In this document: one piece after another, positions 1 to 64,000 of the stretch
Layout of the letters: each line of letters begins with the position of its first letter
Position numbering within the stretch: position 1 is the first letter of the stretch
Source of the DNA: Patescibacteria group bacterium
GTDB lineage: Bacteria; Patescibacteriota; Microgenomatia; Levybacterales; UBA12049
Assembly: GCA_038062115.1 (NCBI GenBank)
Contig: JBBTXS010000001.1
Location: forward strand, 10,607 to 74,606
Reading direction: 5' to 3'
Length of the DNA stretch: 64,000 nt
Notes under the pieces: generated by a model
Databases searched by the model: none
Seen by the model: only the letters and a program-made list of their open reading frames with translations
Told to the model about the DNA's origin: nothing
Position numbers and translations under genes: made by a program

Positions 1-701
1 GGCAAATGATACTGCGCACGATTGATCTTTTGGAGAACTTGAAGATTAGTCCTATAATTGTAGTAGTGGGGTTTGCGAAGAAATCAGTGACTGATCTTTT
101 GGGACAAAGAGTTGTCTTTGTGGATCAAAAGAAAAGGTTGGGTACTGCCCACGCTGTAAAATGTGCGTTAAAATATTTGCCTAGACATGTAACCGATGTT
201 CTAGTTTTAAATGGAGACGATTCGGCTTTTTACGAGGGGGAAACAATTATAAATCTGATTAAAGTTCACCAAAAGAAAAATACAGAGGTTACATTTCTAA
301 CTATTGAACTTGATAATCCATCCGGACTTGGTAGGATAATAAGGGACGATAAAGAACAACTTCTTGCGATTATCGAGGATAAAGATGCGTCTTTACAGCA
401 GAAAAAAATAGAGGAAATTAACCCAGGATGTTATTTGTTCAAGGTATCTTTTTTACGTAAATATTTAAGAAAAATTAAGAAGAGTAAAACAACAGACGAA
501 TACTATCTTACAAGACTTGTAGATATTGCTGCAGCAAATAATGAAAAGATAGAAACTTTAAGGGGAGGAAAAATCCCGTGGAGAGGGATAAATACGCCTT
601 TGGAATTAAAAGAAGCAGAAAGATTCTATTTTCAGCACTCCACCTCCGAGGAGTCGCTTCGCAACACCTCGGAGGTGACCGAATGGGCTCCTCCGAGGTG
701 A
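1..701 (+). CDS. Sugar-1-phosphate nucleotidylyltransferase domain protein (GlmU N-terminal-domain-like), probably 5'-partial at window edge
   Basis: ORF 6..701 has no in-frame stop before the window edge. It lacks the N-terminal glycine-rich loop expected for this fold and starts in the region equivalent to the first beta-alpha unit. LGTAHA and VLNGDD motifs are typical of NTP-transferase domains. The last ~21 codons (HSTSEESLRNTSEVTEWAPPR) are encoded by a palindromic repeat. Confidence 0.7.
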   Translation, partial: QMILRTIDLLENLKISPIIVVVGFAKKSVTDLLGQRVVFVDQKKRLGTAHAVKCALKYLPRHVTDVLVLNGDDSAFYEGETIINLIKVHQKKNTEVTFLTIELDNPSGLGRIIRDDKEQLLAIIEDKDASLQQKKIEEINPGCYLFKVSFLRKYLRKIKKSKTTDEYYLTRLVDIAAANNEKIETLRGGKIPWRGINTPLELKEAERFYFQHSTSEESLRNTSEVTEWAPPR

Positions 702-712
702 ACATCGGAGGA
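641..712. repeat. GC-rich double-hairpin palindromic element (MITE/REP-like)
   Basis: CACCTCCGAGG (641-651) pairs perfectly with CCTCGGAGGTG (667-677). TCCTCCG (689-695) pairs with CGGAGGA (706-712). The element is GC-rich in AT-rich DNA and sits between two ORFs. Confidence 0.6.
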
Positions 713-1374
713 TGATACTTAGAGTTAATTGTATGTACAGACAGTTTGAAAAAGAAAATTTCTTTGATTTATCAAATTTTGAGTTTAGGGACATTTTCGA
801 TAATGTAAATTTTGTCTGGGAAGCAATACCAAAGATTGAGAACTACATAAATTCCCTTTTTCAAAAAAGAATTCTTGTTGGGAATTATAAAGATAAAAAA
901 AATGTTTTCGTTGGGGAGGGTTCAATTGTTATGAGTGAGGCTCTAATCGATGGTCCTGCGATAATTGGGAAAAATTGTGTGATTGGACATGCTAGTTATT
1001 TAAGGCAAAATTGTTTATTTGGAGATAATGTGCAAATAGGTCATGGGTCGGAGATCAAAAATTCAATATTTTTAAATAACGCTAGGGCAGCGCACCTTAA
1101 TTATATTGGAGATAGCATTATTGGTAATAATGTCAACATTTCAGGAGGAGCAATGGTAGCAAATTACAGGTTGGATAAACAGCCGGTTGGTGTTCACGCT
1201 GGAAATCAATGGATTGAAACTGGTCTTCAAAAATTCGGCGCAATCATTGGAGATAGCTCAAATATTGGAGCAAACGCAGTTCTTAATCCAGGGACAATTT
1301 TAGAAAAAAAAACGATTGTTTATCCTTTAACTTCTGTAAAAGGAGTACACAAAAATAATGATACCATCAGATAA
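712..1374 (+). CDS. Left-handed beta-helix (hexapeptide-repeat) acyltransferase, GlmU C-terminal-domain-like
   Basis: The ORF shows repeated hexapeptide pattern (IGKNCVIGHASYL, GDNVQIGHGSEI, IGDSIIGNNVNISGG, IGDSSNIGANAVL). A GAGGTG SD-like sequence lies 11 nt upstream of ATG 712. ATG 733 is an alternative start. Confidence 0.75.
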   Translation: MILRVNCMYRQFEKENFFDLSNFEFRDIFDNVNFVWEAIPKIENYINSLFQKRILVGNYKDKKNVFVGEGSIVMSEALIDGPAIIGKNCVIGHASYLRQNCLFGDNVQIGHGSEIKNSIFLNNARAAHLNYIGDSIIGNNVNISGGAMVANYRLDKQPVGVHAGNQWIETGLQKFGAIIGDSSNIGANAVLNPGTILEKKTIVYPLTSVKGVHKNNDTIR

Positions 1375-2050
1375 TAATTTTTCAGCCGTTATTCTCTTTG
1401 ATATTGATTATACCTTGTTTGCTGCAAACAAATTTAGAAGAAAAATATTTAAGGCAATAAAAAAAAATATAGCATACAATAAAATCAACAATATAGACAG
1501 GGTGTTAAAAAATGCATATATTGCTTCTAGAGAAGATACTGGTTATTTTAGGCTTAGGCCATTTTTAGAAAATCTTTCGACAAAATTAAAAACAAAAGTT
1601 TCCTCCGACGCTTTGGAAAAAACAATCCTTAAAGAAAACATTATTACAGGGAATCTTTACGAAGGAGCAAAGAAAGTTTTGCATACGCTTTCAAAAAATA
1701 AGCTACTTAGAATTGGTATATTCTCTGGAGGAGAGTATGCGTTTCAAAGGAAAAAAATTAGACAAATTGAAGACTTTCTGCACAAGGAACATATTCACAT
1801 TTTTACTTCTAGAAAACGTAAAGAATTACCTTACATTGTTGATAAATATAAAAAATACAAGTTATACATTGTCGATGACGTTCTTGAAGTATTGCATACA
1901 GCTAAATCACTTAATAAAAATATATTTACCATCTGGATTAAGAGAAGAAGATTTGCAAAAGAAAAGGAAATAATCCCTGGTTTTACGCCAGAGGCAATAA
2001 TAAAAAATTTAAGAGAGGTTATTGATATTGTAGGGAGGAATTTTCAATGA
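1358..2050 (+). CDS. HAD-superfamily hydrolase (putative)
   Basis: The N-terminal motif ILFDIDYTLF (DxDxT) and the C-terminal VDD motif fit a HAD hydrolase. It overlaps the upstream gene by 17 nt. Confidence 0.55.
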   Translation: MIPSDNNFSAVILFDIDYTLFAANKFRRKIFKAIKKNIAYNKINNIDRVLKNAYIASREDTGYFRLRPFLENLSTKLKTKVSSDALEKTILKENIITGNLYEGAKKVLHTLSKNKLLRIGIFSGGEYAFQRKKIRQIEDFLHKEHIHIFTSRKRKELPYIVDKYKKYKLYIVDDVLEVLHTAKSLNKNIFTIWIKRRRFAKEKEIIPGFTPEAIIKNLREVIDIVGRNFQ

Positions 2051-2060
2051 TCAAATTATT

Positions 2061-2085
2061 CTACAAATCCACCCCAAGGGTGGAC
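2061..2085. repeat. 25-nt repeat containing a 7-bp hairpin (copy 1 of 2)
   Basis: CTACAAATCCACCCCAAGGGTGGAC is identical to 10604-10628. The stem is TCCACCC/GGGTGGA at 2068-2084. It lies 11 nt after a stop codon. Confidence 0.7.
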
Positions 2086-2159
2086 GTTATTCACTTTGCT
2101 GAGTCTGCTTCTTGACTGATTGGTTGTTTTGTGATTAGCTTAAATAGGGTCAGCAATTT

Positions 2160-2588
2160 ATGTTTGATTCGTTTGCTATCAAATACCAAAAATTTGCTCC
2201 AGTTTTTTTACGTATAGGTTTAGCTTTATTATTTGTTCTATTTGGACTTCAAAAGTTATTGCATCCTAGTCAAACTACTGCTGAGATACAGTTGCTCACA
2301 AATTTCGAATTGGTAGATGCTGCGGCTTTAAATTTTTATTTGGGACTCCTTGAGCTTTTCGTTGCAGCATCTTTTTTACTTGGTTTCAAAGTAAGATTAT
2401 TTGCTCTAATTTCTTTTTTACTAGTTGCCATGTTCTTCCTTTCGTTTCTGAGTCGGTATGGCGTATCACTAAATCCAGATTTGTATCGCGATGTAGGATT
2501 GGTAGGGGCATCAATAGCATTATTCTTACTAGGAGCAGGACCTCTAAGCCTTGATAACCCTTCCAATAAAAAAGAAAGTAATGAATAA
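2160..2588 (+). CDS. DoxX-family membrane protein
   Basis: A small protein of four predicted TM helices. The N-terminal pattern FLRIGLALLFVLFGLQKL resembles DoxX/DoxD-like proteins. Confidence 0.55.
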   Translation: MFDSFAIKYQKFAPVFLRIGLALLFVLFGLQKLLHPSQTTAEIQLLTNFELVDAAALNFYLGLLELFVAASFLLGFKVRLFALISFLLVAMFFLSFLSRYGVSLNPDLYRDVGLVGASIALFLLGAGPLSLDNPSNKKESNE

Positions 2589-3060
2589 ATATCTTGGTTT
2601 AGCTTTGTTTAGTGTATTCTTACTGGCAAGTGGATTTATCTATCAGGCATACTATCGTCCCGCTAGTATTGAAAGGATTAAGTCTACGGGTAAAGCAGTA
2701 TTTATTAACATGCGGGTCATAAAGAATCATTGGAAGTGGGATCCTGATACAATAAAAGTTAAACCTGGAGATAAGATAGTCCTAAACATTTATAACGAAG
2801 ACACATATGACCATGGGTTTGCAATAGATGTATTCGGGGTTAATCGCAGGTTATTTCCCCAAACTACAACTGTGGTTGAATTTACGCCTTCTTTGGTTGG
2901 CAAATTTAATTTTTATTGTTCAGTGCCCTGCGGAGAGGGTCATTATGACCAAATTGGTACTCTTATTGTGGGAGACGGACATGTTAGATCAGGTATATAT
3001 CCTAATAAGAACTTTGCATGTAGTACGACTAATAAAATGGTGCATTCTATGTCATTCTGA
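2581..3060 (+). CDS. Membrane-anchored cupredoxin-like copper-binding domain protein
   Basis: An N-terminal TM anchor is followed by a pattern typical of cupredoxin_1-type domains found next to Cu-ATPases: WDPDTIKVKPGDKIVLNIYNEDTYDHGF ... FYCSVPCGEGHYDQIGTLIV. The preferred start is ATG 2581 (the ORF track gives 2551). The C-terminal tail runs into a repeat element. Confidence 0.65.
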   Translation: MNKYLGLALFSVFLLASGFIYQAYYRPASIERIKSTGKAVFINMRVIKNHWKWDPDTIKVKPGDKIVLNIYNEDTYDHGFAIDVFGVNRRLFPQTTTVVEFTPSLVGKFNFYCSVPCGEGHYDQIGTLIVGDGHVRSGIYPNKNFACSTTNKMVHSMSF

Positions 3061-3101
3061 ACTTGATTCAGAATCTAGATTCCCGCTTTTGCGGGAATGA
3101 C
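3051..3101. repeat. GTCAT...ATGAC palindromic MITE-like element (short, two hairpins)
   Basis: Sequence: GTCATTCTGAA-CTTGA-TTCAGAATC-TAG-ATTCCCGC-TTTT-GCGGGAATGAC. The termini GTCATTC and GAATGAC are inverted. It sits between the cupredoxin gene and copA and supplies a spurious ATG at 3097. Confidence 0.65.
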
Positions 3102-3114
3102 GAAGGGTGTTTTT

Positions 3115-5571
3115 ATGAAAGAAAAGCCCCAATTTACTCAAAAACTCTATAGAATTCAGGGAATGCACTGCGCTTCCTGTGCTGTTTTAATTAACACAGT
3201 TCTACAAAAACAAAAAGGAGTAGAGTCTGTAAATGCAAGTTTTGGAGCTGAAAAACTTTCTATTTCATTTGATCCAAATGTTATACCCGAGGAAAAAGTA
3301 TTGGGTTTTGGTAAATCTTTGGGATACTCTTTTGTGTCGGAGGAGTCAAGAACTGAGGATGAATTTAAAAAAGAAAGGGATGCTCATATCAGAGAGCTTA
3401 GAAATAGAACTATTGTAAGTTTTCTTCTTTCAAGCCCTATTATTGCATATTATATGGCAGTTCACATGTTTAATCTTAAGCATGTCCACGCAATAATGGT
3501 TGGAAGTTTATTTATAGATTTAAACTGGATTTATTTACTAATGACAATTCCAGTTCAATTTTGGGTGGGATGGATTTTTTATAGAAGCGCCTGGACGGCA
3601 TTTAAGGTTGGTTCAACCTCGATGGACACGCTTGTAGTTTTGGGAACGAGTGCTGCATTTTTTTATAGTCTTATTGGCTTTCTGTTTTCAACTACCTATG
3701 GAAAGCTACAAACACTCTGGATAGGACTTGATCATCCTTTTTGGGAGTCATCTGCTGCTTTAATGTCGTTTTTAATTATGGGCCGCTTCCTTGAAGCTGT
3801 GTCTCGTGGAAAAGTTTCTGAGGCAGTAAGTAAATTGTTGCAGCTTGCACCAGAAAAAGCAATTTTACTTAAAAACGGTGAGGAAAAAGAAATTCTGGCG
3901 AGCGACTTAAAAAAAGACGATATATTTATTGTTAAGCCTGGAAGTAAAATTCCAACAGATGGAATAATTATTAAAGGCGAATCGGCATTGGACGAAAAAA
4001 TAGTAACAGGAGAATCAATGCCAGTCAATAAAAAAGTAAACGACGAAGTAATTGGGGGTACAGTAAATTCGTATGGATTGCTTCACTGTAAAGCAACTAA
4101 AGTTGGAAGCGAGACTTTACTACACCAAATAGTTAGAATGGTTCGCGAGGCTCAAGCAACAAGAGCACCGCTTCAACGCGTTGCAGACTGGATATCCGAA
4201 CGATTTGTGCCAACAGTTATAGTTTTAAGCCTTATCTCCTTTAACTATTGGTATTTTATAAAAGCAGACGGTTTTACTCCATCGCTTCTTTTTATGGTTG
4301 CAGCACTTATTATTTCTTGTCCATGTGCTTTGGGATTAGCAACTCCTATTGCTACTATGGTTGGTACAGCAAAAGGCGCTGAGTCTGGAATATTAATTAA
4401 AGGCGGAGAGGCTTTAGAAAAAGCGCATAAGATTACAGCGGTTGCGTTCGATAAGACAGGAACTTTAACAAAGGGAGAACCAGCTGTGACAGACGTCATT
4501 GCAATTAATTCCTCTGTCATTGCGAGGAGCGAAGCGACGAAGCAATCTCACGAGATTGCCACGGGTTCTTCGAGCCCTCGCAATGACATATTGAGGCTTG
4601 CTGCAGTTGCCGAGAGAGGTTCGGAACACCCCCTCGCTCAAGCTGTAGTTAAAAAAGCAAAAGAACTAAATTTAGAAGTTCCGGAGCCTGAAAACTTTAA
4701 AACAATTTCAGGGATGGGAGTTTCATCAGACTATAAAGGGAAACAAATTATGGTTGGGAATCAGCTTTTTATGGAGAAAGAAAGCATCAATATAAACGAG
4801 ATTGCTTCTGAGGTAAATAGACTTAGAGCTGAGGCAAAAACTGTGGTCTATGTTGCGTATGATAAAAAAGTTATTGGATGTGTTGCCCTTGCCGATACGC
4901 TCAAGAAACATTCTATTGCTGCGATAAATGCTCTAAAGAAGAGAAAAAAAGAAATAATTATGATTACTGGCGATAACGAACAGACTGCTCATGCAATTGG
5001 AAAGCAGTTGGGAATAGACAAGGTTTATGCCAATGTGTTGCCTGAGAAAAAAGAAGAACTTATTGAGTCTATTAAGAAAGAGGGTAAGGTAGTTGCTTTT
5101 GTTGGGGATGGGATAAATGATTCGCCAGCACTGGCCAAGAGTGACTTGGGTATTGCTGTTGGGTCTGGTACTGATGTTGCAATAGAGACTGGAGAAATAA
5201 TTCTTGTTCGCGATGATCTTCGAGATGTGGTTACAGCGATTGATCTTTCACAAAAGACAATCTATAAAATCTGGCAAAACTTTTTCTGGGCTTTTGTTTA
5301 TAATATAGTTGCGATTCCTATTGCTGCAGGACTGCATCTGGTATTTACTCGACACAGTGGGATTCCGGCGGGCTGGGTAACTTACCTCGGAGATGTTTAT
5401 TCTCTGATTCCAGTTATTGGCAATGAGGTTTCTTCTATTTGGCTAAATTTGTCCCAATCTGCTTTAAGGCCGGAAATCGCCGGATTTGCCATGGCATTTT
5501 CATCAGTCTCGGTTGTCCTCAACTCCCTTCTCCTTCGCCTCTACAAAAAACCAAAATTCGCGGATTCTTGA
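3115..5571 (+). CDS. copA: Copper-translocating P1B-type ATPase
   Basis: The protein carries an N-terminal HMA domain (GMHCASCA), the CPC motif (SCPCALGLATP), DKTGTLT, the HP motif (SEHPLA), TGDN and GDGINDSPAL. An SD-like AAGGG precedes ATG 3115. The ORF-track start at 3097 lies inside the repeat. Confidence 0.95.
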   Translation: MKEKPQFTQKLYRIQGMHCASCAVLINTVLQKQKGVESVNASFGAEKLSISFDPNVIPEEKVLGFGKSLGYSFVSEESRTEDEFKKERDAHIRELRNRTIVSFLLSSPIIAYYMAVHMFNLKHVHAIMVGSLFIDLNWIYLLMTIPVQFWVGWIFYRSAWTAFKVGSTSMDTLVVLGTSAAFFYSLIGFLFSTTYGKLQTLWIGLDHPFWESSAALMSFLIMGRFLEAVSRGKVSEAVSKLLQLAPEKAILLKNGEEKEILASDLKKDDIFIVKPGSKIPTDGIIIKGESALDEKIVTGESMPVNKKVNDEVIGGTVNSYGLLHCKATKVGSETLLHQIVRMVREAQATRAPLQRVADWISERFVPTVIVLSLISFNYWYFIKADGFTPSLLFMVAALIISCPCALGLATPIATMVGTAKGAESGILIKGGEALEKAHKITAVAFDKTGTLTKGEPAVTDVIAINSSVIARSEATKQSHEIATGSSSPRNDILRLAAVAERGSEHPLAQAVVKKAKELNLEVPEPENFKTISGMGVSSDYKGKQIMVGNQLFMEKESININEIASEVNRLRAEAKTVVYVAYDKKVIGCVALADTLKKHSIAAINALKKRKKEIIMITGDNEQTAHAIGKQLGIDKVYANVLPEKKEELIESIKKEGKVVAFVGDGINDSPALAKSDLGIAVGSGTDVAIETGEIILVRDDLRDVVTAIDLSQKTIYKIWQNFFWAFVYNIVAIPIAAGLHLVFTRHSGIPAGWVTYLGDVYSLIPVIGNEVSSIWLNLSQSALRPEIAGFAMAFSSVSVVLNSLLLRLYKKPKFADS
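4516..4587. repeat. GTCAT...ATGAC palindromic MITE-like element inserted in frame in copA
   Basis: The element is 72 nt (24 codons) with perfect 12-bp terminal inverted repeats GTCATTGCGAGG / CCTCGCAATGAC. An internal hairpin is GCAATCTC-AC-GAGATTGC. It encodes VIARSEATKQSHEIATGSSSPRND. Confidence 0.8.
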
Positions 5572-5611
5572 CAACCATGAGTCACGCCGTGTAGGTTAAC
5601 TGTTTTGTAAC

Positions 5612-5986
5612 ATGATTTTAAAGTCTAAAGACCGAGGAAAGTTTTTATCGCTTTTGCTAGCATTAAGCTTCTTTGGAATATTAGCAAGCGCGCCACAAGC
5701 AGTCGACCCTGATGTGATGTCGAGATTCCATGGTATGTTACCTGTATGGTATAGGTTATGGGTGACAATATACCTAGTTTCACAAATTGTAGTTCTTATC
5801 GGAATATGGAAGCGGAAAAGGTTTGCCGTATACGCATTTTTCCTTTTGAGCGGGATTCAGGTAGTGCTTATTAGTACCGCATTGAAACCAATTTACGATT
5901 CACATATCATTGCTATTGCTGTCTTTGCAATGTGGCAGGGTCTTTGGGTATGGGCAATCAAGCGTAAATGGCATATCTTTATTTAA
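5612..5986 (+). CDS. Hypothetical small membrane protein
   Basis: The ORF has four predicted hydrophobic helices and no motif I recognise. Confidence 0.4.
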   Translation: MILKSKDRGKFLSLLLALSFFGILASAPQAVDPDVMSRFHGMLPVWYRLWVTIYLVSQIVVLIGIWKRKRFAVYAFFLLSGIQVVLISTALKPIYDSHIIAIAVFAMWQGLWVWAIKRKWHIFI

Positions 5987-6174
5987 TAATTATGCATCTT
6001 TTAATAGCTCCTAGGTTTTGGGTTCACTATAGAACTAAAATTAATTTTAGTAAACATAATATGAATTATAGATGTTGTGTTTAAATATCAAAAAGGGTTT
6101 CGCGCAGATTTTGCTGGAGCAAAAATTGTGATGTTGTGTAAAGTTCTATATCATTTGAAAGGAATTTAAAAAAT

Positions 6175-6621
6175 ATGAGTAGTGAAAAATTTACATTATT
6201 ACACGCAGCGGTTTACTTTATGCTTATTAAAGATGGCAAAATACTTCTTGTTAGACGTTTTAATACTGGTTGGCAAGATGGAAAATATAGCCTTATCGCA
6301 GGACATCTTGAGAGGAATGAGACAGTTAAACAGGCAATGATAAGAGAAGCAAAAGAAGAAGCAGGAATTAATCTTAACCCAAAGGATTTACATATTGTAC
6401 ATACCATGCATAGGAAGTCTAAGGATGACCTTGAATATATTGATTTTTTCCTAAGTTGCGATACATGGCAAGGGAAGCCTAGGATAACAGAGCATGATAA
6501 ATGTGACGACATGCAATGGTTTTCTCTTAAAAACCTTCCTGAAGATACATTACGACACATAAGAAAAGCAATAGAAAGCTATTCAAATAAGATTTCATTT
6601 TCCGAGTTGGGTTTTGAATAA
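6175..6621 (+). CDS. NUDIX hydrolase
   Basis: The Nudix box is GHLERNETVKQAMIREAKEEAGI (GX5EX7REUXEEXGU). Confidence 0.85.
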   Translation: MSSEKFTLLHAAVYFMLIKDGKILLVRRFNTGWQDGKYSLIAGHLERNETVKQAMIREAKEEAGINLNPKDLHIVHTMHRKSKDDLEYIDFFLSCDTWQGKPRITEHDKCDDMQWFSLKNLPEDTLRHIRKAIESYSNKISFSELGFE

Positions 6622-6626
6622 TTAAT

Positions 6627-7109
6627 ATGCAAAGAAATATAGCTGTAGCGCTTGAGTGTTTTGTTAAAAAGGATGGAAAATACTTAATGCTTCATAGGAG
6701 TAAGAATAAGAAAATAATGCCAGATGTCTGGATGGCGCCTGGAGGAAAGAGAGAATTTAATGAAAGTTTGTTTGAGGCTGCTAGACGAGAGATTAAAGAG
6801 GAGACAGGACTTGAAATTAAAAATCTTCGAATCAAAGCAACGGGTAATGCGTATCTTAAAGATTTAGATCAAGAACTATATTTTCATTTTATAGTTGGTG
6901 ATTACGCTGGGGGAAAGCTCAAACAAAACTCTGAAGACGGAGAATTTATGTGGTTAACGCCTAAAGAAATATCAAAACTTAACAATCTACTTTCGGAAAT
7001 TCGTGAAGTTATGCCTTATATTTTTACTAATGATGACAAGGTCATTTCTTACAAGGCAGTATACGAAAAAGGAAATAAAATGGTCGACTTCCAAATTGAA
7101 AAACCTTAA
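6627..7109 (+). CDS. NUDIX hydrolase (second, tandem)
   Basis: The Nudix box is PGGKREFNESLFEAARREIKEETGL. Confidence 0.85.
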   Translation: MQRNIAVALECFVKKDGKYLMLHRSKNKKIMPDVWMAPGGKREFNESLFEAARREIKEETGLEIKNLRIKATGNAYLKDLDQELYFHFIVGDYAGGKLKQNSEDGEFMWLTPKEISKLNNLLSEIREVMPYIFTNDDKVISYKAVYEKGNKMVDFQIEKP

Positions 7110-7321
7110 AACCTGAGTCGTGAAATCTTCTCAAACACACTTGCCTTTATATGTTTCATAAATGTCAATTGCGACAACAGCCATACGCAACCTATTCCTA
7201 ATCCGAGGGTTATCGTTTGTAAAACATTTTGGAAAAAGTAACAGTTATTCATGGTTCTAAAACAGATATTAGCAATCTTTAAATAGTTTATCAAGTATCA
7301 ATTTTTTTTATTTTTTGAGGG

Positions 7322-7354
7322 TTGACAAAGAGGATAAAAGAGTTCTACTATAAT
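7322..7354 (+). promoter_or_regulatory. Sigma70-like promoter candidate for copZ operon
   Basis: TTGACA lies at 7322-7327. The -10 candidates are TACTAT (7346-7351, 18-nt spacer) and TATAAT (7349-7354, 21-nt spacer). A T-rich tract lies upstream. The ATG at 7363 has no SD, so the transcript may be leaderless. Confidence 0.4.
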
Positions 7355-7362
7355 TATGTAAG

Positions 7363-7584
7363 ATGCCAATAATTACAAAAAAAGCTCTTAATATAGAAGG
7401 CATGCATTGCAATTCCTGCGCATCGGGGATTCAGCTGGTTTTGCAAAACACAGACGGCGTTTTGAATGCAACTGCCAGTTATGATTCCAAAAAAGGCGAA
7501 GTTGAGTTTGACGAGGAAAAAACGAATTTGGAGAACATTGTTAAGTCAATCGAGCAACTGGGATATAAGGCGACGCCGCAGTAA
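7363..7584 (+). CDS. copZ: Heavy-metal-associated (HMA) copper chaperone
   Basis: A 73-aa protein with the GMHCNSCA metal-binding motif and ferredoxin-like HMA length. Confidence 0.85.
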   Translation: MPIITKKALNIEGMHCNSCASGIQLVLQNTDGVLNATASYDSKKGEVEFDEEKTNLENIVKSIEQLGYKATPQ

Positions 7585-7593
7585 ATGCGCGTT

Positions 7594-7669
7594 GTCATGC
7601 TGAATTTATTTCAGCATCTTGAAATAAGTAAAGGACTGCATCTAGACTCTGAAACAAGTTCAGGGTGAC
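7594..7669. repeat. GTCAT...GTGAC palindromic MITE-like element
   Basis: The termini are GTCATGCTGAA (left) and TTCAGGGTGAC (right), matching 9 of 11 as inverted repeats. Hairpins are ATGCTGAA-TTTA-TTCAGCAT and CTGAA-ACAAG-TTCAG. It is intergenic. Confidence 0.65.
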
Positions 7670-7685
7670 ACAAAGAGGATAAGTT

Positions 7686-8000
7686 ATGAAGTCTTTATTA
7701 AGTTTTTTCTCAACCACTAGTTTGTTGTTATTAACGCTTGCGGAGCCTGCTTTTGCAAATGGAGACAGTCACCCACCAGGAACTCCACACACAGAGGAAG
7801 CAACAAGTATAGATCCCGTAATAGTTGTTGGTATTGCAATAGTTTTGGTAATTGGCGGTTTTATACTTTGGAAATTTGTTCTTCATGGTCCTAAATCATC
7901 TTTACCTAATCAATTATCCTCGTCTGAAAAAACGCCACCTGTTCAGGAAAAAAATGTTTCTCAGAGCAATCTGGGTGATAATCCTCCAAAGAATGGATAG
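7686..8000 (+). CDS. Signal-peptide plus single-TM anchored protein with short His/Pro-rich ectodomain
   Basis: The ORF has a signal-like N-terminus ending AFA-NG, then GDSHPPGTPHTEE, a TM helix and a low-complexity tail. An SD (AGAGGA) lies 7 nt upstream. Confidence 0.5.
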   Translation: MKSLLSFFSTTSLLLLTLAEPAFANGDSHPPGTPHTEEATSIDPVIVVGIAIVLVIGGFILWKFVLHGPKSSLPNQLSSSEKTPPVQEKNVSQSNLGDNPPKNG

Positions 8001-8002
8001 AT

Positions 8003-10072
8003 ATGGATGAGACAACTGCCAATGTCCCTGCGCAAGCTCCTGTAGAGAATAAAGTTCCTGTTGTTCCTGGAAAAAAACATCCACCTTTGTTGTTTCTTAT
8101 TCTGCTTTTCGGTTTAATAGGTATATTTATTTATGGGTTGAGGTTTGTATTTTCTTTAGGTAGCGGGGATGTAGGCTCTGTTCCTTTTCTTCTTTTTGAC
8201 TATACGGTTGGACTTACAATGATTTTTCTTCCCTGCACTCTGCCGCTTGCCTTTGTTATCGTGCCACTTGTGATGGGTAAGTCGTACCAGAAAGGAATTG
8301 GCATGGCTTTGGCATTTGGATTGGGGGTAACTATTACTCTTAGTTTCTATGGGGTGCTTATTGGATTGTTGGGTCAGGCGCTTGGAATCCACCAAGTTGA
8401 GACTGCAAAAAATATTTTGTATGCGGTAGCAGGTCTATTTGCAATTCTTTTTGCTCTGGGAGAGCTTAAGCTTATTCGTTTTGCAGCTCCTGTTTATGGG
8501 GGTGCTGTTCCACAATTTATCATGAAACAAAAAGATATTGCAAAAGCGTTATTTCTTGGTCTTTTTTTGGGAAATGTAGGAGTAGGCTGTCCGAATCCTC
8601 TTTTTAACGCAGTAATTATTCCTCAGATCATTGCTACAGGCGATGCTTTCCAAGGGTGGCTCATTATGTTTGTGCAGGCGCTTGGACGTATCACTCCACT
8701 TTTTATCCTTGCGTTTCTTGCAATTTTGGGGATCAATGCGACTCGATTTCTTGTTCTTCACAAAGATGCGGTTAGTAGGATTACAGCTTGGTCTACAATT
8801 TATATTGGTGGATTTTTGCTTACCCTTGGACTTTTTGGACACGATTGGTGGGTCATCTCGGGAATGCATACTTTTGTAGAGTTTGTGACTCAAGAAAACT
8901 TTGTCACAAATCTTCTTGGGAGCAAGGTCCAAGAACTTGGACATACTCACGGGATTCCAACTGGAGCAGGATTATTCGGCATGCCTATTGCTTTGGGAAC
9001 CCCATTTATCCTTTTTATCTGGATCTTTCCAATGGTTTGGTACTATCTGTTCAAAAAAAAGAGCATCATTACACTTCCTCCCGAGCAGCAAGCGTTTGAG
9101 AAAAGATATACACGTCTTATTGGCTGGTTTTTTGTAGTCGTGTCGCTTTGGCTCATAACGGTTTTTGGATATTTTCTTCCCCATATGTTTGCAGATCATT
9201 GGTCCAAAATGGGGCATGAGGGGGAGGAAATAGATCATATGATGAAAGAGAAGACAGTAGAAAAGCAAGATTTTCATGCAACACTTTCAAGCACTCCATC
9301 GGCAATTCAAGCTGCTAAACCATTTACACTTAAGGTTGTTCTGCATGATAAACGCGGCAGACCAGTTAACGATTTACAGATATCTCATGAAAGAATTTTG
9401 CACGTAATTTTGGTAAGCGAAGACATGGAAGAGTTTAAGCATGTTCATCCAGAAGATGCAAAAAATTATGTAGCAAAAACTGGACAGACTGAATTTGAAA
9501 TTCCTATAACTCTTTCAAAAGCCGGGCGTTACAGAGTTCTGGTTGATGGATCTAGAAAAGGAGTAGGGGAGGTATCCGATCTTGGGTGGCTTGAGGTTGG
9601 AATTGTCGGAGATAGCGTGGGAGAACCAGTTCTTATAAAGAAAGATCGTCGTCTAAATCGAATATTTGGAGAATATGATGTTTCACTAGTGCCGACTCCT
9701 CACAATGCTCTTAGATCAGGAGAGAAAACACAATTAAGCTATTTTATTAGAGATAGAGAAACTGGCAACCCAATCTTTGATATAGAACAATATCTTGGCG
9801 CTGACATGCATCTTGCGATTATGTCTATTGATTTATCTACTATTCTTCATACTCATGGAGCAAGATGGGAGCCAAAGTTGGGGCCAAATCAAGGTGTCGC
9901 GTTTCCAGAGATCCGAGCAAACTACACTTTTCCCTATCCAGGGCTTTGGAAAATCTACGGACAATTCCAGCATAAAGGCAAAGTTGTGACGACTGAGTTT
10001 ATGGTGGAGGTTGCGCCGGGCATAATGGATGCTCAAAACATGGCTCCGCATATGGATGACAATGGGCATTAG
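8003..10072 (+). CDS. Fusion protein: CcdA/DsbD-like thiol-disulfide transporter core plus two tandem His-motif beta-sandwich-like domains
   Basis: The CcdA-like signatures are FLPCTLPL and GVGCPNPLF in TM helices. The C-terminal ~270 aa contain two repeats of the pattern HxxLxS.D...F.H.H (ILHVILVSEDMEEFKHVHPED and MHLAIMSIDLSTILHTHG). Confidence 0.6.
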   Translation: MDETTANVPAQAPVENKVPVVPGKKHPPLLFLILLFGLIGIFIYGLRFVFSLGSGDVGSVPFLLFDYTVGLTMIFLPCTLPLAFVIVPLVMGKSYQKGIGMALAFGLGVTITLSFYGVLIGLLGQALGIHQVETAKNILYAVAGLFAILFALGELKLIRFAAPVYGGAVPQFIMKQKDIAKALFLGLFLGNVGVGCPNPLFNAVIIPQIIATGDAFQGWLIMFVQALGRITPLFILAFLAILGINATRFLVLHKDAVSRITAWSTIYIGGFLLTLGLFGHDWWVISGMHTFVEFVTQENFVTNLLGSKVQELGHTHGIPTGAGLFGMPIALGTPFILFIWIFPMVWYYLFKKKSIITLPPEQQAFEKRYTRLIGWFFVVVSLWLITVFGYFLPHMFADHWSKMGHEGEEIDHMMKEKTVEKQDFHATLSSTPSAIQAAKPFTLKVVLHDKRGRPVNDLQISHERILHVILVSEDMEEFKHVHPEDAKNYVAKTGQTEFEIPITLSKAGRYRVLVDGSRKGVGEVSDLGWLEVGIVGDSVGEPVLIKKDRRLNRIFGEYDVSLVPTPHNALRSGEKTQLSYFIRDRETGNPIFDIEQYLGADMHLAIMSIDLSTILHTHGARWEPKLGPNQGVAFPEIRANYTFPYPGLWKIYGQFQHKGKVVTTEFMVEVAPGIMDAQNMAPHMDDNGH

Positions 10073-10090
10073 TAACGTACCTTACGCACT

Positions 10091-10188
10091 GTCATCCCGA
10101 GCGAAGCCAGGTACCGTCTGGCACCTGGCGAAGCGAGGGATCTCCCGCAACTAGGGTGAGAGAGATTTCTCGACAAGCTCGAAATGAC
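10091..10188. repeat. GTCAT...ATGAC palindromic MITE-like element
   Basis: The element is 98 nt, running GTCATCCCGAGCGAAGC ... CTCGAAATGAC, with an internal stem CCAGGT/ACCTGG. It is GC-rich and intergenic. Confidence 0.65.
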
Positions 10189-10219
10189 AAAGGTTGCGTA
10201 ACATGAGTTAGTAATTATG

Positions 10220-10305
10220 TTATTCTTCGAGCGAGGCTGAAAGCCGAGTCGAGAAGTTCTACCTTCAAGATAGTTCTCGACTCACTTCGTTCGCTCGAAC
10301 AATAA
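10220..10305. repeat. Second-type palindromic MITE-like element
   Basis: The ~17-nt near-perfect terminal inverted repeats are TTATTCTTCGAGCGAGG and (as reverse complement) TTATTGTTCGAGCGAAC. An internal 10-bp stem pairs GAGTCGAGAA (10246-10255) with TTCTCGACTC (10274-10283). Confidence 0.65.
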
Positions 10306-10312
10306 AACTTAT

Positions 10313-10579
10313 ATGGGTAAGAATATTACTATTCAGCTTGTATCCACTCCAGGTTGTACTCATTGCGAGGAGGTACGAAAAGTACTGCATGAAGTGAAAT
10401 CGCAGTATCCGCAAATGCAGATACAAGAACTCGATGCAACAAATCCGGACGGATTAGAACTTGTCGCCAAGCATGGTATTTTGGCAAGCCCTGGAGTTAT
10501 CATTAACGGAGAGCTTTTCGCAACAGGAGGGCTTAATAAAGACAGTTTTATTAAAAAATTAGCCTCTCTAAAAAATTAA
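10313..10579 (+). CDS. Small thioredoxin/glutaredoxin-like protein (CxxC)
   Basis: An 88-aa protein with a PGCTHCEE active-site-like motif near the N-terminus, in the size class of single-domain thioredoxin-fold proteins. Confidence 0.7.
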   Translation: MGKNITIQLVSTPGCTHCEEVRKVLHEVKSQYPQMQIQELDATNPDGLELVAKHGILASPGVIINGELFATGGLNKDSFIKKLASLKN

Positions 10580-10603
10580 CCGCTCATTTCTCCGCAGGTG
10601 TAG

Positions 10604-10645
10604 CTACAAATCCACCCCAAGGGTGGACCGTCCCAAGTGGGGACG
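10604..10645. repeat. 25-nt repeat (copy 2 of 2) plus an adjacent second hairpin
   Basis: 10604-10628 is identical to 2061-2085. Hairpin 1 is at 10611-10627. Hairpin 2 is CGTCCC-AAGTG-GGGACG at 10629-10645. Confidence 0.7.
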
Positions 10646-10677
10646 TTCGTACGACAGAGTTTGTATTTGTATATGGC

Positions 10678-11712
10678 TTGTTTGAGGAGTATAATAAACT
10701 TATGGCAATTCTGCTGGGGCTAACACTTCTTTCTTGTTTTATTACTGCTATTCTTATTATTCCCTTTATAGACTTTTTATACAAAATACGGCTTAGACGT
10801 CAAAAGCAAAAGACAGTTGATATGTTTAATAAGCCAACACCAGTGTTTGATAAGCACAATAACTGGAAAGTTGGTACACCTTTTGGTGGAGGAATACTTA
10901 TTGTAAGCGTTGTATCCATATTAACTCTTTGGGCTTATGGAATATTAAGCATAGATGTTAAAATATGGCAGGTATTTGTAATTTTGTTTACATTTGTGGG
11001 CTTTGGGCTTTTAGGTCTTTACGATGATGCAAAGAAGTTAGTCAATGGAAAAAAATCTTCGTTTTTTGGCTTAAGATTTAGGCACAAATTTATACTTCAG
11101 TGGATTTTGGCATTTATTGTAGCAATTATTTTATATACACAGCTTGGATACGATTTTGTGTTTATCCGTGGATTTGGCTTAGCCGACCTTGGGTTTTTAT
11201 TTGTTCCATTCGCAACGTTCGTAATTGTTGCTTTTGCTAACGCCTTTAATATTGCAGATGGACTAGATGGATTAGCATCAGGACTACTTTTAATTTGCCT
11301 GGTTGCATTTTTGGTGATTACCGCAAACCAATTAGATCAGCCCCTTGGCATTTTTATAGCTATTCTTATGGGAAGTATTTCTGCTTTCTTGTATTTCAAC
11401 ATTTACAAGGCAAGAATTTGGCTTGGTGACGTTGGAGCACTTTCTCTTGGGGCGGTTTTAGGGTTAATAGGGCTTTTGACTGGTAAAACTGTTGCCCTTG
11501 CATTTATTGGAGGTGTGTTTGTGTTGGAAGTTGCTTCGTCCTTAATTCAGATTTGCTCCAAGAAATTTTTAGGCAAAAAGGTATTTCCGGCTTCTCCTTT
11601 GCACTTGCTTTTGCTGCGTATTGGTTGGGATGAGCCAAAAATAGTAATGAGAGCGTGGATACTTGGTTTTTTATTTGCAGTTTTAGGACTTTACATAGCC
11701 TTCATCAGATAA
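10678..11712 (+). CDS. mraY: Phospho-N-acetylmuramoyl-pentapeptide transferase
   Basis: The NAFNIADGLDGLA motif, a polytopic profile and dcw context support the call. 10678 is a TTG codon. ATG 10702, with GAGGAG upstream, is the more likely start. Confidence 0.9.
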   Translation: MFEEYNKLMAILLGLTLLSCFITAILIIPFIDFLYKIRLRRQKQKTVDMFNKPTPVFDKHNNWKVGTPFGGGILIVSVVSILTLWAYGILSIDVKIWQVFVILFTFVGFGLLGLYDDAKKLVNGKKSSFFGLRFRHKFILQWILAFIVAIILYTQLGYDFVFIRGFGLADLGFLFVPFATFVIVAFANAFNIADGLDGLASGLLLICLVAFLVITANQLDQPLGIFIAILMGSISAFLYFNIYKARIWLGDVGALSLGAVLGLIGLLTGKTVALAFIGGVFVLEVASSLIQICSKKFLGKKVFPASPLHLLLLRIGWDEPKIVMRAWILGFLFAVLGLYIAFIR

Positions 11713-11737
11713 TAAACCCTTCATAACTCAAAACAGT

Positions 11738-12805
11738 ATGAAAAAAGTAGATTTTATTCTTTTAGCAACAGTTGTTTTTCTAACTCTTTTTGGGTTTTTC
11801 ATGATATACGATGCTTCTTCGTATGTTGCCTTTCGCGATTTTTCCGATAAATATCATTACGTTAAAGATCAATTTGTTTGGGTAGTGCTTGGTTTTACAG
11901 GACTGATTTTCTTTTCTTATTTTAATTACCATAGGCTTTATAACCTTTCTTTGCCTCTACTTTTTATAGCCATAGTTTTGTTAGTTTTAGTATTTGTTCC
12001 GGGAATTGGTGTCTATTTGTTAGGCGCACGTCGTTGGGTGGACTTTAAAATATTTTTATTGCAGCCCGCGGAGTTTGTAAAATTGGCTCTTGCTATCTAT
12101 CTTTCTGCTTGGTTTGCCAACAAAGAGAAAGGAAGGCTCATGGCATTTCTCATGCTTCTAGGCTTAGTCCTTTTTTTAATAGTTATTCAGCCTGATATGG
12201 GAACTGCTGTTGTTATACTTTGTGAAGCCATGTTAATATATTTTTTGTCGGGCGGTAATGTATTATATTTTGCAATTTTAATGCCGATAATATCAATACT
12301 TGGGATGTTTTTAATTAAACTATCGCCCTATAGAGCAAAAAGGCTTGAAGCATTTTTGAATGTCAATCAATCTATAGAGAGTAGCTCCTATCATGTTAAA
12401 CAGATACTAATTGCATTAGGATCCGGAGGAATTACAGGGGTCGGGCTTGGGAACAGTTTGCAAAAATACGCTTACCTTCCCGAAACGACAACTGATTCAA
12501 TATTTGCCATTATTGCGGAGGAACTTGGTTTTGTAGGCGCAACCTGCATTATAATTTTGTTTATTATAATAGTCTGGAGGGGTTTTAATATAGCAAGTCT
12601 TGCAAAAGATGACTTTGGCAAGCTTTTGGCAACAGGCATCACAACGTTTTTAGCAGTCCAAACAATTATTAATTTAGGAGCTCTTGTCTCTCTTTTCCCC
12701 CTAACTGGAATTCCTCTTCCTTTTATTTCGTACGGAGGATCAGCTCTTATTATTGACCTTTGTTCTATTGGGATACTTTTGAATATTTCTAAGAATAGTT
12801 CATAG
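11738..12805 (+). CDS. ftsW: SEDS-family cell-division peptidoglycan polymerase
   Basis: The protein shows SEDS hallmarks (QPAEFVKLAL, PDMGTA, LPETTTDSIFA, PLPFISYGGS) and lies between mraY and murG. Confidence 0.85.
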   Translation: MKKVDFILLATVVFLTLFGFFMIYDASSYVAFRDFSDKYHYVKDQFVWVVLGFTGLIFFSYFNYHRLYNLSLPLLFIAIVLLVLVFVPGIGVYLLGARRWVDFKIFLLQPAEFVKLALAIYLSAWFANKEKGRLMAFLMLLGLVLFLIVIQPDMGTAVVILCEAMLIYFLSGGNVLYFAILMPIISILGMFLIKLSPYRAKRLEAFLNVNQSIESSSYHVKQILIALGSGGITGVGLGNSLQKYAYLPETTTDSIFAIIAEELGFVGATCIIILFIIIVWRGFNIASLAKDDFGKLLATGITTFLAVQTIINLGALVSLFPLTGIPLPFISYGGSALIIDLCSIGILLNISKNSS

Positions 12806-12812
12806 AGTTTAT

Positions 12813-12892
12813 GTCATTGCGAGCGTGAGCGAAGCAATCCCCTTCTTTTTGAGATTGCTTCGTCTCAGGCTTCGCCTGATCCTCGCAATGAC
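12813..12892. repeat. GTCAT...ATGAC palindromic MITE-like element
   Basis: The element is 80 nt with 11-bp perfect terminal inverted repeats GTCATTGCGAG / CTCGCAATGAC. It lies in the ftsW-murG spacer and is read through by the GTG-initiated ORF-track extension. Confidence 0.75.
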
Positions 12893-12914
12893 AATAGAAC
12901 AGTTTAGAGTTTAT

Positions 12915-14069
12915 ATGAAAATAGTAATTGTTGGTGGTCATTTGGCTCCAGCGTTAGCGGCAATAGACAATTTACCTAAAGATACAAAACTTCTGTTTAT
13001 TGGAAGAAAATATACTTTTGAAGGAGACAAAGCTTTGTCTTTGGAGTATAGAGAGATTACTAAACGCAAGGTCCCGTTTACAAATGTCATAAGCGGAAGG
13101 CTTCAGAGAAGGCTCACTCGCCATACAATCCCTTCACTTATAAAAGTTCCATATGGATTCATTCAGTCTTTTTTTATCTTGCAAAAGTTTAAGCCAGATG
13201 TGTTTTTAGGTTTTGGTGGGTATTTATCTTTACCTCTTGGTTTAGCAGCTTTTATTTTAAGAATCCCGATTGTTATTCACGAGCAAACATTAGAAGCAGG
13301 TATTGCGAATAAGATTCTTTCGTTTTTTGCTAAAAAGATCTGTATTTCATGGGAATCATCAAGAAAATTTTTTCCAAAAAATAAAACTGTTCTTATTGGA
13401 AACCCGATACGAAAATTTTCTCTGTCATCCCGACCAAGCCCGAAGGGCGCGTGGAGGAATCTCGGAGATTCCTCGACTCCGTTTCACTTCGCTCGGAATG
13501 ACACCCCTATTATTTACATCACTGGTGGGAGTTCTGGCTCGCACTTTATAAATACACTGGTTGAGGGCTGTATCAAAGAGCTATTGGAAAAGTTCGTCAT
13601 TATTCACCAAACAGGAGATGCGCAAGAATACCGTGACTTTGACCGACTTAACAATCTTAGAGATAGTCTACCATCAAAATTAAAAGCAAGATACTTTCTG
13701 ATAAAATTTGTTGAACCGAAAGACGTTGGATCATGTTTACAAAAAGCGCATTTAGTAGTTTCACGCGCTGGTATAAATACTATAACAGAGCTTATTTTTT
13801 TAAAAAAGCCATCTTTGTTGATTCCTCTGCGTTATTCCCAAAATAACGAACAAATAAAGAATGCCCTTTTTTTAAAAAGCCTAGGGCTTGGGGAAGTTTT
13901 GGAACAAGGCCATTTAAGCTCGCAAAAGTTTTTGCAAAAAGTAATAGAGATGGTTAATAATATAAATAAGTATAAGATTAAAGATAAATCTAATGCTTTA
14001 ATCAATAAAAATGCTGCCCAAAAGATAATTGAAGTCATTCAATATGCTACAAAGAGCAAGAAAAACTAA
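12915..14069 (+). CDS. murG: UDP-GlcNAc:lipid I N-acetylglucosaminyltransferase
   Basis: MKIVIVGGHLAP, HEQT, GNPIR and TGGSSGS motifs of the GT28 MurG fold, plus dcw position, support the call. The start moves to ATG 12915 because the 12825 extension is repeat-encoded. Confidence 0.9.
   Translation: MKIVIVGGHLAPALAAIDNLPKDTKLLFIGRKYTFEGDKALSLEYREITKRKVPFTNVISGRLQRRLTRHTIPSLIKVPYGFIQSFFILQKFKPDVFLGFGGYLSLPLGLAAFILRIPIVIHEQTLEAGIANKILSFFAKKICISWESSRKFFPKNKTVLIGNPIRKFSLSSRPSPKGAWRNLGDSSTPFHFARNDTPIIYITGGSSGSHFINTLVEGCIKELLEKFVIIHQTGDAQEYRDFDRLNNLRDSLPSKLKARYFLIKFVEPKDVGSCLQKAHLVVSRAGINTITELIFLKKPSLLIPLRYSQNNEQIKNALFLKSLGLGEVLEQGHLSSQKFLQKVIEMVNNINKYKIKDKSNALINKNAAQKIIEVIQYATKSKKN
13424..13502. 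repeat. GTCAT...ATGAC palindromic MITE-like element embedded in frame in murG
   Basis: The element runs GTCATCCCGACC ... CTCGGAATGAC with an internal 10-bp palindrome GAGGAATCTC/GAGATTCCTC. It encodes roughly SSRPSPKGAWRNLGDSSTPFHFARND in the interdomain linker. Confidence 0.7.
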
Positions 14070-14451
14070 TTCTTTTTTAAAAACCGCATTTTATATTTTT
14101 CTCTCATCCGTTTTATTTTTGTTACTTTTAAATATACTCTTTCCTAAAGCCTCGTGGTTTAAAAAGCCAATGGTTATTGATCCAGTAGTAAGAAATGCGA
14201 AGACAGACACCTCAAAAATTGAAAAATTGCTTTCAGATTCTAATATTCCATTTTCTTCAATTAGCTTCGCTCGAAGTTATTTCGATATAGAGCTTAAGGA
14301 TAATGGGAGGGTATATATATCTTCTAAAAAAGATATTGTTATTCAAATCTCCTCTTTACAAGCGATACTAAAACAGCTTACAATAAATGGAAAGAGGTTT
14401 CAACTTATAGATTTTAGATTCGATAAACCAGTAATTGTTTTTGAAAAATAA
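14029..14451 (+). CDS. FtsQ/DivIB-like cell-division protein (short form, putative)
   Basis: It has an N-terminal TM anchor and a small extracytoplasmic domain. The call rests mainly on its position between murG and ftsA. ATG 14044 is an alternative start. Confidence 0.45.
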   Translation: MKSFNMLQRARKTNSFLKTAFYIFLSSVLFLLLLNILFPKASWFKKPMVIDPVVRNAKTDTSKIEKLLSDSNIPFSSISFARSYFDIELKDNGRVYISSKKDIVIQISSLQAILKQLTINGKRFQLIDFRFDKPVIVFEK

Positions 14452-14459
14452 GAGTTAAT

Positions 14460-15767
14460 ATGAGTGAAGGAAAAATTGTCGCGGGGATAGATGTAGGAAC
14501 TTCAAAAATTGTTTCTATTATTGCAAAAATAGATGAGGGCGCGTCTAACGCCAAAACAGTAAATGTTCTTGGCGTTTCCGAGGTCCCATCGGTTGGAATA
14601 AAAAAAGGTCAGATAGTCGATATAAAAGAGGCGGTCGAGTGTATAAATAACTCTCTTGATGGGGCAGAACGTATGGCTGGTTACTCGGTATCCCATGCTA
14701 TAGCATCAATTGGTGGAAGTCACATTGAATCACAGAACTCAAGAGGGGTAGTTGCGGTTGCAACGCGTCTTGGAGAAATCTCACAGAATGATTTAGACAG
14801 AGTAATTGATGCTGCTCGGGCAGTTTCTCTTCCATCAAGCCGCCAAATTATTCATGTTCTAGCTCGAAATTACACAGTAGATGGCCAAGAAGGCATAAAG
14901 GATCCAATTGGCATGACTGGCATTAGGCTTGAGGTAGATACCCATATTATATCTTGTGGTGTAACATCACTTTCTAATTTAGAAAAGGCTTTTTCTCAAG
15001 TTGGAATAGACATAGACGCTGTTGTTTTTAATGGATATGCAAGTAGTCTTGCAGTATTGTCTGATACAGAAAAGGAATTGGGTGTTGTTTTGGTTGATAT
15101 AGGCGCTGGGACTTGCGATATATCTATTTATATAGAGGGTGCTGTTGCTTATTCTTCGGTTTTGCCAGTTGGTGCAAGACACATAACCAATGATTTGGCT
15201 ATTGGACTTAGAATTTCCTTGGAGTCTTCGGAGAAAATAAAACTGTTTTTGTCCGGTTCAACAAAAAAGCAAAAGCTCGCAGAATTCGAAGAACATAAAG
15301 CGCGAGAAAACAGGAATATAGACGAAATAGACTTAAGTCCACTAAGCCTCCCAGAGGAGATTCGTAAAGTCTCCCAAAAGACTTTAATAGAGGGCATTAT
15401 AAGACCAAGGCTTAACGAGATTTTTACGATGATTGGCTTAGAAATAAAAAGAAGCGGATTTGGAGGCCAAACGCCATCAGGATTGGTGGTAACTGGGGGG
15501 GGAGCACAAACAATTGGCATTGTAAATGCTGCAAAACGAGTGCTTGCTATGCCAGTAAGGGTTGGATACCCAACTAACATAAAAGGAATTATTGATGAAA
15601 TTCAAGATACTCCTTTTGCAACGGTTGTTGGCTTGTGTGTGTATGGTGGAACAATTGAGACCCCATCGTCTTTGCCTTTTGGCATTTCTTTACCAAAGCT
15701 TCCAGGGCTTTTCTTAAATAAAATATTTTCAAAAATAATAGGTATCGCCAAATCCTTCCTGCCCTAG
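14460..15767 (+). CDS. ftsA: Cell-division protein FtsA (actin-like ATPase)
   Basis: GIDVGTSKI and VDIGAGTCD phosphate motifs, VVTGGGAQ, and its position upstream of ftsZ support the call. Confidence 0.9.
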   Translation: MSEGKIVAGIDVGTSKIVSIIAKIDEGASNAKTVNVLGVSEVPSVGIKKGQIVDIKEAVECINNSLDGAERMAGYSVSHAIASIGGSHIESQNSRGVVAVATRLGEISQNDLDRVIDAARAVSLPSSRQIIHVLARNYTVDGQEGIKDPIGMTGIRLEVDTHIISCGVTSLSNLEKAFSQVGIDIDAVVFNGYASSLAVLSDTEKELGVVLVDIGAGTCDISIYIEGAVAYSSVLPVGARHITNDLAIGLRISLESSEKIKLFLSGSTKKQKLAEFEEHKARENRNIDEIDLSPLSLPEEIRKVSQKTLIEGIIRPRLNEIFTMIGLEIKRSGFGGQTPSGLVVTGGGAQTIGIVNAAKRVLAMPVRVGYPTNIKGIIDEIQDTPFATVVGLCVYGGTIETPSSLPFGISLPKLPGLFLNKIFSKIIGIAKSFLP

Positions 15768-15818
15768 TTTGAGTGGGTTGCAAAACTAGATTTTGTGTGT
15801 TAGGATGAGCTCGCGGCT

Positions 15819-16934
15819 ATGTTAATAAAACCTCAGACAACCAATTTTGCCAAAATTCGAGTCATGGGGATAGGAGGTGGAGGTAACAATGCAGTTAACT
15901 CCATGATTGTTCAGAGCGAGGTAAAAGGAGTAGACTTTATTTCGGTAAATACCGATGCACAAGCTCTTCTTTTATGCCAATCTCCAACAAAACTTCAAAT
16001 AGGAGAAAATCTTACTAAGGGATTAGGGTCTGGCGGCAACCCCGAAATTGGCAGGCAAGCAGCAGAAGAATCTTACGAGAAAATAAAAGATATTATAGAG
16101 GCTTCAGACATGATTTTTTTAACAGCGGGAATGGGCGGAGGAACTGGAACTGGCGCAACGCCAATAATTGCAAAGGCAGCCAAAGAGGTTGGGGCTCTAA
16201 CTGTTGCTGTTGTTACAAAGCCTTTTACATTTGAGGGGACTCGTCGCATGGTAGCGGCAGAGGAGGGTATAGATACGTTGAGGGATAAGGTAGATACGCT
16301 TATTGTTATCCCAAATCAAAGGATTCTTGATGTTGTGGATAAAAAGATGTCGCTTCTTGAGGCATTTAGAGTTGCAGATTCTGTGCTTAGCCAAGGCGTC
16401 CAAGGAATCTCAGATATCATAACAGTTCCGGGGCTTATTAATGTTGACTTTGCCGATGTTAAAACTATTATGAGTAATTCTGGCTCGGCTCTAATGGGAG
16501 TAGGTACTGGAGTTGGTGAAAACAGGGCACAAACTGCCGCACGGATGGCTATCGCATCGCCTCTCCTTGAGATTTCTATGGAAGGAGCTCGAGGATTATT
16601 ATTAAATATTACAGGCGGATCTGATCTTACAATGAGCGAGGTTGATGAGGCGGCAAAAATTATTGCCCAATCTGCAGACCCTGATGCAAATATTATTTTT
16701 GGAGCAACAATAGATGAGGCTATGCGTGATCAGATAAAAATAACAGTTATTGCTACCGGATTTGATCAAACAAGGCAAACTCTTAAGGAGTTTATATCTC
16801 CACCTGTCAGTACAGCTAATCCAGATGGGCAAAATATTGAAGAGGATTTAGAAAAACCAAAGTCCAAAGAGATACCCAAGGAAGATAAAGACGAAATCTG
16901 GGACATCCCCGCATTCTTGAGGCAGAAGAACTAA
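15819..16934 (+). CDS. ftsZ: Cell-division GTPase FtsZ
   Basis: [11 protein letters not shown] and the tubulin signature [12 protein letters not shown] are present, with a C-terminal conserved peptide DIPAFLR. Confidence 0.97.
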
Positions 16935-16960
16935 TCTTGTTGGCATGTATCATTTAATTT

Positions 16961-17815
16961 TTACTGCGATGATGGTTTAGGAAGGTATTCAGGAGGAACT
17001 GTTGCTTGCATTTCCCCTCGAATAATTTTACTAAGTTTTATATAATTTCCACCTGCTTCTTTAATAAGTTCGTCAACTGTTAAGCACTTTCCATCATGGA
17101 ATCGGTATCTTCGGAAGAGATTATAATTCTTGATTTTTTCATCAGCATAATTTTGAACACCTTTTATATCATATCCCACAAACAACACAGCGATATTATG
17201 AATTTTTTGCTGTAGCGCTCTTTTTACAATTGATTCGATGGCAGTAGTCATGGTGGTAAAAGCTTCCTCTCTGTGTCCTTGTGGAGCAACAATCTCTATT
17301 CCAGCTCTTTGTAATAGTGGAATTGCATGATCTGTATATTGCTTTGTATAGCCTGCAATTACTTTTAAGAGCTGGGGATCTGTCATATCTATCCCATATT
17401 CGTCTATTAACTTCCGAGCCAAAACAGTATCCTCGTTGGCTAATCTTCCTGTTTCTTTAGTAAAAATTGGGAAAACTTGTACATGGATTGGAGTTCCTAC
17501 AGGTTTATACCAACCTTTATGCTGATGTATACCGTTGGGTATAAAAACTTCTCTTCGACTAAAAGTCGAACTTCGAAATGTTCTTCCGATAACACGTGCC
17601 GAATCTCCTTTGTTTGCGTGCATGTGAGCGATTATGATTCCGTAACCCTCTTTATTAAGTTCCTCTGCTCTTTGCCACCCTTCTGATTTTGGTTTTGACG
17701 CTTCGGTAGGTAATGGTAGTAAAGCTGCTGTTCCAACTACGCGTCGAATGGCTTGTGCTGTTATAGGAACTCTTGTCTCTTGTGCTTCAGGTGATCGTGC
17801 CATAGCGATTTGCAT
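16961..17815 (-). CDS. Hypothetical protein with acyltransferase-like HX4D and PxG motifs (LPLAT/PlsC-like, tentative)
   Basis: HANKGD (HX4D) lies near residue 66 and IVAPQGHRE resembles the FPEGTR block. It is the only minus-strand gene between 0 and 23 kb. Confidence 0.35.
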   Translation of the reverse strand: MQIAMARSPEAQETRVPITAQAIRRVVGTAALLPLPTEASKPKSEGWQRAEELNKEGYGIIIAHMHANKGDSARVIGRTFRSSTFSRREVFIPNGIHQHKGWYKPVGTPIHVQVFPIFTKETGRLANEDTVLARKLIDEYGIDMTDPQLLKVIAGYTKQYTDHAIPLLQRAGIEIVAPQGHREEAFTTMTTAIESIVKRALQQKIHNIAVLFVGYDIKGVQNYADEKIKNYNLFRRYRFHDGKCLTVDELIKEAGGNYIKLSKIIRGEMQATVPPEYLPKPSSQ

Positions 17816-17863
17816 TATAGCAACTTCTTGAACAAATTGTTCGATTAGACTACAATATAAAAC

Positions 17864-20692
17864 ATGTTCAAACCAGTTTCCCCAAAAGTTGATTTCCCAA
17901 AGCTTGAAGAGGAGATTTTAAAGTTCTGGAAAAAAAACAAAATTTTTGAAAAGTCTCTCAAGAAAGAATCACCAAAAGGCGACTGGACATTTTTGGACGG
18001 TCCGCCATTTATAACTGGTCTTCCTCATTACGGAAGCCTTCTCTCAAGTATCCCCAAAGATGTTTTTCCACGATTTAAAACAATGCAAGGGTATAGGGTT
18101 CGCCGTGTTTGGGGGTGGGACTGCCATGGTCTGCCTGCAGAAAATAAAGTGGAAGAGAAGCTTAAAATTCAAAGAAAGAAAGATATAGAAGAGAAAATTG
18201 GTGTTAAGCGCTTCATTGATGAGTGTAAACTGTATGTCTCACAAGTTTCTTTAGAATGGGAGTGGTATGTGGATCATATTGGTAGGTGGGTGGATTTAAA
18301 AAATGCCTACAGAACCATGGATATTGCTTATATGGAAAGCGTTTTGTGGGTGTTTAGAAACATGTATGATAAAGGGCTAATTTATAGGGGACTTCGCGTT
18401 TCACTTTATTGTCCTCATTGTGCAACGCCAATCTCTAATTTTGAAGTCGCGATGGATGTGGATAACTATAAAGAAGTTTTGGACTCGGCAACTACCTATA
18501 AATATCAATTAAAAGACGAAAAGAACACTTATGTTCTCGCGTGGTCGACAACTCCATGGAATAAAATTGTTACGCCCGCTTTGGCTGTTAACCCAAAACT
18601 AACTTATATAAAAATTGCTCAAGGCAAGGAAAAATATATTTTAGCTAAATCAACTGCAAAAATGATTGTTGGTGAATACAAAATAGAGGATGAATTTAAA
18701 GGCGAAAAATTAGTAGGAAAAAAATTTGTTCCTCATTATGACTACTATTCAGTTTTAAAAGGAGAGAAAGCGTTTGAAATTATAGGAGGAGATTTTGTAA
18801 CAGATGAGGAGGGGACGGGGGTTGTGACAATCGCTTCCTATGGGGAAGAAGATTTAAAGGTAATGGTTTCTCAAAACATACATATAGAAATGCACCTAGA
18901 TGGGGAAGGAATCATAAAAAAAGATGTGCCTCTTTTTGGCGGGATGTATTATCTTAAAGCCAATAAAGCTGTAAATGAAGATTTAAGAAAACGGCGTCTT
19001 ATTTATAAGGATCAAGAACTTCCGCATAGCGTCCCTCTTTGCTGGAGGTGTTCAACAAGACTTTATTATGCTCCTCAGGACGCTTGGTATGTAAATGTCC
19101 AAAAATTAAAAGACAAAATGAAAAAAACAAACGATCTTGTCAATTGGTTTCCCTCTCATTTTAAGCATGGAAGATTTTTAAAAAGTTTGGAAAGTGCTCC
19201 TGATTGGAATATTTCAAGAAGCAGATACTGGGGATCGCCGGTTCCAGTGTGGGAATGCGAATGCAATGAGCGGTTTGTTCCGGGATCGATTAAAGAGCTT
19301 GAGAAACGATCAGGAAGCAAAATTACTGATTTACACAAACCAGAAATAGATAAAGTTACGATAATATGCGACAAGTGCGGTAAGAGCGCTCATCGCGTTT
19401 CGGAAGTTTTGGATAGCTGGATTGAGGCGGGAAGCGCTTCATTTGGGGAACGCCATTATCCTTTTGATCCGCCAGCCGGCGGACAAAATATAAAAGATTT
19501 TTACCCTCCGGATTTTATAGGTGAGTATACTGGTCAAATACGAGCGTGGTTTTATGTGCTTCATGTAATCGCTAATGCATTAAATCTTCGAGATGACGGC
19601 CTAAATGTGCTATCAAAAAATGTTTTAGTTGAAGGAATAATTTTAGGGACAGATGGTAGGAAGATGAGCAAAAATTATGGTAATTATCCAGATCCAAGAG
19701 AAATGCTTGGAAAATATGGAGGAGATGCGTTACGTCTCTATTTGCTTTCTTCACCTGTTATGAATGGTGAAGATATTTTAATTTCGGAAGAGCAATACAG
19801 AAATCAAGTTAAAGGCATGATGTTAATTTTATGGAATGTTTACAATTTTTTTGTAACATATTCTAATCTTGTAAATTGGAATTGTGATTTAAAAACAGGA
19901 GAGTTGACCGTGTTAGACAGATGGATACTTGCAAGACTTACGCAGTTGGTTATAGAGACAAACGAAAATTTAGAAAAATATAATACTATAGCGGCTACAA
20001 GAGCAATTGAAAATTTTGTTATTAATGATTTTTCGACTTGGTATATTAGGCGATCACGAAATCGAGTAGGTTTTAGTGCTGACAAAAAAGACAGAGACAC
20101 GGCGTTATCAGTAATGTATGGGGTTTTAGTAGCTTTGAGTAAGCTAATAGCTCCAATTACTCCTTTTATTGCTGAGGAGATATTTCGGAACCTAACTCAG
20201 GAAGAATCAGTACATCTACAAGACTTTCCAAAAGGAGATAGAAGTTTACTAAATAAAGAATTAATAAAAGATATGGATTTAGTTAGGAAAATTGTAGAAC
20301 TTGGTCATGCATTTAGAAAAGAGAAAAATATAAAGGTTAGACAACCGCTTTCTAAATTTTCAATTTTCAATTTTCAATTTTCAATCGATAGAGAATTGGT
20401 TGACTTAATAAAAGACGAACTAAATGTTAAGGAAGTCTCATTTATAAAGGGGAAAGGAGAATTAAGAGTTGAGTTCGATACTTTTCTAACTCAAGAGTTA
20501 AAAGATGAAGGATTGGCACGGGATATTGTTAGGCAAATCCAGGATGCACGAAAAAAGACTAGGACGAGATTCGATGAATGGGTAAATGTTATTTTTCCAG
20601 ACTGGCCTTATGAATTCGAAGAATACATAAAACAGAGGGCCTTAGTTAAAAAACTAGAAAAAGGAAATAAGTTTTTGGTTGCACCCGCATGA
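17864..20692 (+). CDS. ileS: Isoleucyl-tRNA synthetase (type 2 / eukaryote-like form)
   Basis: DGPPFITGLPHYGS (the HIGH region), GWDCHGLPAE and KMSKNYGNYPDP (KMSKS) match the class Ia IleRS pattern rather than ValRS. Confidence 0.9.
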   Translation: MFKPVSPKVDFPKLEEEILKFWKKNKIFEKSLKKESPKGDWTFLDGPPFITGLPHYGSLLSSIPKDVFPRFKTMQGYRVRRVWGWDCHGLPAENKVEEKLKIQRKKDIEEKIGVKRFIDECKLYVSQVSLEWEWYVDHIGRWVDLKNAYRTMDIAYMESVLWVFRNMYDKGLIYRGLRVSLYCPHCATPISNFEVAMDVDNYKEVLDSATTYKYQLKDEKNTYVLAWSTTPWNKIVTPALAVNPKLTYIKIAQGKEKYILAKSTAKMIVGEYKIEDEFKGEKLVGKKFVPHYDYYSVLKGEKAFEIIGGDFVTDEEGTGVVTIASYGEEDLKVMVSQNIHIEMHLDGEGIIKKDVPLFGGMYYLKANKAVNEDLRKRRLIYKDQELPHSVPLCWRCSTRLYYAPQDAWYVNVQKLKDKMKKTNDLVNWFPSHFKHGRFLKSLESAPDWNISRSRYWGSPVPVWECECNERFVPGSIKELEKRSGSKITDLHKPEIDKVTIICDKCGKSAHRVSEVLDSWIEAGSASFGERHYPFDPPAGGQNIKDFYPPDFIGEYTGQIRAWFYVLHVIANALNLRDDGLNVLSKNVLVEGIILGTDGRKMSKNYGNYPDPREMLGKYGGDALRLYLLSSPVMNGEDILISEEQYRNQVKGMMLILWNVYNFFVTYSNLVNWNCDLKTGELTVLDRWILARLTQLVIETNENLEKYNTIAATRAIENFVINDFSTWYIRRSRNRVGFSADKKDRDTALSVMYGVLVALSKLIAPITPFIAEEIFRNLTQEESVHLQDFPKGDRSLLNKELIKDMDLVRKIVELGHAFRKEKNIKVRQPLSKFSIFNFQFSIDRELVDLIKDELNVKEVSFIKGKGELRVEFDTFLTQELKDEGLARDIVRQIQDARKKTRTRFDEWVNVIFPDWPYEFEEYIKQRALVKKLEKGNKFLVAPA
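20357..20384. repeat. Heptanucleotide tandem repeat (TTTTCAA)x4 inside ileS
   Basis: Four perfect 7-nt units read directly from the sequence. They encode FSIFNFQFSI. Confidence 0.9.
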
Positions 20693-21768
20693 ATAAGAGG
20701 TTTCTTTTTAGTCTTGACTATGGTTTAATCGTTCCCGCAATTGTTTTGGTGACTTTAAGCTTAACTACTCTTTTTTCCATAAATATTGCATTATTTAAGA
20801 ATCAATTAATTTTTTTTATTATATCAATTTTGGCTTTAATATTTTTCTCTCAAGTTAATTATAAAATTCTTAAAAAATATTGTGGGTTAATCTATGTTAC
20901 ATCAATTGTTCTTTTTATTTTGGTTTTAGTAATTGGGGTTGAAAGTAGAGGTTCTGTTAGGTGGTTTGAGATTATGGGGTTTAGAATCCAGTTTTCAGAG
21001 ATTCTTAAACCTTTTCTTGCTATATCTTTTTCAGCATATCTTGCAAATAGAGAAAATCATTCTTACAAAACATTTTTTTTAATAATTTGTTTTTTAGCCC
21101 CAATTGCTGTTTTAATTTTAGTTCAACCAGATCTCGGAAACGCGTTAATATACATATTGGTAACTGTACTTACCTTATTTATTTACGGGTTTCCATTGCC
21201 TTTATTTTTGCTAAGTTCTATTTTAGTAAGTATCGTTGCGCCTTTTCTTTGGCAATTTATGCATCAATACCAAAAACAGCGTATTATTACCTTTTTTCAT
21301 CCGACCGACCCTTTAGGTTTTTCTTATAACGCTATTCAATCAATAATAACAATTGGTTCGGGAATGATTGTAGGTAAGGGTCTAGGACAAGGCACTCAAT
21401 CAGGGCTTCAATTTCTACCAGAGCGTCATACTGATTTTATTTTTGCCACTCTATCTGAAGGGTTGGGGTTTATTGGCGGAGTTATTGTTTTATTGTCTTT
21501 TTCTTTTCTTTTGTACAGAATTATTATAATTTTTTCAAATGCTCAAGACTCTTTTTTTAAACTTTTTGCAATAACCGTTTTTTCTCTTATACTTTTACAA
21601 TTTTTTATAAATATAGGCATGAATATAGGCGTCATTCCTGTTGTTGGCGTTACATTGCCTTTTATTTCTTATGGAGGAAGCTCTCTTTTATCTAACTTTA
21701 TAATACTTGGCATTCTTTCTGCTATTAGCCAAGATCCAACCAAAAGAAAAGTTCTGGAAATTAATTAG
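20689..21768 (+). CDS. rodA: SEDS-family elongation peptidoglycan polymerase RodA
   Basis: This second SEDS paralogue carries QPDLGNA, LPERHTDFIFA and LPFISYGGSS. Its ATGA overlaps the ileS stop. Confidence 0.8.
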   Translation: MNKRFLFSLDYGLIVPAIVLVTLSLTTLFSINIALFKNQLIFFIISILALIFFSQVNYKILKKYCGLIYVTSIVLFILVLVIGVESRGSVRWFEIMGFRIQFSEILKPFLAISFSAYLANRENHSYKTFFLIICFLAPIAVLILVQPDLGNALIYILVTVLTLFIYGFPLPLFLLSSILVSIVAPFLWQFMHQYQKQRIITFFHPTDPLGFSYNAIQSIITIGSGMIVGKGLGQGTQSGLQFLPERHTDFIFATLSEGLGFIGGVIVLLSFSFLLYRIIIIFSNAQDSFFKLFAITVFSLILLQFFINIGMNIGVIPVVGVTLPFISYGGSSLLSNFIILGILSAISQDPTKRKVLEIN

Positions 21769-21789
21769 AAGGTCTGATATAATAACTTT

Positions 21790-22116
21790 ATGGAATATGC
21801 AATTTTTAGATCGGGTGGCAAACAATACAAAGTTTCTAAAGGTAGCATAATTGAAGTTGATAGACTTCCTTTGGTTGAAGGCAAAGAGACAATGCTAGAT
21901 GATGTGCTCCTGTGGGTTGCAAATGGAGAGTCCAAGATTGGAACACCAAAGCTTGCAAATGTTAAAGTAAGGGCCAAGATTTTAGGACAAATAAAGGGAG
22001 ATAAAATAAGAGTTGCTAAATTTAAGGCAAAAGTTAGATACAGAAGAGTTATGGGCTTTCGACCCTCTTTAACTCGATTACAGATTGAAGATATTGAATC
22101 ATTGTCAACTACTTGA
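21790..22116 (+). CDS. rplU: 50S ribosomal protein L21
   Basis: MEYAIFRSGGKQYKV is the canonical L21 N-terminus. Confidence 0.95.
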   Translation: MEYAIFRSGGKQYKVSKGSIIEVDRLPLVEGKETMLDDVLLWVANGESKIGTPKLANVKVRAKILGQIKGDKIRVAKFKAKVRYRRVMGFRPSLTRLQIEDIESLSTT

Positions 22117-22190
22117 TCTACTTTGATCTGCTTGACTTCTGTGAAAAATGCATATAAAATATTTTTGTTTTCACAAAGAAGGTCATATTT

Positions 22191-22442
22191 ATGGCACATA
22201 CAAAAGCTCAAGGTTCGGTAAAAGGAAATAGAGATTCTATTTCAAAACGACTAGGAATTAAGCTTTATGCAGGGCAGAAAGCTTTTACTGGCAATATTAT
22301 TGCTCGACAAAAAGGTAGTAAGTTTTTTCCAGGAATAGGTGTTTCTATAGGTCGCGATTTTACGCTTTTTGCTACACGTAATGGGGTTGTTAATTTTAGA
22401 ATCTTGAAAGGCAAGAAGATCGCCGAAGTAAGAAATAATTAG
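22191..22442 (+). CDS. rpmA: 50S ribosomal protein L27
   Basis: MAHTKAQGS...GNIIARQKGSKFFPG is the canonical L27 pattern. Confidence 0.95.
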   Translation: MAHTKAQGSVKGNRDSISKRLGIKLYAGQKAFTGNIIARQKGSKFFPGIGVSIGRDFTLFATRNGVVNFRILKGKKIAEVRNN

Positions 22443-22465
22443 TTAATCAAATAGTTGCCCTTTAT

Positions 22466-23311
22466 ATGGATAATATAGACGAAAGAATATTTGAATTGGA
22501 TGTCAATTTACTTCAGTCGAATCCCCTTCAGCCGCGAGGAATTATACCGCCTCAATCTCTAAACGAGCTTGTTGATTCTATAAGAGAGCAGGGAATTTTA
22601 GAGCCATTAGTTATTGCTAGAACTCCAGCAGGATACCAAATAGTTGCAGGGGAAAGGCGCTGGCGTGCTGCTAAGATACTTGGGATTCAAAAAGTACCAG
22701 TGGTAATTAAGGAAACAACACCTCAGGGGATGCTTGAAATGTCTATTGTGGAAAATGTTCAGCGAGAAGACTTAAACCCAATAGAAAGAGCGCAAGCTTA
22801 TAAAAGATTAATAGACGACTTTGGTCTTGCAACAAACGAAGTAGCAAAAAGAGTTGGCAAAAGCTCCCCAACAATATCAAATACAATAAGACTCTTGTCT
22901 CTTCCCGATGCAATTAAAGACGCATTGGTTGCTGGAGTCATTACAGAAGGGCATGTTCGTCCTCTCATATCTTTAGGCGACACGCAATTGATGCTTGATC
23001 TATTTAAAAAGATTTTGCGAGATAATTTTACAGTGAGAGCAACAGAAGATAAAGCTCGCGAAATTAAAGGCGAAGTTCAAAAAAAAGAGCCTCATGCTAT
23101 ACATGATAGACTTTGGATTCCCGAACTTGACGAAATGGCTAAAAATTTAGAGAAAAAGCATAATTTGGGTAAAGTAACTATATATCAATCCAGAAGTTTA
23201 GGAAGAATAGTTATTGTAGTTAGGGGAAGCGTTGAGGAAAGTGGGTCTAAAATTAAAGAAATTTATAATGTCCTTATGCAAGAATCTACAGCTCGCGGAT
23301 CCTCAGGATGA
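22466..23311 (+). CDS. parB: ParB/Spo0J chromosome-partitioning protein
   Basis: The GERRWRAAKILG arginine patch, an HTH segment and the NP..PR N-terminal box are present. No parA is adjacent. Confidence 0.9.
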   Translation: MDNIDERIFELDVNLLQSNPLQPRGIIPPQSLNELVDSIREQGILEPLVIARTPAGYQIVAGERRWRAAKILGIQKVPVVIKETTPQGMLEMSIVENVQREDLNPIERAQAYKRLIDDFGLATNEVAKRVGKSSPTISNTIRLLSLPDAIKDALVAGVITEGHVRPLISLGDTQLMLDLFKKILRDNFTVRATEDKAREIKGEVQKKEPHAIHDRLWIPELDEMAKNLEKKHNLGKVTIYQSRSLGRIVIVVRGSVEESGSKIKEIYNVLMQESTARGSSG

Positions 23312-23335
23312 AAATGGTTTATAACCCAGATTCAG

Positions 23336-23896
23336 TTATTTATAAGGATTTTTAATAAGACTCATAGAATCTAGCGGCCAGTAGGCAAAAAATGACTCTC
23401 CTATTATATTTTTTCTAGGAACAAAACCCCATTCTCTTGAATCCGAGCTATAAAGCCTGTTATCTCCTAAAACAAAATAATTTTCATCTGTTACAGTTAT
23501 TTCTTGCGATTCTTTAAGAAATGATCCTGCGTTAGTTTCAATTTCTCGTTTTATGTAAGAGATTTCATCAAGCTTTTTGCCATTAAGATAGATATTTCCG
23601 TCTTTAATAAGCACTCTATCCCCAGGGACGCCGATAACTCTTTTTATATAGTCTTTTTCTGGATCTTGAGGGGATTTGAATACAATTACAACGCCTAGTT
23701 TTGGGTCGTGGAAATGAAGACTAATTATATTGGTAAGAATATATTGATTATCACGAAAATTAGGATACATAGACTCTCCCTTTACCTGAAAAGGACGAAA
23801 GAAAAAAATATATATGACAAGAAATACACTAGCAGCCAATAAAAGGCTTTGAATTGTGTCGATTAAGAAGTTGTAAATTTTGCGTATTATAAACAT
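23336..23896 (-). CDS. lepB: Signal peptidase I
   Basis: GESMYPNF (the catalytic Ser box), KRVIGVPGD and GDNRLYSSDSREWG are present. Confidence 0.9.
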   Translation of the reverse strand: MFIIRKIYNFLIDTIQSLLLAASVFLVIYIFFFRPFQVKGESMYPNFRDNQYILTNIISLHFHDPKLGVVIVFKSPQDPEKDYIKRVIGVPGDRVLIKDGNIYLNGKKLDEISYIKREIETNAGSFLKESQEITVTDENYFVLGDNRLYSSDSREWGFVPRKNIIGESFFAYWPLDSMSLIKNPYK

Positions 23897-23925
23897 CTAA
23901 TTTATTGTCGTAGATTTAGCACCTT

Positions 23926-23954
23926 TTGTCAATGAGGGCTATTTATGATAAGAT
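23926..23954 (+). promoter_or_regulatory. Sigma70-like promoter candidate for tRNA-Val
   Basis: TTGTCA (23926-23931), a 17-nt spacer and TAAGAT (23949-23954). The mature tRNA 5' end lies 11 nt downstream. Confidence 0.4.
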
Positions 23955-23965
23955 GAGCTAAATTT

Positions 23966-24037
23966 GGACTCGTAGCTCAGCGGTAGAGCGCTTCATTCAC
24001 ATTGAAGAAGTCAGAGGTTCGAATCCTCTCGGGTCCA
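23966..24037 (+). tRNA. tRNA-Val (anticodon CAC)
   Basis: I folded the cloverleaf by hand. The acceptor stem is GGACTCG/CGGGTCC (one G-U pair). The D arm is GCTC-AGCGGTA-GAGC. The anticodon stem CTTCA/TGAAG carries loop TTCACAT. The T arm is AGAGG-TTCGAAT-CCTCT. The discriminator is A and CCA is not encoded. Confidence 0.9.
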
Positions 24038-24059
24038 CAAATCTAAAATTCTGAACAAA

Positions 24060-24083
24060 CTTTAATACTGGAAAGTATTAAAG
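24060..24083 (+). terminator. AT-rich hairpin after tRNA (weak terminator candidate)
   Basis: CTTTAATACT-GGAA-AGTATTAAAG forms a 10-bp stem, and a T-rich stretch lies ~15 nt downstream. Confidence 0.3.
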
Positions 24084-24295
24084 AAATGTTTCATTCTTTT
24101 TATATACAACGACCTACGAGGTAGCGAAGCTGCCACTTCATAGATCTAACTACCGTAACCCCCAATCCCTCGAACCATATCGCTAATTTTGTAATGCAAG
24201 ATGTCCCAAACACAAAAGTAGTGAAAAAAAGTACTAAAGAGATTATAATAAGAATGTAAATAGATCTAGAAATAGATTGATACTAAGATAAAGTT

Positions 24296-24433
24296 ATGCA
24301 TACGCCGAAAAAATCAATTATTGCCAAGCAGGCAAAAGCCTACCTATATGAAAAGCAACTCGACCATATAGTTTATAAACTCTACGGCATTACGCCGGAG
24401 GAAATTGAAGTTGTGGATAGTAATAATGAATAA
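24296..24433 (+). pseudogene. C-terminal remnant (45 codons) of an R-M / N6-adenine methyltransferase-type enzyme
   Basis: It translates to MHTPKKSIIAKQAKAYLYEKQLDHIVYKLYGITPEEIEVVDSNNE. The LD..VY.LYG(L/I)T.EEI..(V/I) ending is the characteristic C-terminus of type IIG/Eco57I-like and related methyltransferase-containing restriction enzymes. Stops lie immediately upstream, so only the stump remains. Confidence 0.55.
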
Positions 24434-24689
24434 AGACAATAAGTATACAGCCTTCAGCCATAATGAAATTGATAGATTCTTCAGGTTTTTAGAATATATA
24501 TTAATTGTATCAGCACTTTACTATCTAAGCGAGCTAAGTGGGCATATGTTGTTAAAGGTTGTTTTTTACGTTGGTTATTTCTTTTTATATGTGGAGTTAT
24601 TAAACCTATCCAGTGCACTAATAGATCCTTACTCAGAAATTAGACTTATAAAGAAGCATCGATTAATGTTTAGAATGGTAGTTTTTTAA
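24426..24689 (+). CDS. Hypothetical small membrane protein
   Basis: An 87-aa ORF with two hydrophobic helices and no recognisable motif. Its start overlaps the remnant stop. Confidence 0.3.
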   Translation: MNKDNKYTAFSHNEIDRFFRFLEYILIVSALYYLSELSGHMLLKVVFYVGYFFLYVELLNLSSALIDPYSEIRLIKKHRLMFRMVVF

Positions 24690-24888
24690 TTTCAGCTATC
24701 TTTACTGCAGGACTACAGGTTGGCATTAATATTATAATTTATGAACATCTTCTAATAAAATAGTTTTGTATTTTTATCGCCAAAGAAATTACAATTGTGG
24801 AAGGTAAAAATGACACACTTTGATTTATCACCGGCGGAGAAAATTACGAAATGATAATGGGGACAGGTAGAGTACAATTAAATTAACT

Positions 24889-25902
24889 ATGAAAAAAATA
24901 CCAGACAATCAAATCTCTTTCTATCAATCGACGGATGGATCGGTGAATATTGAGGTACTGTATGCCGAAGAGAACATTTGGCTTACCCAAAAGAAGATGG
25001 CAGAGCTTTTTGATTGCTCATCCGATAATATTTCACTTCATCTAAAAAATATCTATAACGAAAAAGAATTAGATCAAAGTTCAACTACCGAGGATTTCTC
25101 GGTAGTTCAAAAAGAAGGCAGCAGGGAGGTTTCAAGAAGGATTACTTTTTTTAGCTTGGAAGCCATAATTGCTGTTGGCTATCGGGTTAATTCGGAAAGA
25201 GGCACACAGTTTCGTCAATGGGCAACGGGGATTTTGAAAAACTATATCCATAAAGGATATGCTCTGGATAGTAACCGTATGAAATATGGCTCCCGTTTTA
25301 GCACCAGGTATTTTGATGAACTGTACGAAGAAATCAAAGACATTCGTACGAGCGAACGGATGATCTATCAGAAAATTACCGATATTTACGCAACAGCTAT
25401 CGACTACTCACCAAAAGCATACGAGAGCAAACAGTTTTTCGCTACTGTCCAAAACAAGCTTCATTTTGCGATCACAGGAGAAACCGCCGCAGAAATAATT
25501 ACCAACAGGGTAAGCAGTAAGAAAGACAAAATGGGGCTCACTTCGTGGCGAAAGTCTCCGCAGGGTAAAATTATGCCAAGTGATGCGACAATTGCCAAAA
25601 ATTATTTGGACAAAAAAGAACTCACTCGTCTTAATCGTATCGGCAATATGTATTTAGATTATGCGGAAATGCAGGCGGCGAGAGGAAAGGCAATGACGAT
25701 GAAAGATTGGACAGAAAAATTGAACGCTTTTTTGAAGTTTAGCGAATATGAGATTTTGACCAACGCCGGCAGGATCAGCCACATTGTGGCAGAAACTCTT
25801 GCCCTTGCTGAGTACGAAAAATATAAAAAAGTACAGGACAAAAACTACATCTCCGATTTTGATCAGGAGATTAAAAAACTTTTGAAGAAAGCTAAGAAGT
25901 AA
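24889..25902 (+). CDS. RhuM-family protein
   Basis: The N-terminal pattern ISFYQSTDGSVNIEVLYAEENIWLTQKKMAELF ... AVGYRVNSERGTQFRQWATGILKNY matches the conserved core of RhuM-family proteins. Confidence 0.8.
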   Translation: MKKIPDNQISFYQSTDGSVNIEVLYAEENIWLTQKKMAELFDCSSDNISLHLKNIYNEKELDQSSTTEDFSVVQKEGSREVSRRITFFSLEAIIAVGYRVNSERGTQFRQWATGILKNYIHKGYALDSNRMKYGSRFSTRYFDELYEEIKDIRTSERMIYQKITDIYATAIDYSPKAYESKQFFATVQNKLHFAITGETAAEIITNRVSSKKDKMGLTSWRKSPQGKIMPSDATIAKNYLDKKELTRLNRIGNMYLDYAEMQAARGKAMTMKDWTEKLNAFLKFSEYEILTNAGRISHIVAETLALAEYEKYKKVQDKNYISDFDQEIKKLLKKAKK

Positions 25903-26606
25903 TGCCTAAATATTACAACCCAAACCGAAAACGAAATCTTTATGATCCAAGCTCAAAAGAGCCATATAGATTAAGTCGGACAAAGATAGATCTTTTTATT
26001 GAATGTCCACTGTGTTTTTGTTTGGATAGAAGATTAGGTGTTGCACAACCTTCTGGTCCATCTTTTGCTCTTAACACTGCTGTAGATAAACTTCTTAAAA
26101 AAGAATTTGATATTCATAGAGCAAAAGGAAGTTCTCACCCACTGATGAAAAAGTATGGAGTCGGTGCTATTCCTCTTGCTCACCAAAAAATCGATCAATG
26201 GAGAGATGCTTTGGGCGGTGGCATTACTTATCTTCATAGTCCCACAAACTTTATGATTACAGGCGGAATTGATGATATATGGATAAATTCAAAAGGAGAA
26301 CATTTTATAGTTGATTACAAAAGTACTTCAAAAGCTGGAGAAGTAACTTTAGATGATGAGTGGAAAATTTCTTACAAAAGACAGACCGAGATTTACCAAT
26401 GGTTGTTTCGTCAAAACGGATTCAAAGTTTCAAACATAGGTTATTTTGTTTATTGCAATGGAGATACAGATAAAGAAGCTTTCGATGCAAAATTGGAGTT
26501 TAAAATAAAAATTATTTTATACGAAGGAAATGATAGCTGGGTTGAGAAAACAATTTTAAGAGCACACGAATGTTTACAAAGCAATTTGCCCTCTGATTTC
26601 TGGTAA
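25902..26606 (+). CDS. Cas4-like PD-(D/E)XK nuclease (C-terminus apparently frameshifted)
   Basis: It has an N-terminal Cys (ECPLCF), the GGIDD...VDYKS (D...(D/E)xK) core and the QTEIYQW motif. The ATG overlaps the RhuM stop (TAATG). The expected terminal CxxC (GKDCDFCKY) lies in the +1 frame at 26602-26652. Confidence 0.65.
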   Translation: MPKYYNPNRKRNLYDPSSKEPYRLSRTKIDLFIECPLCFCLDRRLGVAQPSGPSFALNTAVDKLLKKEFDIHRAKGSSHPLMKKYGVGAIPLAHQKIDQWRDALGGGITYLHSPTNFMITGGIDDIWINSKGEHFIVDYKSTSKAGEVTLDDEWKISYKRQTEIYQWLFRQNGFKVSNIGYFVYCNGDTDKEAFDAKLEFKIKIILYEGNDSWVEKTILRAHECLQSNLPSDFW

Positions 26607-26766
26607 AGATTGCGATTTTTGTAAATATAGAGAGGCAGTCTCAAATATGTAAAATGAGACAGTTTGATCCCGATTAAATCGGTACAGGTTTATCATCATC
26701 AACAATAGGGCTATTCATCCTCCTTCTCCGTCAGTTGGCGGATTCGGTGGGGTTGAATATTTATAT

Positions 26767-27822
26767 ATGACCATTATTTTTTTCACTCGGCTTTTTTATC
26801 CCCATATTGGCGGCGTTGAGAAACATGTTTTGGAAATTAGTAAAATTATTATAAAAAAAGGTTATAAAGTTACAGTTATTGCCGAACAGCACGATCAAAA
26901 ATTAAAACTTAAAGACAGTATTCAGGGTATAGAAATCTATAGAATTCCAGTTGGAAAAGACGATTGGTTCAAAAAATTTAGAATATGGTTTAAATTATGG
27001 AAATATAAAAATCTGATTAAAACAGGAGATATTATCCATTGCCACGATGTTTTTTTCTGGTATCTCCCTTTTAGATTCTTATATCGAAATAAACCTATTT
27101 ACACCACGTTTCACGGATACGAAGGAAATAACTTGCCATCAAAAAAAGCCATTTTCATGCACAAGATTGCAGAGAAACTATCAAAGGGCAATATATGTAT
27201 TGGCGATTATCTAAAGAAATGGTATGGGACTAAGCCAGATTTTGTGACATATGGCGGCGTAGAAGTATTAAGTATTAAGTATAAAGTATTAAGTATAAAT
27301 AAGGAGAAAAAAATAAAGATTGTATTTGTTGGTCGGCTAGAACAGGAAACGGGAATAATGGAATATCTTAAAGCGCTAAAAATTCTTAAAGAAAAAGGAT
27401 ACGAGCTTCATATGGATATCTTAGGAGATGGATCACGGCGCGGACAAGCTGAGAAGTTTTGCAATGCAAATAAATTAGATGTTTGTTTTAAGGGATTTGT
27501 AGATAATATTGCTGGTTATTTACTTGAATCAGACTTTGTTTTTACGTCTAGATACCTTGGGATATTAGAGGCGTTTGCTAATAAAAAATTAGTTTTTGCA
27601 TTATATAATAACGAAATAAAAGAAGATTATCTTAAGATGTCCTCTTTTGCAAAACACATGATAATAAGTAAAGATGACGACAGCCTTGCATTGACGTTTG
27701 TCAATTTTATAAAGGATCAGCAAGTAAAGAATAGAATATTAGAACGTGCTTTTGAATGGGTAAAGAGTCAGTCTTGGGATAAAGTAAGTCGGTTATACAT
27801 AGATCTTTGGAGAAGAAAGTAA
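26767..27822 (+). CDS. Glycosyltransferase, GT-B fold (GT4-like)
   Basis: The N-terminal FYPHIGGVEKHV and the VFVGRLEQETG start of the C-terminal Rossmann domain fit GT4. Confidence 0.75.
   Translation: MTIIFFTRLFYPHIGGVEKHVLEISKIIIKKGYKVTVIAEQHDQKLKLKDSIQGIEIYRIPVGKDDWFKKFRIWFKLWKYKNLIKTGDIIHCHDVFFWYLPFRFLYRNKPIYTTFHGYEGNNLPSKKAIFMHKIAEKLSKGNICIGDYLKKWYGTKPDFVTYGGVEVLSIKYKVLSINKEKKIKIVFVGRLEQETGIMEYLKALKILKEKGYELHMDILGDGSRRGQAEKFCNANKLDVCFKGFVDNIAGYLLESDFVFTSRYLGILEAFANKKLVFALYNNEIKEDYLKMSSFAKHMIISKDDDSLALTFVNFIKDQQVKNRILERAFEWVKSQSWDKVSRLYIDLWRRK
27264..27298. repeat. Heptanucleotide tandem repeat (AGTATWA)x5 inside the GT4 gene
   Basis: AGTATTA AGTATTA AGTATAA AGTATTA AGTATAA, read directly from the sequence. 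It encodes LSIKYKVLSI at the interdomain linker. Confidence 0.9.
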
Positions 27823-28616
27823 TGAAATCAAAATCAGAATTTTTTTTCAGACGATATTTGCATATTGCTCCTTTAGGTTTGGCTCTTTGGCGATCGGTTG
27901 AGGCTAGGCATTTATCAACAGTTAACTTAAAACGTCCTATCCTTGACATAGGGTGCGGTTGGGGAGAGTTTGCCGAGGCGTTTGGAGAAAAAATTGATAT
28001 GGGGGTTGATATTGCACCTCGCGATTTATATGTTGCGGCAAAAGGAGGCATGTATAAAAATCTTACGCTTGCCGATGCTCGCGATCTACCATTTGCAGAG
28101 AATAGCTACTCATCGATTATCTCAATTAGCACATTTGAACATATTTCAAACGCTGAAAAACTTTTGAAAGAGATGTATCGCGTGCTCAAGCCTAATGGGG
28201 TTCTTGCTATTACAATGGAAACAGAAGAAGTTGATAAGAATACCTTTTACCGTCCATTGCTAAAAAAGATGGGTTTTGGTTTTTTAAGCGATTGGCTAAC
28301 TTATGCTTATAACACAAACTTTAGTCGTCTTAACCTGCCATCAAAAGAAAAATGGATACGAGATATTGAAAAAGCAGGATTCAAAATTGTAATGAAAAAA
28401 GATATCATCTCTCCCGCAATTACAAAGCTTTATGACTTTTTTATTGCGACCTCATGGCCTGCGCAGCTTTTTAGACCAATTATTGGGAGAAGAAAAGTGT
28501 TTAGGCCAAAATTTGCTGAAGACCTTCTTGTTAAGATATTCTTAAAGTACGTTGAAGAGGATGAAAAAATTGGCACAAATCTTTTTATAGTTGCAGAAAA
28601 AGGTATTCGTAGATAA
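27822..28616 (+). CDS. Class I SAM-dependent methyltransferase
   Basis: ILDIGCGWGEF is motif I, and the central region resembles Methyltransf_11. There is a TAATG overlap with the upstream gene. Confidence 0.75.
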   Translation: MKSKSEFFFRRYLHIAPLGLALWRSVEARHLSTVNLKRPILDIGCGWGEFAEAFGEKIDMGVDIAPRDLYVAAKGGMYKNLTLADARDLPFAENSYSSIISISTFEHISNAEKLLKEMYRVLKPNGVLAITMETEEVDKNTFYRPLLKKMGFGFLSDWLTYAYNTNFSRLNLPSKEKWIRDIEKAGFKIVMKKDIISPAITKLYDFFIATSWPAQLFRPIIGRRKVFRPKFAEDLLVKIFLKYVEEDEKIGTNLFIVAEKGIRR

Positions 28617-28636
28617 CCTATTGGTATCATTATAGT

Positions 28637-29101
28637 ATGGATAGCTACATTGATGTAAGTTTTCATGTGATAGTTAGCTTGCTTTTGGGTTATATTATCT
28701 TTAGACTTTTTGGCTTAAGCGATAGAAAAAGTCTTTTGATATCCTTTCTTTTTACCTTTTTGGGGGGTGTATTAATTGACGTAGATCATTTTATTGATCA
28801 TTTCTTGAGTTTTGGCATTAATTTTAATTACGATTACTTTATAAAAGGAGAGTACTTTTTAAAAAGTAATAAGGCATATATAGTTTTTCATGCGGTTGAA
28901 TACATAATTCTTTCAGGCTTACTGGCTATTCTCCTAGGAGATAGAAAAAAGAAAATGATCTTTACCGCGTTGGCATTAGGGATGCTTTTTCATATTCTGA
29001 TTGATATTTTGTTATTCCCCAATCCTATAAAGGGTTATTTTATCCTTTATAGAATGTTGAATGGTTTTAATGTCGATATGAGTAAAGGAATTTTAGAATA
29101 A
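28637..29101 (+). CDS. Small polytopic membrane protein, YdjM/DUF457-like metal-dependent hydrolase (tentative)
   Basis: It has four to five TM helices with a DVDHFIDH motif and conserved His residues. Confidence 0.35.
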   Translation: MDSYIDVSFHVIVSLLLGYIIFRLFGLSDRKSLLISFLFTFLGGVLIDVDHFIDHFLSFGINFNYDYFIKGEYFLKSNKAYIVFHAVEYIILSGLLAILLGDRKKKMIFTALALGMLFHILIDILLFPNPIKGYFILYRMLNGFNVDMSKGILE

Positions 29102-30800
29102 TAAAGATAGAAACTCCAACTAGACTAAGTAGGCTTACAAATTTTAACAGCTTGTAAATAGGAATATCTTCATAGACTACTTTTAATTCGTACAAGCCTT
29201 GAGGAGCTGAAAGGTGAATGATCCCTTTATCTGAAGGTTTAAGAGGAATTACCTTTTCGTTTACGAACGCTTTCCACCCTGGGAAATAGAGAGTATTTTC
29301 TTGAAGCAAAAGAGGGGTTTTTGCAGAAACGCTATAAATATGTTTTGTTGATGCTCTAATAAGATTTTTTATTTCTCCCTCTCCTTTTATTATTTCTATG
29401 TTGCTTTTTGGGCGTTTAGAAAACCATGGATGTTTTATGTCAATCCATTTTGAATTTGCATAAAAATGTCCTTCGCCCTCGGAAGTACTTTTCCAAAGGT
29501 TTGCTTTCAAAATGCTGTCATTAATCTCTGGAATGACTCTTCTATGGCCCCAATTTAGAATAGTATATCCAATAGTGGCAACGATTAGTACATATACAAG
29601 AACATTTCTCTTTACTAAAATTAAACTAAGAAATCCAGCTAGGATTGCAATAGAAAAAGTCAGTAACAACAAAAGACGATGAGATCCCGCTGCTTTAACA
29701 AAAGAAAAATTCTCCCATAAAAATTTTGAATAAGGAGAAATAAGAAAAAGTATTATAAAACTTATAATTAACCAAAACCTTTGATCGTTTAAGTATTTTT
29801 TAGCCGTTTTTTTTAAAAAAAACAAAATAAAACTTGCTATAACAACAAAAATTTGTGTATAACCGATCAAAAAAGATATTTGTCCGATTGGTCCTTGAAA
29901 TAAAAATCCCGCTCTCCATGGAGAATAGAATAATTCAAAAACTTGCGGAAAATATACTGTTGTCACCGGAGCTTTTTGAATGTAAAGATAGGAGTTAAAT
30001 ATAAAAGGAGCAAGCCAAATATAAAGAGAAAGAATTGTAGTAATCATAAAGACATAGATATTTTGCATGAGTCCATTTTTAGCACGATGTTTGTTCAAAA
30101 AAAATATATATGGGGCTATAATGCTTATGGCAAAAAAACCGATTATTGCATGGGACATAATTAGAAGAGAAAGAAAAGTTCCAGCCCACAATAAAAAGGT
30201 AAAATCTTTTTTTTCATAATACTTTTGAATAAAAAAAAATATTAGCGGGAGAATTGTAAATGCCAATATTTCTCCAATTGCTATCTTAAAATGAATGTCA
30301 ATTAAGTGATAGGGGGTAAAGATATAAAATATAGAAGCAGTAAAAGCGGCTAAACTATTTTTTAATAATTTTTGAGAGAATATATACATAAAAATTCCAG
30401 ACAAAATAATATTAAGAGCTAAGAATATTTTCATACTTTCGATAAAACCTAGTCCCAAAAAATGCAAAAAAGATAAAAGATAATAGGGCAATGGGTAGTT
30501 GAAAATAAAAAGCGGATAGCCGTAGGTTGCGTTTAAATCTTTTGCCCAGGATGGCATTATATTTCTATCTATCAAAGAGTCATAGAATGCCATACTTCTA
30601 TAAATATGTATATTAAAATCCCCACTTTCATAGTCGCCATTTCTAAAAATACTTATGATTGGCAATATCGAAATTAGTATCAATAAAAAAAATAAATTAA
30701 TTTTCTGTTTTGGGAAAATGAACTTATAAATTAATAAGCCACTAATTAATATAAGTGAAGAAGCAATATTAACTACAATCATTCTATACGGATCAAGCAT
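29067..30800 (-). CDS. Large polytopic membrane protein, PTPS-related / GT-C-like
   Basis: The protein has more than 12 TM helices. The first-loop pattern GDYESGDFNIHIYRSMAF...PSWAKDLNATYGYPLFIFNYPLPYY resembles the membrane PTPS-related family (COG5617-type). Confidence 0.55.
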   Translation of the reverse strand: MLDPYRMIVVNIASSLILISGLLIYKFIFPKQKINLFFLLILISILPIISIFRNGDYESGDFNIHIYRSMAFYDSLIDRNIMPSWAKDLNATYGYPLFIFNYPLPYYLLSFLHFLGLGFIESMKIFLALNIILSGIFMYIFSQKLLKNSLAAFTASIFYIFTPYHLIDIHFKIAIGEILAFTILPLIFFFIQKYYEKKDFTFLLWAGTFLSLLIMSHAIIGFFAISIIAPYIFFLNKHRAKNGLMQNIYVFMITTILSLYIWLAPFIFNSYLYIQKAPVTTVYFPQVFELFYSPWRAGFLFQGPIGQISFLIGYTQIFVVIASFILFFLKKTAKKYLNDQRFWLIISFIILFLISPYSKFLWENFSFVKAAGSHRLLLLLTFSIAILAGFLSLILVKRNVLVYVLIVATIGYTILNWGHRRVIPEINDSILKANLWKSTSEGEGHFYANSKWIDIKHPWFSKRPKSNIEIIKGEGEIKNLIRASTKHIYSVSAKTPLLLQENTLYFPGWKAFVNEKVIPLKPSDKGIIHLSAPQGLYELKVVYEDIPIYKLLKFVSLLSLVGVSIFIILKFLYSYRH

Positions 30801-30838
30801 GATGGTATAATATAATTTACGAAGTAAAAGAACAAGTT

Positions 30839-33397
30839 ATGAAGGTATCTTTTATAGCAACAGTTTTAAATGAAGAAAAGACAATCGATGACTTTCTAAA
30901 GTCTATTTTTTACCAATCACGAATTCCAGATGAAGTAATTGTTGTGGATGGAGGAAGTACCGATGCTACGGCATCGGTAATCTCAAATCTCAAATCTCAA
31001 ATCTCAAATAAACGAATAAAGTTTAAATTTATCATAAAGAAGGGAAATAGATCGGTAGGGAGGAATGAGGCGATCAGAAAGGCTAACAACGAAATTATTG
31101 TTTGTTCTGATGCTGGATGCGTTTTGGACAAGAATTGGGTAAAAAATGTAATCGAACCATTTTTTGACTCAGGAGTAGATGTTGTGGCAGGGTATTATAA
31201 AGGAAAAGCAAATTCTATATTTCAGAAATGTTTGATCCCCTATGTCTTAGTGATGCCAGATAAAATTAATCCTCAGAGTTTTCTGCCAGCAACGCGCTCC
31301 ATGGCTTTTAGAAAATCTGTATGGGAAAAAATTGGAGGATTTCCAGAAGAATTTTCCTATAATGAAGACTATGTTTTTGCTCAAAAATTAAAAAAAGCTG
31401 ACGCTAAAATAGTTTTTGCTAGAAATGCTATCGTTTACTGGATACCAAGAAAAAACTTTAAAGAAGCATTTATTATGTTTTTCTGCTTTTCCCTTGGAGA
31501 TACAGGGGCTGGAATTTATAGATCAAAAGTTTTGCTTTTATTTGCAAGATACTTAGTCTTGCCTTATTTGTTATTTTTGGCAGTTGTTTATAAATCTACT
31601 ATTCTATCATTTTTTATAACGCTGTCCTTACCTATTTATGTAATATGGGCGATAGTTAAAAATTATAAATATGTAAAAGACAAAAAGGGTTTATTTTTTC
31701 TTCCTTTAATACAATTTACATCAGATTTAGCTATAATTTTAGGAACATTTGGCGGTTTCATAAAATATGTAAGTGTTAACTCGCTATTTAATGTGATTAG
31801 AAAAAATAAGACTGTAAGTATTATTATTGGAATATATATTCTTACAATGTTATCAGTTTTAAACTGGGGCATCCCAAATCCTAATCACCCTTTTTCGTAT
31901 CATATGGATGAATGGCATCAATTGCAGGCAGTGCGCGCAGTTTTTAAATACGGAACGCCAAATGTTGAGGGCGCAGCTAATGGAACAATGTTTCATTTTT
32001 TTCTCTCGGGTGTTTATCTTCTGCCATTTATTATGTTAGACATAGTAAACCCTTTTGCAATAAAGTCAGCTATTGGAGCACTTTTAGTGCAGGAAAGATT
32101 ATTCCAGATCATGAGGCTAAATACCCTCTTATTTGGTATAGCATCGATTATACTAATTGCAAAAATTGCAAAAAATTACTTTAAAATTAATCCATTTATT
32201 GCAGCATTTATTTTTACAGTAACACCTATTTGGCTAATTCTTAGCAATTACTTCAAATACGATATTGCGCTCATTTTTTGGATATTACTTTCTATGCTTT
32301 TTACTCTTCGATTTTGTCAAAAACCAACCCTGGGAAATTTAATAATGGCCTCAGTATTAAGCGCATTTGCCTTGTCTTCGAAAATTAGCGCTTTGCCAAT
32401 TGTATTAGTTTTAGTTTTTTCATTTATGCTATTTACTCCAAAGGCTCACAAAAGTTACAAAAATTTGTTCATTGCCTTATTAGTCTTCTCCTTTACCTTC
32501 GCATTGTTTGGAATACCTGATTTAGTTTTTGGAAAAGGAAACCTATTTGGGTATTTTTATTCCAATGTTTTTACGGTTCCCAAGCTTAGTAGTAATTACA
32601 TTTATGGCAATTGGCTTTATTTATTTTTCTACTCGTTTATATTGGAATTTGGTCACACGCTATCTATTTTATTTGGGTTAAGCTTAATCTTTTGGCTTAT
32701 AAATTTTATAAGAGCCATAAAGAATAAAACATTGAGTCATAAGAAATATGAATTGTTTATTTTTATTGCTTTTGTCATTTATCTTATTAGCCTTCTTCCT
32801 CTTAAAATATATGCGACAGGCAATAGGGCACTTGTACTACTTCCTTTTATGGCTATAATGACTGGATCTTTTTTACAAGTGTTTCTTAAACGGAGAAAAA
32901 AAGTTAGTATTCTTATATTAGCATTGCTTTTTATTCTGCAATCATTCGAATCCTTCTCTTGGGTTTATATGAAATGGGCGAAAAGTCCACAAGAAGAAGC
33001 ATCCATTTGGATTGCGAAGCATACTACACAAGGTACAACAATTGGAATAGAAAACATTCCCATTTATCAATCGCTGCCCGATATTATTGTTAAAGAATTT
33101 TATTTTAAAGAATATAATCAGGATAAAAATAATTTATTTAAATATGAAGTAATCGATAGTAAAACAAAAAATTTGCCAAGTGTAATTGTTGTTTCAAATG
33201 GCAATGGTTCTTTGCATTACGAAAGAAATTCTTCTAAAAAAAACCTGGTAGTTCGTATCCAAAAGGAAAACTATAAACGTGCCGCTGTGTTTATGCCAGA
33301 TTTTACTTTTTTTAGATTTTTTGGTACAGAACAAGGATTTTATTTTTTGCCATTGGTTGCTTCTCCGCTAAGCATTGAGGTGTACAGAAAAATCTAG
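30839..33397 (+). CDS. Fusion protein: GT2 (GT-A) glycosyltransferase domain plus GT-C-like polytopic membrane domain
   Basis: The N-terminal ~230 aa carry VSFIATVLNEEKTI, VIVVDGGSTDAT and CSDAGC. They are followed by ~600 aa with many TM helices and an MDEWHQ loop motif resembling the PMT/ArnT DE motif. Confidence 0.75.
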   Translation: MKVSFIATVLNEEKTIDDFLKSIFYQSRIPDEVIVVDGGSTDATASVISNLKSQISNKRIKFKFIIKKGNRSVGRNEAIRKANNEIIVCSDAGCVLDKNWVKNVIEPFFDSGVDVVAGYYKGKANSIFQKCLIPYVLVMPDKINPQSFLPATRSMAFRKSVWEKIGGFPEEFSYNEDYVFAQKLKKADAKIVFARNAIVYWIPRKNFKEAFIMFFCFSLGDTGAGIYRSKVLLLFARYLVLPYLLFLAVVYKSTILSFFITLSLPIYVIWAIVKNYKYVKDKKGLFFLPLIQFTSDLAIILGTFGGFIKYVSVNSLFNVIRKNKTVSIIIGIYILTMLSVLNWGIPNPNHPFSYHMDEWHQLQAVRAVFKYGTPNVEGAANGTMFHFFLSGVYLLPFIMLDIVNPFAIKSAIGALLVQERLFQIMRLNTLLFGIASIILIAKIAKNYFKINPFIAAFIFTVTPIWLILSNYFKYDIALIFWILLSMLFTLRFCQKPTLGNLIMASVLSAFALSSKISALPIVLVLVFSFMLFTPKAHKSYKNLFIALLVFSFTFALFGIPDLVFGKGNLFGYFYSNVFTVPKLSSNYIYGNWLYLFFYSFILEFGHTLSILFGLSLIFWLINFIRAIKNKTLSHKKYELFIFIAFVIYLISLLPLKIYATGNRALVLLPFMAIMTGSFLQVFLKRRKKVSILILALLFILQSFESFSWVYMKWAKSPQEEASIWIAKHTTQGTTIGIENIPIYQSLPDIIVKEFYFKEYNQDKNNLFKYEVIDSKTKNLPSVIVVSNGNGSLHYERNSSKKNLVVRIQKENYKRAAVFMPDFTFFRFFGTEQGFYFLPLVASPLSIEVYRKI
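30980..31007. repeat. Heptanucleotide tandem repeat (ATCTCAA)x4 inside the GT2 domain
   Basis: Four perfect 7-nt units read directly from the sequence. They encode ISNLKSQISN at about codons 47-56. Confidence 0.9.
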
Positions 33398-33413
33398 TAA
33401 AATGTAAACCTGC

Positions 33414-34295
33414 ATGGAGAAAGTATTAATTATAGGTGGTTGTGGGTATATTGGCAGTAGGTTATTCCAATACTTAAGTGAAAAAAAATATAGCGTAGAT
33501 ACAGTTGACACAGAATGGTTTGGAAATTTTGTCAATCCTAAAAATATAAAATGTAATTATAATACATTGAGTAAAAAATTTTTAAATTCTTATGGCGTTA
33601 TAATTCTTCTCGCAGGCCATTCTAGTGTACAGATGTGTAAAGATAATATGTTTGCATCATTTAAGAATAACGTTAACAACTTTATAAATTTACTAAGTAA
33701 GTTATCAGACCAGCTATTTATTTATGCAAGCTCCTCAAGTGTTTACGGCAACACCAAAAATATTAGCGCTAAAGAAGATTACGAGAGATACATACCAACA
33801 AATTATTATGACCTAACAAAAAAAACGATCGATTATTATGCGCATCTTAGCAAAATTTCTTATTATGGGTTAAGACTTGGTACAGTTAATGGTTTTTCTC
33901 CAAATTTAAGAGTAGATTTGATGATTAACAAAATGTATGAAGCCGCTCGGAATACAGGAAAGATTAAAATTATTAATGCTAATACTCACAGGCCAATTTT
34001 AGGAATGATTGATCTTTGTCGGGCAATCTCTCAAATTATTCGCATGAAAGATAAACCCGGAATATATAACCTTGCAAGCTTTAATATGACTGTTAAAGAA
34101 ATTAGTTACTATGTAAAAAAAACTGTTGGGAAAGTAGGGATAATTGAAGGGAAAGGGCAAGCAGGCTATAATTTCTCAATTAACACAAATAAATTTAAAA
34201 ACACTTTTAATTTTAAGTTTCTAGATGATGTAGAAAGTATAATTGCTTCTCTTAAAATAGGGTATAAAAAAGCATACAAGTCGATACGCTTCTAA
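33414..34295 (+). CDS. NAD-dependent sugar epimerase/dehydratase (extended SDR)
   Basis: IIGGCGYIGS is the Rossmann motif, and ASSSSVYG and YYDLTKK (YxxxK) are present. Confidence 0.75.
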   Translation: MEKVLIIGGCGYIGSRLFQYLSEKKYSVDTVDTEWFGNFVNPKNIKCNYNTLSKKFLNSYGVIILLAGHSSVQMCKDNMFASFKNNVNNFINLLSKLSDQLFIYASSSSVYGNTKNISAKEDYERYIPTNYYDLTKKTIDYYAHLSKISYYGLRLGTVNGFSPNLRVDLMINKMYEAARNTGKIKIINANTHRPILGMIDLCRAISQIIRMKDKPGIYNLASFNMTVKEISYYVKKTVGKVGIIEGKGQAGYNFSINTNKFKNTFNFKFLDDVESIIASLKIGYKKAYKSIRF

Positions 34296-34298
34296 GTT

Positions 34299-35510
34299 AT
34301 GAAGAATAGAGAAACCTGCAGATGTTGTAACGAAAACAATTTATTTCCTTATCTTAATTTAGGCTTGCAACCTCTTGCTAATAGTTATCATAAAGGTGAG
34401 AACTTAAAAAAATATCAACTAAAAGTAATGCTATGTGAAAATTGTTTCCATAGTCAATTAAGCGTTGTAGTTGAAAGAGACTTAATGTTTAAAAACTACC
34501 TATATGTTAGCGGTACTACAGAAACTTTTCGAAATCACTTAAAGCAGTTAGCCGAAGATGCTGTATCAAGAGTTGGTGAGAAATTAAACTTAGATGTATT
34601 AGATATTGCATGTAATGACGCAACTTTACTTGAGTATTTTAAAAAGCTAGGTTGTTATATACAAGGTGTTGATCCAGCAGAGAATTTACAGCTAATTACA
34701 AAAAAAAAGAAAATTCCGGTTGAGGTTAATTACTGGACTCAAAATCTTGCGAGAAAACTAAGAAAAAAGTTCGATATCATTACTGGTACCAATGTATTTG
34801 CACACGTTGACGACTTAGACGAATTCTTAAAGGCGTGTAAAATTGCCTTAAAACCCAATGGATTGCTGATATTGGAATTTCCTTATTGTAATATGATGAT
34901 TGAAAATAATGAATTTGACACGGTTTATCATGAGCATCTTTCGTATTTTCTAGTGAATTCATTCAAAACTCTTATAGAAAGAATGAACTTTCATATTATA
35001 GATTTATTACAAACACCCATTCACGGGGGAAGCATTCGTTTTTTTCTAAAAGATGGAAATGGCGAGCATTCTAATAAGGTTTATAGGATTATCAAACTAG
35101 AAAAAGCTAAAGATCTTTTAGATAAAGCAGCATATAAAATTTTTTCAAACCGTATTCATAGAAATAAAAAAGATTTAAAAAATTTAGTTAAAAAATTAAA
35201 AGAAAAAAAGCAAAAAATGATTGGGTATGGAGCGTCTGCAAAGGGAAATACTATGCTTAACTACTTCAAACTAGACCTAGATTATGTAGTAGATGATAAT
35301 CCATTGAAATGGGGGTATTTTACTCCGGGAAGAAATATACCTATTCGAAACCCAAATGATATGAAATTGGAAAAAAATGGATTGAATATTGTAATTTTAT
35401 CATGGAATTTTTCCAAAGAAATATTAACAAAAATAGCTAACATTCGGGGGGAAAATAGAAGTGACAGATATATTTTGTATATTCCAACTGTGCAGATTAA
35501 ATCAGTATGA
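34299..35510 (+). CDS. NDP-sugar C-methyltransferase, TcaB9/TylCIII-like (paralogue 1)
   Basis: The N-terminal 4-Cys motif is CRCC...CENC, with SAM motif VLDIACNDATLL. The ~400 aa three-domain layout includes YGASAKGNT in the C-terminal domain. Confidence 0.7.
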   Translation: MKNRETCRCCNENNLFPYLNLGLQPLANSYHKGENLKKYQLKVMLCENCFHSQLSVVVERDLMFKNYLYVSGTTETFRNHLKQLAEDAVSRVGEKLNLDVLDIACNDATLLEYFKKLGCYIQGVDPAENLQLITKKKKIPVEVNYWTQNLARKLRKKFDIITGTNVFAHVDDLDEFLKACKIALKPNGLLILEFPYCNMMIENNEFDTVYHEHLSYFLVNSFKTLIERMNFHIIDLLQTPIHGGSIRFFLKDGNGEHSNKVYRIIKLEKAKDLLDKAAYKIFSNRIHRNKKDLKNLVKKLKEKKQKMIGYGASAKGNTMLNYFKLDLDYVVDDNPLKWGYFTPGRNIPIRNPNDMKLEKNGLNIVILSWNFSKEILTKIANIRGENRSDRYILYIPTVQIKSV

Positions 35511-36367
35511 TATACGATTGTTTTAATTTTTTTGACGAGTTTGACTTACTTGATATTCGACTTAATACTCTTGATAAAGTAGTTGACGCATTCGTTTTAG
35601 TAGAAGCAACAGTTACTTTTACTAATAAAAAAAAGCCTTTATATTATAGGGAAAATAAAGACAGATTTAAAAAATTCAATAGTAAAATTATTCATGTTGT
35701 AATAGAGGATAGTCCAAATGTATGGAATCCGTGGATTATCGAAAACCATCAATTAAGCTGTGTAACAAGAGGGTTAAAGCGAGCAAAACCTACTGATACA
35801 ATTCTTATATCATGCGTAGACGAAATTCCAAAACCTGAAAAAATTCTTGAGTGGAGAAAGAAACATGGAAAATATAAAGTTTTCTTAGAGCGCATGAGTT
35901 ATTATTATCTTAATTTCGTAAATTACAATGGAGAGCCGTGGCTTGGAACGCAAATGTATACATATAAAGATTTATTAACCTACAAAAGTCCTTATATAGC
36001 GCGCTTCACGCCTCCAGACGTAAGAATACGAGATGGAGGATGGCATTTTTCTTATATGGGGGGCATAAAGCAGATTCAAAAAAAATTGGCCTCTTTTTCT
36101 CATCAAGAATATAATAACAAAAATTATAATACGGAAGATAAAATTCTTAAGGCAATTTTGGAGAGAAGGGATTTTTTACCGACAAAATTACGTTTTAAGG
36201 TTATGGACGATCATTTACTACCTTCGTATGTTGTAGAAAATAAAGAAAAATTTTCTAAGATGCTTATAAATCCATCAAAGCTTTACTCTTATAGAAATTT
36301 ACAAATGTTAAATTTTTACAGAATAAAAAATCTTCTAAGGACAGTAAAGCACAAAATTTACCACTAA
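35507..36367 (+). CDS. Glycosyltransferase family 17-like (GnT-III-like)
   Basis: MIYDCFNFFDEFDLLDIRLNTLDKVVDAFVLVEATVTFTNKKKPLYY matches the conserved N-terminus of bacterial GT17 homologues. Confidence 0.7.
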   Translation: MIYDCFNFFDEFDLLDIRLNTLDKVVDAFVLVEATVTFTNKKKPLYYRENKDRFKKFNSKIIHVVIEDSPNVWNPWIIENHQLSCVTRGLKRAKPTDTILISCVDEIPKPEKILEWRKKHGKYKVFLERMSYYYLNFVNYNGEPWLGTQMYTYKDLLTYKSPYIARFTPPDVRIRDGGWHFSYMGGIKQIQKKLASFSHQEYNNKNYNTEDKILKAILERRDFLPTKLRFKVMDDHLLPSYVVENKEKFSKMLINPSKLYSYRNLQMLNFYRIKNLLRTVKHKIYH

Positions 36368-36391
36368 ATATCCATAGCGATAAATTATATT

Positions 36392-37867
36392 ATGCATGAA
36401 AAGTATAAAACAGACATCTTCTCACTTAAATTAAAAACATTTCGTGGAATAAGCCTACTTATTGCAAGAGAATTCTTTATAAAGGCATTAGCAACCATTG
36501 GACAGATTATTTTGGTTCGATTTCTTGCTCCTGAGTATTTTGGAATATTTGCTATCATAACTTTTATTATAAGTTTTTTTGAGCTATTTACGGATATTAG
36601 TTTTAATCAAGCAATAATTCGGAAAAAGGATAAACCTGATTATCTTGCGCTTTCCACAATTTTTTTTGTTAGAGAGATACTTACTATACTATCGGTAGTA
36701 ATTTTATTTATATTTGCATCGTATATAGTTAGTTTTTTTTCTAGTTTTTCTACAAATGAAGTTTTAATGATTCGTGTATTTTCTCTTACCTTACTCTTAA
36801 AGCCTCTTCGCAGTATTATTATTTCTATTCTTGAGAGAGAGCTTAGATACGATATAATCCCAAGAATCGATATAATAGGAGTTTTGGTTTACTATATAGC
36901 TGTTATCTTTTTTTCAATTAATCATTTTTATGCATGGAGTTTTATATGGGCAGTATTTATTAAAGAAGTTGTTGAGTCTGCTGTTGCCTTTTGTTATCAT
37001 CCTTGGTTTCCAAGGTTTAGTTTTAGATTTTCAAGCATTAAGGATATGATCAAATATGGTTCGTATCTTCAGCTAGGAACAGTTATTAGTTTTATTCACA
37101 AATCAATAATTCCAGTCATCGCTGGAAATCGTACTAGTCCTTATGAGGTAGGACTTCTTGATTGGAGTATGAATATTGCTTCGATTCCACGGTCAATTAC
37201 TGATAATTATGGAAGAGTTTCTTTTGCTGCGTTCTCAAGGATTCAAAGCAATAGGAGATTATTGTCGATGGCAATTGAGAAGTCTTTTGGCATAATAAGC
37301 GTTATATGCATATTTTTTAGTCTAATAACATTGGGGTTTGGACGAGAACTTATTCAATATATTTTGACTAATAAGTGGTTGCCAGCTCTTCCTGCACTAA
37401 ATTGGTTTATTGGAAGTATTATTTTTATTGGAGGAACTGCGTCGTTTGGACAAGCACTTATTGCTATAGGAAAGACGAAAGAAATACTTATTGTATCAAC
37501 TATCGTCGTAATTGCTGAATGGTTTCTTTCATACACATTCCTTAGTATTTGGAATTTTACAGGCATTGCAATGGCCTCTTTTATTGGGTCTTTGGCGCTT
37601 TTTGTGTTATATATATTTCTGGGAAGAAAGAATGGATTGTCTGTAAATCTTAAAAACACTTTTATATATAAAAGTGTTCTATTTTGCTTAATGATATTAT
37701 TAATTACTTTAATAAATTATTTATTACACGGTTCCCTTTTATTTTTGATATTAAAATTAATTTTAGTAAGTACAGCTTATCTTTTATTTTCTTACCTTCT
37801 TTGTAGAAATGAAGTAATAGAGATTTTTATTTTAATCAAACAAACCCTAAAATTTATAAAGAAATGA
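36392..37867 (+). CDS. Wzx-like polysaccharide flippase (MOP superfamily)
   Basis: The protein has ~12-14 TM helices and an N-terminal pattern typical of polysaccharide biosynthesis (PST) proteins, and it lies in a glycan locus. Confidence 0.65.
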   Translation: MHEKYKTDIFSLKLKTFRGISLLIAREFFIKALATIGQIILVRFLAPEYFGIFAIITFIISFFELFTDISFNQAIIRKKDKPDYLALSTIFFVREILTILSVVILFIFASYIVSFFSSFSTNEVLMIRVFSLTLLLKPLRSIIISILERELRYDIIPRIDIIGVLVYYIAVIFFSINHFYAWSFIWAVFIKEVVESAVAFCYHPWFPRFSFRFSSIKDMIKYGSYLQLGTVISFIHKSIIPVIAGNRTSPYEVGLLDWSMNIASIPRSITDNYGRVSFAAFSRIQSNRRLLSMAIEKSFGIISVICIFFSLITLGFGRELIQYILTNKWLPALPALNWFIGSIIFIGGTASFGQALIAIGKTKEILIVSTIVVIAEWFLSYTFLSIWNFTGIAMASFIGSLALFVLYIFLGRKNGLSVNLKNTFIYKSVLFCLMILLITLINYLLHGSLLFLILKLILVSTAYLLFSYLLCRNEVIEIFILIKQTLKFIKK

Positions 37868-37885
37868 GCTTAAATATTAAAAAAT

Positions 37886-38800
37886 ATGGGATATGCTGTT
37901 TTTAAAAAAATAAAATTGTCAACAATTATACTTAATTGGAATGGAAAGGATAGGACGCTAAAATGTTTAAATTCATTAATGTCAATAAAAAAGGATAGTT
38001 TTGAGAACTATATAATGGTTGTTGATAATAACTCTTTCGATGGTTCTGTTAAAGTATTTAAAAAGTTTTATCCATCAATTAATCTGATTAGAAATGAAAA
38101 AAATTTAGGTTGGGCTGGAGGAAATAACGTTGGAGTTAGGTATGCGCTCAAAAGTGGAGCTGATTGCATTTTTATTTTAAATAACGATGCTGTAGTTAAA
38201 AAAGATTCAATCGAAAAATTGTTAGACGTGCTTTACTCAAAAAAAGAAATTGGAATAGTAGGGCCCAAAATGTACTATTCTCCAAATAAAAAAATAATTG
38301 CTGATGCTGGTGGGATAATTAAACAACATAGATTTTTTGGTATAAATAGAGGAAATGGAGAGACAGATGAGGGTCAATACGATGTTATTGAGAAGGTAGG
38401 TTTTGTTTCGGGAGCAGCAATGTTGGTAAAAAATCAAGTTTTTAAAAAAATTGGTTTATTTGATGAAAGTTATTTTCTATATTATGAAGATGTAGATTTT
38501 TGTTTTAGAGGCAGAAAGGCGGGTTATTTGTCGGTTTTTGTTCCTAATTCTATTGTGTATCATAAATTTGGAGCAACAAGCAAGATTGGATCCCCCCTGC
38601 ATAATTATTACACTACCCGCAATCACTATATCTTTGTTGAAAAATATGCACCATTAAAAGAAAAAATGAGAGAACTGTTTAGGACGCCTAAGACCATTAC
38701 AGAATTTTTTTTGTCCAAAGATGAAGTCAGAAAAAAATATTCTATACTGGGCGTTAGAGATTACTTTCTGAGGAGATTCGGTGAAAAAAGATATTGGTAA
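37886..38800 (+). CDS. Glycosyltransferase family 2
   Basis: STIILNWNG, VVDNNSFDGS, NLGWAGGNN, LNNDA and YYEDVDFCFR are present. Confidence 0.85.
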   Translation: MGYAVFKKIKLSTIILNWNGKDRTLKCLNSLMSIKKDSFENYIMVVDNNSFDGSVKVFKKFYPSINLIRNEKNLGWAGGNNVGVRYALKSGADCIFILNNDAVVKKDSIEKLLDVLYSKKEIGIVGPKMYYSPNKKIIADAGGIIKQHRFFGINRGNGETDEGQYDVIEKVGFVSGAAMLVKNQVFKKIGLFDESYFLYYEDVDFCFRGRKAGYLSVFVPNSIVYHKFGATSKIGSPLHNYYTTRNHYIFVEKYAPLKEKMRELFRTPKTITEFFLSKDEVRKKYSILGVRDYFLRRFGEKRYW

Positions 38801-38814
38801 TTTAGATAAGATAT

Positions 38815-39897
38815 ATGAAAATTGCAGTTTTTCATGAATTAAATCAAGGAGGAGCTAGACGTACAGTAAATGAGTTTACAAAAAGATTAAGAGAAAAGCA
38901 TATTGTTGATCTTTATATAGTTGATTCAGAAAAAAATCTTGAAGAATTACCTTTTTTTACTAACATTTTCTTCTATAAATTTGTTCCGAAAAAATGGCAC
39001 GGCGGAGATTGGAAGATCAGGTTATACAAGGATACTGTTGAAGTTCTTAAGCTCTATATTCTGCATAGAAAAATTGCTAGGATAATTAATAATAATAAAT
39101 ACGAAGTTGCGTTTATTCATCCATCAAAGTATACCCAGTCACCTTTTGTTCTACAATTTTTAAAGCCTTTTTCGATCTACTACTGTCAAGAACCACTTAG
39201 AATAGCATATGAGGATATCTTTAAACAAAAAAAAACAGATATTTTCCGTTATTGGTATGAAAAAGCTAATCGATCGCTTAGGATGAAGATTGATGCTTTT
39301 AATATAAGAGGCGTAGATAAAATTCTTGTTAACTCAGAGTTTTCCAAAAGAAATATTGCAAATGCCTATGAAAAAGAAAGCGAGGTTTGTTATCTTGGAG
39401 TAGATACCGGCTTTTTTAAACCATGTATGGGTAAAAAGGATACAGATATTCTTTTTGTGGGCAGCGATGATGATATTGATGGATATCCACTTCTTGAAAA
39501 AGTCGTAAAGCATATGAACTTAAAACCTAAAATTAAAGTCATTAATAGTAAAGCTTGGGCTTCGGAAGCTGCTCTTTTAGATGCATATCAAAGAGCAAGA
39601 ATTGTCGTCTGTTTTGCGCATAATGAGCCGTTTGGTTTGATTCCGCTTGAGGCAGCTTCATGCGGGTCTGTAGCAGTTGTAGTTGATGAGGGAGGGTATA
39701 AAGAATCAATAATTGACGGAAAAACAGGATTTTTGGTTTCCCGTAACCCAATAGAGATTGCTAAAAAACTGGACTGGTTACTTTCAAATTTAGACAAAGT
39801 TTCTACAATTAGTAAAATTGCAAGAGAAAATGTTGTTAAAAATTGGACATGGGACAAAAGCGTACAAACACTATGGGATATCTTAAGCAAACAGTAA
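38815..39897 (+). CDS. Glycosyltransferase, GT-B fold (GT4-like)
   Basis: The C-terminal EX7E-type block is EPFGLIPLEAASCGSVAVVVDEGG. Confidence 0.8.
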   Translation: MKIAVFHELNQGGARRTVNEFTKRLREKHIVDLYIVDSEKNLEELPFFTNIFFYKFVPKKWHGGDWKIRLYKDTVEVLKLYILHRKIARIINNNKYEVAFIHPSKYTQSPFVLQFLKPFSIYYCQEPLRIAYEDIFKQKKTDIFRYWYEKANRSLRMKIDAFNIRGVDKILVNSEFSKRNIANAYEKESEVCYLGVDTGFFKPCMGKKDTDILFVGSDDDIDGYPLLEKVVKHMNLKPKIKVINSKAWASEAALLDAYQRARIVVCFAHNEPFGLIPLEAASCGSVAVVVDEGGYKESIIDGKTGFLVSRNPIEIAKKLDWLLSNLDKVSTISKIARENVVKNWTWDKSVQTLWDILSKQ

Positions 39898-41108
39898 TTA
39901 ATGTTTCATGGGCGGGCATACTCAGAGCAAGTACAAGGATAATTACTTTTATTAGAATCATTGTTCTTGCAAGAATTCTTACCCCATCGCAGTTTGGAGT
40001 ATTTGGTATTGCCTCACTTGTCTTATCTTTCCTTGAGATTTTAACAGAGACTGGAATTAATGTTTTTTTAATACAGGAAAAAAAAGCTATTAAATATTAT
40101 ATTAATGACGCATGGCTTGTCTCTATTTTAAGAGGTATACTTATTTCTGTTTTTATTATTGGATCATCCCCTTTTATTATTAAGTTTTTTAATTCTGCCG
40201 ATGCGCAAAGATTGCTATTGTTGATTAGCGTTGTTCCCTTGGTAAGAGGTTTTATAAATCCAGCGATCGTAAGATATCAAAAAGAACTACTTTTTAATAA
40301 AGACTTTTTTTTAAGATTGGCAGTTTTTGGATTTGATTCTATAGTTGCTGTTATTCTTGCTATTGTTACAAGGGACGCGTCAAGTTTTGTATGGGGATTA
40401 ATAGCTGGAGCTTTCCTTGAAGTTTCGATTTCTTTTGTATTTATAAAACCTACGCCAGCAATTTCTTTTCAAAAAAATAATATCAAAAAAATAATAAGCC
40501 GGGGAAAGTGGGTAACACTTTTTGTGATCTTTAATTACATCGCCCAAGAAGGAGACAATGTTGTTGTTGGCAAAATTTTAGGAACTGGCTCTTTAGGGAT
40601 ATATCAGATGGGTTATAAGATATCAACGTTGCCGATTAGTGAAATTTCCGATGTCGTAAACAAAGTTATCTTTCCAGTATATTCTAAAATTGCTTCGGAC
40701 AAGATTAGATTAAGAAAAGCATTCTTAAAGACTATGCTTATAGTTATTCTTTTAGTTTTATTACTTGGATTCTTAATATTTTTATTGCCAAATAGTTTAA
40801 TGATTTATGTTTTAGGTGCAAATTGGGTTGACGTTGCTTCAATTTTGAAAATTCTTGTATTTTACGGAATTTTTAGGGCGATTGTAGGGACAACAGCGTC
40901 TTTATTTTTGGCTTTGGGAAAGCAAAATTACTTTGCAACAATGACTTTTTTAAGACTGCTTGTTTTAGCAATTACAATTATCCCATTAACACTATTATAT
41001 GGAATTGTGGGAGCGAGTTTTTCGGCACTACTATCTGTAATTATTGAATTGCCGTTGACAGTGTACTTGCTTTTTCTTGTTTTTGGTAAGAAAAGTAATT
41101 TTAAATGA
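39873..41108 (+). CDS. Wzx-like polysaccharide flippase (second copy)
   Basis: A polytopic protein with a PST-family-like N-terminus (VINVSWAGILRASTRIITFIRIIVLARIL). The start is set at ATG 39873 (the ORF track gives 39843). Confidence 0.65.
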   Translation: MGYLKQTVINVSWAGILRASTRIITFIRIIVLARILTPSQFGVFGIASLVLSFLEILTETGINVFLIQEKKAIKYYINDAWLVSILRGILISVFIIGSSPFIIKFFNSADAQRLLLLISVVPLVRGFINPAIVRYQKELLFNKDFFLRLAVFGFDSIVAVILAIVTRDASSFVWGLIAGAFLEVSISFVFIKPTPAISFQKNNIKKIISRGKWVTLFVIFNYIAQEGDNVVVGKILGTGSLGIYQMGYKISTLPISEISDVVNKVIFPVYSKIASDKIRLRKAFLKTMLIVILLVLLLGFLIFLLPNSLMIYVLGANWVDVASILKILVFYGIFRAIVGTTASLFLALGKQNYFATMTFLRLLVLAITIIPLTLLYGIVGASFSALLSVIIELPLTVYLLFLVFGKKSNFK

Positions 41109-43366
41109 AGCTGAAGAATTCAGAAAAAATAAAACTTTCTATAATTATTGTTCATTATAGAGTTAAAAATGATTTATTTAATTGCATTGACTCTATAAAT
41201 AAATCGAATCCCAATGTTTCCTACGAAGTGATTGTAGTAGATAATGATGAGCAAAAGACCATTGAAAAAGAATTAAAGAAAAAATTTCCTAAAGTTAAAT
41301 ATATAAAAAGTCCTGGAAATATTGGATTTGGAGCAGGAAATAATTTGGGAGCAAGATATGCAGAGGGCTCATGCTTCTTCTTTTTAAATCCCGATACAAT
41401 AGTTTCTACTAAAGCAATAGATGCATTATTCAAGTTCATTCATAATAAAAAAAATGTAGGCGTAGTTGCTCCTTTACTATATGATATGGGTAACAAAGTT
41501 TATTCGCAACAAGGGTCAAGATCATTAGGGGTTTTAGAGGGAATCGTTGTGTTATCTTTTTTAAATAAGCTATTTCCAAATAACTATATTTCTAAAAAAT
41601 ATTTACTAGCTTCCTGGAATAAGATAAATACGCAAGAGGTAGATGTAGTTCCTGGTACAGCCTTTATGATAAAAAAGAGAATTTTTGAAAAGGTTGGGGG
41701 ATTTGAAGAAAAATTATTTCTTTATTTTGAAGAATTTGATATTTGCAACAGAGTCAAAAATCTTGGATACAATATATATATCGTGACAGATGCAAAGGTA
41801 AAACATTTATGGGGGGTAAGTACAAAGAAAGCTAATTTTGATATAAAAAAGATTTTTGAAAAGAGCAGATTTTATTATTTTAGGAAACATTATGGATTAG
41901 TTTCAGCTTATCTTGTAGAAGTCTTTACTCGTTTAAATAAAACACATTTATTATTGGGTTTTATATTAACATTTGGGGCTTTTTTACGACTCTATAGATT
42001 ACAAGAACTTATGCCTTTTATTGGAGATCAGGGATGGTTTTATCTGTCTGCACGCGACATGATTTTAACAGGCAATATACCACTTGTTGGAATTACGTCA
42101 AGTCATGTGTGGCTCCATCAAGGTCCTTTATGGACATACATACTGAGCCTAATGCTTAGTCTATTTAATTTTAATCCAATAAGCGGAGTATATCTCACGG
42201 TATTTTTAGGAATAATTACAATTTTAGTTATCTATATATCTTGTTCTGACATGTTTTCAAAAAAAGTAGGTATTATTGCGGCAAGTTTTTATGCAATGTC
42301 ACCTTTAACTATTATGCACTCACGCTTTGCTTATCATACAAGTCCTATTCCTCTATTTACTATTTTGTTTATTTTATTTTTATATAAGTGGGTAAGCGGA
42401 AAAAGTATTTATTTTCCATTAATTATTTTTACCTTAGCAATTCTTTACAATTTAGAGCTTGCTACAGCTTCATTGTGGTTTGTGCTGATAAGTATTTTAA
42501 TCTATGGTTTTTGGAAAAAAAAACCGTGGTTAAAAAATACATACAAAAAAAACATAATTCTTCTTTCAATTGTTAGTTTTATTATTCCTATGCTTCCAGT
42601 AATTGTATATGATATTAACCATAGATTTCCTCAAACAGTAGGTTTTGCGGTATGGATTGTTTATAAAGTCTTTAAATTTGTAATTCATTTCGGACAATTA
42701 TCTGTTTTAAACAACAATGGTAGTTTACTCCTATCGTTTTTTTATAACAATATTCAAAGACTGTTATTTTTACCAGACGGAAGAGTCGCTGTGTTATTAT
42801 TTATAACTTCGTTGTCTTATTTTTTTTACTCTTTATATCAGATGCATAAGAACAAAAAATATAATATTGGCCACATAATCATAGCAAACATTTTTATAAT
42901 TTCTGGAATTGGTTTATTTATTAATCAAACACCATCAGAGGCATATTTACCAATGTTCTTTCCTTTAGTAATAATTATACAAGCTTTATTAATGTTCAAC
43001 GTATTAAACAAGAAGCATTTTTCATATGCAGGTATTTTGCTATTTATACTTATTGCGTTTATTAACAGTTATTCAATAATTAACAATGGATATAGCTATA
43101 TAAGAAAGGAGAAAAATATAACATTTACCGATAGATTGAACGCTTCACATGAGATAATTAGTTATTCTAAGGGTAATAAGTATAACTTAATAGGCAAAGG
43201 GTGGTTAAGCGAGTTTGATAGTTATACTATGAATTACCAATACTTGACTTGGTGGATGGGAAACGCGCCAGCAAAAGAGAATAGCGAGATTAAAATTTTT
43301 GTTACAGAAGAAAAAGGTAAGATAATAATCGAGAAGAAAACAATAAAAGTAAATAATTTTTTATGA
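41105..43366 (+). CDS. Fusion protein: GT2 (GT-A) domain plus ArnT/PMT-like polytopic membrane domain
   Basis: LSIIIVHYRVKN, VVDNDE, NIGFGAGNN, LNPDT and YFEEFDICNR are followed by ~470 aa of TM helices. Confidence 0.75.
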   Translation: MKLKNSEKIKLSIIIVHYRVKNDLFNCIDSINKSNPNVSYEVIVVDNDEQKTIEKELKKKFPKVKYIKSPGNIGFGAGNNLGARYAEGSCFFFLNPDTIVSTKAIDALFKFIHNKKNVGVVAPLLYDMGNKVYSQQGSRSLGVLEGIVVLSFLNKLFPNNYISKKYLLASWNKINTQEVDVVPGTAFMIKKRIFEKVGGFEEKLFLYFEEFDICNRVKNLGYNIYIVTDAKVKHLWGVSTKKANFDIKKIFEKSRFYYFRKHYGLVSAYLVEVFTRLNKTHLLLGFILTFGAFLRLYRLQELMPFIGDQGWFYLSARDMILTGNIPLVGITSSHVWLHQGPLWTYILSLMLSLFNFNPISGVYLTVFLGIITILVIYISCSDMFSKKVGIIAASFYAMSPLTIMHSRFAYHTSPIPLFTILFILFLYKWVSGKSIYFPLIIFTLAILYNLELATASLWFVLISILIYGFWKKKPWLKNTYKKNIILLSIVSFIIPMLPVIVYDINHRFPQTVGFAVWIVYKVFKFVIHFGQLSVLNNNGSLLLSFFYNNIQRLLFLPDGRVAVLLFITSLSYFFYSLYQMHKNKKYNIGHIIIANIFIISGIGLFINQTPSEAYLPMFFPLVIIIQALLMFNVLNKKHFSYAGILLFILIAFINSYSIINNGYSYIRKEKNITFTDRLNASHEIISYSKGNKYNLIGKGWLSEFDSYTMNYQYLTWWMGNAPAKENSEIKIFVTEEKGKIIIEKKTIKVNNFL

Positions 43367-44121
43367 TAAGCGCCATAATATTGACTAAAAATGAAGAAAA
43401 AAATATTGTTGATTGTTTAGAATCACTTAAGTGGTGCGATGAGATTGTTATAATTGATGATAATTCAGAAGATAGAACTGTCGAAATTGCTCAAAAGTTT
43501 GGGGCGAAAATTTTTAAACATTCCCTTGATGATGATTTTTCCAAACAGAGAAACTTTGGTCTTAAAAAAGCAAAAGGAGATTGGATTTTATTTATCGATG
43601 CCGATGAAAGAATAGCAGAAGAATTAAAAAACGAAATAGAGAACGTGATTTCATCACAAATTCTGCTCCAGCAAAATCTGCGCGGTTTTTATATACGAAG
43701 AACTGACATTTTGTGGGGGAAAAAATTGAAACATGGAGAGACTGGAAACATAAAATTATTAAGACTGGCGAAAAAGAATTTTGGAAAGTGGGAAGATAAG
43801 GTTCATGAGAGATGGAGAGTAAAAGGTCCTGTTGGTGAACTAAAAAATCCGCTAATTCATTGTCCACATCAAACCATAAGTGAATATCTTACAGAAATTA
43901 ATTTTTATACAGATATAAGAGCAAATGAATTGCACAAAGAAGGTGTACGTATATATTGGATGTCAATAATTTTGTATCCAGCAGGAAAATTTATGTTAAA
44001 TTATTTCATCAAAAAGGGGGTTCTTGATGGGCTCCCTGGTCTAATTGTTGCAATACTTATGTCGTTTCATTCGTTTCTAGTAAGAGGTAAATTATGGTTT
44101 ATGAATAGTAAAAATGAATAA
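43363..44121 (+). CDS. Glycosyltransferase family 2 with C-terminal membrane anchor
   Basis: ISAIILTKNEEKNIVDCLESL, IIDDNSEDRT and IDADE are present, with two C-terminal hydrophobic helices. An ATGA overlap joins it to the upstream gene. Confidence 0.8.
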   Translation: MISAIILTKNEEKNIVDCLESLKWCDEIVIIDDNSEDRTVEIAQKFGAKIFKHSLDDDFSKQRNFGLKKAKGDWILFIDADERIAEELKNEIENVISSQILLQQNLRGFYIRRTDILWGKKLKHGETGNIKLLRLAKKNFGKWEDKVHERWRVKGPVGELKNPLIHCPHQTISEYLTEINFYTDIRANELHKEGVRIYWMSIILYPAGKFMLNYFIKKGVLDGLPGLIVAILMSFHSFLVRGKLWFMNSKNE

Positions 44122-45604
44122 GTGGTTTATCGTTCTTTTGATTTTTCTTTTTTCAACTATATTAAGATTATGGAATCTTAATCAAATGGGAAGAACATGG
44201 GACGAGGGCGCATATGTAGAGATGGGTTATCGATTTGTTCAACTTATTCAAAAAGGTGATTTTACAAATAGTTATTGGTACAAAACTTCAGATGCCCCTC
44301 CTTTTGCAAGATATGTATATGGTTTAGTTGGGCAGCTTGATATTTCCCATTATGACTATACTTTTAGTAGATTGGTGTCAGTTCTTCTTTCCTCACTTTC
44401 AACTGCGATAGTAACTTTAATCGGTTGGAAATATGTGTCTTCCTTCGTGGGAATAACAGCAGGTTTAATCTTTGCGACGTTGCCATTTTTTTTAGGTTTT
44501 TCGCAACTTGCTACTCTAGAAAGCTTTATTATGTTTTTCTTCACAGCATCCGTATATTATTTCCTCGATTTTCTTGAAAACCTTTCACTTAAAAAGATGA
44601 TTATAACAGGAGTATTAATAGGGTTTTCATTGTTAACAAAATATACCAATATATTACTTTTACCCCTTTTTATCTTGATCTATTTACTTTGGTATTTCCA
44701 TGTAGGGAGGAATAGAGGTTATAAAAGACTCAACTATAAATTGGTCGGGATATTTATCACCGCGTTAATTACTTTCTTTCTTCTATGGCCTATGCCATGG
44801 CTCCATTTAAAAGAAGTGATAAATTTTAATTATGAATGGCGGATTATTGGATCAAAACATTCAGTTCCTGAAGTTTTTTTTGGAAGATTAATGTTAACAC
44901 CTAAAATTTATTATATTGTGCATTTTTTAATTACTACGCCCCTGATTATATTAGGACTATTTTTTGTAGGTTTAAAAAACATCTCAGATAAAAAAAAGTG
45001 GGTTTTATATGCTTTAGTTGCTTGGTTTGTATTACCGTTTGCTCAATCATTATATAATTTTCGCCAACACGGAATTCGCTATATCATCGAAATTTATGCT
45101 CCTTTTTCGCTAATTGCAGCTATTGGTTTTGATTATCTTGTAAGTAAATTCACAAAAAGTATAAAGACAAAAGTTTTGTATCTTATTCCAGTTGTTATCT
45201 ATATGTTGATAATACTTATTAAAATTACCCCCTACTATCTTGATTATTTTAATATCTTGGTCGGAGGAGCAAAAGGAGTTTATGAAAAACGGTTGTTTCA
45301 ACTAGGATGGTGGGGTCAGGGAATAAAAGAGGCAGTGTTATATGTTGCTAAAAATGCTCGTACTAACGCAAGAGTTGGCCTTGCAGTAGAACCATTAACA
45401 AGTGTTCCGCCAATAAAACATCTTAAGATGTATAGTTTTGAGAAAGATAAAGCATACGATTATGTATTGGTTAGTTATTTTATGATAGTTAGGGAAGGAT
45501 TCGATGATAGTTCAATAAAGAAAAACTATAATCTTGTTCACTCAGTTTCTGCGGATGGAGCCTCCCTTATAGATGTATACAAACGTAAGGTAGGCAACAT
45601 GTGA
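44114..45604 (+). CDS. GT-C fold glycosyltransferase (PMT/ArnT-like, GT39/GT83-type)
   Basis: A polytopic protein whose first extracytoplasmic loop carries WDEGAY (a DE motif). Confidence 0.7.
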   Translation: MNKWFIVLLIFLFSTILRLWNLNQMGRTWDEGAYVEMGYRFVQLIQKGDFTNSYWYKTSDAPPFARYVYGLVGQLDISHYDYTFSRLVSVLLSSLSTAIVTLIGWKYVSSFVGITAGLIFATLPFFLGFSQLATLESFIMFFFTASVYYFLDFLENLSLKKMIITGVLIGFSLLTKYTNILLLPLFILIYLLWYFHVGRNRGYKRLNYKLVGIFITALITFFLLWPMPWLHLKEVINFNYEWRIIGSKHSVPEVFFGRLMLTPKIYYIVHFLITTPLIILGLFFVGLKNISDKKKWVLYALVAWFVLPFAQSLYNFRQHGIRYIIEIYAPFSLIAAIGFDYLVSKFTKSIKTKVLYLIPVVIYMLIILIKITPYYLDYFNILVGGAKGVYEKRLFQLGWWGQGIKEAVLYVAKNARTNARVGLAVEPLTSVPPIKHLKMYSFEKDKAYDYVLVSYFMIVREGFDDSSIKKNYNLVHSVSADGASLIDVYKRKVGNM

Positions 45605-45651
45605 TTCTTTAGTTGTATAAAGTTCAGTTTTAATGATATCATACTAGCTAA

Positions 45652-46698
45652 ATGAAAATTGAGTACAAAAAAGTTATCGAGAGAAAAACTCTACTCATAA
45701 CTGGTGGAACTGGGTCTTTTGGCAATAGCGTTGTTGGAAAACTTCTGGAATACAATCCTAAAAAGATCATAATTTTTAGCAGGGACGAAAAGAAACAACT
45801 TGATATGAGGAATAAATACGCGAGTCAGTTACTAAAATTTGTAATTGGTGATGTCCGAGATAAAGAAAGTATTGAAAAGGCTATAGACGGAGTAGATTAC
45901 GTATTTCATGCTGCAGCCCTGAAACAAGTCCCAACCTGTGAGTTTTTTCCACTTGAAGCAATAAAAACGAATGTTTTGGGTACTTATAATGTTATTAACT
46001 TAGCAATGCATCACAAAGTTAAGAAAGTTGTAATACTTAGTACAGATAAAGCAGTGTATCCAATAAATGTGGTTGGTATGACAAAGGCACTAGTGGAAAA
46101 AGTCATGATAGCAGAGTCAAAAAACTACACTGATTTAGGCAAGACTGATACGGTAGTATGTTGTGTTAGATATGGAAATGTTCTCTATACCAGGGGATCA
46201 GTTTTGCCATATTTCGTGTCTATTTTTAAGGAAAATAAAAAGTTGCCAGTTACACATCCGAATATGACTCGTTTTTTGCTACCGTTAATAGACGCTGTTG
46301 ATTTAGTGCTCTATGTTCTTTCAAATGGAGAAAATGGGCATATTTATGTGAGAAAGTCCCCAGCGTGCACCTTAAAAACTCTGGCTGAGTCTGTCTGTAA
46401 GATTTTTAATTATAAAAAAGGGTACGAAGAAGTTGGAGTACGAGCAGGTGAAAAAATGCATGAGACTTTAGTAACAAAGGAAGAGCTATTAAGAACGGGA
46501 GAATCTTCACGCTACTTTAAAATACCTCCTGAAAGTCAAGGGCTTGATTATAACAAATACTTTTATAGAGGAGACATAGATATAGAGAGTATTAAGCCCT
46601 ATACCTCTGAAAACACAAAAAGACTCAACGTTTTAGAAACTGTTAGGATTTTATTAAAACTTCCTGAGATACAGCACGAGTTGAAATTAAGGAAGTAA
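45652..46698 (+). CDS. UDP-GlcNAc 4,6-dehydratase, CapE/FnlA-like
   Basis: LLITGGTGSFGN, STDKAV, YGNV..TRGSV and MTRFLLPLIDAVDLVLYVL resemble the CapD/FnlA/PseB family, closest by motif to FnlA/CapE. Confidence 0.75.
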   Translation: MKIEYKKVIERKTLLITGGTGSFGNSVVGKLLEYNPKKIIIFSRDEKKQLDMRNKYASQLLKFVIGDVRDKESIEKAIDGVDYVFHAAALKQVPTCEFFPLEAIKTNVLGTYNVINLAMHHKVKKVVILSTDKAVYPINVVGMTKALVEKVMIAESKNYTDLGKTDTVVCCVRYGNVLYTRGSVLPYFVSIFKENKKLPVTHPNMTRFLLPLIDAVDLVLYVLSNGENGHIYVRKSPACTLKTLAESVCKIFNYKKGYEEVGVRAGEKMHETLVTKEELLRTGESSRYFKIPPESQGLDYNKYFYRGDIDIESIKPYTSENTKRLNVLETVRILLKLPEIQHELKLRK

Positions 46699-47421
46699 AA
46701 AGGCTTTGAATGCGTACTTAAAGTAATCGCGGAAAATTCTAAAATTATACTTGAAATGGGATTTAGAATTAGTTCTTGGGGTTAATGTATATGGTATTTC
46801 TTTAAAACGAGAGTGTTTTTTTTTAAGATAGTACAATTCCTCCAAGATTATAGAAAAACTTTTTTCTTTAAATTTAATTCCTTTCAAGAGTTCTAACCTG
46901 ACCATTCTAAATCCATTGGTACAATCTTTTATTCCAACATTAAAAAGTAGTGATGCTATGTAATTGCCGATTATAGAAATTAATTGTCTAAAATAGGGGA
47001 CGTTAACGACTTTTCCTCCTTTAATGTAGCGCGATGCTTTAACACAGTCTATATCCTCTGACATAACTTTTATAAAGTCAACTATATATTTAGGTGGGTT
47101 AGTAAGGTCAGAATCCATTGTGAGATAAAATTTGTATCTCTCTTTAATAGCATACGAAATTCCTGTCTGAAGAGCTGCACCATATCCATTATTCTTTTTA
47201 TGACTTAGAATAACTAATTGATTTTTATATTGTTTTTTTTTATTTTTAAGTAGATCGGCGGTTTTATCTATACTTCCGTCATCAACAATTATTAATTTTA
47301 TTTGATTTTTGATCTTGGTTATTTCTTTGATAACCTTATCGATACATGAAGAAGCAGTATTTTCTTCATTAAACATGGGGATTATTATACAAAGTAATTT
47401 ATTTTTAAATTTTGATACCAT
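46687..47421 (-). CDS. GT2 polyprenol-phosphate glycosyltransferase (DPM1/GtrB/CsbB-like)
   Basis: LCIIIPMFNEE, IIVDDGSIDKT and MDSDL are present. The start is set at Met42 of the ORF-track ORF (47421), because the extension overlaps the upstream epimerase gene. Confidence 0.75.
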   Translation of the reverse strand: MVSKFKNKLLCIIIPMFNEENTASSCIDKVIKEITKIKNQIKLIIVDDGSIDKTADLLKNKKKQYKNQLVILSHKKNNGYGAALQTGISYAIKERYKFYLTMDSDLTNPPKYIVDFIKVMSEDIDCVKASRYIKGGKVVNVPYFRQLISIIGNYIASLLFNVGIKDCTNGFRMVRLELLKGIKFKEKSFSIILEELYYLKKKHSRFKEIPYTLTPRTNSKSHFKYNFRIFRDYFKYAFKAFLLP

Positions 47422-48595
47422 CTTCCATAAAAGAATGCTGTATAGGCAAATGATTATCTTCTGGTAGGTGACCACGAAGCCGATTCTCTCGCAGCCGCTT
47501 AACAATATCCTCGGCAATTTCTTGTGTTCCATTTCTGCTCCCAAATGGCTGGTGCCACTTGGTCACTGTTATTTTCTCAAGCTTTTTAAAAATAATTTCA
47601 GGCGTGTATTTTTCCGATTTGTCTGGGTCAAATTTTACTGCAGAACGGATATCATAAACCTGTGGCCGTTCCGTTGCTTTTCTAATATTGATACAGGGAA
47701 TATTGAGAATGCAGGCTTCTTCATTAACTGTTCCAGAATCAGTAATAATTGCTTTAGCATGGGTCATAAGAATAAGAATTTTTTCGTATCCTATTGGGTC
47801 GGTCATGATGAGGTTTTTTGGAAGCTTTTGTTTCATTTCTTTTATGACAGCTTGTGTTCGGTAACTTGCAGCAAAATAAACAGTATGCTTGGCGTGTTCA
47901 ATTAGATTCAAAATAGCCAGGAATGACTTTTGTATATGGACATTTTCTCTTCTATGGCAGGTCATAAAATAATAATTGTTTTTTTGTAGTCCTCTTTTGG
48001 CAAAAAATTCTTCAGTTGCCATTTTCTCCAATTTTACTTTTTTACTAAAATAAAATCTTTCCAAGATATCAATGCCAGGATGTCCGGTAACCACAATATA
48101 TTTGGGATTAAGTCCTTCTGCGATACCTTGGTCTTTATACCCTTGCGCATATGTATAGATTACATCAGCAAGATGGTCAGCAAGCGTTCTATATTTTTCC
48201 TCAGGTAACCGCCAATCATACGAGTGCCAGCATCCTTCGATATGAAGAATTGGGATATTCAATTGAGCTGCAGCAATGCAACCAACTACAGTATTGGTAT
48301 CTCCCAAAAATACTACAGCATCGGGTTTGATTTTATGTAACACTGGGTACAATGAAGCAATAGCTTTTGATGCAACTTCTGCATCTGTCTCTCCTTTGCA
48401 ATCAAGCTCTATGTCTGGCTTTTTGACATGAAGTTCTTTAAAAAATACGCCTTTTAAATTATCTGAGTAATGCTGACCAGACCAAATAAGAATCAAATCA
48501 ACATCTTTTGCTTTTTGAAGATGCTCCAATATGAGTACTGCGCGAATAAGTTCTGCTCGTGTTCCCAAAACAAATGCTAATTTATGTTTTTTCAT
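47405..48595 (-). CDS. UDP-N-acetylglucosamine 2-epimerase (non-hydrolysing type, WecB/FnlC-like)
   Basis: VLGTRAELIR, ILHIEGC...LPEEKYR and VTGHPGIDIL blocks match the epimerase_2 family. Confidence 0.8.
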   Translation of the reverse strand: MKKHKLAFVLGTRAELIRAVLILEHLQKAKDVDLILIWSGQHYSDNLKGVFFKELHVKKPDIELDCKGETDAEVASKAIASLYPVLHKIKPDAVVFLGDTNTVVGCIAAAQLNIPILHIEGCWHSYDWRLPEEKYRTLADHLADVIYTYAQGYKDQGIAEGLNPKYIVVTGHPGIDILERFYFSKKVKLEKMATEEFFAKRGLQKNNYYFMTCHRRENVHIQKSFLAILNLIEHAKHTVYFAASYRTQAVIKEMKQKLPKNLIMTDPIGYEKILILMTHAKAIITDSGTVNEEACILNIPCINIRKATERPQVYDIRSAVKFDPDKSEKYTPEIIFKKLEKITVTKWHQPFGSRNGTQEIAEDIVKRLRENRLRGHLPEDNHLPIQHSFMEDGIKI

Positions 48596-49461
48596 ATAAG
48601 TTCTTTCTCAAAATCAAGTAATTCTTTGAGCGCTTGGGGCAATGATCTAGTATATTTATTTAGAGTTGATGAGTCAAGATAATAACTACTAAGTGCTCGA
48701 GAAATTTTTTTACCGTGTGATTTTTCAACAACTTTTGAGGAGCGAATAAGTTGTAAAAATTCTTTAATGATTCTGAATTTCGTAACAGGCCCAACAGGTG
48801 CAAAATGATAAATGTTAGATTGTTTTGATAATTCAGAAAATCTGTTGTTTTGAATAATATACTTGCATAGGGTGGCAAACTGGCAAGTTGTGCAACCTGT
48901 CCAGATTTGATTTGTAAATCCACGTAATTTTTTCTGCTTTGCTCTTTTTGCCCATTCCAATATTCCTTTATGTTTTATTGGATCAAGTCCGATGATTGAT
49001 GTTCGAATATTCAAGGCATTAGGAACGCGTAATTCCCCAAGCAATTTACTTATTCCGTAATTACTATCAGCAGATGCAGGAGATATCTCATCTACTTTTC
49101 CAGCTAAAGAGGAAAATACCGCATCAGATGAAACGTGAATAATTTTAAAGTTATGCTTTTTTGATAATTCGAGTAAAATGTGAGGGAAAAGAGAGTTAAT
49201 ATGAATTAATTTGCTTGTAGGTGCATTTTGCTCAACAATTCCTATACAATTTATAACAAAATCAATCTTTTTTAATTTTTTTTGAATAATTTCAAAATCT
49301 TTTTTAGTAAATTGTGCACGGAATAAAAACAAGTTTTTTTTTATTTCACTTTTGTTTCTTGTTGTACCAAAAATCGAATTTGGAAAATAATTTTTTAAAA
49401 ATCTAAAGACTATTCTTCCGGTCATTCCTTTTGCTCCAAGCACAACGACTTTATCTTTCAT
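48592..49461 (-). CDS. RmlD-like NAD(P)-dependent sugar reductase (SDR)
   Basis: VVVLGAKGMTGRIV is the Rossmann motif, with SSDAVF and YGISK (YxxxK). It is 289 aa. Confidence 0.65.
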   Translation of the reverse strand: MKDKVVVLGAKGMTGRIVFRFLKNYFPNSIFGTTRNKSEIKKNLFLFRAQFTKKDFEIIQKKLKKIDFVINCIGIVEQNAPTSKLIHINSLFPHILLELSKKHNFKIIHVSSDAVFSSLAGKVDEISPASADSNYGISKLLGELRVPNALNIRTSIIGLDPIKHKGILEWAKRAKQKKLRGFTNQIWTGCTTCQFATLCKYIIQNNRFSELSKQSNIYHFAPVGPVTKFRIIKEFLQLIRSSKVVEKSHGKKISRALSSYYLDSSTLNKYTRSLPQALKELLDFEKELI

Positions 49462-50729
49462 AAGCTAATTATTTTTACCTTTGGTAATGGGATAATAAAT
49501 TTTAGTTTATTTTTTAGATTAATGTTTCTTTTTTTTATTTCATTAATAAATGACCAAGCAAACAACAAGATATAGTTAGGTTTACTCTTATGAAGTTTTT
49601 TTAATGAAGGATAAATTTTTAAATGTGTTCCGGGAGTAAAAGCATATTGCTTTGCTGGTGAGTCATCCACTATATAATCAAGATATTTTTTATCAATTCC
49701 ACAATAATTCATAATAATTGTAGCTCTTCCAGATGCCCCATATCCTACAATTTTCATTTTTTTTTGTTTTAGATTATTAAGAATTTTGAGAAGACCGTTT
49801 TTTTGTTTGGTTATTTTTTTTGCTAACTTTGCGAAAGTTTCAGCTTTGTGTAGGCATTGTTCCTTTTCTTTTCTAATAAGCTTATTAATTTTTTCTGAGA
49901 CAGCATTTTTTCCAGTCCTTTTATTTTGCAGATAATACATTATTGACCCTCCATGTAATTTTGCAAATTTTATATCAAATATTTCCATCTTATGCATTTC
50001 AAAGAACTTTTGCAGAGTAAGTAAAGAATAGTAATATTGATGCTCATGATATATCATGTCATATTGTGTTTTTCTAGCAAGATTTGCTAAGTAATGTACT
50101 TGAAAAGCTAAAATTCCATCTTTTTTTAGAAGTAGTTTTATTCCGCGGACTATATCATGCATGTCTTGGATATGTGCAAAAGTGTTAAAGCTATAAATTG
50201 CATCTACCTTGCCATATTTACCATTGATTTCTTTTGCAAGTTTTTGGGTAAAGTACGCATTAATTATTGGTAGACCTTTTTCAATTAATGGTTTTACAAT
50301 ATTTGTTGCGGGATCAACTCCTAAAGCTTTGTAGCCATTTTTTATTAAAGATTTAATAAAAGATCCATCATTGCATCCGATCTCAACTATAAAGGTTTTT
50401 GAAGCATTAGGATAAAGTTTTTTAATATACTTGACGTTTTCATCGAAATAATCAACAAGAGTTTTTATAGCTGACGAATGGTAAAAATAATCTTTAAAAA
50501 TTAAATCCTTATTAATAACTGCATTAGCTTGAAGTAGATAACATTTTTTGCAAAAAATAAGTTCCAATGGATAAAATTTTTCATTCTCTAGGGTTTTTTT
50601 ACTAAGATTTTTAAGGAATTCCCCGGCAAGAGGCATTAATCCCAAATTTATAACTGGTTCAACTTGGTTACTAAAACAGAAGCGACAATAGTCGTAATAC
50701 CTATATTCGCCAATATTTTTAGGAGTCAT
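49458..50729 (-). CDS. NDP-sugar C-methyltransferase, TcaB9/TylCIII-like (paralogue 2)
   Basis: The 4-Cys motif is CRFC...CKKC, with SAM motif IVEIGCNDGS and YGASGRATI in the C-terminal domain. Confidence 0.7.
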   Translation of the reverse strand: MTPKNIGEYRYYDYCRFCFSNQVEPVINLGLMPLAGEFLKNLSKKTLENEKFYPLELIFCKKCYLLQANAVINKDLIFKDYFYHSSAIKTLVDYFDENVKYIKKLYPNASKTFIVEIGCNDGSFIKSLIKNGYKALGVDPATNIVKPLIEKGLPIINAYFTQKLAKEINGKYGKVDAIYSFNTFAHIQDMHDIVRGIKLLLKKDGILAFQVHYLANLARKTQYDMIYHEHQYYYSLLTLQKFFEMHKMEIFDIKFAKLHGGSIMYYLQNKRTGKNAVSEKINKLIRKEKEQCLHKAETFAKLAKKITKQKNGLLKILNNLKQKKMKIVGYGASGRATIIMNYCGIDKKYLDYIVDDSPAKQYAFTPGTHLKIYPSLKKLHKSKPNYILLFAWSFINEIKKRNINLKNKLKFIIPLPKVKIISL

Positions 50730-50777
50730 ACAATAATAATGTAGTATAATATAGTTTACACTTGATAATAAATCAAC

Positions 50778-51923
50778 ATGTATATAGTAGATATTAAGCG
50801 AACTCCAGTCGGAAAATTTTTGGGATCTTTATCAAATTTATCTGCACCAGAACTATCAAAGCCATTGTTCTTTTATTTTTTAAATAAATATCCATATCTT
50901 AAGAAAGGAACAGATGAAGTGATTATGGGAAATGTGCTATCTTCTGGTATTGGTTTGAATCCTGCCAGAATAGCCGCTTTTAAAAGCGGCATTAGTGAAA
51001 CCGTACCATCATATACTATAAATCATGCGTGCGCATCGGGAATGAATGCTGTAATACAAGGATTTCGTTTGATCAAAACAAATGATGCGAATCTTATTTT
51101 GGCAGGAGGAATGGAAAGTATGTCCCAGGCTCCATATCTTGTAAAAAGAGCCAGACAGGGAGCTAAAGCTGGTTCAACTGAATTGATAGATTCGCTTCAG
51201 AATGACGCATTATGCTGCAGCATAAGCAATCAAATGATGGGGAAAACAGCTGAGAATATTGCGCGAAAATATTCTATAAGCCGTGAAGAACAAGATATCT
51301 TCTCTTTGAATAGCCATAAGAAAGCATTGAAAGCGCAGAAAAAGAAAATTTTCTCTAAAGAAATTATAGAAATGAAAGAACTGCAAGCTGATGAGGAGCC
51401 GCGAAAGGATACTTCCCTTGGAAAATTGGCAAAACTTAAACCGGTTTTTAAAACTAATGGAACTGTCACAGCAGGAAATTCAAGTAGTATTAATGATGGA
51501 GCAGCTCTTGTATTATTGTCTTCGGAAAAAGGTTTAAAGAAATACAGCTTATTGCCTATTGCTCAGATTTTGGACGCAGTGTTCGTGGGATTAAAGCCGG
51601 AACTGATGGGTATGGGCCCAAAATACGCGATAGAAGAAGTACTAAAAAGAAATTCTTTAAAAATTAGGGATATTGATCTTTTTGAGATTAATGAAGCATT
51701 TGCAGCACAAGTATTGGCTGTTATGAAAGAGTTGAAAATAGATTCAAGAATTGTAAATATTTATGGAGGCGCTATCGCTCTTGGACACCCTTTAGCAATG
51801 AGTGGAGTACGGATAATTGGCAGCCTAATTGCAGGACTAAAACAAGCCAGTGGTAAGTTAGGTATTGCTAGTGTTTGCGTTGGGGGAGGGCAAGGAGCGG
51901 CAATACTTATAAAAAACATATGA
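50778..51923 (+). CDS. Acetyl-CoA C-acetyltransferase (biosynthetic thiolase)
   Basis: NHACASGMNAV (the catalytic Cys), GNSSSINDGAA, GGAIALGHPLAMSG and CVGGGQGAA are present. Confidence 0.9.
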   Translation: MYIVDIKRTPVGKFLGSLSNLSAPELSKPLFFYFLNKYPYLKKGTDEVIMGNVLSSGIGLNPARIAAFKSGISETVPSYTINHACASGMNAVIQGFRLIKTNDANLILAGGMESMSQAPYLVKRARQGAKAGSTELIDSLQNDALCCSISNQMMGKTAENIARKYSISREEQDIFSLNSHKKALKAQKKKIFSKEIIEMKELQADEEPRKDTSLGKLAKLKPVFKTNGTVTAGNSSSINDGAALVLLSSEKGLKKYSLLPIAQILDAVFVGLKPELMGMGPKYAIEEVLKRNSLKIRDIDLFEINEAFAAQVLAVMKELKIDSRIVNIYGGAIALGHPLAMSGVRIIGSLIAGLKQASGKLGIASVCVGGGQGAAILIKNI

Positions 51924-52648
51924 GACAAACAGCATTAGTAACTGGATCAAGTCGGGGAATCGGAAAAGCCATTGCTATTCGACTAGCTAAGGAAGGATAC
52001 CAGATTATATTACATGGTTTTCATTCGAGTAAAGAATTGAAAGCTACCGAAAAAGAATTGAGAACGCTCAACGCTTTGGCAATGACAATATGCTTTGATG
52101 TTTCAAAAAAAGCTGAGGTGGAGTCTAATTGCAAGTTGGTCTTGAAAAAAGTTGGGGTCGTTGATGTGTTGGTGAATAACGCCGGAATTGTCAGAGACAG
52201 AACTTTTCTCAAAATGTCAGGACAAGAATGGAATGAGGTTCTCAAAACAAATCTGTATGGCCCTTTTTATGTAACTCAACAGTTATTGCCAAAAATGCAG
52301 GAACGTGCATATGGCAGAATTATCAATATGTCCTCGATCGCGGCGAAAGGAGCATATGGAAAAACAAGCTACTCTGCCTCAAAAGCAGGCCTTATTGGTA
52401 TGACCAAGTCATTAGCTCTTGAGGTGGCAAAATACAATATTACTGTCAACGCAGTCTGTCCTGGTTACATCGATACGCATATGTCTGGTAGCATTCCTGC
52501 TAAATATCGGAAACAGTTTCTACCTCAAATTGCCTTAGGTAGGATAGGTACGCCTGAAGAAGTGGCAAGTCTTGTTGCCTATTTAGCTGGGAACGAAAGT
52601 TCATATATAACAGCTGCTGTAATTGACATTAACGGCGGATGGTTATAA
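51920..52648 (+). CDS. 3-oxoacyl reductase, FabG/PhaB-like classical SDR
   Basis: ALVTGSSRGIGKAIA, NNAG and YSASKAG are present. The start is set at ATG 51920, which overlaps the thiolase stop as ATGA (the ORF track gives 51875). Confidence 0.85.
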   Translation: MRQTALVTGSSRGIGKAIAIRLAKEGYQIILHGFHSSKELKATEKELRTLNALAMTICFDVSKKAEVESNCKLVLKKVGVVDVLVNNAGIVRDRTFLKMSGQEWNEVLKTNLYGPFYVTQQLLPKMQERAYGRIINMSSIAAKGAYGKTSYSASKAGLIGMTKSLALEVAKYNITVNAVCPGYIDTHMSGSIPAKYRKQFLPQIALGRIGTPEEVASLVAYLAGNESSYITAAVIDINGGWL

Positions 52649-53524
52649 ATTGTTAATGCTATCTCGTGAAGTTTTTAACGGCCCATTATCTACTTGAACT
52701 AAAAGATCTAAAATCTTCTGAATAAAACTTATCCTTTCACCAAAAGTATATCGTAGTGGAATGACAGGATGATTATAATGTCCTTTAAGATCAACAAAAT
52801 CAATCGCGTGAAATAAATACAGAAGATATTTATGCCTAGTTTTTAAAAAGGCTAAGATTAGTTTGCGATACCAATCACCTAAAAAATAGGCAAAGGTAGT
52901 GTGTATTGGGAGGCGAAAAAAAGGCATTACGGAAATTGGTAATTCTAACAGCTCATTGTTTCGATGCATACCTTTAGCAATAAATGGATGCTGTTGACTT
53001 AGGAGGTAACTCAAACGGCCAAAAGTTTTATATCTGTTTTTACCTCCTTTTATATTAGCATAAATACTCATTAAAATTTGAGAAAATCCTGGAATAAGAC
53101 TGGCATCGTATTTATAATTAAGTTTTTGTAAAATCGTGATTATTTCTTTGTCTTGATAATAACCCGGACCTCTAAAACCAACAGGTTCTTTTCCGCAAAT
53201 TTTTATAATCTGTTGATGGGTCTTAATGATTTGTTGCTTTTTCTGTTGATAGGACATAGTGCCGAATGAGATTGGATGATCAAAGCTGTGGTTAGCGATT
53301 TCATGTCCGATGGATAATGCTTTTTTACAAAAAGCTTGGCAAGCTTTTAATTTAAGATCTTGACCAATAACCATAAACGTTGCTTTTGATTGGGATTTTT
53401 TTAATAGATTAAGAAGTACAGGTAAAGCCTGAGAATAAATATATTCCTGATCTTTGTTGATTTTGATATTAAATTCCTTTTCATAAACCCAAAAATTGTC
53501 AACGTCAACATGAAGATTAATCAT
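52643..53524 (-). CDS. Polysaccharide deacetylase family protein (CE4-like)
   Basis: The N-terminal LHVDVDN and the HEIANHSFDHP metal-binding block support the call. Confidence 0.65.
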   Translation of the reverse strand: MINLHVDVDNFWVYEKEFNIKINKDQEYIYSQALPVLLNLLKKSQSKATFMVIGQDLKLKACQAFCKKALSIGHEIANHSFDHPISFGTMSYQQKKQQIIKTHQQIIKICGKEPVGFRGPGYYQDKEIITILQKLNYKYDASLIPGFSQILMSIYANIKGGKNRYKTFGRLSYLLSQQHPFIAKGMHRNNELLELPISVMPFFRLPIHTTFAYFLGDWYRKLILAFLKTRHKYLLYLFHAIDFVDLKGHYNHPVIPLRYTFGERISFIQKILDLLVQVDNGPLKTSRDSINNL

Positions 53525-54216
53525 AAGTCGGGAACGATTACTTTATCTCGTTTTCCAATAATGCGAGGGGGTAATCCGGCCACGATATTGTAGGGCTCAA
53601 TTTTATTTTTAATAACAGTATTAGCACCAACTATCGCACCTTCTCCAATGTATGCTCCGGGAAGTAAAACAGCTCCTGTGCCGACACAGGAATCTTTTTC
53701 AAGTACAATTTCTTTAGAATAGAATGCTTTGTATTCTTCTGGAATCATAGGACCGCTCATACGTTTTCCACCATATGGCCGTTCGCTATTGGCATAGATT
53801 TTAGCTGAAGCTCCAATACCTACATAATCATGTATTATCACCTTTTCTCGTGCAGCAATAATAGCATAGGGCGCAATATGAACTCTTTTTCCTATTTGTA
53901 TTTCCCCTAACATTGCTTCAATACGGCATCCCATATCTATCCAAGTATAATCATCGATTGAAATATTTTTAGTTCCATTCAAAAAAACTCCAACATCAAT
54001 AAGCACATTTTTACCCATTCTTTTGAGCATTGTTTTATAGTACAAATACCGCAAGCTGTATCCAAAACCTCCAGGAATATAGCGAATAAACATCTCAAAA
54101 ATAGAAAGGAAGGATTTTAAAATAAGTATTACTATGTATCGGATCGGAATTTTTTCGCCTTTAATAAATTTAGCAAAGGCTTGGTATTCTATATCGTACG
54201 GAGACTTATTCTTCAT
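53521..54216 (-). CDS. Hexapeptide-repeat (LbH) O-acetyltransferase with N-terminal membrane segment
   Basis: Hexapeptide repeats (IGKRVHIAPYAII, VGIGASAKI, VGTGAVLLPGAYIGEGAIVGANTVI) follow one hydrophobic helix. Confidence 0.75.
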   Translation of the reverse strand: MKNKSPYDIEYQAFAKFIKGEKIPIRYIVILILKSFLSIFEMFIRYIPGGFGYSLRYLYYKTMLKRMGKNVLIDVGVFLNGTKNISIDDYTWIDMGCRIEAMLGEIQIGKRVHIAPYAIIAAREKVIIHDYVGIGASAKIYANSERPYGGKRMSGPMIPEEYKAFYSKEIVLEKDSCVGTGAVLLPGAYIGEGAIVGANTVIKNKIEPYNIVAGLPPRIIGKRDKVIVPDL

Positions 54217-54317
54217 AAGTGTGCTATCTCCAAGGTAATTTTACCAGAAAACGGAGATTATAGACAGAAAGGAATTATCTTACGGTTTTGGTTCAGGAGG
54301 TAGAATTTTACTTTGGT

Positions 54318-55292
54318 TCATTTTTCAACTGACACATATATCCATTCTGCTGTAAATGATCTAGCAGTTGCTAGAGGATTTTGCTTTTTAAGTTTCCTAA
54401 AAAACTCATGAGATGCCTTTGTTATTATAGTGTCTCTGTCTTGTTCTTCTTTTCTTGGTGCATCCTTGCCTCCAATCTCTGGCAAAATGCCCGCCTGTAA
54501 ACGTTTAATTCTTACAAATCTTAGCCAATCTTTATATTTTACTTTTATCTGTTTATATGTTACTTTCTCGTTTTTAAAACCGACAGATTTTAAGATCTTT
54601 AAATAATATTCAATTGGTCGGGGAGTGGGAAAAATAAATATGCGTTGCTGAATTTGTTTTTCGATTCGTTTATCAAGACTATTTTTATATTTATTGAATT
54701 TTTTATCAGTACGTATAATTTCAATGGCAATATCATGGATTTTATTTACTGAATCATCAATCATTAAAACCCCACGATTTCTTGGAGCGCGGATAATGTT
54801 GCCGCTTTGAAAAGTAAAAGTTCCGTGATTTTTTAAGGCTGCATAAATACCCTTAAATGCCTCTTTTATATTTGGTATGAGATGAACAGTATTTGCGGAT
54901 ACCACATGGTCCACAGAATTTTTTCCAATTGTTTCATCAAGTGCCGTATATCCATCAACTTTTTTTTCCAAAAGAAAAAAAGAAACATTTTTATTTAAGT
55001 GAAATATTTCGTATGCTTTTGTTAACCAAGAGGGTGAGTTGTCTACAAGTAATAATTTGAAATTTGTTTTTAAATATTTTAATAAATATATGCTTGATGT
55101 GCCGGTTCCAGCTCCATAATCAACCACAATATCGCTATTTTTTATTTTTTTCCCCACAATTTTTATTAATTCCTTGATATTTTCTTTATGCCAAGAGGCA
55201 TTTACAACAGCATTATGATAGGCGATTGCGCCGTTGGATAGAGGTCGACTTGGTTTCCATGTTGAATATCGCACTAAATTTTTTTGGGTCAT
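54318..55292 (-). CDS. Class I SAM-dependent methyltransferase
   Basis: VVDYGAGTGTSS is motif I and LLVDNSP is the acidic motif II. Confidence 0.7.
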   Translation of the reverse strand: MTQKNLVRYSTWKPSRPLSNGAIAYHNAVVNASWHKENIKELIKIVGKKIKNSDIVVDYGAGTGTSSIYLLKYLKTNFKLLLVDNSPSWLTKAYEIFHLNKNVSFFLLEKKVDGYTALDETIGKNSVDHVVSANTVHLIPNIKEAFKGIYAALKNHGTFTFQSGNIIRAPRNRGVLMIDDSVNKIHDIAIEIIRTDKKFNKYKNSLDKRIEKQIQQRIFIFPTPRPIEYYLKILKSVGFKNEKVTYKQIKVKYKDWLRFVRIKRLQAGILPEIGGKDAPRKEEQDRDTIITKASHEFFRKLKKQNPLATARSFTAEWIYVSVEK

Positions 55293-55315
55293 TTTGGGTT
55301 ATAATACTATAGTTT

Positions 55316-55585
55316 ATGCGTTTTAATAAATCAACACATATAAAGATTCTGATTGAAGCGCTTTTCTACTTTTCTATAGAAGTCTTATTAACCCTTTTTT
55401 TCAGGAAAATTAGAAACCTATTTCCTATTCCTACAATAGGAGAAAATAAAATAGTTGGATACGCGCAGTACTTTGGCTATCCCTTTTATTTCGATAACTT
55501 CGTATTTTTTCTATTTATTATTTCTCCTTTACTTTTATTATCCATAGTCACGGTAAGAAGAAAAATTTTCAAAATAAAAACATGA
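55316..55585 (+). CDS. Hypothetical small membrane protein
   Basis: An 89-aa ORF with two hydrophobic helices. An ATGA overlap joins it to the next gene. Confidence 0.35.
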   Translation: MRFNKSTHIKILIEALFYFSIEVLLTLFFRKIRNLFPIPTIGENKIVGYAQYFGYPFYFDNFVFFLFIISPLLLLSIVTVRRKIFKIKT

Positions 55586-57561
55586 TTATTAAAAATAAAT
55601 CTTTATTCTTTCAAGCAATTATAATTTTTTTATTTTTCTGTGTTTTAGCGATTGTTACCTTTAAAGGGTATTGTAAGGTATATAAAAATTATAATTTTGA
55701 TACCCAAGCGCTTTTAACATGGGATTATTCTTCATATAAAGGTCTTCTTCCATATAAAGACACATTTTATCCTTATGGACTTCTTCCGTACTACGAAAAT
55801 ACCCTCCCTTTTTTTCAATTGATTTCTTTTTTTATTGGGCCAATTTTATATACTTTATTTTTTATCGTCATTATGAAAGTCTGGCAAGACAAGCTGTATG
55901 CTCTATTAATTTTTATACTTTTTTATTTTTTTATCGAAAAATTTATAGGACATGACGTGTTTAATCGGTATGGGATAATTACTATTTTAGCATGTATAAC
56001 AGCATATTTATTTTTAAGAAACAGCTATTTGCCATCTAAAATTACCCTTGTACTTGGAGTAGCTACAGGACTAATATTTTCTTTGGTGAATGATCAGGGA
56101 ACGTACGGGGTTTTAATAGTTACTCTATTTATACTTTTTAATCCGATAATAAAGTACGGCTTTAGAAACATATTCTCAAGAAATTATTACAAAAATACAG
56201 GTAAATCAATAATTGTTTTCTCTTTGGGTATAATAATAGGACTAATTCCTTTTGCAGTATATTTAACTTATAACAATATTTTATATGATTTTTATGTCTC
56301 ATTTATAAGATTATCAGATAGCGCTTTATATGCTAAAACTCCATTTTTTCCTTATTCACGATCTCCTGAAAATTTATTTACATTTGTATCAATTTTTCTG
56401 ACAATTTTTTACATCACTTACAATAAGTTTTTTAGAAAAATTGATTTTAATTTTATATTTTACTTACAGTTAGGCTTAATATCTGTTTTGATACTTCTTG
56501 AACAGAAAAGTTTAATTCGTTCAATTTCAGAACAAATTACTTTTATATCATTTCTTCTTTTTATGCTGCTTTTTTACGATTTTAGAAAGTTTTTAGAAAA
56601 ACTGAAGGTACCAAGTCTATCTATTTTAATTTGTTCTTCGATACTTGGAATATTTATTCTTTACAGAATACCATTTAAGCACTTTAATACTGAATATAAT
56701 TTAGCCAATCTAGATCCGAAAGCGTGTCTTAATAAAAACGTAAATAATTTATTAAGTAGTAAAAATGAATATGGTTTAGTTAAACAAAGAATTGAGAAAG
56801 ACTTAAATTATAAAGGAAAGATATTTAGCTTTCCTGGCGATCCAATTTTTTATATACTTAATAAGCAAAAGCCGCCCTATTATTCTAATGTCTATGATTC
56901 TTCTTCTCTTATTGCTCAAGAGAAACAGGTTAGGTATATAAAAGAAAGAGGCATACAATACATTATATATAATAAAAAAGTATTGGCTGTACAAGATGGT
57001 GTTCCGGATTTTATTAGGGGAAATTTTGAATTAAGATTTATACTAAATAATTTTACTCCAGTTAATAAAATTGGTGATTTCCTGTTGCTTAAAAAAGATT
57101 CAGGAAAAGATTTTTTTAAAGAAAGGTTTCTCGATACAGTTCCTAAATTTAAAAAGTATTTATTACAAGTTGATTTTGCTTTTATTCCAAAATCAGAAGG
57201 CTTGTATAAGAAACGTTTTTTAAATAATATTAATAATCTAGTTTTACAAAAAAGTACAGTACGAAATATTAATTCATTTTTAACCAACAAATCTGTAGGC
57301 TCAGACAATACTGTTCTTGTTGTGTGGGGAAGTAATGTTGGTCAAAAAGGTGACAGGGCATGGATTACTTTGAAAACTAAAGATAATTTAGAGACAACAA
57401 TATATTTCTATAAATGCACTAACAGAAAGCCGTGTATTATAAATTTGTCACGTTTACCTTTATTTTACAAAAATAGGATAATAGAAAAGATTATAGTAAA
57501 TTCAAGCTTTAATGATTTAATAGAGATGAGAAACAGCTCTAATGATAATACATTATGGTAA
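55582..57561 (+). CDS. Hypothetical polytopic membrane protein with C-terminal soluble domain
   Basis: About 350 aa of TM helices are followed by ~280 aa of hydrophilic sequence. The coding sequence is extremely AT-rich. I recognise no family. Confidence 0.5.
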   Translation: MIIKNKSLFFQAIIIFLFFCVLAIVTFKGYCKVYKNYNFDTQALLTWDYSSYKGLLPYKDTFYPYGLLPYYENTLPFFQLISFFIGPILYTLFFIVIMKVWQDKLYALLIFILFYFFIEKFIGHDVFNRYGIITILACITAYLFLRNSYLPSKITLVLGVATGLIFSLVNDQGTYGVLIVTLFILFNPIIKYGFRNIFSRNYYKNTGKSIIVFSLGIIIGLIPFAVYLTYNNILYDFYVSFIRLSDSALYAKTPFFPYSRSPENLFTFVSIFLTIFYITYNKFFRKIDFNFIFYLQLGLISVLILLEQKSLIRSISEQITFISFLLFMLLFYDFRKFLEKLKVPSLSILICSSILGIFILYRIPFKHFNTEYNLANLDPKACLNKNVNNLLSSKNEYGLVKQRIEKDLNYKGKIFSFPGDPIFYILNKQKPPYYSNVYDSSSLIAQEKQVRYIKERGIQYIIYNKKVLAVQDGVPDFIRGNFELRFILNNFTPVNKIGDFLLLKKDSGKDFFKERFLDTVPKFKKYLLQVDFAFIPKSEGLYKKRFLNNINNLVLQKSTVRNINSFLTNKSVGSDNTVLVVWGSNVGQKGDRAWITLKTKDNLETTIYFYKCTNRKPCIINLSRLPLFYKNRIIEKIIVNSSFNDLIEMRNSSNDNTLW

Positions 57562-57570
57562 GGATTCAAA

Positions 57571-59424
57571 ATGTATAGTATTGACAGACTTTTTTTAAAT
57601 ATTGTTGATAATTACAAATTTCTTAGAGCAGATTACGTAAGCATTACGTTTAATATTATTGGGATAATGCATGTTATAGTAAATTTTTTGTTAGCAATAA
57701 GTCTTATTCTAATCTTTTATTTAATTGGTAAAAAAATAAGGTTATTAATTATTAAAGAAAACTTTGGCAATCTAGAACATTTTATAAATATTGCGTTGGG
57801 TTACATTTTGGTTGGAACTGGTATCGCAATATTAGGCGCGTTATCTCTGTTACATGCTCGAATCCTATTTACGTATATAGTAATCTTAGTAATTATTGCA
57901 TTACACCCTCTTAGCAAACTCAAAGACACTCTAAAAGATCTTTTTGATGTAATTAATAAATCGAATGTATATTTTAATAGAGATAAATGGATTTATATTG
58001 GAATTTTTGTTTTTATTCTGATTTCTTTTTTACGATTAATTCCTCCAGAGATAGGTGAAGACGCAGTGGGCTATCATACAGATTTACCTCTTATTTATCT
58101 AAAATCCCATACCATGATGTTAGACTCTAAGGAGATACAACGGGTTCTTCCCATTCCTCAGCTAGGCGAAATGGTTTATGTGATTACACAATTTCTAGGA
58201 GTTAAAGATGCCTCAAGATATGTTCACTTTATGTTTTATGTTCTTGTAGTTATGCTTCTTTGCTACATAGGAAGCAATAAAAAAACTAATTTTTTGGGGA
58301 TGTATGCTCCAGTATTATTTGTGTCTGCTCCAGTTATTATCCGCCACGCATCAATTGCAAACGTTGATTTTCAGGCGCTGTTTTTATGGCTGCTATCTGT
58401 TTTTTTAATTGTTAGTGAAAAAAAATATACAATGCGTAGCGTAATGCTTTCTGGATTTTTTTTTGGTGGAGGATTGTCAACTAAACTGTGGGAAGTAGCT
58501 TTCTCTCCAATATTTTTCTTATATTTTTTCTTTACCAAGAAACACAAATTGTACTACTTTAAACTAGGTATGGTATTCTTATTTTTTGCCTTCCTAGTTT
58601 CCTGTATTTGGTACATAAGAGCTTACATAATTACTGGCAATCCAGTATTTCCAGCTTTTTCTTATGTTTCAGACGACAAAGCCATAGACAAGATTACGTT
58701 GTTTAACTATATAGGTATCAATAGGTTGTTGTTTTCTTATTCTAATTTAGTAGTCTTTAGTCCATTATTTTTTTTAGGAATCATTTTTTTGTTGTGTCGT
58801 ATATCCTATGTTATAAAACGATTAAAACGTTCGGGGGTTTTTTTATTTTTTATTTTACTTAGTATTGAACACCTTTTTATTTATTATTATTTGCCGAGGT
58901 ATTTGTTAAATTTGTACTCAGTTTCTATGCTCATTGTTTCAAGTGGAATACATCAATTTATTGTATATAGCAAAATGGGAAAATATATCTTCTGCATCGT
59001 ATTTTTGACTCTATTTTTTTACTATTTTCTAAATACACTTTTTATATTGCCGTATGGTTTTGGTTGGGCAGATAAAAATAAGTATCTTACGAGAATCTTT
59101 GCAAAGGATAGCTCTAGTTATTATGATTTTGATGGATTATTTGATAAGCATCTCTCAAAAAAAGATCTCGTTGCTGTATACAGGCTTGCCGGATTTTATT
59201 ATGCAAATTTTGAATATATAGACATAGGTTACATTTTCGATAAGAACCATAGATCTTTTGATTTATTAAGAAAAAAAGGGGTAACAAAATTGATTGTATT
59301 TGGTGGAGACACAGAATGGTTTTGTAAACAATTAAAACTAACAGGATGCGATCCAAGCAAGTACAGTCTTCTTGCAAGTTATCTACCAGGACTTAGGTAT
59401 TTATATTCCATAAATGAAAAATAA
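57571..59424 (+). CDS. Polytopic membrane protein, GT-C-like (tentative)
   Basis: The protein has more than 12 TM helices. An acidic first-loop motif PPEIGEDAVGYH is reminiscent of GT-C catalytic loops. A C-terminal soluble domain follows. Confidence 0.5.
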   Translation: MYSIDRLFLNIVDNYKFLRADYVSITFNIIGIMHVIVNFLLAISLILIFYLIGKKIRLLIIKENFGNLEHFINIALGYILVGTGIAILGALSLLHARILFTYIVILVIIALHPLSKLKDTLKDLFDVINKSNVYFNRDKWIYIGIFVFILISFLRLIPPEIGEDAVGYHTDLPLIYLKSHTMMLDSKEIQRVLPIPQLGEMVYVITQFLGVKDASRYVHFMFYVLVVMLLCYIGSNKKTNFLGMYAPVLFVSAPVIIRHASIANVDFQALFLWLLSVFLIVSEKKYTMRSVMLSGFFFGGGLSTKLWEVAFSPIFFLYFFFTKKHKLYYFKLGMVFLFFAFLVSCIWYIRAYIITGNPVFPAFSYVSDDKAIDKITLFNYIGINRLLFSYSNLVVFSPLFFLGIIFLLCRISYVIKRLKRSGVFLFFILLSIEHLFIYYYLPRYLLNLYSVSMLIVSSGIHQFIVYSKMGKYIFCIVFLTLFFYYFLNTLFILPYGFGWADKNKYLTRIFAKDSSSYYDFDGLFDKHLSKKDLVAVYRLAGFYYANFEYIDIGYIFDKNHRSFDLLRKKGVTKLIVFGGDTEWFCKQLKLTGCDPSKYSLLASYLPGLRYLYSINEK

Positions 59425-59447
59425 TGTAAAATTATTACTAATTACAC

Positions 59448-60719
59448 ATGAGGTATAAAAACTTAAAGACTAAAGTTAAACGATTAAAGAATGATCATTA
59501 TAGGACCGTAAGAGCGTGCAGATCTTGTAAGTCTAATAAGCTTGTCGATATTTTGTCTTTAGGTGATCATTATTTATCCGATTTTACAAAGACTAACAAA
59601 GAACCTAAAAAATATCCCCTTTGCTTAATACTTTGCGAAACATGTAATTTACTCCAGCTTAAACACACAGCTCCGCAATCATCTCTTTATACAGAAAGAT
59701 ACGGTTATAAATCTGGAATCAATAATACTATGAAAAAAGAATTAAAAGAAATTGTAGAAAAGTCACTTAAAAAAGTTAAGGATCAAGGGTTTAAAGCATT
59801 AATCGCAGTTGATATAGGCGCAAACGATGGAACATTGTTAAGTTATTATCCAAAGCATATAGTAAGAGTTGGGGTTGAGCCAATTAGAAAATTTGCAAAG
59901 GAATGCGAACAACATGCAGATTTTGTTATAAATAATTTTTTTAATTATAGATCATATATACAAAAAGTAAAGAATAAAAAAGCTCATATAATAACTGCCA
60001 TATCTTGTTTTTACGATATTGACAATCCCAATCAATTTGTTTCTGATGTAAAAAAAATTTTGCATAAACGTGGAGTTTTTGTTGTTCAGCAAAATTATCT
60101 TGTAGAAATGCTAAGACAAAATGCTTTTGATAATATCTTACACGAACATCTTGGTTATTATTCTCTAAAATCGCTTGAAAATTTACTAAATAGACATAAC
60201 TTAGCCGTCTTTGACGTAGAGAAAAGCCCAATAAATGGAGGAAGCTTTAGAACCTATATCTCTCATAAAAATAGTAGACTCGTTGAGGAATCCGTTAAGC
60301 GATTAAGAGAGCATGAAAAGAGCTTTAAGCTTAATGAAATTAAAATATATAAAAATTTTGCCAATAGAATAAAAAAGAACAGGAACAATTTATATAAATT
60401 TATAGTAAATCTTGTGAAAAAGAATAAAAAAGTATATATTTATGGAGCATCTACGCGGGGTAATACGCTATTGCAATTTTGTAATTTAGATAAAAGCCTA
60501 ATTAGCGCCGCAGTTGAGAGAAATTCAGAAAAATGGGGCAAAAAAATTGCCTCTGTTGCTATACCAATTATATCTGAAGAACAAGCGCGGTTAGAAAACC
60601 CTGATTATATGTTAGTTTTACCATGGTTTTTTAAGGAAGAATTTTTAAAAAGAGAACAAGATTATCTTAAAAAAGGAGGACATTTTATCTTTCCATTACC
60701 CACTCTAGAAATTATTTAA
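59448..60719 (+). CDS. NDP-sugar C-methyltransferase, TcaB9/TylCIII-like (paralogue 3)
   Basis: The 4-Cys motif is CRSC...CETC, with SAM motif AVDIGANDGT and YGASTRGNT in the C-terminal domain. Confidence 0.7.
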   Translation: MRYKNLKTKVKRLKNDHYRTVRACRSCKSNKLVDILSLGDHYLSDFTKTNKEPKKYPLCLILCETCNLLQLKHTAPQSSLYTERYGYKSGINNTMKKELKEIVEKSLKKVKDQGFKALIAVDIGANDGTLLSYYPKHIVRVGVEPIRKFAKECEQHADFVINNFFNYRSYIQKVKNKKAHIITAISCFYDIDNPNQFVSDVKKILHKRGVFVVQQNYLVEMLRQNAFDNILHEHLGYYSLKSLENLLNRHNLAVFDVEKSPINGGSFRTYISHKNSRLVEESVKRLREHEKSFKLNEIKIYKNFANRIKKNRNNLYKFIVNLVKKNKKVYIYGASTRGNTLLQFCNLDKSLISAAVERNSEKWGKKIASVAIPIISEEQARLENPDYMLVLPWFFKEEFLKREQDYLKKGGHFIFPLPTLEII

Positions 60720-61451
60720 TAAGTGCATTTTTATATTAGTTATTTTTAACCTTAAAACTGTAAAAAACGCTTCTTTTAACTCTTTTAAGTTTAGATTTGA
60801 ACGATTTATGTCAACTGGTATAAAATCTATTGGAATCTCCGCAAAACTAAAACCTTTTTTATAAATTTGGTTTGCAATTTCCGTAAGAACAATAAAACCA
60901 TTGGATGCAACTAAATTAAAGTCGATTGTTTCAAGAACGTATCTTCTGTAGCACCTAAAACCGCTTGTATTATCGGTTAATGAAATACCTAACATAAATT
61001 TAATCCATAGATTGGCAAAGCGGCTTATTAGTCTTCTTTTTAAGCTCCATTTGATTATTTGTGAAGAGACCATATACCTAGAAGCAACTACCACGTCATA
61101 TTTTTTTGCTTTTTCTATTAATCTTGGTAGGTCATTTGGATTATGAACTAAATCAGCATCCATTTCTATAAATAAAGCTGCCTTTTTATCCTTGAGAGCT
61201 TCTTTGAACCCTCTAACAACAGCCGATCCTCTTCCGCCTTTTGATTTTCTAACAATAACATTTATTCTTTTGTTTCCTAGAAAATTTTTATTTATTATTT
61301 GCGCTGTTTTATCGGGAGAGTTGTCGTCAACTACTAAGATTTTTGCATTTGGTACATTATTTAATGTTCCCAATAGAACCTTTATTATCGAACCTTTTGC
61401 ATTATAAGTTGGTACTACTATGATAATATTTTTGTCCTTCGATTTTATCAT
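60705..61451 (-). CDS. GT2 polyprenol-phosphate glycosyltransferase (DPM1/CsbB-like)
   Basis: IIVVPTYNAKGS, VVDDNSPDKT, GRGSA and MDADL are present. It overlaps the YfhO-like gene upstream by 4 nt. Confidence 0.8.
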   Translation of the reverse strand: MIKSKDKNIIIVVPTYNAKGSIIKVLLGTLNNVPNAKILVVDDNSPDKTAQIINKNFLGNKRINVIVRKSKGGRGSAVVRGFKEALKDKKAALFIEMDADLVHNPNDLPRLIEKAKKYDVVVASRYMVSSQIIKWSLKRRLISRFANLWIKFMLGISLTDNTSGFRCYRRYVLETIDFNLVASNGFIVLTEIANQIYKKGFSFAEIPIDFIPVDINRSNLNLKELKEAFFTVLRLKITNIKMHLLNNF

Positions 61452-63841
61452 GCCCAGAAAGTTTGTATAGAGCGCACGTGACTATATAAATATTTTCTAT
61501 TGCGATGTATAAATAATATTGCTACAAAAAGAGTTAATATAGAAATTGCTTTGCCAATTTTATAAGAAATTGGGTCATAAACAAAAGTTATATCGTGCAT
61601 TCCTTTTTTAAGATAGATTGATCTAAACATGTAATTTGTTTTAAGAATTTCTGTTTCGCGCCCATTGTCGTACGCTTTCCAACCAGGATACCAGATTTCG
61701 CTTAAGACGAGAAAACCAGACGAATAAACACTAGTTTTTAACTTAATTTCATTTGGCTTGTATGAAGTAATCTTAACAGATCTAAATTTTTCTTTGTTTT
61801 TAAGAGTAACTCTTGAGGCTTTTTCTAATAAAATATATTCTTTAGGATTATAATTCTTACTTTGCAGTATTCTAAAAGTCTCTTTTTTGTCTTGTATTAC
61901 ATTTGCATTGCCAACAATATATGCCCTAGGAAGGATATCGATATCTTGGTAAAGATAGTAATTTTTGTTATATATGTTTGCATATTCTTTATTAGGTAAA
62001 GCACCTTTAGAAATTACATATTTGACATTTAGCATTTTTAGAATTTTTGGGTTTTTAATATTGTAGAAATCAAGAAAATTCTCATAAGGAGTTTTTAAAT
62101 GATCTCCAATTAACCAAACAAATTCTTGATAGTGTTTAAGATAGCTGGAATTTATACCCGTTACGCTTTCTATTCTTTCTGCACTTAAGGGGGTAATAAA
62201 TTTTCCAGACAAATCAAATACTCTAAATTTACTTTTATCGTACTTAATTTTTCTGATTATTTCAGGGATTGTAAATACCTCGTTAATGTTTCTTGTTTCG
62301 TAGAACTTCATTCCAAAAGAACCAAGGTCGAATGTGATTAATGCAATTATTATTACTTTTATAATGAAAGATAGACCGTATCTTTTTAGCAGTCTTAGAA
62401 TGATAACTGAAAAAATAATAAAAATTGACAAAATAATAAGATCATTTTGTATTTGAAAATATAAAGTTGAATGGTTTATTCCAAGTGCGTAACTATTTTT
62501 CAATATAAATTTTTCCAGTAATACAATCTTGTCTTGACGAAAATTTAACGACAAAACAAAAATTATGATAGTTAAGAAAATTCCTAGAAGAAGAACTTCA
62601 AATTTTTTAACTTTTATTATACTCGCGTATTTATTTTTAATAAAAAAATTTATTCCAATACCAGCAAGAATTGATATGGAAAATCCATAAATATACAAAA
62701 ATCTCGCTGGTACGCGAAACATATTAAAACCCGGAACGTATTTATAAAAGATTGGAAAGATGAAAAAATGAGAGCCAAAAGAAAATAAAAGCGCAAAAAG
62801 AGCCAACAAAACAAATATTAAGACATATTTATTTCTATTATATATGACTGCTATTCCAGCAAAAATCAGAGGTAAAATTCCAGCGTAGCCGCAAAGCGAC
62901 CAGAAATTTCCTTTTCCCCAATATGTTTGGTTTAAAGGAGATCCAAAGAAATGTGGAAGTAGAAATGATACAAGCTGTTTTGGTGGCAGCGCGAAGTCCG
63001 AGGCAAATTCGTATGATAAACCCGCACTCCTAATAGACAGTCTTGATAGTTGTAGGCTTGGTAAAATCTGAATAGATGAAAGCAAGAAAGCAACAATAAA
63101 AGCAATAATAGGAACAAACATTATAGGTAATATATGTTTCTTGTATGTTTTGTAATCCATAATGATACGAAGTGCAAAATATCCCAAAGAAGCAAGAGAG
63201 CCAAAAACTGCTGGTTGAGTATGCCCAGCCAATACCATAAAAGACAAAGGAATTCCAGATATAATTCCAAAAATAATTTGCTTTTTAATAAGTGCAAGTT
63301 CGAATAAGAAAAGGATGAGTGGAAACCATATAATAGCATCCGCAACAAATAAATGTCCTTCGTAGATAAGGAGGGTGAAGGTTCCACTCAGCATCATAGA
63401 TATACCAGAAACTAATGAGCTGAATTTTTCTAAACCTATTCTTCTTGCAAAAAGATACGTAAAAAGTCCTATTAAGAAAAAATCTAGTATAAACGCATAC
63501 CCAAATACTAAATTTATTGGGAAAAGATAAAAGAGTAATGTAAATGGATAAAACATCCCCGATTGAGCATCGCCTAAGAAGGGTATGCCACTGAACATAT
63601 ATGGATCCCAAAGCGGAAAGGTATGATATTTTAAAACAGACTCTACTAGAAACGATCTCCAAAATGAATACATGCTTATTACATCGGATGCGGGATAGAT
63701 CATCCGATTATGATTAATGATTAACTTGTAAAAGAAGCTTACTGAAATAAGAAGAATAATAAAAATTTCTTTATATTCCAGAGCAAATTTTTTAATAATT
63801 TGAAGAAAGTATTTTGTAGATTTTGTGACGCATGAAATCAT
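61448..63841 (-). CDS. YfhO-family polytopic membrane glycosyltransferase (GT-C-like)
   Basis: The N-terminal conserved pattern FPLWDPYMFSGIPFLGDAQSGMFYPF, many TM helices and a ~250-aa C-terminal soluble domain fit the family. Confidence 0.75.
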   Translation of the reverse strand: MISCVTKSTKYFLQIIKKFALEYKEIFIILLISVSFFYKLIINHNRMIYPASDVISMYSFWRSFLVESVLKYHTFPLWDPYMFSGIPFLGDAQSGMFYPFTLLFYLFPINLVFGYAFILDFFLIGLFTYLFARRIGLEKFSSLVSGISMMLSGTFTLLIYEGHLFVADAIIWFPLILFLFELALIKKQIIFGIISGIPLSFMVLAGHTQPAVFGSLASLGYFALRIIMDYKTYKKHILPIMFVPIIAFIVAFLLSSIQILPSLQLSRLSIRSAGLSYEFASDFALPPKQLVSFLLPHFFGSPLNQTYWGKGNFWSLCGYAGILPLIFAGIAVIYNRNKYVLIFVLLALFALLFSFGSHFFIFPIFYKYVPGFNMFRVPARFLYIYGFSISILAGIGINFFIKNKYASIIKVKKFEVLLLGIFLTIIIFVLSLNFRQDKIVLLEKFILKNSYALGINHSTLYFQIQNDLIILSIFIIFSVIILRLLKRYGLSFIIKVIIIALITFDLGSFGMKFYETRNINEVFTIPEIIRKIKYDKSKFRVFDLSGKFITPLSAERIESVTGINSSYLKHYQEFVWLIGDHLKTPYENFLDFYNIKNPKILKMLNVKYVISKGALPNKEYANIYNKNYYLYQDIDILPRAYIVGNANVIQDKKETFRILQSKNYNPKEYILLEKASRVTLKNKEKFRSVKITSYKPNEIKLKTSVYSSGFLVLSEIWYPGWKAYDNGRETEILKTNYMFRSIYLKKGMHDITFVYDPISYKIGKAISILTLFVAILFIHRNRKYLYSHVRSIQTFWA

Positions 63842-63880
63842 GTATTATTTTATGTATTGTACCATTCTAATCACATTTAC

Positions 63881-63915
63881 CTCGAGCGAGCGCTTCTGAC
63901 ACGGGAGTCGATAAG
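63881..63915. repeat. Possible half-copy of the second-type palindromic element
   Basis: CTCGAGCGAGCGCTTCTGACACGGGAGTCGATAAG resembles the left half of element 10220-10305 (CTTCGAGCGAGGCTGAAAGCCGAGTCGAGAAG). They share the blocks TCGAGCGAG, CTGA and GAGTCGA. Confidence 0.3.
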
Positions 63916-64000
63916 CCCAGTCCAGTCTATGTTAGAATAAGAATGATTTGTGTGCGTAACCGTTATGGCACAAAAAATAGTGTTTATTGCTTTTATACTT

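What the first reader, a model, noticed from the sequence alone, without database searches (positions are those of the whole stretch)
8003..10072. Unusual fusion: CcdA-like transmembrane reductant conduit joined to two tandem His-motif extracytoplasmic domains
The N-terminal ~300 aa carry the two hallmark Cys-in-membrane motifs of CcdA/DsbD (FLPCTLPL and GVGCPNPLF). After further TM helices, two ~120-aa repeats follow. Each carries a conserved H-x-x-(I/L)-x-S-x-D-(M/L)-x-x-(F/L)-x-H-(V/T)-H signature (ILHVILVSEDMEEFKHVHPED and MHLAIMSIDLSTILHTHG).

I infer a dedicated extracytoplasmic metal-binding or metal-reducing module, powered by cytoplasmic thioredoxin (possibly 10313-10579). I do not recognise this combination as a characterised protein family.
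Basis: partly seen in the sequence, partly recalled or inferred. Interest (0 to 1): 0.55.

Follow-up and report, generated by a model that had tools for sequence, protein, structure and literature searches.

The report
Copper-linked CcdA fusion protein in CPR bacteria
A membrane protein of a tiny uncultured (CPR/Patescibacteria) bacterium joins a thiol-based transmembrane electron conduit to two outward-facing histidine-rich copper-chaperone-like domains, inside a conserved copper gene cluster; the family is uncharacterised and may show how these bacteria reduce and load copper outside the cell.

Summary
ORF 8003-10072 (+, 689 aa) has a CcdA/DsbD-type membrane core with only two, invariant, cysteines (C78, C196). 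Two further helices and two homologous ~125-aa beta-sandwich repeats follow (hhalign E 1.5e-22). Each repeat carries an invariant H-x12-H-x-H signature. Charge bias across 108 homologues puts the repeats outside the cell.

The metal is almost certainly copper.
- The repeats are divergent YtkA/CtaK-like domains. The same tandem module is far more common at the C-terminus of CopC-CopD copper transporters.
- The gene lies in the cluster DoxX, CuA-type cupredoxin, CopA, CopZ, small His-rich protein, target, Trx-like CxxC protein.
- This cluster recurs in 80 Patescibacteria species loci: CopA 66, Trx 61, cupredoxin 69.
- Sister proteins carry a bona fide NirK or a multicopper oxidase in place of the repeats.
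- An extra invariant His/Glu cluster sits in the outside loop of the membrane module.

Best reading (inferred, about 0.45): a thioredoxin-driven reductant conduit feeds extracytoplasmic copper sites. Here that means Cu(II) reduction and Cu(I) chaperoning to assemble the neighbouring CuA cupredoxin. A copper-transporter role is the main rival.

I found no publication or curated family describing it. I rate it a new variant of known kinds, interest about 0.66.

The parts
8003..10072 (+). Whole ORF, 689 aa: CcdA-like membrane module plus two YtkA-like repeats
   Evidence: The identical protein P0001 is annotated 'hypothetical protein, Patescibacteria group bacterium'.
8087..8155 (+). Extra N-terminal helix TM0 (residues 29-51). 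It places the N-terminus in the cytoplasm.
   Evidence: Hydropathy, AF2 helix 29-51, loop charges.
8180..8857 (+). CcdA/DsbD-type six-helix core (residues 60-285). Redox cysteines are C78 (nt 8234-8236, LPCTLP) and C196 (nt 8588-8590, GCPNP), each at a break in a helix.
   Evidence: Pfam DsbD_TM 37.6 bits against cut-off 27.1. Alignment to E. coli DsbD precursor cysteines C182/C304. Helix breaks at 76-79 and 190-198. Both Cys invariant in 108 sequences.
8837..8986 (+). Outside loop between TM6 and TM7 (residues 279-328). It holds the invariant H280, H289, E293, E298 and H314-x-H316, a putative copper site of the membrane module.
   Evidence: Invariant in 108 full-length homologues and also in the NirK, MCO and TM-only variants. 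Net loop charge -3.4. Metal binding is inferred.
8987..9196 (+). TM7 and TM8 (residues 329-398), which return the chain to the outside
   Evidence: AF2 helices 329-355 and 360-398, pLDDT 92-98. The loop between them carries on average 4.3 K+R.
9263..9637 (+). Repeat 1 (residues 421-545): YtkA-like beta-sandwich. H462, H467, D474, H480 and H482 lie on a beta-hairpin.
   Evidence: Pfam YtkA 420-513, E 4.6e-4 to 5e-5, just below cut-off. Strands 466-472 and 478-481. Conservation.
9638..10033 (+). Repeat 2 (residues 546-677): homologous beta-sandwich with H603, D610, H616 and H618
   Evidence: hhalign repeat 1 against repeat 2, E 1.5e-22. Strands 602-608 and 614-622.
10034..10069 (+). Disordered His/Met-rich C-terminal tail (…APHMDDNGH). 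The family consensus ends in HxH.
   Evidence: pLDDT below 50. H683 present in 76 of 108 sequences. CtaK has a similar His-rich tail (PMC9145763).
10313..10579 (+). Cytoplasmic thioredoxin-like protein (88 aa, CTHC, no signal peptide), the candidate electron donor
   Evidence: Pfam Thioredoxin_3 E 2.5e-10. Weak NCBIfam match to the MJ0307-family thioredoxin model, 32 bits against a cut-off of 92.75. Homologue in 61 of 80 loci, 52 within 1.5 kb, CxxC in 60 of 61.
7686..8000 (+). Small single-pass protein with an outside His-rich segment (…SHPPGTPHTEE…) and a GGFILWKFVL helix. Its stop lies 2 nt before the target's ATG.
   Evidence: Recognisable counterparts directly upstream in L006, L007, L008, L009 and L021, and downstream in L005. 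No Pfam family.
7363..7584 (+). CopZ-like HMA copper chaperone (MHCNSCA)
   Evidence: Pfam HMA E 2e-17. A small HMA gene occurs in 58 of 80 loci.
3097..5571 (+). CopA, a Cu(I)-type P1B ATPase (CPC, YN and MxxSS motifs)
   Evidence: Pfam E1-E2_ATPase, Hydrolase and HMA. Motifs read in the sequence. Present in 66 of 80 loci.
2581..3060 (+). Membrane-anchored CuA-type cupredoxin (H-x34-C-x3-C-x3-H-x2-Q), the probable client or partner
   Evidence: Pfam Cupredoxin_1. phmmer E 7.7e-11 to 1e-8 against the Thermus ba3 oxidase subunit II CuA domain, with the ligand motifs aligned. Present in 69 of 80 loci, 53 within 1.5 kb. Motif statistics.
2160..2588 (+). DoxX/MauE-like small membrane protein
   Evidence: Pfam DoxX E 1.8e-8. 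DoxX-like gene in 54 of 80 loci, 43 within 1.5 kb.

Best explanation
The protein is a copper-dedicated member of the CcdA/DsbD family of transmembrane thiol-disulfide electron conduits, with its extracytoplasmic copper-handling domains built in.

Proposed mechanism:
1. The cytoplasmic Trx-like CxxC protein (10313-10579) reduces the C78/C196 pair in the membrane. This is inferred from family membership and conserved synteny.
2. The reduced pair delivers electrons at the outer face. The invariant His/Glu loop (H280, H289, E293, E298, H314, H316) holds a copper ion there. This step is inferred.
3. Cu(II) is reduced to Cu(I). It is held or passed on by the two YtkA/CtaK-like domains through their three-to-four-histidine sites. 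This is inferred from homology and from CopC-CopD fusions.
4. Copper, and possibly reductant for the two CuA cysteines, is handed to the co-encoded membrane-anchored CuA-type cupredoxin. CopZ and CopA supply Cu(I) from the cytoplasm.

The protein would thus combine in one polypeptide the two activities known to be needed for CuA assembly elsewhere. One is a thiol reductant path (CcdA to TlpA or Sco). The other is a Cu(I) chaperone (PCuAC, or CtaK in Bacillus).

In sister proteins the same membrane module carries NirK or a multicopper oxidase instead. The general role of the module would therefore be to feed extracytoplasmic copper centres.
For: CcdA identity:
- DsbD_TM scores above Pfam's cut-off.
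- Both cysteines are invariant and align to the DsbD precursor cysteines C182 and C304, which I know as its catalytic pair.
- The helices are discontinuous at each Cys.

Donor:
- A Trx_3 gene is conserved next to the gene in 61 of 80 species loci, 52 within 1.5 kb, with CxxC in 60 of 61.
- It is also present in the NirK and MCO variants L005 and L006.

Topology:
- The repeats and the His loop face outside.

Copper:
- YtkA-like hits in 13 of 29 members.
- The tandem module with the same invariant histidines is fused to CopC-CopD or CopD in many clusters. It also lies next to copC, copD and cutA1 when free-standing.
- The window's CopA carries Cu(I)-type motifs.
- CopA, CopZ and the cupredoxin are conserved in the cluster.

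Client:
- The neighbouring cupredoxin is homologous to the Thermus CuA domain, with His/Cys/Cys/His aligned.
- It accompanies the module in 69 of 80 loci.

Literature:
- CtaK/YtkA acts with Sco in CuA assembly and is functionally analogous to PCuAC. TlpA keeps the CuA cysteines reduced (PMC9145763).
Against: - Nothing is shown biochemically.
- The extracytoplasmic part has no cysteine, and no extracytoplasmic thioredoxin-fold partner was seen in the clusters. The classical CcdA thiol-disulfide relay therefore has no obvious acceptor except the CxxxC of the cupredoxin or a bound copper ion.
- The YtkA Pfam hit of this particular protein is just below threshold (21.2-24.3 bits against 25.9).
- Loci whose module carries MCO or NirK have the cupredoxin but no tandem module within 6 kb. 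The repeats are therefore not indispensable for the cupredoxin.
- The tandem module's usual partner elsewhere is a transporter (CopD), which favours the transporter rival.
- Foldseek did not retrieve any CcdA structure for the membrane model; the best E was 0.13.
- I could not inspect model coordinates, so the geometry of the His sites and their distance to the Cys pair is unknown.
Confidence: 0.45

Rival explanations
1. Thiol-driven electron-transport chain. The membrane module is a continuous electron supply: Trx, then the Cys pair, then loop copper, then the CuA cupredoxin, then extracytoplasmic copper oxidoreductases. The two His domains of this protein would be catalytic or electron-accepting copper sites rather than chaperones. 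In the NirK and MCO fusions the chain would reduce nitrite or O2.
For: Sister proteins fuse the same module to a NirK domain that passes NCBIfam's equivalog cut-off (322.7 and 318.5 bits against 296.3), and to multicopper oxidases. These sit in the same gene order with Trx_3 and cupredoxin. Cupredoxins are cited as electron donors of NirK, and the electron path to NirK in CPR bacteria is described as unknown (PMC5581439). CuA centres are, to my knowledge, electron-transfer centres. The His/Glu loop is invariant whatever domain is attached.
Against: No CcdA/DsbD protein is known to donate electrons to a metal centre. The same tandem His module is mostly attached to CopD transporters, which have no evident electron source. 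That argues the module binds or hands over copper rather than catalysing redox turnover. To my knowledge, CueO-type oxidases take electrons from their substrates and need no supply chain.
Confidence: 0.2
2. Copper transporter. The CcdA-like module has been recruited as a Cu(I) permease, a functional analogue of CopD or of MerT-type Cys-pair transporters. The outside His domains and His loop would capture copper. The two membrane cysteines would carry it across by the family's proposed elevator movement, to or from CopZ. The Trx-like protein would only keep the cysteines reduced.
For: In other bacteria the tandem module occupies exactly this position behind CopD, the putative copper importer. 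CopC/CopD/MCO is a classical copper-system combination, by my knowledge of Pseudomonas copABCD. An HMA chaperone gene is adjacent in many loci. By my knowledge of Saier's classification, DsbD belongs to the LysE superfamily, which contains several metal-ion transporters. The model of import followed by re-export for cuproenzyme loading is current (PMC13344008).
Against: The sequence scores better against the electron-carrier family DsbD_TM (37.6 bits) than against DsbD_2 (23.8 bits). It keeps both halves of the redox motif. A tightly conserved dedicated thioredoxin gene (61 of 80 loci) is what an electron conduit needs. To my knowledge it is not a feature of CopD or Mer transport systems.
Confidence: 0.2
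3. Conventional CcdA used for copper tolerance, on the model of ScsB/ScsC. The module would reduce a separately encoded extracytoplasmic thiol oxidoreductase that repairs copper-damaged disulfides. The repeats would merely sequester or sense copper.
For: DsbD-family proteins are linked to copper tolerance, by my knowledge that E. coli dsbD was isolated as cutA2 and that ScsB reduces ScsC. In E. coli, dsbD lies next to cutA. The cluster contains the standard resistance pair CopA/CopZ.
Against: No secreted thioredoxin-fold gene was evident in the window cluster or in the loci inspected. I did not search for one systematically. The invariant His/Glu loop on the module itself, and the fusions to NirK and MCO, are not explained.
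Confidence: 0.1

Closest known systems
CcdA / DsbD beta domain (transmembrane thiol-disulfide electron transporters; Pfam PF02683)
   Same: Significant Pfam match. Two invariant cysteines lie in broken helices, in the motifs LPCTLP and GCPNP, and align to the DsbD cysteines (precursor C182/C304). A thioredoxin-type gene lies next door.
   Different: There is an extra helix in front and two behind. An invariant His/Glu cluster sits in an outside loop. The extracytoplasmic domains are cysteine-free copper-type domains rather than thioredoxin or Ig-like CxxC domains. The second motif lacks the proline before Cys. No solved CcdA was retrieved by sequence or fold search.
CtaK (YtkA) of Bacillus subtilis and the YtkA domain of YcnJ (CopC-CopD-YtkA)
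   Same: Membrane-tethered extracytoplasmic beta-sandwich with conserved histidines and a His-rich tail. Pfam YtkA-like hits. The module is attached behind a copper-related membrane domain. There is a genetic link to CuA assembly (PMC9145763, PMC13344008, PMC12362106).
   Different: Here the domain is duplicated in tandem, carries a distinct H-x4-H-x12-H-x-H / H-x12-H-x-H signature, and follows a CcdA-like rather than a CopD domain. This protein scores just under Pfam's threshold. I could not compare the residues with CtaK His118.
CuA assembly systems: TlpA or Sco as reductant, PCuAC as Cu(I) chaperone, fed by CcdA/DsbD
   Same: The same two activities are needed, reduction of the CuA cysteines and Cu(I) insertion. 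A CuA-type client is encoded alongside (PMC9145763).
   Different: No TlpA, Sco or PCuAC homologue was seen here. The activities would be fused into one membrane protein. The client is a free-standing cupredoxin with Gln in place of the Met ligand, not an oxidase subunit.
ScsB/ScsC and DsbD (cutA2) copper-tolerance systems
   Same: A DsbD-family conduit functionally tied to copper (own knowledge). dsbD-cutA adjacency was seen in E. coli.
   Different: Those systems act through a soluble thioredoxin-fold partner with CxxC. None was found here.
Pseudomonas-type CopA(MCO)/CopC/CopD systems
   Same: The same association of a membrane protein with an outside copper-binding beta-sandwich or a multicopper oxidase.
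   Different: The membrane component is CcdA-like, not CopD, and is accompanied by a thioredoxin.

Membership tests
CcdA/DsbD (DsbD_TM, PF02683) | Match to the family profile above the curated threshold | tested here: met
   37.6 bits against 27.1, residues 67-238 on profile positions 9-183 of 219. NCBIfam DsbD and TsoB gave only weak partial hits.
CcdA/DsbD (DsbD_TM, PF02683) | Two conserved cysteines, one in each half of the core, within (P)CxxP motifs in the membrane | tested here: met
   C78 (LPCTLP) and C196 (GCPNP) are invariant in 108 sequences. They align to E. coli DsbD precursor C182 and C304. They sit at helix breaks in both AF2 models. The first proline of motif 2 is replaced by Gly.
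CcdA/DsbD (DsbD_TM, PF02683) | Core built of two inverted three-helix repeats, with a fold like solved CcdA | tested here: inconclusive
   hhalign of helices 1-3 against 4-6 gave nothing (probability 1%). Foldseek of the membrane model found no significant PDB match (best E 0.13). PDB sequence searches found no CcdA.
CcdA/DsbD (DsbD_TM, PF02683) | Reduced by a cytoplasmic thioredoxin | not testable with these tools
   Only genomic association is available. A Trx_3 CxxC gene occurs in 61 of 80 loci, 52 within 1.5 kb.
CcdA/DsbD (DsbD_TM, PF02683) | Passes electrons to an extracytoplasmic CxxC thioredoxin-fold acceptor | tested here: not met
   There is no cysteine outside the membrane in this protein. 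No exported thioredoxin-fold gene was seen in the window cluster or in the loci inspected. The only outside Cys pair nearby is the CxxxC of the cupredoxin.
YtkA-like (PF13115; CtaK, YcnJ C-terminal domain) | Match to the family profile above the curated threshold | tested here: inconclusive
   The window protein scores 21.2 bits as a whole and 24.3 bits for the C-terminal fragment, against a cut-off of 25.9. 13 of 29 family members hit at E below 0.01, best 5.7e-7. CopCD-fused relatives score 28-34 bits.
YtkA-like (PF13115; CtaK, YcnJ C-terminal domain) | Extracytoplasmic, membrane-tethered Ig-like beta-sandwich | tested here: met
   AF2 gives all-beta domains with pLDDT mostly above 90. The Foldseek top hits are tandem Ig-like domains. 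The location is outside.
YtkA-like (PF13115; CtaK, YcnJ C-terminal domain) | Association with CopC/CopD copper uptake proteins, as in YcnJ | tested here: met
   This holds for the module family: CopC+CopD+module (about 950 aa), CopD+module, and a free module next to copC, copD and cutA1. It does not hold for this protein, which has CcdA instead.
YtkA-like (PF13115; CtaK, YcnJ C-terminal domain) | Copper binding through conserved His/Met | not testable with these tools
   The histidines are invariant. No coordinates or biochemistry were available.
CopD-type or Mer-type metal permease | Sequence membership in CopD (PF05425) or the Mer transporter families | tested here: not met
   No such Pfam or NCBIfam hit was found for the window protein. 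The resemblance is positional only.

The most novel reading that the evidence does not exclude
The CcdA-like module with its invariant outside His/Glu copper site is a new kind of minimal electron-transport device. It would take electrons from cytoplasmic thioredoxin, convert two-electron thiol chemistry into one-electron copper chemistry at the outer membrane face, and feed a CuA cupredoxin and fused copper enzymes. Those enzymes would be NirK, multicopper oxidase, or the two His-site domains of this protein. CPR bacteria, which are generally inferred to lack respiratory electron-transport chains (PMC5581439), would thereby gain thioredoxin:nitrite, thioredoxin:O2 and thioredoxin:Cu(II) oxidoreductase activities at the cell surface. 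This would answer the open question of how NirK in these bacteria gets its electrons.
Probability: 0.25. Interest if true: 0.85.

Novelty: new variant of a known kind. Interest (0 to 1): 0.66.

Why it matters
[quoted passage not shown] Yet many carry copper enzymes such as NirK whose electron source and metal-loading route are unknown (PMC5581439).

This family occurs in at least 331 species-level genomes. It physically links a transmembrane reductant conduit to copper domains. It sits in a conserved cluster with a thioredoxin, a CuA cupredoxin, CopA and CopZ. It therefore offers a concrete, testable route for either copper-centre assembly or electron delivery outside the cell.

It would also be the first DsbD-family protein whose acceptor is a metal site rather than a CxxC protein. 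It would give a function to a very large uncharacterised tandem His-domain family: 5571 clusters at 50% identity, most of the examined members on CopD-type proteins.

Tried and rejected
- **PDB sequence searches.** Searches with the protein and with family profiles found nothing meaningful. Claudin-3, an intimin-like Ig repeat and PmoD (E 0.59) were all insignificant or generic.
- **Foldseek, full-length model.** It returned only generic tandem Ig-like proteins. The metal-binding Zcp/DUF4198 (E about 3e-4) ranked no better than PD-L1 or complement domains, so I do not claim a specific relationship.
- **Foldseek, membrane-only model.** pLDDT 84.5, pTM 0.82. No significant hit, and no solved CcdA structure was recovered.
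- **Internal 3+3 repeat of the membrane core.** Not detectable by hhalign.
- **Promoter and terminator scans.** Counts equalled those of shuffled sequence. The only hint is a TTGACA-18-TACTAT site at 7322-7351, just upstream of copZ.
- **Cu,Zn superoxide dismutase.** I considered a resemblance of 'FKHVHPED' to the 'FHVHEFGD' copper site. I rejected it as a homology claim because the order of ligands along the chain differs. It rests on memory only.
- **Mercury or other soft metals.** I considered these and set them aside because the ATPase has the Cu(I)-type CPC/YN/MxxSS motifs and the partner is a CuA cupredoxin.
- **Literature.** A search for Patescibacteria + CcdA + copper returned nothing.
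Full report
**1. What is there**

The window holds a 689-aa ORF at 8003-10072 on the + strand. The protein has exactly two cysteines, C78 and C196.

Hydropathy and two AlphaFold models indicate nine membrane helices. The full-length model has mean pLDDT 86.5. The membrane-only model has pLDDT 84.5 and pTM 0.82. The layout is:
- a leading helix (29-51)
- a six-helix core (60-285) whose first and fourth helices are broken at C78 and C196
- a 50-residue loop with two short helices
- two further long helices (329-355 and 360-398)
- two all-beta domains (about 421-545 and 546-677)
- a disordered His/Met-rich tail

**2. Membrane module**

Pfam DsbD_TM matches residues 67-238 at 37.6 bits, above the gathering cut-off of 27.1. 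DsbD_2 scores lower at 23.8 bits.

I fetched E. coli dsbD from MG1655 and compared it with a profile of the family's membrane part. LPC78TLP aligns with TPC182VLP, and GC196PNP with SPC304TTAP (P 1.2e-4, probability 55%). These precursor positions correspond, by my knowledge of DsbD, to its catalytic cysteines C163 and C285 in mature numbering.

I could not confirm the fold independently. No solved CcdA was retrieved by sequence or by Foldseek. The internal 3+3 symmetry is not visible in sequence.

**3. Repeats**

Pairwise BLASTP of the two halves is weak (E 0.003). Profile-profile comparison of the two sub-alignments gives probability 99.5% and E 1.5e-22 over 109 columns. The duplication is therefore real.

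In 108 full-length homologues (38-79% identity, mean column identity 35%), the following are invariant or nearly so:
- membrane cysteines: C78, C196
- outside loop: H280, H289, E293, E298, H314, H316
- repeat 1: H462 (98%), H467, D474, H480, H482
- repeat 2: H603, D610, H616, H618

In each repeat the first His lies on one strand and the HxH on the next strand of a hairpin, with the Asp in the turn. The strands are 466-472 and 478-481 in repeat 1, and 602-608 and 614-622 in repeat 2. This layout is compatible with a three-histidine site. I could not inspect coordinates.

**4. Topology**

Averaged over 108 homologues, loop net charge alternates.

| Loop | Net charge | Inferred side |
|---|---|---|
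| L1-2 | +2.3 | cytoplasm |
| L3-4 | +2.2 | cytoplasm |
| L5-6 | +1.5 | cytoplasm |
| L7-8 | +1.5 | cytoplasm |
| L0-1 | -0.5 | outside |
| L2-3 | 0.1 | outside |
| L4-5 | -0.7 | outside |
| L6-7 | -3.4 | outside |
| C-terminal region | -15.9 | outside |

This puts the N-terminus inside. The His/Glu loop and both repeats are outside. Two observations agree with this. Sister proteins carry NirK or multicopper-oxidase domains at that position. Some homologues end in an extra anchor helix followed by a basic tail.

**5. What the repeats are**

Pfam YtkA-like (PF13115) matches repeat 1 at 21-24 bits, just under the 25.9 cut-off. It hits 13 of 29 family members, best E 5.7e-7.

I searched 1.84 billion cluster representatives with a profile of the C-terminal region. 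It found 5571 clusters at E ≤ 1e-3, and 816 at E ≤ 1e-30. Most top hits are not CcdA fusions:
- About 900-990-aa proteins are CopC + CopD + this tandem module.
- About 460-620-aa proteins are CopD + module.
- About 300-aa proteins are the module alone.

In one locus the free module lies beside copC, copD and cutA1 genes. The histidine signature is at least 98% conserved in 144 such representatives.

The literature places YtkA domains in copper trafficking:
- YcnJ of B. subtilis is CopC-CopD-YtkA (PMC12362106).
- CtaK (YtkA) acts with Sco in assembling the CuA centre. It has conserved His/Met and a His-rich tail, and is seen as a functional analogue of PCuAC (PMC9145763).

Foldseek of the whole model gives only generic tandem Ig-like matches.

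**6. Gene context**

The window order is as follows.

| Coordinates | Gene |
|---|---|
| 2160-2588 | DoxX-like |
| 2581-3060 | Cupredoxin_1 |
| 3097-5571 | CopA (CPC, YN, MxxSS: Cu(I)-type) |
| 5612-5986 | 124-aa membrane protein |
| 6175-7109 | two NUDIX genes |
| 7363-7584 | CopZ-like HMA |
| 7686-8000 | small His-rich single-pass protein |
| 8003-10072 | the target |
| 10313-10579 | Thioredoxin_3-type CTHC protein without signal peptide |

The cupredoxin is a CuA-type domain. It matches the Thermus ba3 oxidase subunit II CuA fragment at E 7.7e-11 to 1e-8. The alignment pairs HGF with HGF, and CSVPCGEGHYDQ with CNQYCGLGHQNM. The set is thus His, Cys, Cys, His, with Gln replacing the Met ligand. 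The spacing is H-x34-C-x3-C-x3-H-x2-Q.

A scan of one genome per GTDB species found 331 genomes encoding a relative. Nearly all of the 80 best loci listed are labelled Patescibacteria or CPR lineages. Counts in those 80 loci (±6 kb):

| Neighbour | Loci of 80 | Within 1.5 kb |
|---|---|---|
| CopA | 66 | 48 |
| Trx_3-like gene (CxxC in 60 of 61) | 61 | 52 |
| CuA-type cupredoxin | 69 | 53 |
| Small HMA gene | 58 | 19 |
| DoxX-like gene | 54 | 43 |

The cupredoxins keep H-x34-C and CxxxC. 24 of 71 have the window's spacing. 47 of 71 have an insertion of about eight residues before H-x2-M/Q.

**7. Variants of the family**

The membrane module, including the His/Glu loop, is highly conserved while the outside domain changes. 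In the 80 loci:
- 63 carry the tandem module. In a few of these, TM and module are adjacent separate genes (L047, L055, L067, L070, L076).
- 16 have MCO-type hits, fused to the module in 14.
- L081 and L083 carry only a His-rich tail.

P0069 and P0050 pass the NCBIfam equivalog threshold for copper-containing nitrite reductase (322.7 and 318.5 bits against 296.3). P0028 and P0033 are laccase/CueO-like.

The MCO fusion P0033 lies in the order DoxX, cupredoxin, CopA, HMA, small protein, fusion, Trx_3. Apart from the three genes inserted between copA and copZ in the window, this is the same order as in the window. The NirK fusion P0069 is followed by HMA, a small protein and Trx_3.

**8. Interpretation**

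Shown:
- the architecture
- the homology of the core to DsbD/CcdA, with both cysteines kept
- the tandem duplication
- the outward orientation, by charge statistics
- the relation of the repeats to YtkA-like domains and their attachment to CopCD proteins
- the conserved copper, thioredoxin and CuA-cupredoxin neighbourhood

Inferred:
- the Trx-like protein reduces the Cys pair
- the His clusters bind copper
- the electrons are used on copper or on the cupredoxin's cysteines

The most economical model has the membrane module as a thioredoxin-driven reductant conduit that serves extracytoplasmic copper centres. In this protein the attached centres are two CtaK-like chaperone domains. The net job would be Cu(II) reduction and Cu(I) delivery, and possibly reduction of the CxxxC pair, for the adjacent CuA cupredoxin. 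CopZ and CopA would supply the metal. This mirrors the two requirements of CuA assembly described elsewhere: a reductant from TlpA or Sco, and a Cu(I) chaperone such as PCuAC or CtaK (PMC9145763).

I give this 0.45.

**9. Rivals**

(a) A true electron-transport chain to copper enzymes (0.20). The NirK fusions make this attractive. The electron path to NirK in CPR bacteria is an acknowledged gap, and a cupredoxin was noted in those genomes (PMC5581439).

(b) A copper permease analogous to CopD (0.20). This is favoured by the module's usual partner. It is disfavoured by the dedicated thioredoxin and the better fit to the electron-carrier family.

(c) A conventional Scs-like tolerance system with a separate thiol oxidoreductase (0.10). 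No such partner is evident.

**10. Novelty**

The sources call the protein 'hypothetical' or 'cytochrome c biogenesis protein CcdA'. No curated NCBIfam model covers it. A literature search found nothing on it.

Both halves belong to known superfamilies. I rate it a new variant of known kinds rather than categorically new. These points are new as far as I can tell:
- the combination of the two halves
- the extra His/Glu site on a DsbD-family protein
- a metal rather than a CxxC acceptor
- the NirK and MCO swaps

Noticed in passing
window 2581-3060 (+): This is a free-standing, membrane-anchored CuA-type cupredoxin (H-x34-C-x3-C-x3-H-x2-Q, with Gln in place of the Met ligand). It matches the Thermus ba3 oxidase CuA domain at E 7.7e-11. 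To my knowledge CuA centres are otherwise known in oxidase subunit II, N2O reductase and a few others. The window shows no oxidase gene nearby. Homologues accompany the CcdA-like gene in 69 of 80 loci. Two spacing variants exist.
   Followed up: partly
L005 347-2527 (P0069); also P0050: A bona fide copper nitrite reductase domain (NCBIfam equivalog above cut-off) is fused behind the same CcdA-like nine-helix module. CopZ, a small protein and Trx_3 lie downstream. This may be relevant to the unknown electron source of NirK in CPR bacteria.
   Followed up: partly
L006 4148-6412 (P0033); L054, L062-L064, L071, L073-L075, L077, L080, L082, L085, L086: Multicopper-oxidase domains are fused to the same module. 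Some of these proteins exceed 1000 aa and carry His/Met-rich linkers and a C-terminal anchor helix. L082 also has an extra Ig-like domain after the oxidase.
   Followed up: partly
window 7686-8000 (+): A 104-aa single-pass protein has a signal-like start, an outside His-rich stretch (SHPPGTPHTEE) and a conserved GGF(I/L)LWKFVL helix. It abuts the target gene. Recognisable counterparts occur in L005-L009 and L021. It has no Pfam family and may be an extra subunit.
   Followed up: partly
window 2160-2588 (+) and most related loci: A DoxX/MauE-like small membrane protein is conserved in the cluster (54 of 80 loci). In most Parcubacteria-type loci it lies directly upstream of the CcdA-like gene. 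The combination of DoxX/MauE-like, DsbD-family and cupredoxin genes recalls the methylamine-utilisation mau cluster (own knowledge).
   Followed up: partly
window 5612-7109 (+): A 124-aa membrane protein with no Pfam family and two tandem NUDIX hydrolase genes are inserted between copA and copZ. They are absent from the otherwise identical gene order in L006.
   Followed up: no
P0182: A 2304-aa predicted protein of the green alga Mesostigma viride matches the tandem His module in four stretches. It could be a real eukaryotic occurrence or contamination.
   Followed up: no
window 1-64000: G+C content is about 0.34-0.41 over roughly the first 28 kb. It drops to about 0.26-0.34 over most of the rest, apart from 0.36 at 52-54 kb.
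   Followed up: no
window 12825-14069 (+): The ORF in the MurG position (after MraY- and FtsW-like ORFs; named from the sequence only, not tested) is listed from a GTG. It has an odd leucine/arginine-rich leader (LRLLRLRLRLIL). The real start is probably the internal Met further downstream.
   Followed up: no
L008 (CAZPZA010000099.1): A 70%-identical homologue sits on a 3.5-kb contig binned as 'uncultured Gammaproteobacteria'. It is probably a binning error, since the other listed loci are labelled CPR lineages or only 'bacterium'.
   Followed up: no

What the first reader, a model, noticed from the sequence alone, without database searches (positions are those of the whole stretch)
13424..13502. 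Second in-frame palindromic element, in the interdomain linker of the essential gene murG
GTCATCCCGACC...CTCGGAATGAC, with an internal 10-bp palindrome, is translated as about SSRPSPKGAWRNLGDSSTPFHFARND. It lies between the GNPIR motif, which ends the N-domain, and IYITGGSSGS, which starts the C-domain.

It is read in a different codon phase from the copA copy. The family is therefore open in multiple frames. A sister copy (12813-12892) sits only 22 nt upstream of the murG start.

Two independent in-frame copies within 9 kb argue for tolerated coding insertions as a genuine property of this repeat family.
Basis: partly seen in the sequence, partly recalled or inferred. Interest (0 to 1): 0.65.

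Follow-up and report, generated by a model that had tools for sequence, protein, structure and literature searches.

The report
Translated palindromic repeat inside murG
A 79-base copy of a dispersed, hairpin-forming DNA repeat sits inside the cell-wall gene murG of a Levybacteria (CPR) genome and is translated as a floppy loop between the enzyme's two halves; this repeats a pattern long known from Rickettsia, here at a linker that related bacteria have had hit repeatedly.

Summary
Window 13424-13502 is a 79-nt GC-rich palindrome (GTCATCCCGA...TCGGAATGAC) inside an intact murG (12915-14069). It is read through as residues 170-196, between GNPIR and IYITGGSSGS.

It belongs to a dispersed repeat family. 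The window holds four clear copies and one variant. Further copies lie in a Methylosinus plasmid and in viral contigs.

An AlphaFold model places the insert in a disordered loop at the hinge between the two domains. Most MurG orthologues have a 16-20 aa linker there instead. In the closest relatives that linker is encoded by a tandem heptanucleotide array.

Four other Levybacteria carry an element at exactly the same junctions and phase. All five cores have a length of 1 modulo 3. The carriers are not a clade, and murG is visibly mosaic.

A sixth relative (L089) has an independent in-frame insertion with a 7-bp target duplication. Two further orthologues carry inserts of another repeat family.

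Best reading: this is a Rickettsia-palindromic-element-like selfish repeat. It survived because it landed stop-free in a permissive linker, and it now supplies most of that linker. The kind is known; this is a new member in a new lineage. The heptamer arrays in coding regions remain unexplained.

The parts
13424..13502 (+). 79-nt GC-rich palindromic repeat (core only, no outer arms, no target duplication), translated as MurG residues 170-196
   Evidence: It is homologous to the copies at the same junctions in L002, L086 and L087, and is of the same family as the L088 copy.
12915..14069 (+). murG CDS (384 aa), intact, GT28 N and C domains
   Evidence: all 67 invariant columns kept; best fold matches are solved MurG structures
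13413..13423 (+). AAATTTTCTCT: the remnant (about 1.5 units) of the heptanucleotide array that encodes this linker in related Levybacteria
   Evidence: L093 AAAATTTTCAATTTTCAATTTTCAATTTTCA; L017 (CAATTTT)x4. That it is a remnant is inferred from position and sequence.
12813..12892 (+). Sister copy (80 nt, GTCATTGCGAGC...CCTCGCAATGAC) in the ftsW-murG spacer, 22 nt before the murG ATG. It is flanked by roughly 20-nt direct repeats (AATAGTTCATAGAGTTTAT / AATAGAACAGTTTAGAGTTTAT).
   Evidence: z = -6.5; L089 has a 116-nt version at the same place
4516..4587 (+). 72-nt copy translated in frame (VIARSEATKQSHEIATGSSSPRND) in a copA-type P-type ATPase. It lies between DKTGTLT...VTD and LRLAA..SEHP, near the start of the nucleotide-binding domain.
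   Evidence: L002 has a 60-nt copy of another subfamily at the same right junction and phase.
10069..10214 (+). Complete composite element in the dsbD-like/thioredoxin spacer: 7-bp direct repeat TTAGTAA (10069-10075), outer arm CGTACCTTACGCACT, 98-nt GTCAT core (10091-10188), outer arm AAAGGTTGCGTAACATGAG, then TTAGTAA again (10208-10214)
   Evidence: (z = -4.7). L002 3227-3391 has the same geometry with TAATTAA.
10220..10305 (+). 86-nt palindrome with different termini (TTATTCTTCGAGCGA...TCGCTCGAACAATAA); a probable diverged relative whose membership is uncertain
   Evidence: I25; z = -5.3

Best explanation
The feature is a copy of a non-autonomous, hairpin-forming dispersed repeat. The family has the termini (T)GTCAT-yss-GAG...CTC-ssr-ATGAC(A), and each arm is itself a small hairpin. 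The copy became fixed inside murG and is translated as part of the protein. It works as nothing more than a tolerated, now structurally required, spacer.

Shown: it is transcribed and translated with murG. It cannot be skipped, because removing its 79 nt would shift the frame.

Shown by prediction only: the 26 residues it encodes form a disordered surface loop at the hinge between the two Rossmann-like domains of this GT-B enzyme.

Inferred: it replaced most of the native 16-20 aa linker, so the protein now depends on it for linker length.

Inferred: it survives in a presumably essential gene because of selection on where and how it landed. It is stop-free in the used frame, it restores the frame, and it sits in a linker whose length and sequence are unconstrained across the phylum.

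Shown: later indels inside the element kept the frame. The five cores at this site are 79, 100, 76, 76 and 79 nt, all 1 modulo 3.

Inferred: the filled allele arose once or a few times. It was then passed among co-occurring Levybacteria lineages by the same homologous recombination that made murG mosaic. Its interior was kept close to the family consensus, or replaced, by gene conversion from other genomic copies.

Shown for other copies only: the family does transpose, leaving 7-bp target duplications. The transposase is unknown.
For: Family membership rests on several results.
- The terminal pattern occurs 3 times against 0 in shuffles, and further copies are in the window and related loci.
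- The left arm AAGCCCGAAGGGCGCGTGGAGG recurs in an unrelated intergenic locus (L090) and in a DnaX gene (L092).
- An 80-nt copy lies in a Methylosinus trichosporium plasmid; its first 32 nt are identical to the copA copy.
- 39 viral contigs match the arm pattern.

Hairpin architecture:
- The copies fold far better than shuffles, z = -4.7 to -6.5.
- The variable triplet covaries with an internal pentamer in each arm: 32/37 and 33/37 elements, against 1.5 expected.

Transposition: 7-bp direct repeats sit at identical geometry around window 10069-10214 and L002 3227-3391. In the L089 murG linker they are TAGATAA, 186 nt apart, which is 62 codons.

In-frame and tolerated:
- The ORF is intact with all invariant MurG residues.
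- The AF2 model has mean pLDDT 84 and pTM 0.80. Residues 169-191 fall below pLDDT 50, and no secondary structure is predicted for 161-198.
- The fold matches solved MurG structures.

Insertion rather than native sequence: 71 relatives have linkers mostly 16-20 aa long and of unrelated sequence. The closest relatives encode theirs with heptamer arrays.

Shared allele: the junctions and phase are identical in the window, L002, L086, L087 and L088. All core lengths are 1 modulo 3.

Spread by recombination:
- Carriers never form a clade (0/100 bootstraps). Carrier plus non-carrier pairs are supported at 91%.
- murG is a mosaic: window/L086 are 90-92% identical in one N-domain block, window/L089 97-98% in a C-domain block, window/L004 98% at the 3' end, against roughly 70% elsewhere.

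No signal was found for another role: no Rfam family, no promoter-like or terminator-like site at the element, and no phage match.
Against: The murG copy has no target-site duplication and no outer arms. Its own insertion by transposition is therefore inferred from family membership, not shown.

The window and L002 elements are 77/79 identical, while the flanking 150 nt are only 77-79% identical. The bases immediately adjacent also differ. The chance of 77/79 at a background of 78% is 8e-7. Simple vertical descent does not explain this, and neither does a recombination tract that extends into the flanks. It requires gene conversion confined to the element, very recent site-specific re-insertion, or selection on the nucleotide sequence.

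L088 carries a different subfamily (GTCATTGC...) at the same junctions. The single-origin account must explain that by interior replacement.

Disorder of the loop is a prediction from 32 sequences. There is no expression or protein evidence.
Confidence: 0.75

Rival explanations
1. The hairpin is a functional nucleic-acid element, kept by selection at the nucleotide level. It could be an RNA structure inside the dcw-operon mRNA that sets processing, stability or translational pausing between the two MurG domains. It could equally be a DNA site for a protein. On this view the translation is only a by-product.
For: The element is 97% identical between the window and L002, while the flanks are 77-79% identical. 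Hairpin potential is retained in all five murG-site variants despite different interiors. Copies also occupy the same three other sites in relatives: copA, the dsbD/trx spacer and the ftsW/murG spacer. All four window copies fold better on the minus strand.
Against: The murG copy is the worst folder of the family on the mRNA strand (z = -2.1). RNAalifold gives a positive, unfavourable covariation term on the five copies. The same arm sequence is equally conserved in unrelated intergenic and coding contexts and in other phyla. Conservation therefore tracks the family consensus, not the murG context. There is no Rfam, promoter or terminator signal. Most Levybacteria do without it at this site.
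Confidence: 0.12
2. The shared junctions reflect independent, site-specific insertions into the same target in each lineage. This would be homing-like behaviour, or cassette replacement at an existing element, rather than one old insertion spread by recombination.
For: Carriers are polyphyletic. Identity is high inside the element and drops at its very edges. A different subfamily sits at identical junctions in L088, and likewise at copA in L002 compared with the window. The family consensus is conserved across loci, as expected of active master copies.
Against: Every carrier also lacks the same roughly 11 codons of native linker. Independent insertions would have to reproduce that deletion each time. 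No target duplication is present at these copies, whereas bona fide insertions of the family show 7-bp duplications at varied AT-rich targets: TTAGTAA, TAATTAA and TAGATAA. L086 and L087 share 32/35 nt of the left flank, and three carriers share the otherwise rare FTGNP variant, which points to co-transfer of flank plus element. murG is demonstrably mosaic.
Confidence: 0.2
3. The segment is the native MurG linker of this clade and only resembles a repeat by chance. Alternatively, it is an assembly chimera.
For: The right-end AATGAC overlaps the position where relatives have native AAT GAx / GAT GAx codons (N/D-D/E) before (L)PII.
Against: The terminal pattern is absent from shuffles. The same arms occur at unrelated loci and in other organisms. 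Relatives have unrelated linkers. The same protein is on record from two contigs, and the element is in independent assemblies of relatives from JGI, ENA and Logan.
Confidence: 0.02

Closest known systems
Rickettsia palindromic elements (RPEs; Ogata et al. 2000 Science 290:347; Ogata et al. 2002 Genome Res 12:808, as summarised in PMC10969869)
   Same: Both are short, dispersed, hairpin-forming repeats found intergenically and inserted in frame in unrelated housekeeping genes. Both are translated and sit where the protein fold tolerates them. Both show presence/absence among orthologues and have no associated transposase in sight.
   Different: The lineage differs: CPR/Levybacteria rather than Rickettsiales. 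The cores are smaller (60-100 nt against about 100-150 nt). The family is not lineage-restricted, since near-identical arms occur in an alphaproteobacterial plasmid and in viral contigs. Sequence relatedness to any RPE family was not tested. Here the copy replaces, rather than merely extends, the native linker, and the same linker is hit repeatedly.
Bacterial MITEs with coding overlap (ERIC/IRU, Correia, QMITE1/QMITE2 of Coxiella; PMC5896051, PMC10969869)
   Same: Both have terminal inverted repeats, small size and multiple copies. Some members show target-site duplications: 7 bp here, and 7-11 nt reported for QMITE2. Occasional in-frame fusion with ORFs occurs in both. QMITE2 also has relatives in distant phyla.
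   Different: In annotated functional genes, QMITE overlaps are reported at the 3' ends; mid-ORF in-frame cases were reported only in hypothetical proteins (PMC5896051). Here the copies lie in the middle of murG, copA and dnaX. No parent IS is known for this family. The murG and copA copies lack any duplication.
REP/BIME elements mobilised by RAYT (IS200/IS605-like) transposases
   Same: Both have an imperfect-palindrome architecture with G-T-asymmetric stems, which suggests recognition as single-stranded hairpins, and many genomic copies.
   Different: REPs are defined by a GT[AG]G head and are typically 20-40 nt and extragenic. This family starts GTCAT. RAYT-type transposition leaves no target duplication, whereas 7-bp duplications are seen here. 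No RAYT gene was looked for.
Heptanucleotide simple-sequence repeats of prokaryotes (Mrazek et al. 2007 as cited in PMC4679880; TAACTGA repeats of Beggiatoaceae and Cyanobacteria, PMC4679880)
   Same: The native murG linker of related Levybacteria, and a remnant in this window, is a tandem array of 7-nt units. Seven is the commonest unit length of long SSRs in prokaryotes.
   Different: The known heptamer arrays are mainly intergenic, and units that are not multiples of three are expected to be rare in ORFs. Here they lie inside conserved genes at fixed positions, about 31 nt long, with the unit sequence differing between species.

Membership tests
RPE-like class (in-frame, translated palindromic repeats) | Dispersed multi-copy repeat, not unique to the host gene | tested here: met
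RPE-like class (in-frame, translated palindromic repeats) | Palindromic / hairpin-forming | tested here: met
   z = -2.1/-3.3 for the murG copy; -4.7 to -6.5 for the others; covarying arm hairpins
RPE-like class (in-frame, translated palindromic repeats) | Inserted within an ORF without a stop or frameshift; host gene intact | tested here: met
RPE-like class (in-frame, translated palindromic repeats) | Located where the host fold tolerates it (surface loop or linker) | tested here: met
   Prediction only. AF2 pLDDT is below 50 for residues 169-191, between confident domains. The position aligns to the segment after GNPVR in solved MurG structures.
RPE-like class (in-frame, translated palindromic repeats) | Orthologues without the insert exist | tested here: met
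Rickettsia RPE families proper (RPE-1 to RPE-10) | Sequence homology to a described RPE consensus | not tested
Given the different length and lineage, homology is not assumed.
MITE (strict sense) | Terminal inverted repeats | tested here: met
MITE (strict sense) | Target-site duplication flanking the copy | tested here: not met
   None is present at the murG copy or the copA copy. The feature is met for other members: TTAGTAA at window 10069/10208, TAATTAA in L002, TAGATAA in the L089 murG linker.
MITE (strict sense) | A related autonomous IS with the same ends | not tested
   No transposase search was made. Only part of the window's ORFs were annotated.
REP / RAYT system | GT[AG]G head tetranucleotide; no target duplication; RAYT gene in the genome | tested here: not met
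   The termini are GTCAT, and 7-bp duplications are seen in some members. Presence of a RAYT gene was not tested.
MurG (GT28, GT-B fold) as host gene | GT28 N and C domains, glycine-rich loops, MurG-like fold | tested here: met
Known structured RNA family | Match to an Rfam covariance model | tested here: not met
   (only a chance-level miRNA hit at 10245-10282, E = 0.4)

The most novel reading that the evidence does not exclude
The palindromic elements and the heptanucleotide arrays may be two faces of one process. The family inserts with 7-bp target duplications into AT-rich heptamers. Repeated insertion, excision and decay at a few permissive sites (the murG linker, the IleS domain junction, GT-B linkers, the ftsW-murG spacer) would then leave and amplify 7-nt footprints.

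If so, transposon traffic continually rewrites interdomain linkers of core genes in Microgenomates. The filled alleles would be exchanged by recombination, or re-targeted site-specifically. That would account for elements being far more conserved than their host gene.
Probability: 0.15. Interest if true: 0.75.

Novelty: new member of a known kind. Interest (0 to 1): 0.45.

Why it matters
[quoted passage not shown] The repeat family involved is not lineage-bound: near-identical arms occur in an alphaproteobacterial plasmid and in viral contigs.

It gives a clean natural experiment on what a core enzyme tolerates. The GT-B hinge of MurG accepts 11 to more than 70 residues of unrelated sequence.

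It matters for annotation of CPR genomes, where such repeats produce spurious ORFs and odd insertions in conserved proteins.

It also shows that small mobile repeats can become load-bearing parts of a gene presumed essential, and that such alleles can move between diverged lineages by recombination.

Tried and rejected
(1) Do full GTCAT elements generally target heptamer arrays? No. The period-7 self-match of 32 flanks is 0.265, against 0.275 for random positions (p = 0.88). The association holds only at the murG and ileS sites and for small GC-rich inserts.

(2) Is there a target duplication directly at, or symmetric about, the GTCAT cores? None was found for 16 elements. Only copies with outer TTACGCA arms show one.

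(3) Is this a programmed frameshift signal, with a slippery heptamer followed by a hairpin? AAAATTTT is not in the X XXY YYZ register of the murG frame, and precise skipping would break the frame. Rejected by inspection.

(4) Is it a promoter, terminator or known RNA? No signal was found.

(5) Is it of phage origin? There was no blastn match in the phage collection, although the arm pattern occurs in 39 IMG/VR contigs.

(6) A protein-database search with the element-encoded peptide failed.

(7) Full-text searches for the element sequence and for MITEs in Patescibacteria found no description of this family.

(8) Is carrier monophyly supported? No: 0/100 bootstraps. The tree is confounded by mosaicism, so it was not used as a species tree.

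(9) The first structure-prediction job failed and was rerun.
Full report
**1. The observation**

Window 13424-13502 reads GTCATCCCGACCAAGCCCGAAGGGCGCGTGGAGGAATCTCGGAGATTCCTCGACTCCGTTTCACTTCGCTCGGAATGAC. It lies inside an ORF whose biologically sensible start is ATG 12915 and whose stop is at 14069, giving 384 aa.

Pfam finds the GT28 N domain (7-143) and the GT28 C domain (199-372). The closest solved relatives by sequence and by fold are MurG structures 7d1i, 1f0k and 3s2u.

The element is read as ...GNPIRKFS-L-SSRPSPKGAWRNLGDSSTPFHFARND-TPIIYITGGSSGSH....

The terminal pattern GTCATNSCGA...TCGSNATGAC occurs three times in the window and never in 100 shuffles.

The sister copy at 12813-12892 ends 22 nt before the ATG. 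The copA copy (4516-4587) is read from its first base, whereas the murG copy is read one base out of that register.

The organism is a Candidatus Levybacteria (Microgenomates, CPR) MAG. The same protein is on record from two contigs, one of them in NCBI assembly GCA_964361775.1.

**2. The repeat family**

The window holds four clear copies, plus one palindrome with different termini:
- 4516-4587, in copA
- 10091-10188
- 12813-12892
- 13424-13502, in murG
- 10220-10305, the variant

All of these lie in the first 14 kb. They fold far better than shuffled controls, z = -4.7 to -6.5. The murG copy is the most eroded, at -2.1 on the mRNA strand and -3.3 on the other.

Across 37 elements collected from all loci, the three variable bases after GTCAT are TGC, CCC, TCC, TCT or CCT. 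This triplet covaries with a complementary pentamer inside the same arm: 32/37 on one side and 33/37 on the other, against 1.5 expected. Each arm is therefore itself a small hairpin.

The family is not confined to this lineage:
- An 80-nt copy lies in plasmid pOB3b1 of Methylosinus trichosporium OB3b. Its first 32 nt are identical to the copA copy.
- Its arm pattern occurs in 39 IMG/VR contigs.
- The specific left arm of the murG copy recurs in an unrelated intergenic locus (L090).
- The same arm also occurs in the linker of a DnaX gene (L092), between the ATPase lid domain and DnaX_C. There it is translated in a different frame, VPIKPEGRVEGS.

I found no Rfam family and no paper that names this repeat.

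**3. Evidence that the family transposes**

The 10091 copy sits between outer arms (CGTACC-TTACGCA ... TGCGTAA-CATGAG). These are flanked by the 7-bp direct repeat TTAGTAA at 10069-10075 and 10208-10214. A copy in L002 has the same geometry with TAATTAA.

In L089 the murG linker holds a 145-nt core with arms, between two TAGATAA heptamers that are 186 nt apart, which is 62 codons.

These are target-site duplications. The murG and copA copies of the window have neither arms nor duplication.

**4. Position in the protein**

An AlphaFold2 model built on 32 orthologues has mean pLDDT 84 and pTM 0.80. Residues 169-191 fall below pLDDT 50, and no secondary structure is predicted between strands 158-160 and 199-202.

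This is the segment that joins the two Rossmann-like domains. It aligns with the stretch after GNPVR in E. coli MurG.

The two other in-frame copies examined lie in comparable places. The copA copy sits between the DKTGTLT phosphorylation motif and the LRLAA..SEHP segment. By general knowledge of P-type ATPases, not by a test made here, that is near the start of the nucleotide-binding domain. The L092 copy sits between two Pfam domains of DnaX.

**5. What orthologues have at this place**

In 71 Levybacteria relatives the linker is mostly 16-20 aa long and unrelated in sequence.

In the closer relatives it is encoded by a tandem array of 7-nt units:
- (AAATTCG)x4.6
- (CAATTTT)x4
- (AGATTWA)x6
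- others of the same design

Some of these arrays have a small GC-rich hairpin in the middle. Seven is the best period in 23 of 71 linkers, and a self-match of 0.6 or more occurs in 6/71 linkers against 0/426 control segments.

The window keeps only AAATTTTCTCT of this array. The element plus eight native residues makes a 34-aa linker. The element therefore replaced about 11 native residues rather than adding to them. This fits its length of 79 nt, which is not a multiple of three.

**6. The same filled site in other lineages**

L002, L086, L087 and L088 carry an element at exactly the same junctions and phase: AAATTTTCnnT|GTCAT...ATGAC|nnnCCTnTTATT.
- The window and L002 copies share their arms. 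L002 has 21 more nt in the loop.
- L086 and L087 lack 12 and 11 nt in the two arms and have another loop.
- L088 has a different subfamily, GTCATTGC...GCAATGAC.

All five lengths are 1 modulo 3. Both copA-site elements are 0 modulo 3. Frame-preserving selection has therefore acted on later indels.

The carriers never group together in a MurG tree made without the linker (0/100 bootstraps). Two carriers pair with non-carriers at 91% support.

That tree is not a species tree, because murG is a mosaic. Blocks of 90-98% identity between the window and L086, L089 or L004 alternate with blocks of about 70%.

L086 and L087 also share 32/35 nt of the left flank, and three carriers share a rare FTGNP variant. 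I therefore favour one or a few origins of the filled allele, followed by transfer through homologous recombination.

One fact does not fit simple descent or transfer. The window and L002 elements are 77/79 identical, while the adjoining 150 nt on either side are 77-79% identical and the bases right at the edges differ. The probability of 77/79 at that background is 8e-7.

The arms are equally conserved at unrelated loci. The likeliest cause is therefore homogenisation toward the family consensus by gene conversion. Site-specific re-insertion and nucleotide-level selection remain possible, and both are listed as rivals.

**7. A hot spot**

Besides the five core-only alleles, two further kinds of insert occupy the same linker:
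- L089, and by peptide similarity P0008, have a composite element with a 7-bp duplication elsewhere in the linker.
- P0011 and P0016 carry a different repeat family, HAEFISAS...KQVQxD.

The copA site and the two spacers (dsbD-like/trx and ftsW/murG) are likewise occupied by different family members in the window and in L002 or L089.

**8. Comparison with known systems**

The behaviour is that of Rickettsia palindromic elements, which are dispersed palindromes translated in frame within housekeeping genes (PMC10969869, citing Ogata 2000 and 2002).

It meets the functional criteria of that class. Homology to RPE families was not tested and is not assumed.

It fits the MITE definition only in part. 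It has terminal inverted repeats, but no duplication at this copy, and no parent IS is known. It does not fit REP/RAYT, because the head is GTCAT rather than GT[AG]G and some members have duplications.

The finding is therefore a new member, in a new phylum, of a known kind.

**9. What remains unexplained**

Tandem arrays with a 7-nt unit are the only near-perfect short tandem arrays in 806 kb of Levybacteria DNA: 14 arrays, against 0 for every other period from 4 to 12. The sample is biased toward murG.

In the window such arrays lie inside three ORFs:
- IleS, at the Anticodon_1/DUF5915 junction
- a GT4 glycosyltransferase, in its interdomain linker
- a GT2 enzyme

Many of the 97 IleS orthologues read show the matching 7-aa-periodic peptide at the same spot. 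The nucleotide arrays were confirmed in two loci, and one of them is interrupted by a 25-nt GC-rich insert.

Heptanucleotide SSRs are known to be the commonest long SSR class (PMC4679880, citing Mrazek 2007). Arrays at fixed positions inside core genes are not expected.

The equality between the array period and the 7-bp duplication length of the repeat family is suggestive. It is untested, and full elements are not generally flanked by period-7 sequence.

Noticed in passing
window 20355-20385; 27263-27296; 30979-31009: Perfect or near-perfect tandem heptanucleotide arrays lie inside ORFs. (AATTTTC)x4.4 is in IleS at the Anticodon_1/DUF5915 junction (peptide KFSIFNFQFSI). (AAGTATT)x4.9 is in the interdomain linker of a GT4 glycosyltransferase. 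(AATCTCA)x4.4 is inside a GT2 domain. In 806 kb of Levybacteria loci, period 7 gives 14 arrays and periods 4-6 and 8-12 give none.
   Followed up: partly
L006-L085 murG linkers (e.g. L006 1638-1676, L017 4498-4531, L033 4508-4540, L093 6748-6779): In many Levybacteria the native MurG interdomain linker is encoded by a heptanucleotide array whose unit differs between species. Several arrays have a small GC-rich hairpin in the middle, for example TCCGCCAGCTGGCGGA in both L029 and L044.
   Followed up: partly
IleS orthologues P0121-P0240; L135 490-603; L136 776-865: In many of the 97 IleS orthologues read, the segment after IKVRQPL is a 7-aa-periodic peptide (KFSIFNFQFSI, ELRIMNYELRI, RAKCKGQRAKL...). 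More distant orthologues have ordinary sequence there. The nucleotide arrays were confirmed in two loci. L135 has (AAGTTCA)x3, then a 25-nt GC-rich insert, then more array.
   Followed up: partly
window 621-726: A different GC-rich palindromic cluster (CACCTCCGAGGAG / CACCTCGGAGGTG / CTCCTCCGAGGTG, fold z = -4.5) supplies the last ~25-33 residues and the stop of the NTP-transferase ORF 6-701. The Pfam domain ends at residue 198 of 231.
   Followed up: partly
window 12700-14069 compared with L004, L086, L089: murG and the end of ftsW are mosaics. They are near-identical to L004 at the ftsW 3' end and the murG 3' end, 90-92% identical to L086 in part of the N domain, and 97-98% identical to L089 in part of the C domain. 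Elsewhere identity is about 70%. This means frequent homologous recombination between diverged Levybacteria lineages.
   Followed up: partly
window 1-14000 versus 14001-64000: All palindromic GC-rich elements of the window lie in the first 14 kb, and none in the remaining 50 kb. The first 20 kb is also richer in G+C: 0.34-0.41, against 0.26-0.36 over most of the rest.
   Followed up: no
window 10069-10214; L002 3227-3391: Two intergenic copies are composite. The GTCAT core sits between outer arms ending TTACGCA / TGCGTAA, and the whole is flanked by 7-bp direct repeats (TTAGTAA; TAATTAA) at identical geometry. This is the only clear target-site duplication seen for the family.
   Followed up: partly
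L089 6526-6740 (murG linker of a close relative): An independent in-frame insertion lies in the same linker: a 145-nt GTCATTCTGG...CCAGCATGAC core with arms, between two TAGATAA heptamers 186 nt (62 codons) apart. P0008 has a related peptide.
   Followed up: partly
P0011, P0016 (MurG orthologues); L002 ftsW-murG spacer; L084 2835-2901: A second, unrelated palindromic repeat family (GTCATGCTGAATTTAT...; peptides HAEFISAS...KQVQxD / MLKQVQHD) also occurs in frame in the MurG linker of some orthologues and in spacers.
   Followed up: no
L134 1501-1580 (Methylosinus trichosporium OB3b plasmid pOB3b1); L095-L133 (IMG/VR contigs): The same repeat family occurs outside the CPR. An 80-nt intergenic copy in an alphaproteobacterial plasmid has 32 nt identical to the window's copA copy. 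Copies also occur in GC-rich viral contigs, where a 99-nt copy lies in long ORFs in at least four contigs (L103, L108, L116, L120). Two of these (L103, L116) have identical ORF flanks.
   Followed up: partly
window 12794-12914; L089 5870-6020: The ftsW-murG spacer copy is flanked by a roughly 20-nt imperfect direct repeat (AATAGTTCATAGAGTTTAT / AATAGAACAGTTTAGAGTTTAT). L089 has the same copy enlarged to 116 nt by an extra internal hairpin. In L086 the same spacer instead holds inverted heptamer arrays, (AGTTAAA)x7.6 then (AATTTTG)x7.7.
   Followed up: no
window 4516-4587, 10091-10188, 12813-12892, 13424-13502: All four copies fold 3-6 kcal/mol better on the minus strand than on the gene strand (G-T versus C-A mismatches). 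This hints at a strand-specific single-stranded form. With only four copies it is not significant.
   Followed up: no

Follow-up and report, generated by a model that had tools for sequence, protein, structure and literature searches.

RhuM-family genes are found in R-M loci, and their products have been proposed to act as toxins alongside R-M systems (Anantharaman et al., 2013; PMC3710099). More recently, a member of the PADLOC candidate PDC-S05 was reported to protect E. coli B on its own, reducing the plating of phages T7, T5 and T4 by 10- to 1000-fold (bioRxiv 10.1101/2024.09.26.614923). Solo Cas4 genes, for their part, have been described in CPR bacteria, where their inheritance is reported to be mostly vertical (Hudaiberdiev et al., 2017; PMC5704561). 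A RhuM gene and a Cas4-like nuclease gene lie side by side in the window, the whole stretch of 64 000 nucleotides of Patescibacteria DNA analysed here. It seems likely, with a probability of about 0.6, that positions 24042–26765 are a partly decayed accessory islet after a tRNA-Val gene, in which RhuM stands alone and the nuclease is not its dedicated partner. The earlier note on this DNA took RhuM genes to be functionally uncharacterised; with PDC-S05 and the reported phage protection, RhuM no longer counts as either unnamed or uncharacterised.

Position and limits of the islet

The islet would occupy a variable spot just after the tRNA-Val gene of a Levybacteria-like Patescibacterium, and comprises the following features.

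23966–24038, + strand: tRNA-Val (anticodon CAC; ARAGORN; Rfam RF00005, 71.5 bits), the left boundary of the islet
24042–26765, no strand: whole islet, 2.72 kb, missing in the closest relative, L163
24296–24433, + strand: C-terminal stump of an Eco57I-type / type IIG R-M enzyme, 45-codon ORF, homology over 24323–24424
24405–24689, + strand: orphan small ORF with two hydrophobic segments, putative gene (ORF list)
24889–25902, + strand: intact RhuM-family gene, 337 aa (PF13310; PADLOC PDC-S05)
25902–26606, + strand: Cas4-like (RecB-family) PD-(D/E)XK nuclease ORF, 234 aa (PF12705), frameshifted
26589–26591, + strand: frameshift site, where a 1-nt insertion turns the CC of the intact homologue into CCC (L001 and L162 aligned with the window at the DNA level)
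26590–26652, + strand: 3′ end of the nuclease gene, now out of frame, encoding PLISGKDCDFCKYREAVSNM and a stop (+1-frame translation), which holds the C-terminal CxxC pair
26653–26766, no strand: spacer ahead of the glycosyltransferase gene (ATG at 26767), marking the right-hand limit of the islet

The limits were set by comparison with L163, the closest relative identified, whose ParB is 96% identical; it shares the tRNA-Val with the window and carries the glycosyltransferase gene ~60 nt after it, with no islet between. Window positions 22131–24041 align to L163 6665–8528 at 91%, homology stopping 3 nt past the tRNA, and positions 26766–32293 align to 8584–14074 at 78% (blastn). Since the glycosyltransferase gene directly follows the tRNA in L163, 24042–26765 represents an indel. 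The same limits place both RhuM and the nuclease within the islet and, because both are missing from L163, the two may have arrived together. As in a genomic island, the insertion lies directly 3′ of a tRNA and is missing in a close relative (break at 24041, resumption at 26766). The same spot holds GIY-YIG and NAD-salvage genes in a more distant relative and an FtsA cluster in another.

No integrase-like ORF was detected in the islet, either in the ORF list or with Pfam, PADLOC and NCBIfam profiles, nor was any mobility gene present. Neither a tRNA fragment nor an att repeat was recognised in the spacer at 26653–26766, and no repeat of the tRNA-Val end was found at the far boundary, where the best direct repeats (12–25 nt) were at chance level. 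With neither an integrase nor a far-end direct repeat of the tRNA 3′ terminus, the islet was not classed as an integrase-mediated, tRNA-targeting island. The earlier note had described a decayed, tRNA-flanked defence islet devoid of integrase and att duplication, starting with ~250 bp of non-coding DNA (257 nt, 24039–24295) and a small two-TM ORF, and the indel relative to L163, with the R-M stump and RhuM inside it, bears out this layout. Two details needed revision: the right limit, which had been placed at 26652, lies at 26765 by the L163 comparison, and the islet is not AT-rich as had been thought, the GC content of RhuM being 0.36–0.40 compared with 0.31–0.34 in the downstream flank.

The R-M remnant and the RhuM gene

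The final ~35 residues of the stump ORF, which the earlier note had recognised as the end of an R-M enzyme, correspond to the extreme C-termini of Eco57I-type / type IIG enzymes. They match positions 1107–1144 of the 1148 in PADLOC model REase_MTase_IIG (E 3.3e-6) and the last residues of PF07669 proteins in loci L135, L111 and L011 (E 1e-8 to 3e-7; blastp/tblastn). With the methyltransferase (PF07669 / N6_Mtase) and endonuclease domains missing, this is a remnant rather than a gene for a full enzyme, and no further part of that gene was found upstream of it or elsewhere in any frame of 24000–24900. The small ORF reads 94 codons from a TTG, or 87 from the ATG at 24426; an 87-aa product is called in L162, a second assembly of the same organism and the only other locus with a homologue. 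It gave no match in Pfam, NCBIfam or PHROG and a non-significant one in PADLOC.

RhuM is the sole intact defence-type gene of the islet. Its product matches PF13310 over profile positions 1–249 of 252 (344.4 bits against a cut-off of 33.7; E 4e-103), in agreement with the family named in the earlier note, and the PDC-S05 model PDLC04851 over residues 6–335 (E 7e-143). Judged by its sequence, the islet RhuM is the equivalent of the single-gene candidate PDC-S05. All columns invariant across 34 homologues are preserved, and the identical protein occurs on four contigs. Its clade is unusually conserved, with 83–93% amino-acid identity across loci assigned to several phyla, and at the DNA level 80 other loci match it only within 24872–25903. 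The structure model was poor (pLDDT 48); a DNA-binding-like module was tentatively assigned to the N-terminus, roughly residues 18–123, and would be combined with a helical RhuM domain. RhuM is probably a single-protein anti-phage effector, a role for which the defence activity is taken from the literature and the mechanism is one that we infer.

The surroundings of RhuM genes vary. No gene cluster occurs in more than 10 of the 80 close loci, the commonest being HsdS (10/80), and a constant neighbour was also missing across 80 distant loci. R-M genes lie at most three genes away in 15 of the close loci (12 type I and three Eco57I-type), and plasmid-borne RhuM genes abut type I hsdM, consistent both with the claim of the earlier note that RhuM is often found in R-M or defence loci and with published work (PMC3710099). 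Further neighbours in the close loci include AAA14/DUF4143, AbiEii, SWIM and RadC genes and tRNAs. In the islet, RhuM begins 455 nt downstream of the R-M remnant, a position that makes sense because R-M genes are its usual neighbours. Most likely RhuM arrived together with an Eco57I-type enzyme, and it would now be orphaned because all but the final ~35 codons of this partner were deleted.

The nuclease gene and its frameshift

The product of the downstream ORF matches PF12705 (39.5 bits against a cut-off of 22; E 8e-10), and the window copy keeps the catalytic residues that are invariant in alignments (D124, D125, D138, K140, Q161 and Y165). A 93%-identical intact homologue gave a model with a pLDDT of 85.7, whose fold matches RecE, AdnAB, Cas4 and MGME1 (probability 1.0, TM about 0.4) as well as EXO5. 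Profile and predicted fold place the nuclease in the RecB/Cas4-like branch of the PD-(D/E)XK superfamily (PF12705). The earlier description as a Cas4-like PD-(D/E)XK nuclease with cysteine ligands agrees with this. The Cas4 models match only weakly (TIGR00372, 16.4 bits against a cut-off of 65; PADLOC Cas4 models, E at least 1e-4 and partial only), so that the protein is not Cas4 proper, and part of the cysteine set is lost (see below). No cas genes were present in the gene table for ~4 kb either side of RhuM, the neighbours being RhuM, a glycosyltransferase and a methyltransferase. More than 8000 homologues, mostly from Patescibacteria, were found at roughly 65–74% identity; the family occurs in more than 545 species, with housekeeping genes for the most part as immediate neighbours. 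It is a very common family of solo Cas4-like Fe-S nucleases in Patescibacteria, with a presumed role in DNA-end processing during repair or recombination.

With a family that is near-universal in Patescibacteria, usually sits amid housekeeping genes and often receives defence genes in its upstream slots, one might suppose that the nuclease is the native copy and that the insertion, between it and tRNA-Val, brought no more than the R-M stump, the small ORF and RhuM, L163 having lost the whole segment secondarily; the mainly vertical inheritance reported for solo Cas4 genes (PMC5704561) would agree. We regard this as rather improbable. The indel runs exactly from the end of the tRNA to the start of the glycosyltransferase gene, nuclease included, and in two other relatives, too, the spot is without a nuclease. 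Moreover, the nearest homologue (94% nucleotide identity) lies in an unrelated context, with homology limited to the ORF, and a housekeeping gene carrying a frameshift would be surprising in the absence of a further copy.

The frameshift, which the earlier note had mentioned in passing, is a 1-nt insertion relative to a 94%-identical intact gene. It shortens the ORF to 234 aa, compared with ~251 aa in intact homologues; the lost tail, ending in ISGKDCDFCKYREAVSNM and a stop, can still be followed in the +1 frame as far as 26652, and homology to L001 extends to 26639. Five cysteines are invariant in the family (C35, C38, C224, C237 and C240) and are candidate Fe-S ligands, the C-terminal CxxC being present in all 33 intact homologues aligned. 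Because of the frameshift, the window ORF ends before C237 and C240 and does not carry the complete Cas4-like Fe-S cysteine set. In addition, three of 84 invariant and two of 32 near-invariant positions are changed, while intact homologues break 0–2 invariant positions. The omega value of 0.17 against L001 (0.03–0.08 for other pairs) shows that the gene was under selection until recently. The 1-nt insertion has probably disabled this copy, with the loss of two invariant cysteines, or has at least truncated it.

Could the extra base be an assembly or sequencing artefact, leaving an intact nuclease co-expressed with RhuM? The change is a single base in a short C-run of a gene that is otherwise 93% identical to an intact homologue and retains an omega of 0.17. 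Nevertheless, the same base is found in L162, an independent assembly of the same population from another sample, which differs from the window at five other positions, and the unusual substitutions at conserved positions also argue against an error. Homopolymers of three bases are not prone to such errors. We therefore consider an artefact highly improbable and treat the frameshift as genuine.

Recurrence of the RhuM–nuclease arrangement

As the earlier note had observed in proposing a translationally coupled, fixed two-gene system, the stop codon of RhuM shares 1 nt (25902) with the start codon of the nuclease gene (TAATG). Such an overlap is not special, being found in 17 of the 44 neighbouring same-strand gene pairs of the window, and it probably reflects genome compaction. 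A comparison of neighbourhoods did not uphold the fixed system. None of ~104 nuclease loci carries RhuM: 0 of 81 loci from different species (within 6 kb of the nuclease), 0 of the nine loci of its nearest relatives and 0 of 14 loci from a viral collection. Conversely, no nuclease lies downstream of RhuM in 65 close RhuM loci, and none occurs at 80 distant RhuM loci from the viral collection. DNA homology blocks stop at the ends of each ORF, with both blocks together in no other locus, and the association was not found on plasmids of cultured bacteria. Regular adjacency in a conserved order is thus not observed. RhuM and the nuclease are not a fixed pair, and the locus is accordingly an ordinary, partly decayed defence islet.

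For a fixed pair, this is essentially the outcome that the earlier note had named as refuting, the lack of such neighbours beyond this genome. The two families do meet more often than chance predicts. A nuclease or fragment lies directly upstream of RhuM on the same strand in five of 66 close RhuM loci, two of the five having only fragments; chance would give ~0.2 adjacencies, by a rough estimate for a single-copy gene in a ~1000-gene genome. This position is the reverse of that in the window, and both order and integrity vary: RhuM comes first in the window and in L125, and the nuclease in L138, L145, L155 and L135, while the nuclease is broken in three of the six cases (window, L125 and L135) and RhuM is intact in all. 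L125 shares the TAATG junction, with ~90% nucleotide identity across it, although its RhuM is only 50% identical to that of the window. A divergent nuclease type of 220 aa, intact in L145 and L155 and present as fragments in L135, was seen only beside RhuM (0/81 genome loci); it lies 12 nt upstream of RhuM and is under strong purifying selection (omega 0.03).

These meetings raise the possibility of a facultative two-gene defence module in Patescibacteria, of which the window would be a recently broken instance; the nuclease could, for example, sense or degrade DNA ends, with RhuM as effector. Adjacency far above chance, the short nuclease subfamily closely spaced with RhuM, the junction kept in L125 with a different RhuM subtype and the presence of both genes within one indel are all in keeping with such a module, and Cas4-family nucleases are accessory to other defence systems, such as ACE1 (with Argonautes), which is among the fold matches. 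We consider it unlikely. The arrangement is rare viewed from either side (0/~104 nuclease loci and about 6–8% of close RhuM loci), the gene order is inconstant, only the nuclease decays, plasmids of cultured bacteria lack the association, and RhuM alone sufficed for defence in E. coli (bioRxiv 10.1101/2024.09.26.614923). Nor do the two genes behave as an intact, co-evolving pair: besides the frameshift in the window, the nuclease genes of L145 and L155 have diverged to a dS of 1.58, and the RhuM genes beside them to 0.018.

In the same two loci, identity rises from ~80% to ~100% within the final ~25 codons of the nuclease, marking a recombination breakpoint inside the gene. The slot directly upstream of the nuclease, moreover, is shared by unrelated defence genes, including OLD/Gabija, Eco57I-type R-M, SMODS, DUF3644, DUF6119, SMC-like and ResIII/TnsA proteins. 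Together, the breakpoint and the many defence genes in this slot favour a hotspot or homology anchor over a partnership. The nuclease flank would most likely serve as a landing site and homology anchor for varied defence cassettes, with which nuclease copies or fragments may hitch-hike. It is possible that the conserved nuclease gene anchors a previously undescribed defence hotspot across CPR lineages.

Comparison with known systems

The islet adds one RhuM (PDC-S05) gene, in a small decayed setting, to a bacterial group with few known defences, which should be useful for annotation. It also cautions that tight spacing in compact CPR genomes, combined with the neighbourhood in a single genome, is no evidence for a system. 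A residual signal persists in the above-chance meetings of the two families, the nuclease subtype confined to the side of RhuM and the packing of defence genes upstream of the nuclease, and could merit a proper census because both the mechanism of RhuM and the defence biology of CPR bacteria are poorly charted. The dedicated short subfamily 12 nt upstream of RhuM and the recurrent main-family junctions would be the grounds for a real, lineage-specific functional tie between RhuM and the solo Cas4-like nuclease in Patescibacteria. Such a tie is quite unlikely in our estimation; if true, it would offer a first mechanistic handle on RhuM, for instance a nuclease whose production or sensing of DNA ends licenses the RhuM effector.

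Compared with PDC-S05, the islet RhuM is likewise a full-length match that stands alone without a constant partner; it differs in coming from a Patescibacterium, in belonging to an unusually conserved clade and in adjoining a broken Cas4-like nuclease. Like the RhuM genes of type I hsdM/hsdS/hsdR loci (PMC3710099), it lies next to R-M, but here the R-M partner is a remnant, and of the Eco57I / type IIG kind rather than type I. The islet resembles tRNA-adjacent defence islands and hotspots in that accessory DNA directly follows a tRNA and varies in content between relatives, one close relative having none of it, whereas it lacks an integrase, att duplication and mobility gene and, at 2.7 kb, holds one intact defence-type gene. 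Structural relatives of the nuclease family include Cas4 SSO0001, Pcal_0546, the AdnAB nuclease domains, RecE, MGME1 and EXO5. With the solo Cas4-like / RecB-family Fe-S nucleases (PMC5704561) the family shares the PD-(D/E)XK core (DD...DYK...QxxxY), N- and C-terminal cysteine pairs, a length of ~250 aa and a spread through CPR bacteria outside CRISPR loci; the window copy departs from them in being frameshifted and without the C-terminal CxxC.

Extent and content of the islet

On the evidence of ParB, the organism falls among Levybacteria-like Patescibacteria, and the closest relative found is represented by the locus L163, whose ParB is 96% identical. In this relative the genes for L27, ParB and signal peptidase are followed by tRNA-Val, about 60 nt of spacer, and then the same glycosyltransferase, methyltransferase and PTPS-like genes as in the window. 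Homology between the two sequences stops at 24041 and restarts at 26766, so we place the islet at 24042–26765, with the RhuM and nuclease genes both inside it. The proposal of the earlier note of a tRNA-flanked, decayed defence islet is therefore supported, the block being absent from L163, and the elements that it described are all present, as follows:

23966–24038, tRNA-Val(CAC), left edge of the islet
24296–24433, 45-codon ORF, the R-M stump, separated from tRNA-Val by 257 non-coding bases
24405–24689, orphan ORF of 94 codons that encodes two hydrophobic segments
24889–25902, RhuM, 337 aa (PF13310, 344 bits; PADLOC PDC-S05, E 7e-143)
25902–26606, PD-(D/E)XK nuclease ORF (PF12705, E 8e-10), whose start shares one base with the RhuM stop (TAATG)

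The last ~35 residues of the 45-codon ORF align to the extreme C-termini of Eco57I-type/type IIG R-M enzymes. With PADLOC it matches REase_MTase_IIG (E 3e-6) at model positions 1107–1144 of 1148, and it matches PF07669 proteins of other loci with E values of 1e-8 to 3e-7; no further R-M remnants were detectable upstream of the stump. The orphan 94-codon ORF gave no family match and has a homologue only in the same organism. An Rfam scan of the islet revealed no RNA besides the tRNA, and the promoter and terminator scan returned as many sites as expected from shuffled sequence. As first noticed, no integrase is encoded by the islet ORFs, and a search for att-site repeats yielded only chance-level matches. 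The description of the islet as AT-rich foreign DNA was rejected, given that the GC content of RhuM is 0.36–0.40 compared with 0.31–0.34 in the downstream flank.

The site that follows the signal-peptidase gene and tRNA-Val (window 23897–26766) is variable across Levybacteria-like relatives (L163, L164 and the contig carrying P0254); GIY-YIG and NAD-salvage genes occupy the same spot in one relative and an FtsA cluster in another. In L163, the short stretch that separates tRNA-Val from the glycosyltransferase gene (8529–8583) itself resembles the 3' part, about one half, of a further tRNA (…GGTTCGAATCCCGATGCGCCCA); ARAGORN makes no call on it, and nothing equivalent could be recognised in the window.

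The nuclease gene and its decay

Intact homologues of the nuclease are ~251 aa long and end in ...LPxxGxDCDFCxYRxA, whereas the window ORF ends at 234 aa, with the lost tail still encoded in the +1 frame as far as 26652. Alignment with the 94%-identical intact gene of L001 locates the lesion to one extra C at 26589–26591. The same extra C is found in L162, a contig which comes from the same population but was assembled independently and carries five other differences from the window. The truncation removes two cysteines, both of which are invariant in 33 intact homologues. Substitutions in the window nuclease also affect 3 of 84 invariant positions and 2 of 32 near-invariant ones, while intact homologues each break 0–2 of the invariant positions. 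Its dN/dS relative to L001 is 0.17, higher than the 0.03–0.08 of other pairs, but a value which still indicates that the gene was under selection until recently. It seems likely that the window nuclease has been recently inactivated and, to judge from its sequence, it is a decaying copy of a common solo Cas4-like gene of CPR genomes.

A structure of good quality (pLDDT 85.7) was predicted for an intact homologue with 93% identity; it matches RecE, the nuclease domains of AdnA/AdnB, Cas4 (Pcal_0546, SSO0001), MGME1, EXO5 and the Argonaute-associated ACE1. The score against the Cas4 equivalog model is far below its cut-off (16 versus 65 bits), and searches of PDB sequences gave nothing meaningful for either the nuclease or RhuM. 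More than 8000 matches to the family were obtained at ~65–74% identity, nearly all in Patescibacteria, and relatives are present in more than 545 species genomes. The family corresponds to the solo Cas4-like genes of CPR genomes, which are over-represented there and have a putative role in repair or defence (PMC5704561). Across 81 species, the genes immediately beside the nuclease gene have mainly housekeeping functions (HtrA-like peptidases, FtsK, glycosyltransferases, cyclophilin and tRNA synthetases), and we consequently rejected the idea that it is a classic defence-island gene. A search of plasmids returned a single distant match, with no RhuM nearby. One locus, L061, carries a tandem pair of nuclease genes of this family (6001–7441; 260 and 224 aa).

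Association of RhuM with the nuclease

The earlier note had proposed that RhuM and the nuclease constitute a two-gene defence system. RhuM was found within 6 kb of the nuclease at none of the 81 loci examined, nor does it occur at the loci of the four closest nuclease relatives or at 14 nuclease loci of the viral collection. Conversely, among 80 metagenome loci whose RhuM is 80–91% identical to that of the window, 65 extend more than 700 nt beyond it on the downstream side, and in none of these is the nuclease located downstream of RhuM, nor is it present in 80 more distant RhuM loci (44–66% identity) from the viral collection. DNA homology to other loci covers RhuM alone (24872–25903) or the nuclease alone (25902–26639), never both in one locus. 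The TAATG overlap carries little weight because start/stop overlaps are common in this genome (17 of 44 same-strand pairs). A fixed RhuM–nuclease operon is therefore not supported.

The two families do, in spite of this, meet more often than by chance. A nuclease gene or fragment is located directly upstream of RhuM, on the same strand, in 5 of the 66 close loci with more than 700 nt of upstream sequence (L138, L145, L155, L135 and L125), compared with ~0.2 expected from a rough estimate for a single-copy gene in a ~1000-gene genome. In L145 and L155 a divergent 220-aa nuclease, ~51% identical to the main family, ends 12 nt upstream of RhuM, and in L135 two pieces of such a short nuclease precede two RhuM genes:

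L145, 312–974, short nuclease type
L155, 1088–1750, short nuclease type
L135, 4757–4966 and 6002–6058, fragments of the short nuclease type

The short type was seen only directly upstream of RhuM, with none among the 81 genome loci, and an omega of 0.03 points to strong purifying selection. In L125, a RhuM gene 50% identical to that of the window runs into a nuclease fragment of 34 codons through an identical TAATG junction, and nucleotide identity to the window across the junction is ~90%.

A facultative functional link between RhuM and the nuclease might be envisaged from these encounters, but we consider it unlikely. The order of the genes varies, and RhuM is intact in all six cases but the nuclease in only three. 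Between L145 and L155, dS is 1.58 for the nuclease and only 0.018 for the adjacent RhuM; identity rises from ~80% to ~100% within the ~25 codons at the 3' end of the nuclease gene, which marks a recombination breakpoint in the gene (L145 ~900/L155 ~1676), and remains at ~100% downstream through RhuM into the next gene. Furthermore, the slot upstream of the nuclease is taken elsewhere by many unrelated genes, often only 0–8 nt away. These include OLD or OLD plus UvrD (Gabija-like), Eco57I-type R-M and SMODS/AGS-C genes, as well as DUF3644, DUF6119, SMC-like ATPase and ResIII/TnsA-like proteins (loci L178–L186, L001, L004, L011 and L016). PADLOC analysis of nuclease neighbours gave only a rough picture: on the upstream side the output was dominated by three OLD proteins, which hit many GajA models, and on the downstream side most matches were to generic domains.

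Because gene order varies, the nuclease is broken in half of the cases, the dS values are mismatched, a breakpoint lies within the gene and the slot genes are diverse, we favour the interpretation that the conserved nuclease gene is a landing site for exchangeable defence cassettes. The gene would act as a homology anchor for these cassettes, and copies or fragments of it would sometimes move along with the cassette; there may be a CPR defence hotspot anchored on the nuclease gene. One three-gene block (two unknowns and an OLD-family gene) is shared by L004 and L010, upstream of the nuclease in one genome and downstream in the other. Only the RhuM–nuclease association, together with the possible hotspot upstream of the nuclease, deserves further attention here.

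RhuM and its relation to known defence genes

Neighbours of RhuM in the 80 close loci are very variable, the commonest immediate one being HsdS (10 of 80). Within three genes of RhuM, type I R-M genes occur in 12 loci and Eco57I-type enzymes in three; AAA14/DUF4143 ATPases, AbiEii, SWIM proteins, RadC and tRNAs are also found. In cultured bacteria, plasmid-borne RhuM lies directly next to type I hsdM, without nucleases. In L111 (1780–9492), RhuM has a 1069-aa PLD-nuclease/SNF2-helicase protein on one side and a 1152-aa Eco57I-type methylase on the other, flanks which place it within an R-M-like operon that is not of type I. L125 (1–1614) carries a tandem pair of RhuM genes that belong to distinct subtypes, with 50% and 85% identity to the window gene, on either side of the nuclease fragment, and a second RhuM gene or fragment lies directly beside the first in L084, L090, L127, L135 and L142.

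The AlphaFold2 model of RhuM is poor (pLDDT 47.7), with a shallow alignment of 34 sequences at least 82% identical; residues 31–110 are modelled with moderate confidence as a helix plus beta-hairpin module and the remainder is unreliable. Residues 18–123 show a weak match to the phage anti-repressor Ant (E 2e-4). For a gene of defence or toxin type, the RhuM clade formed by the window and L082–L161 shows unusual conservation (83–93% amino acid and 76–85% nucleotide identity; omega 0.07) across loci labelled Patescibacteria, Margulisiibacteriota, Nitrospirota and Chrysiogenales. Homology begins and ends with the ORF, as though it moved between these hosts as a bare ORF.

RhuM has been proposed to be a toxin domain that partners R-M systems (Anantharaman et al. 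2013, PMC3710099), and the R-M neighbours observed here are in agreement with this proposal. The original arrangement in the islet may have been an R-M gene with RhuM, the former having since been deleted to leave the stump. By sequence, the window RhuM is a new addition to PDC-S05, a known family of single-gene defence candidates, one member of which is reported to lower plating of T7 and T5 ~1000-fold and of T4 ~10-fold in E. coli B (bioRxiv 10.1101/2024.09.26.614923).
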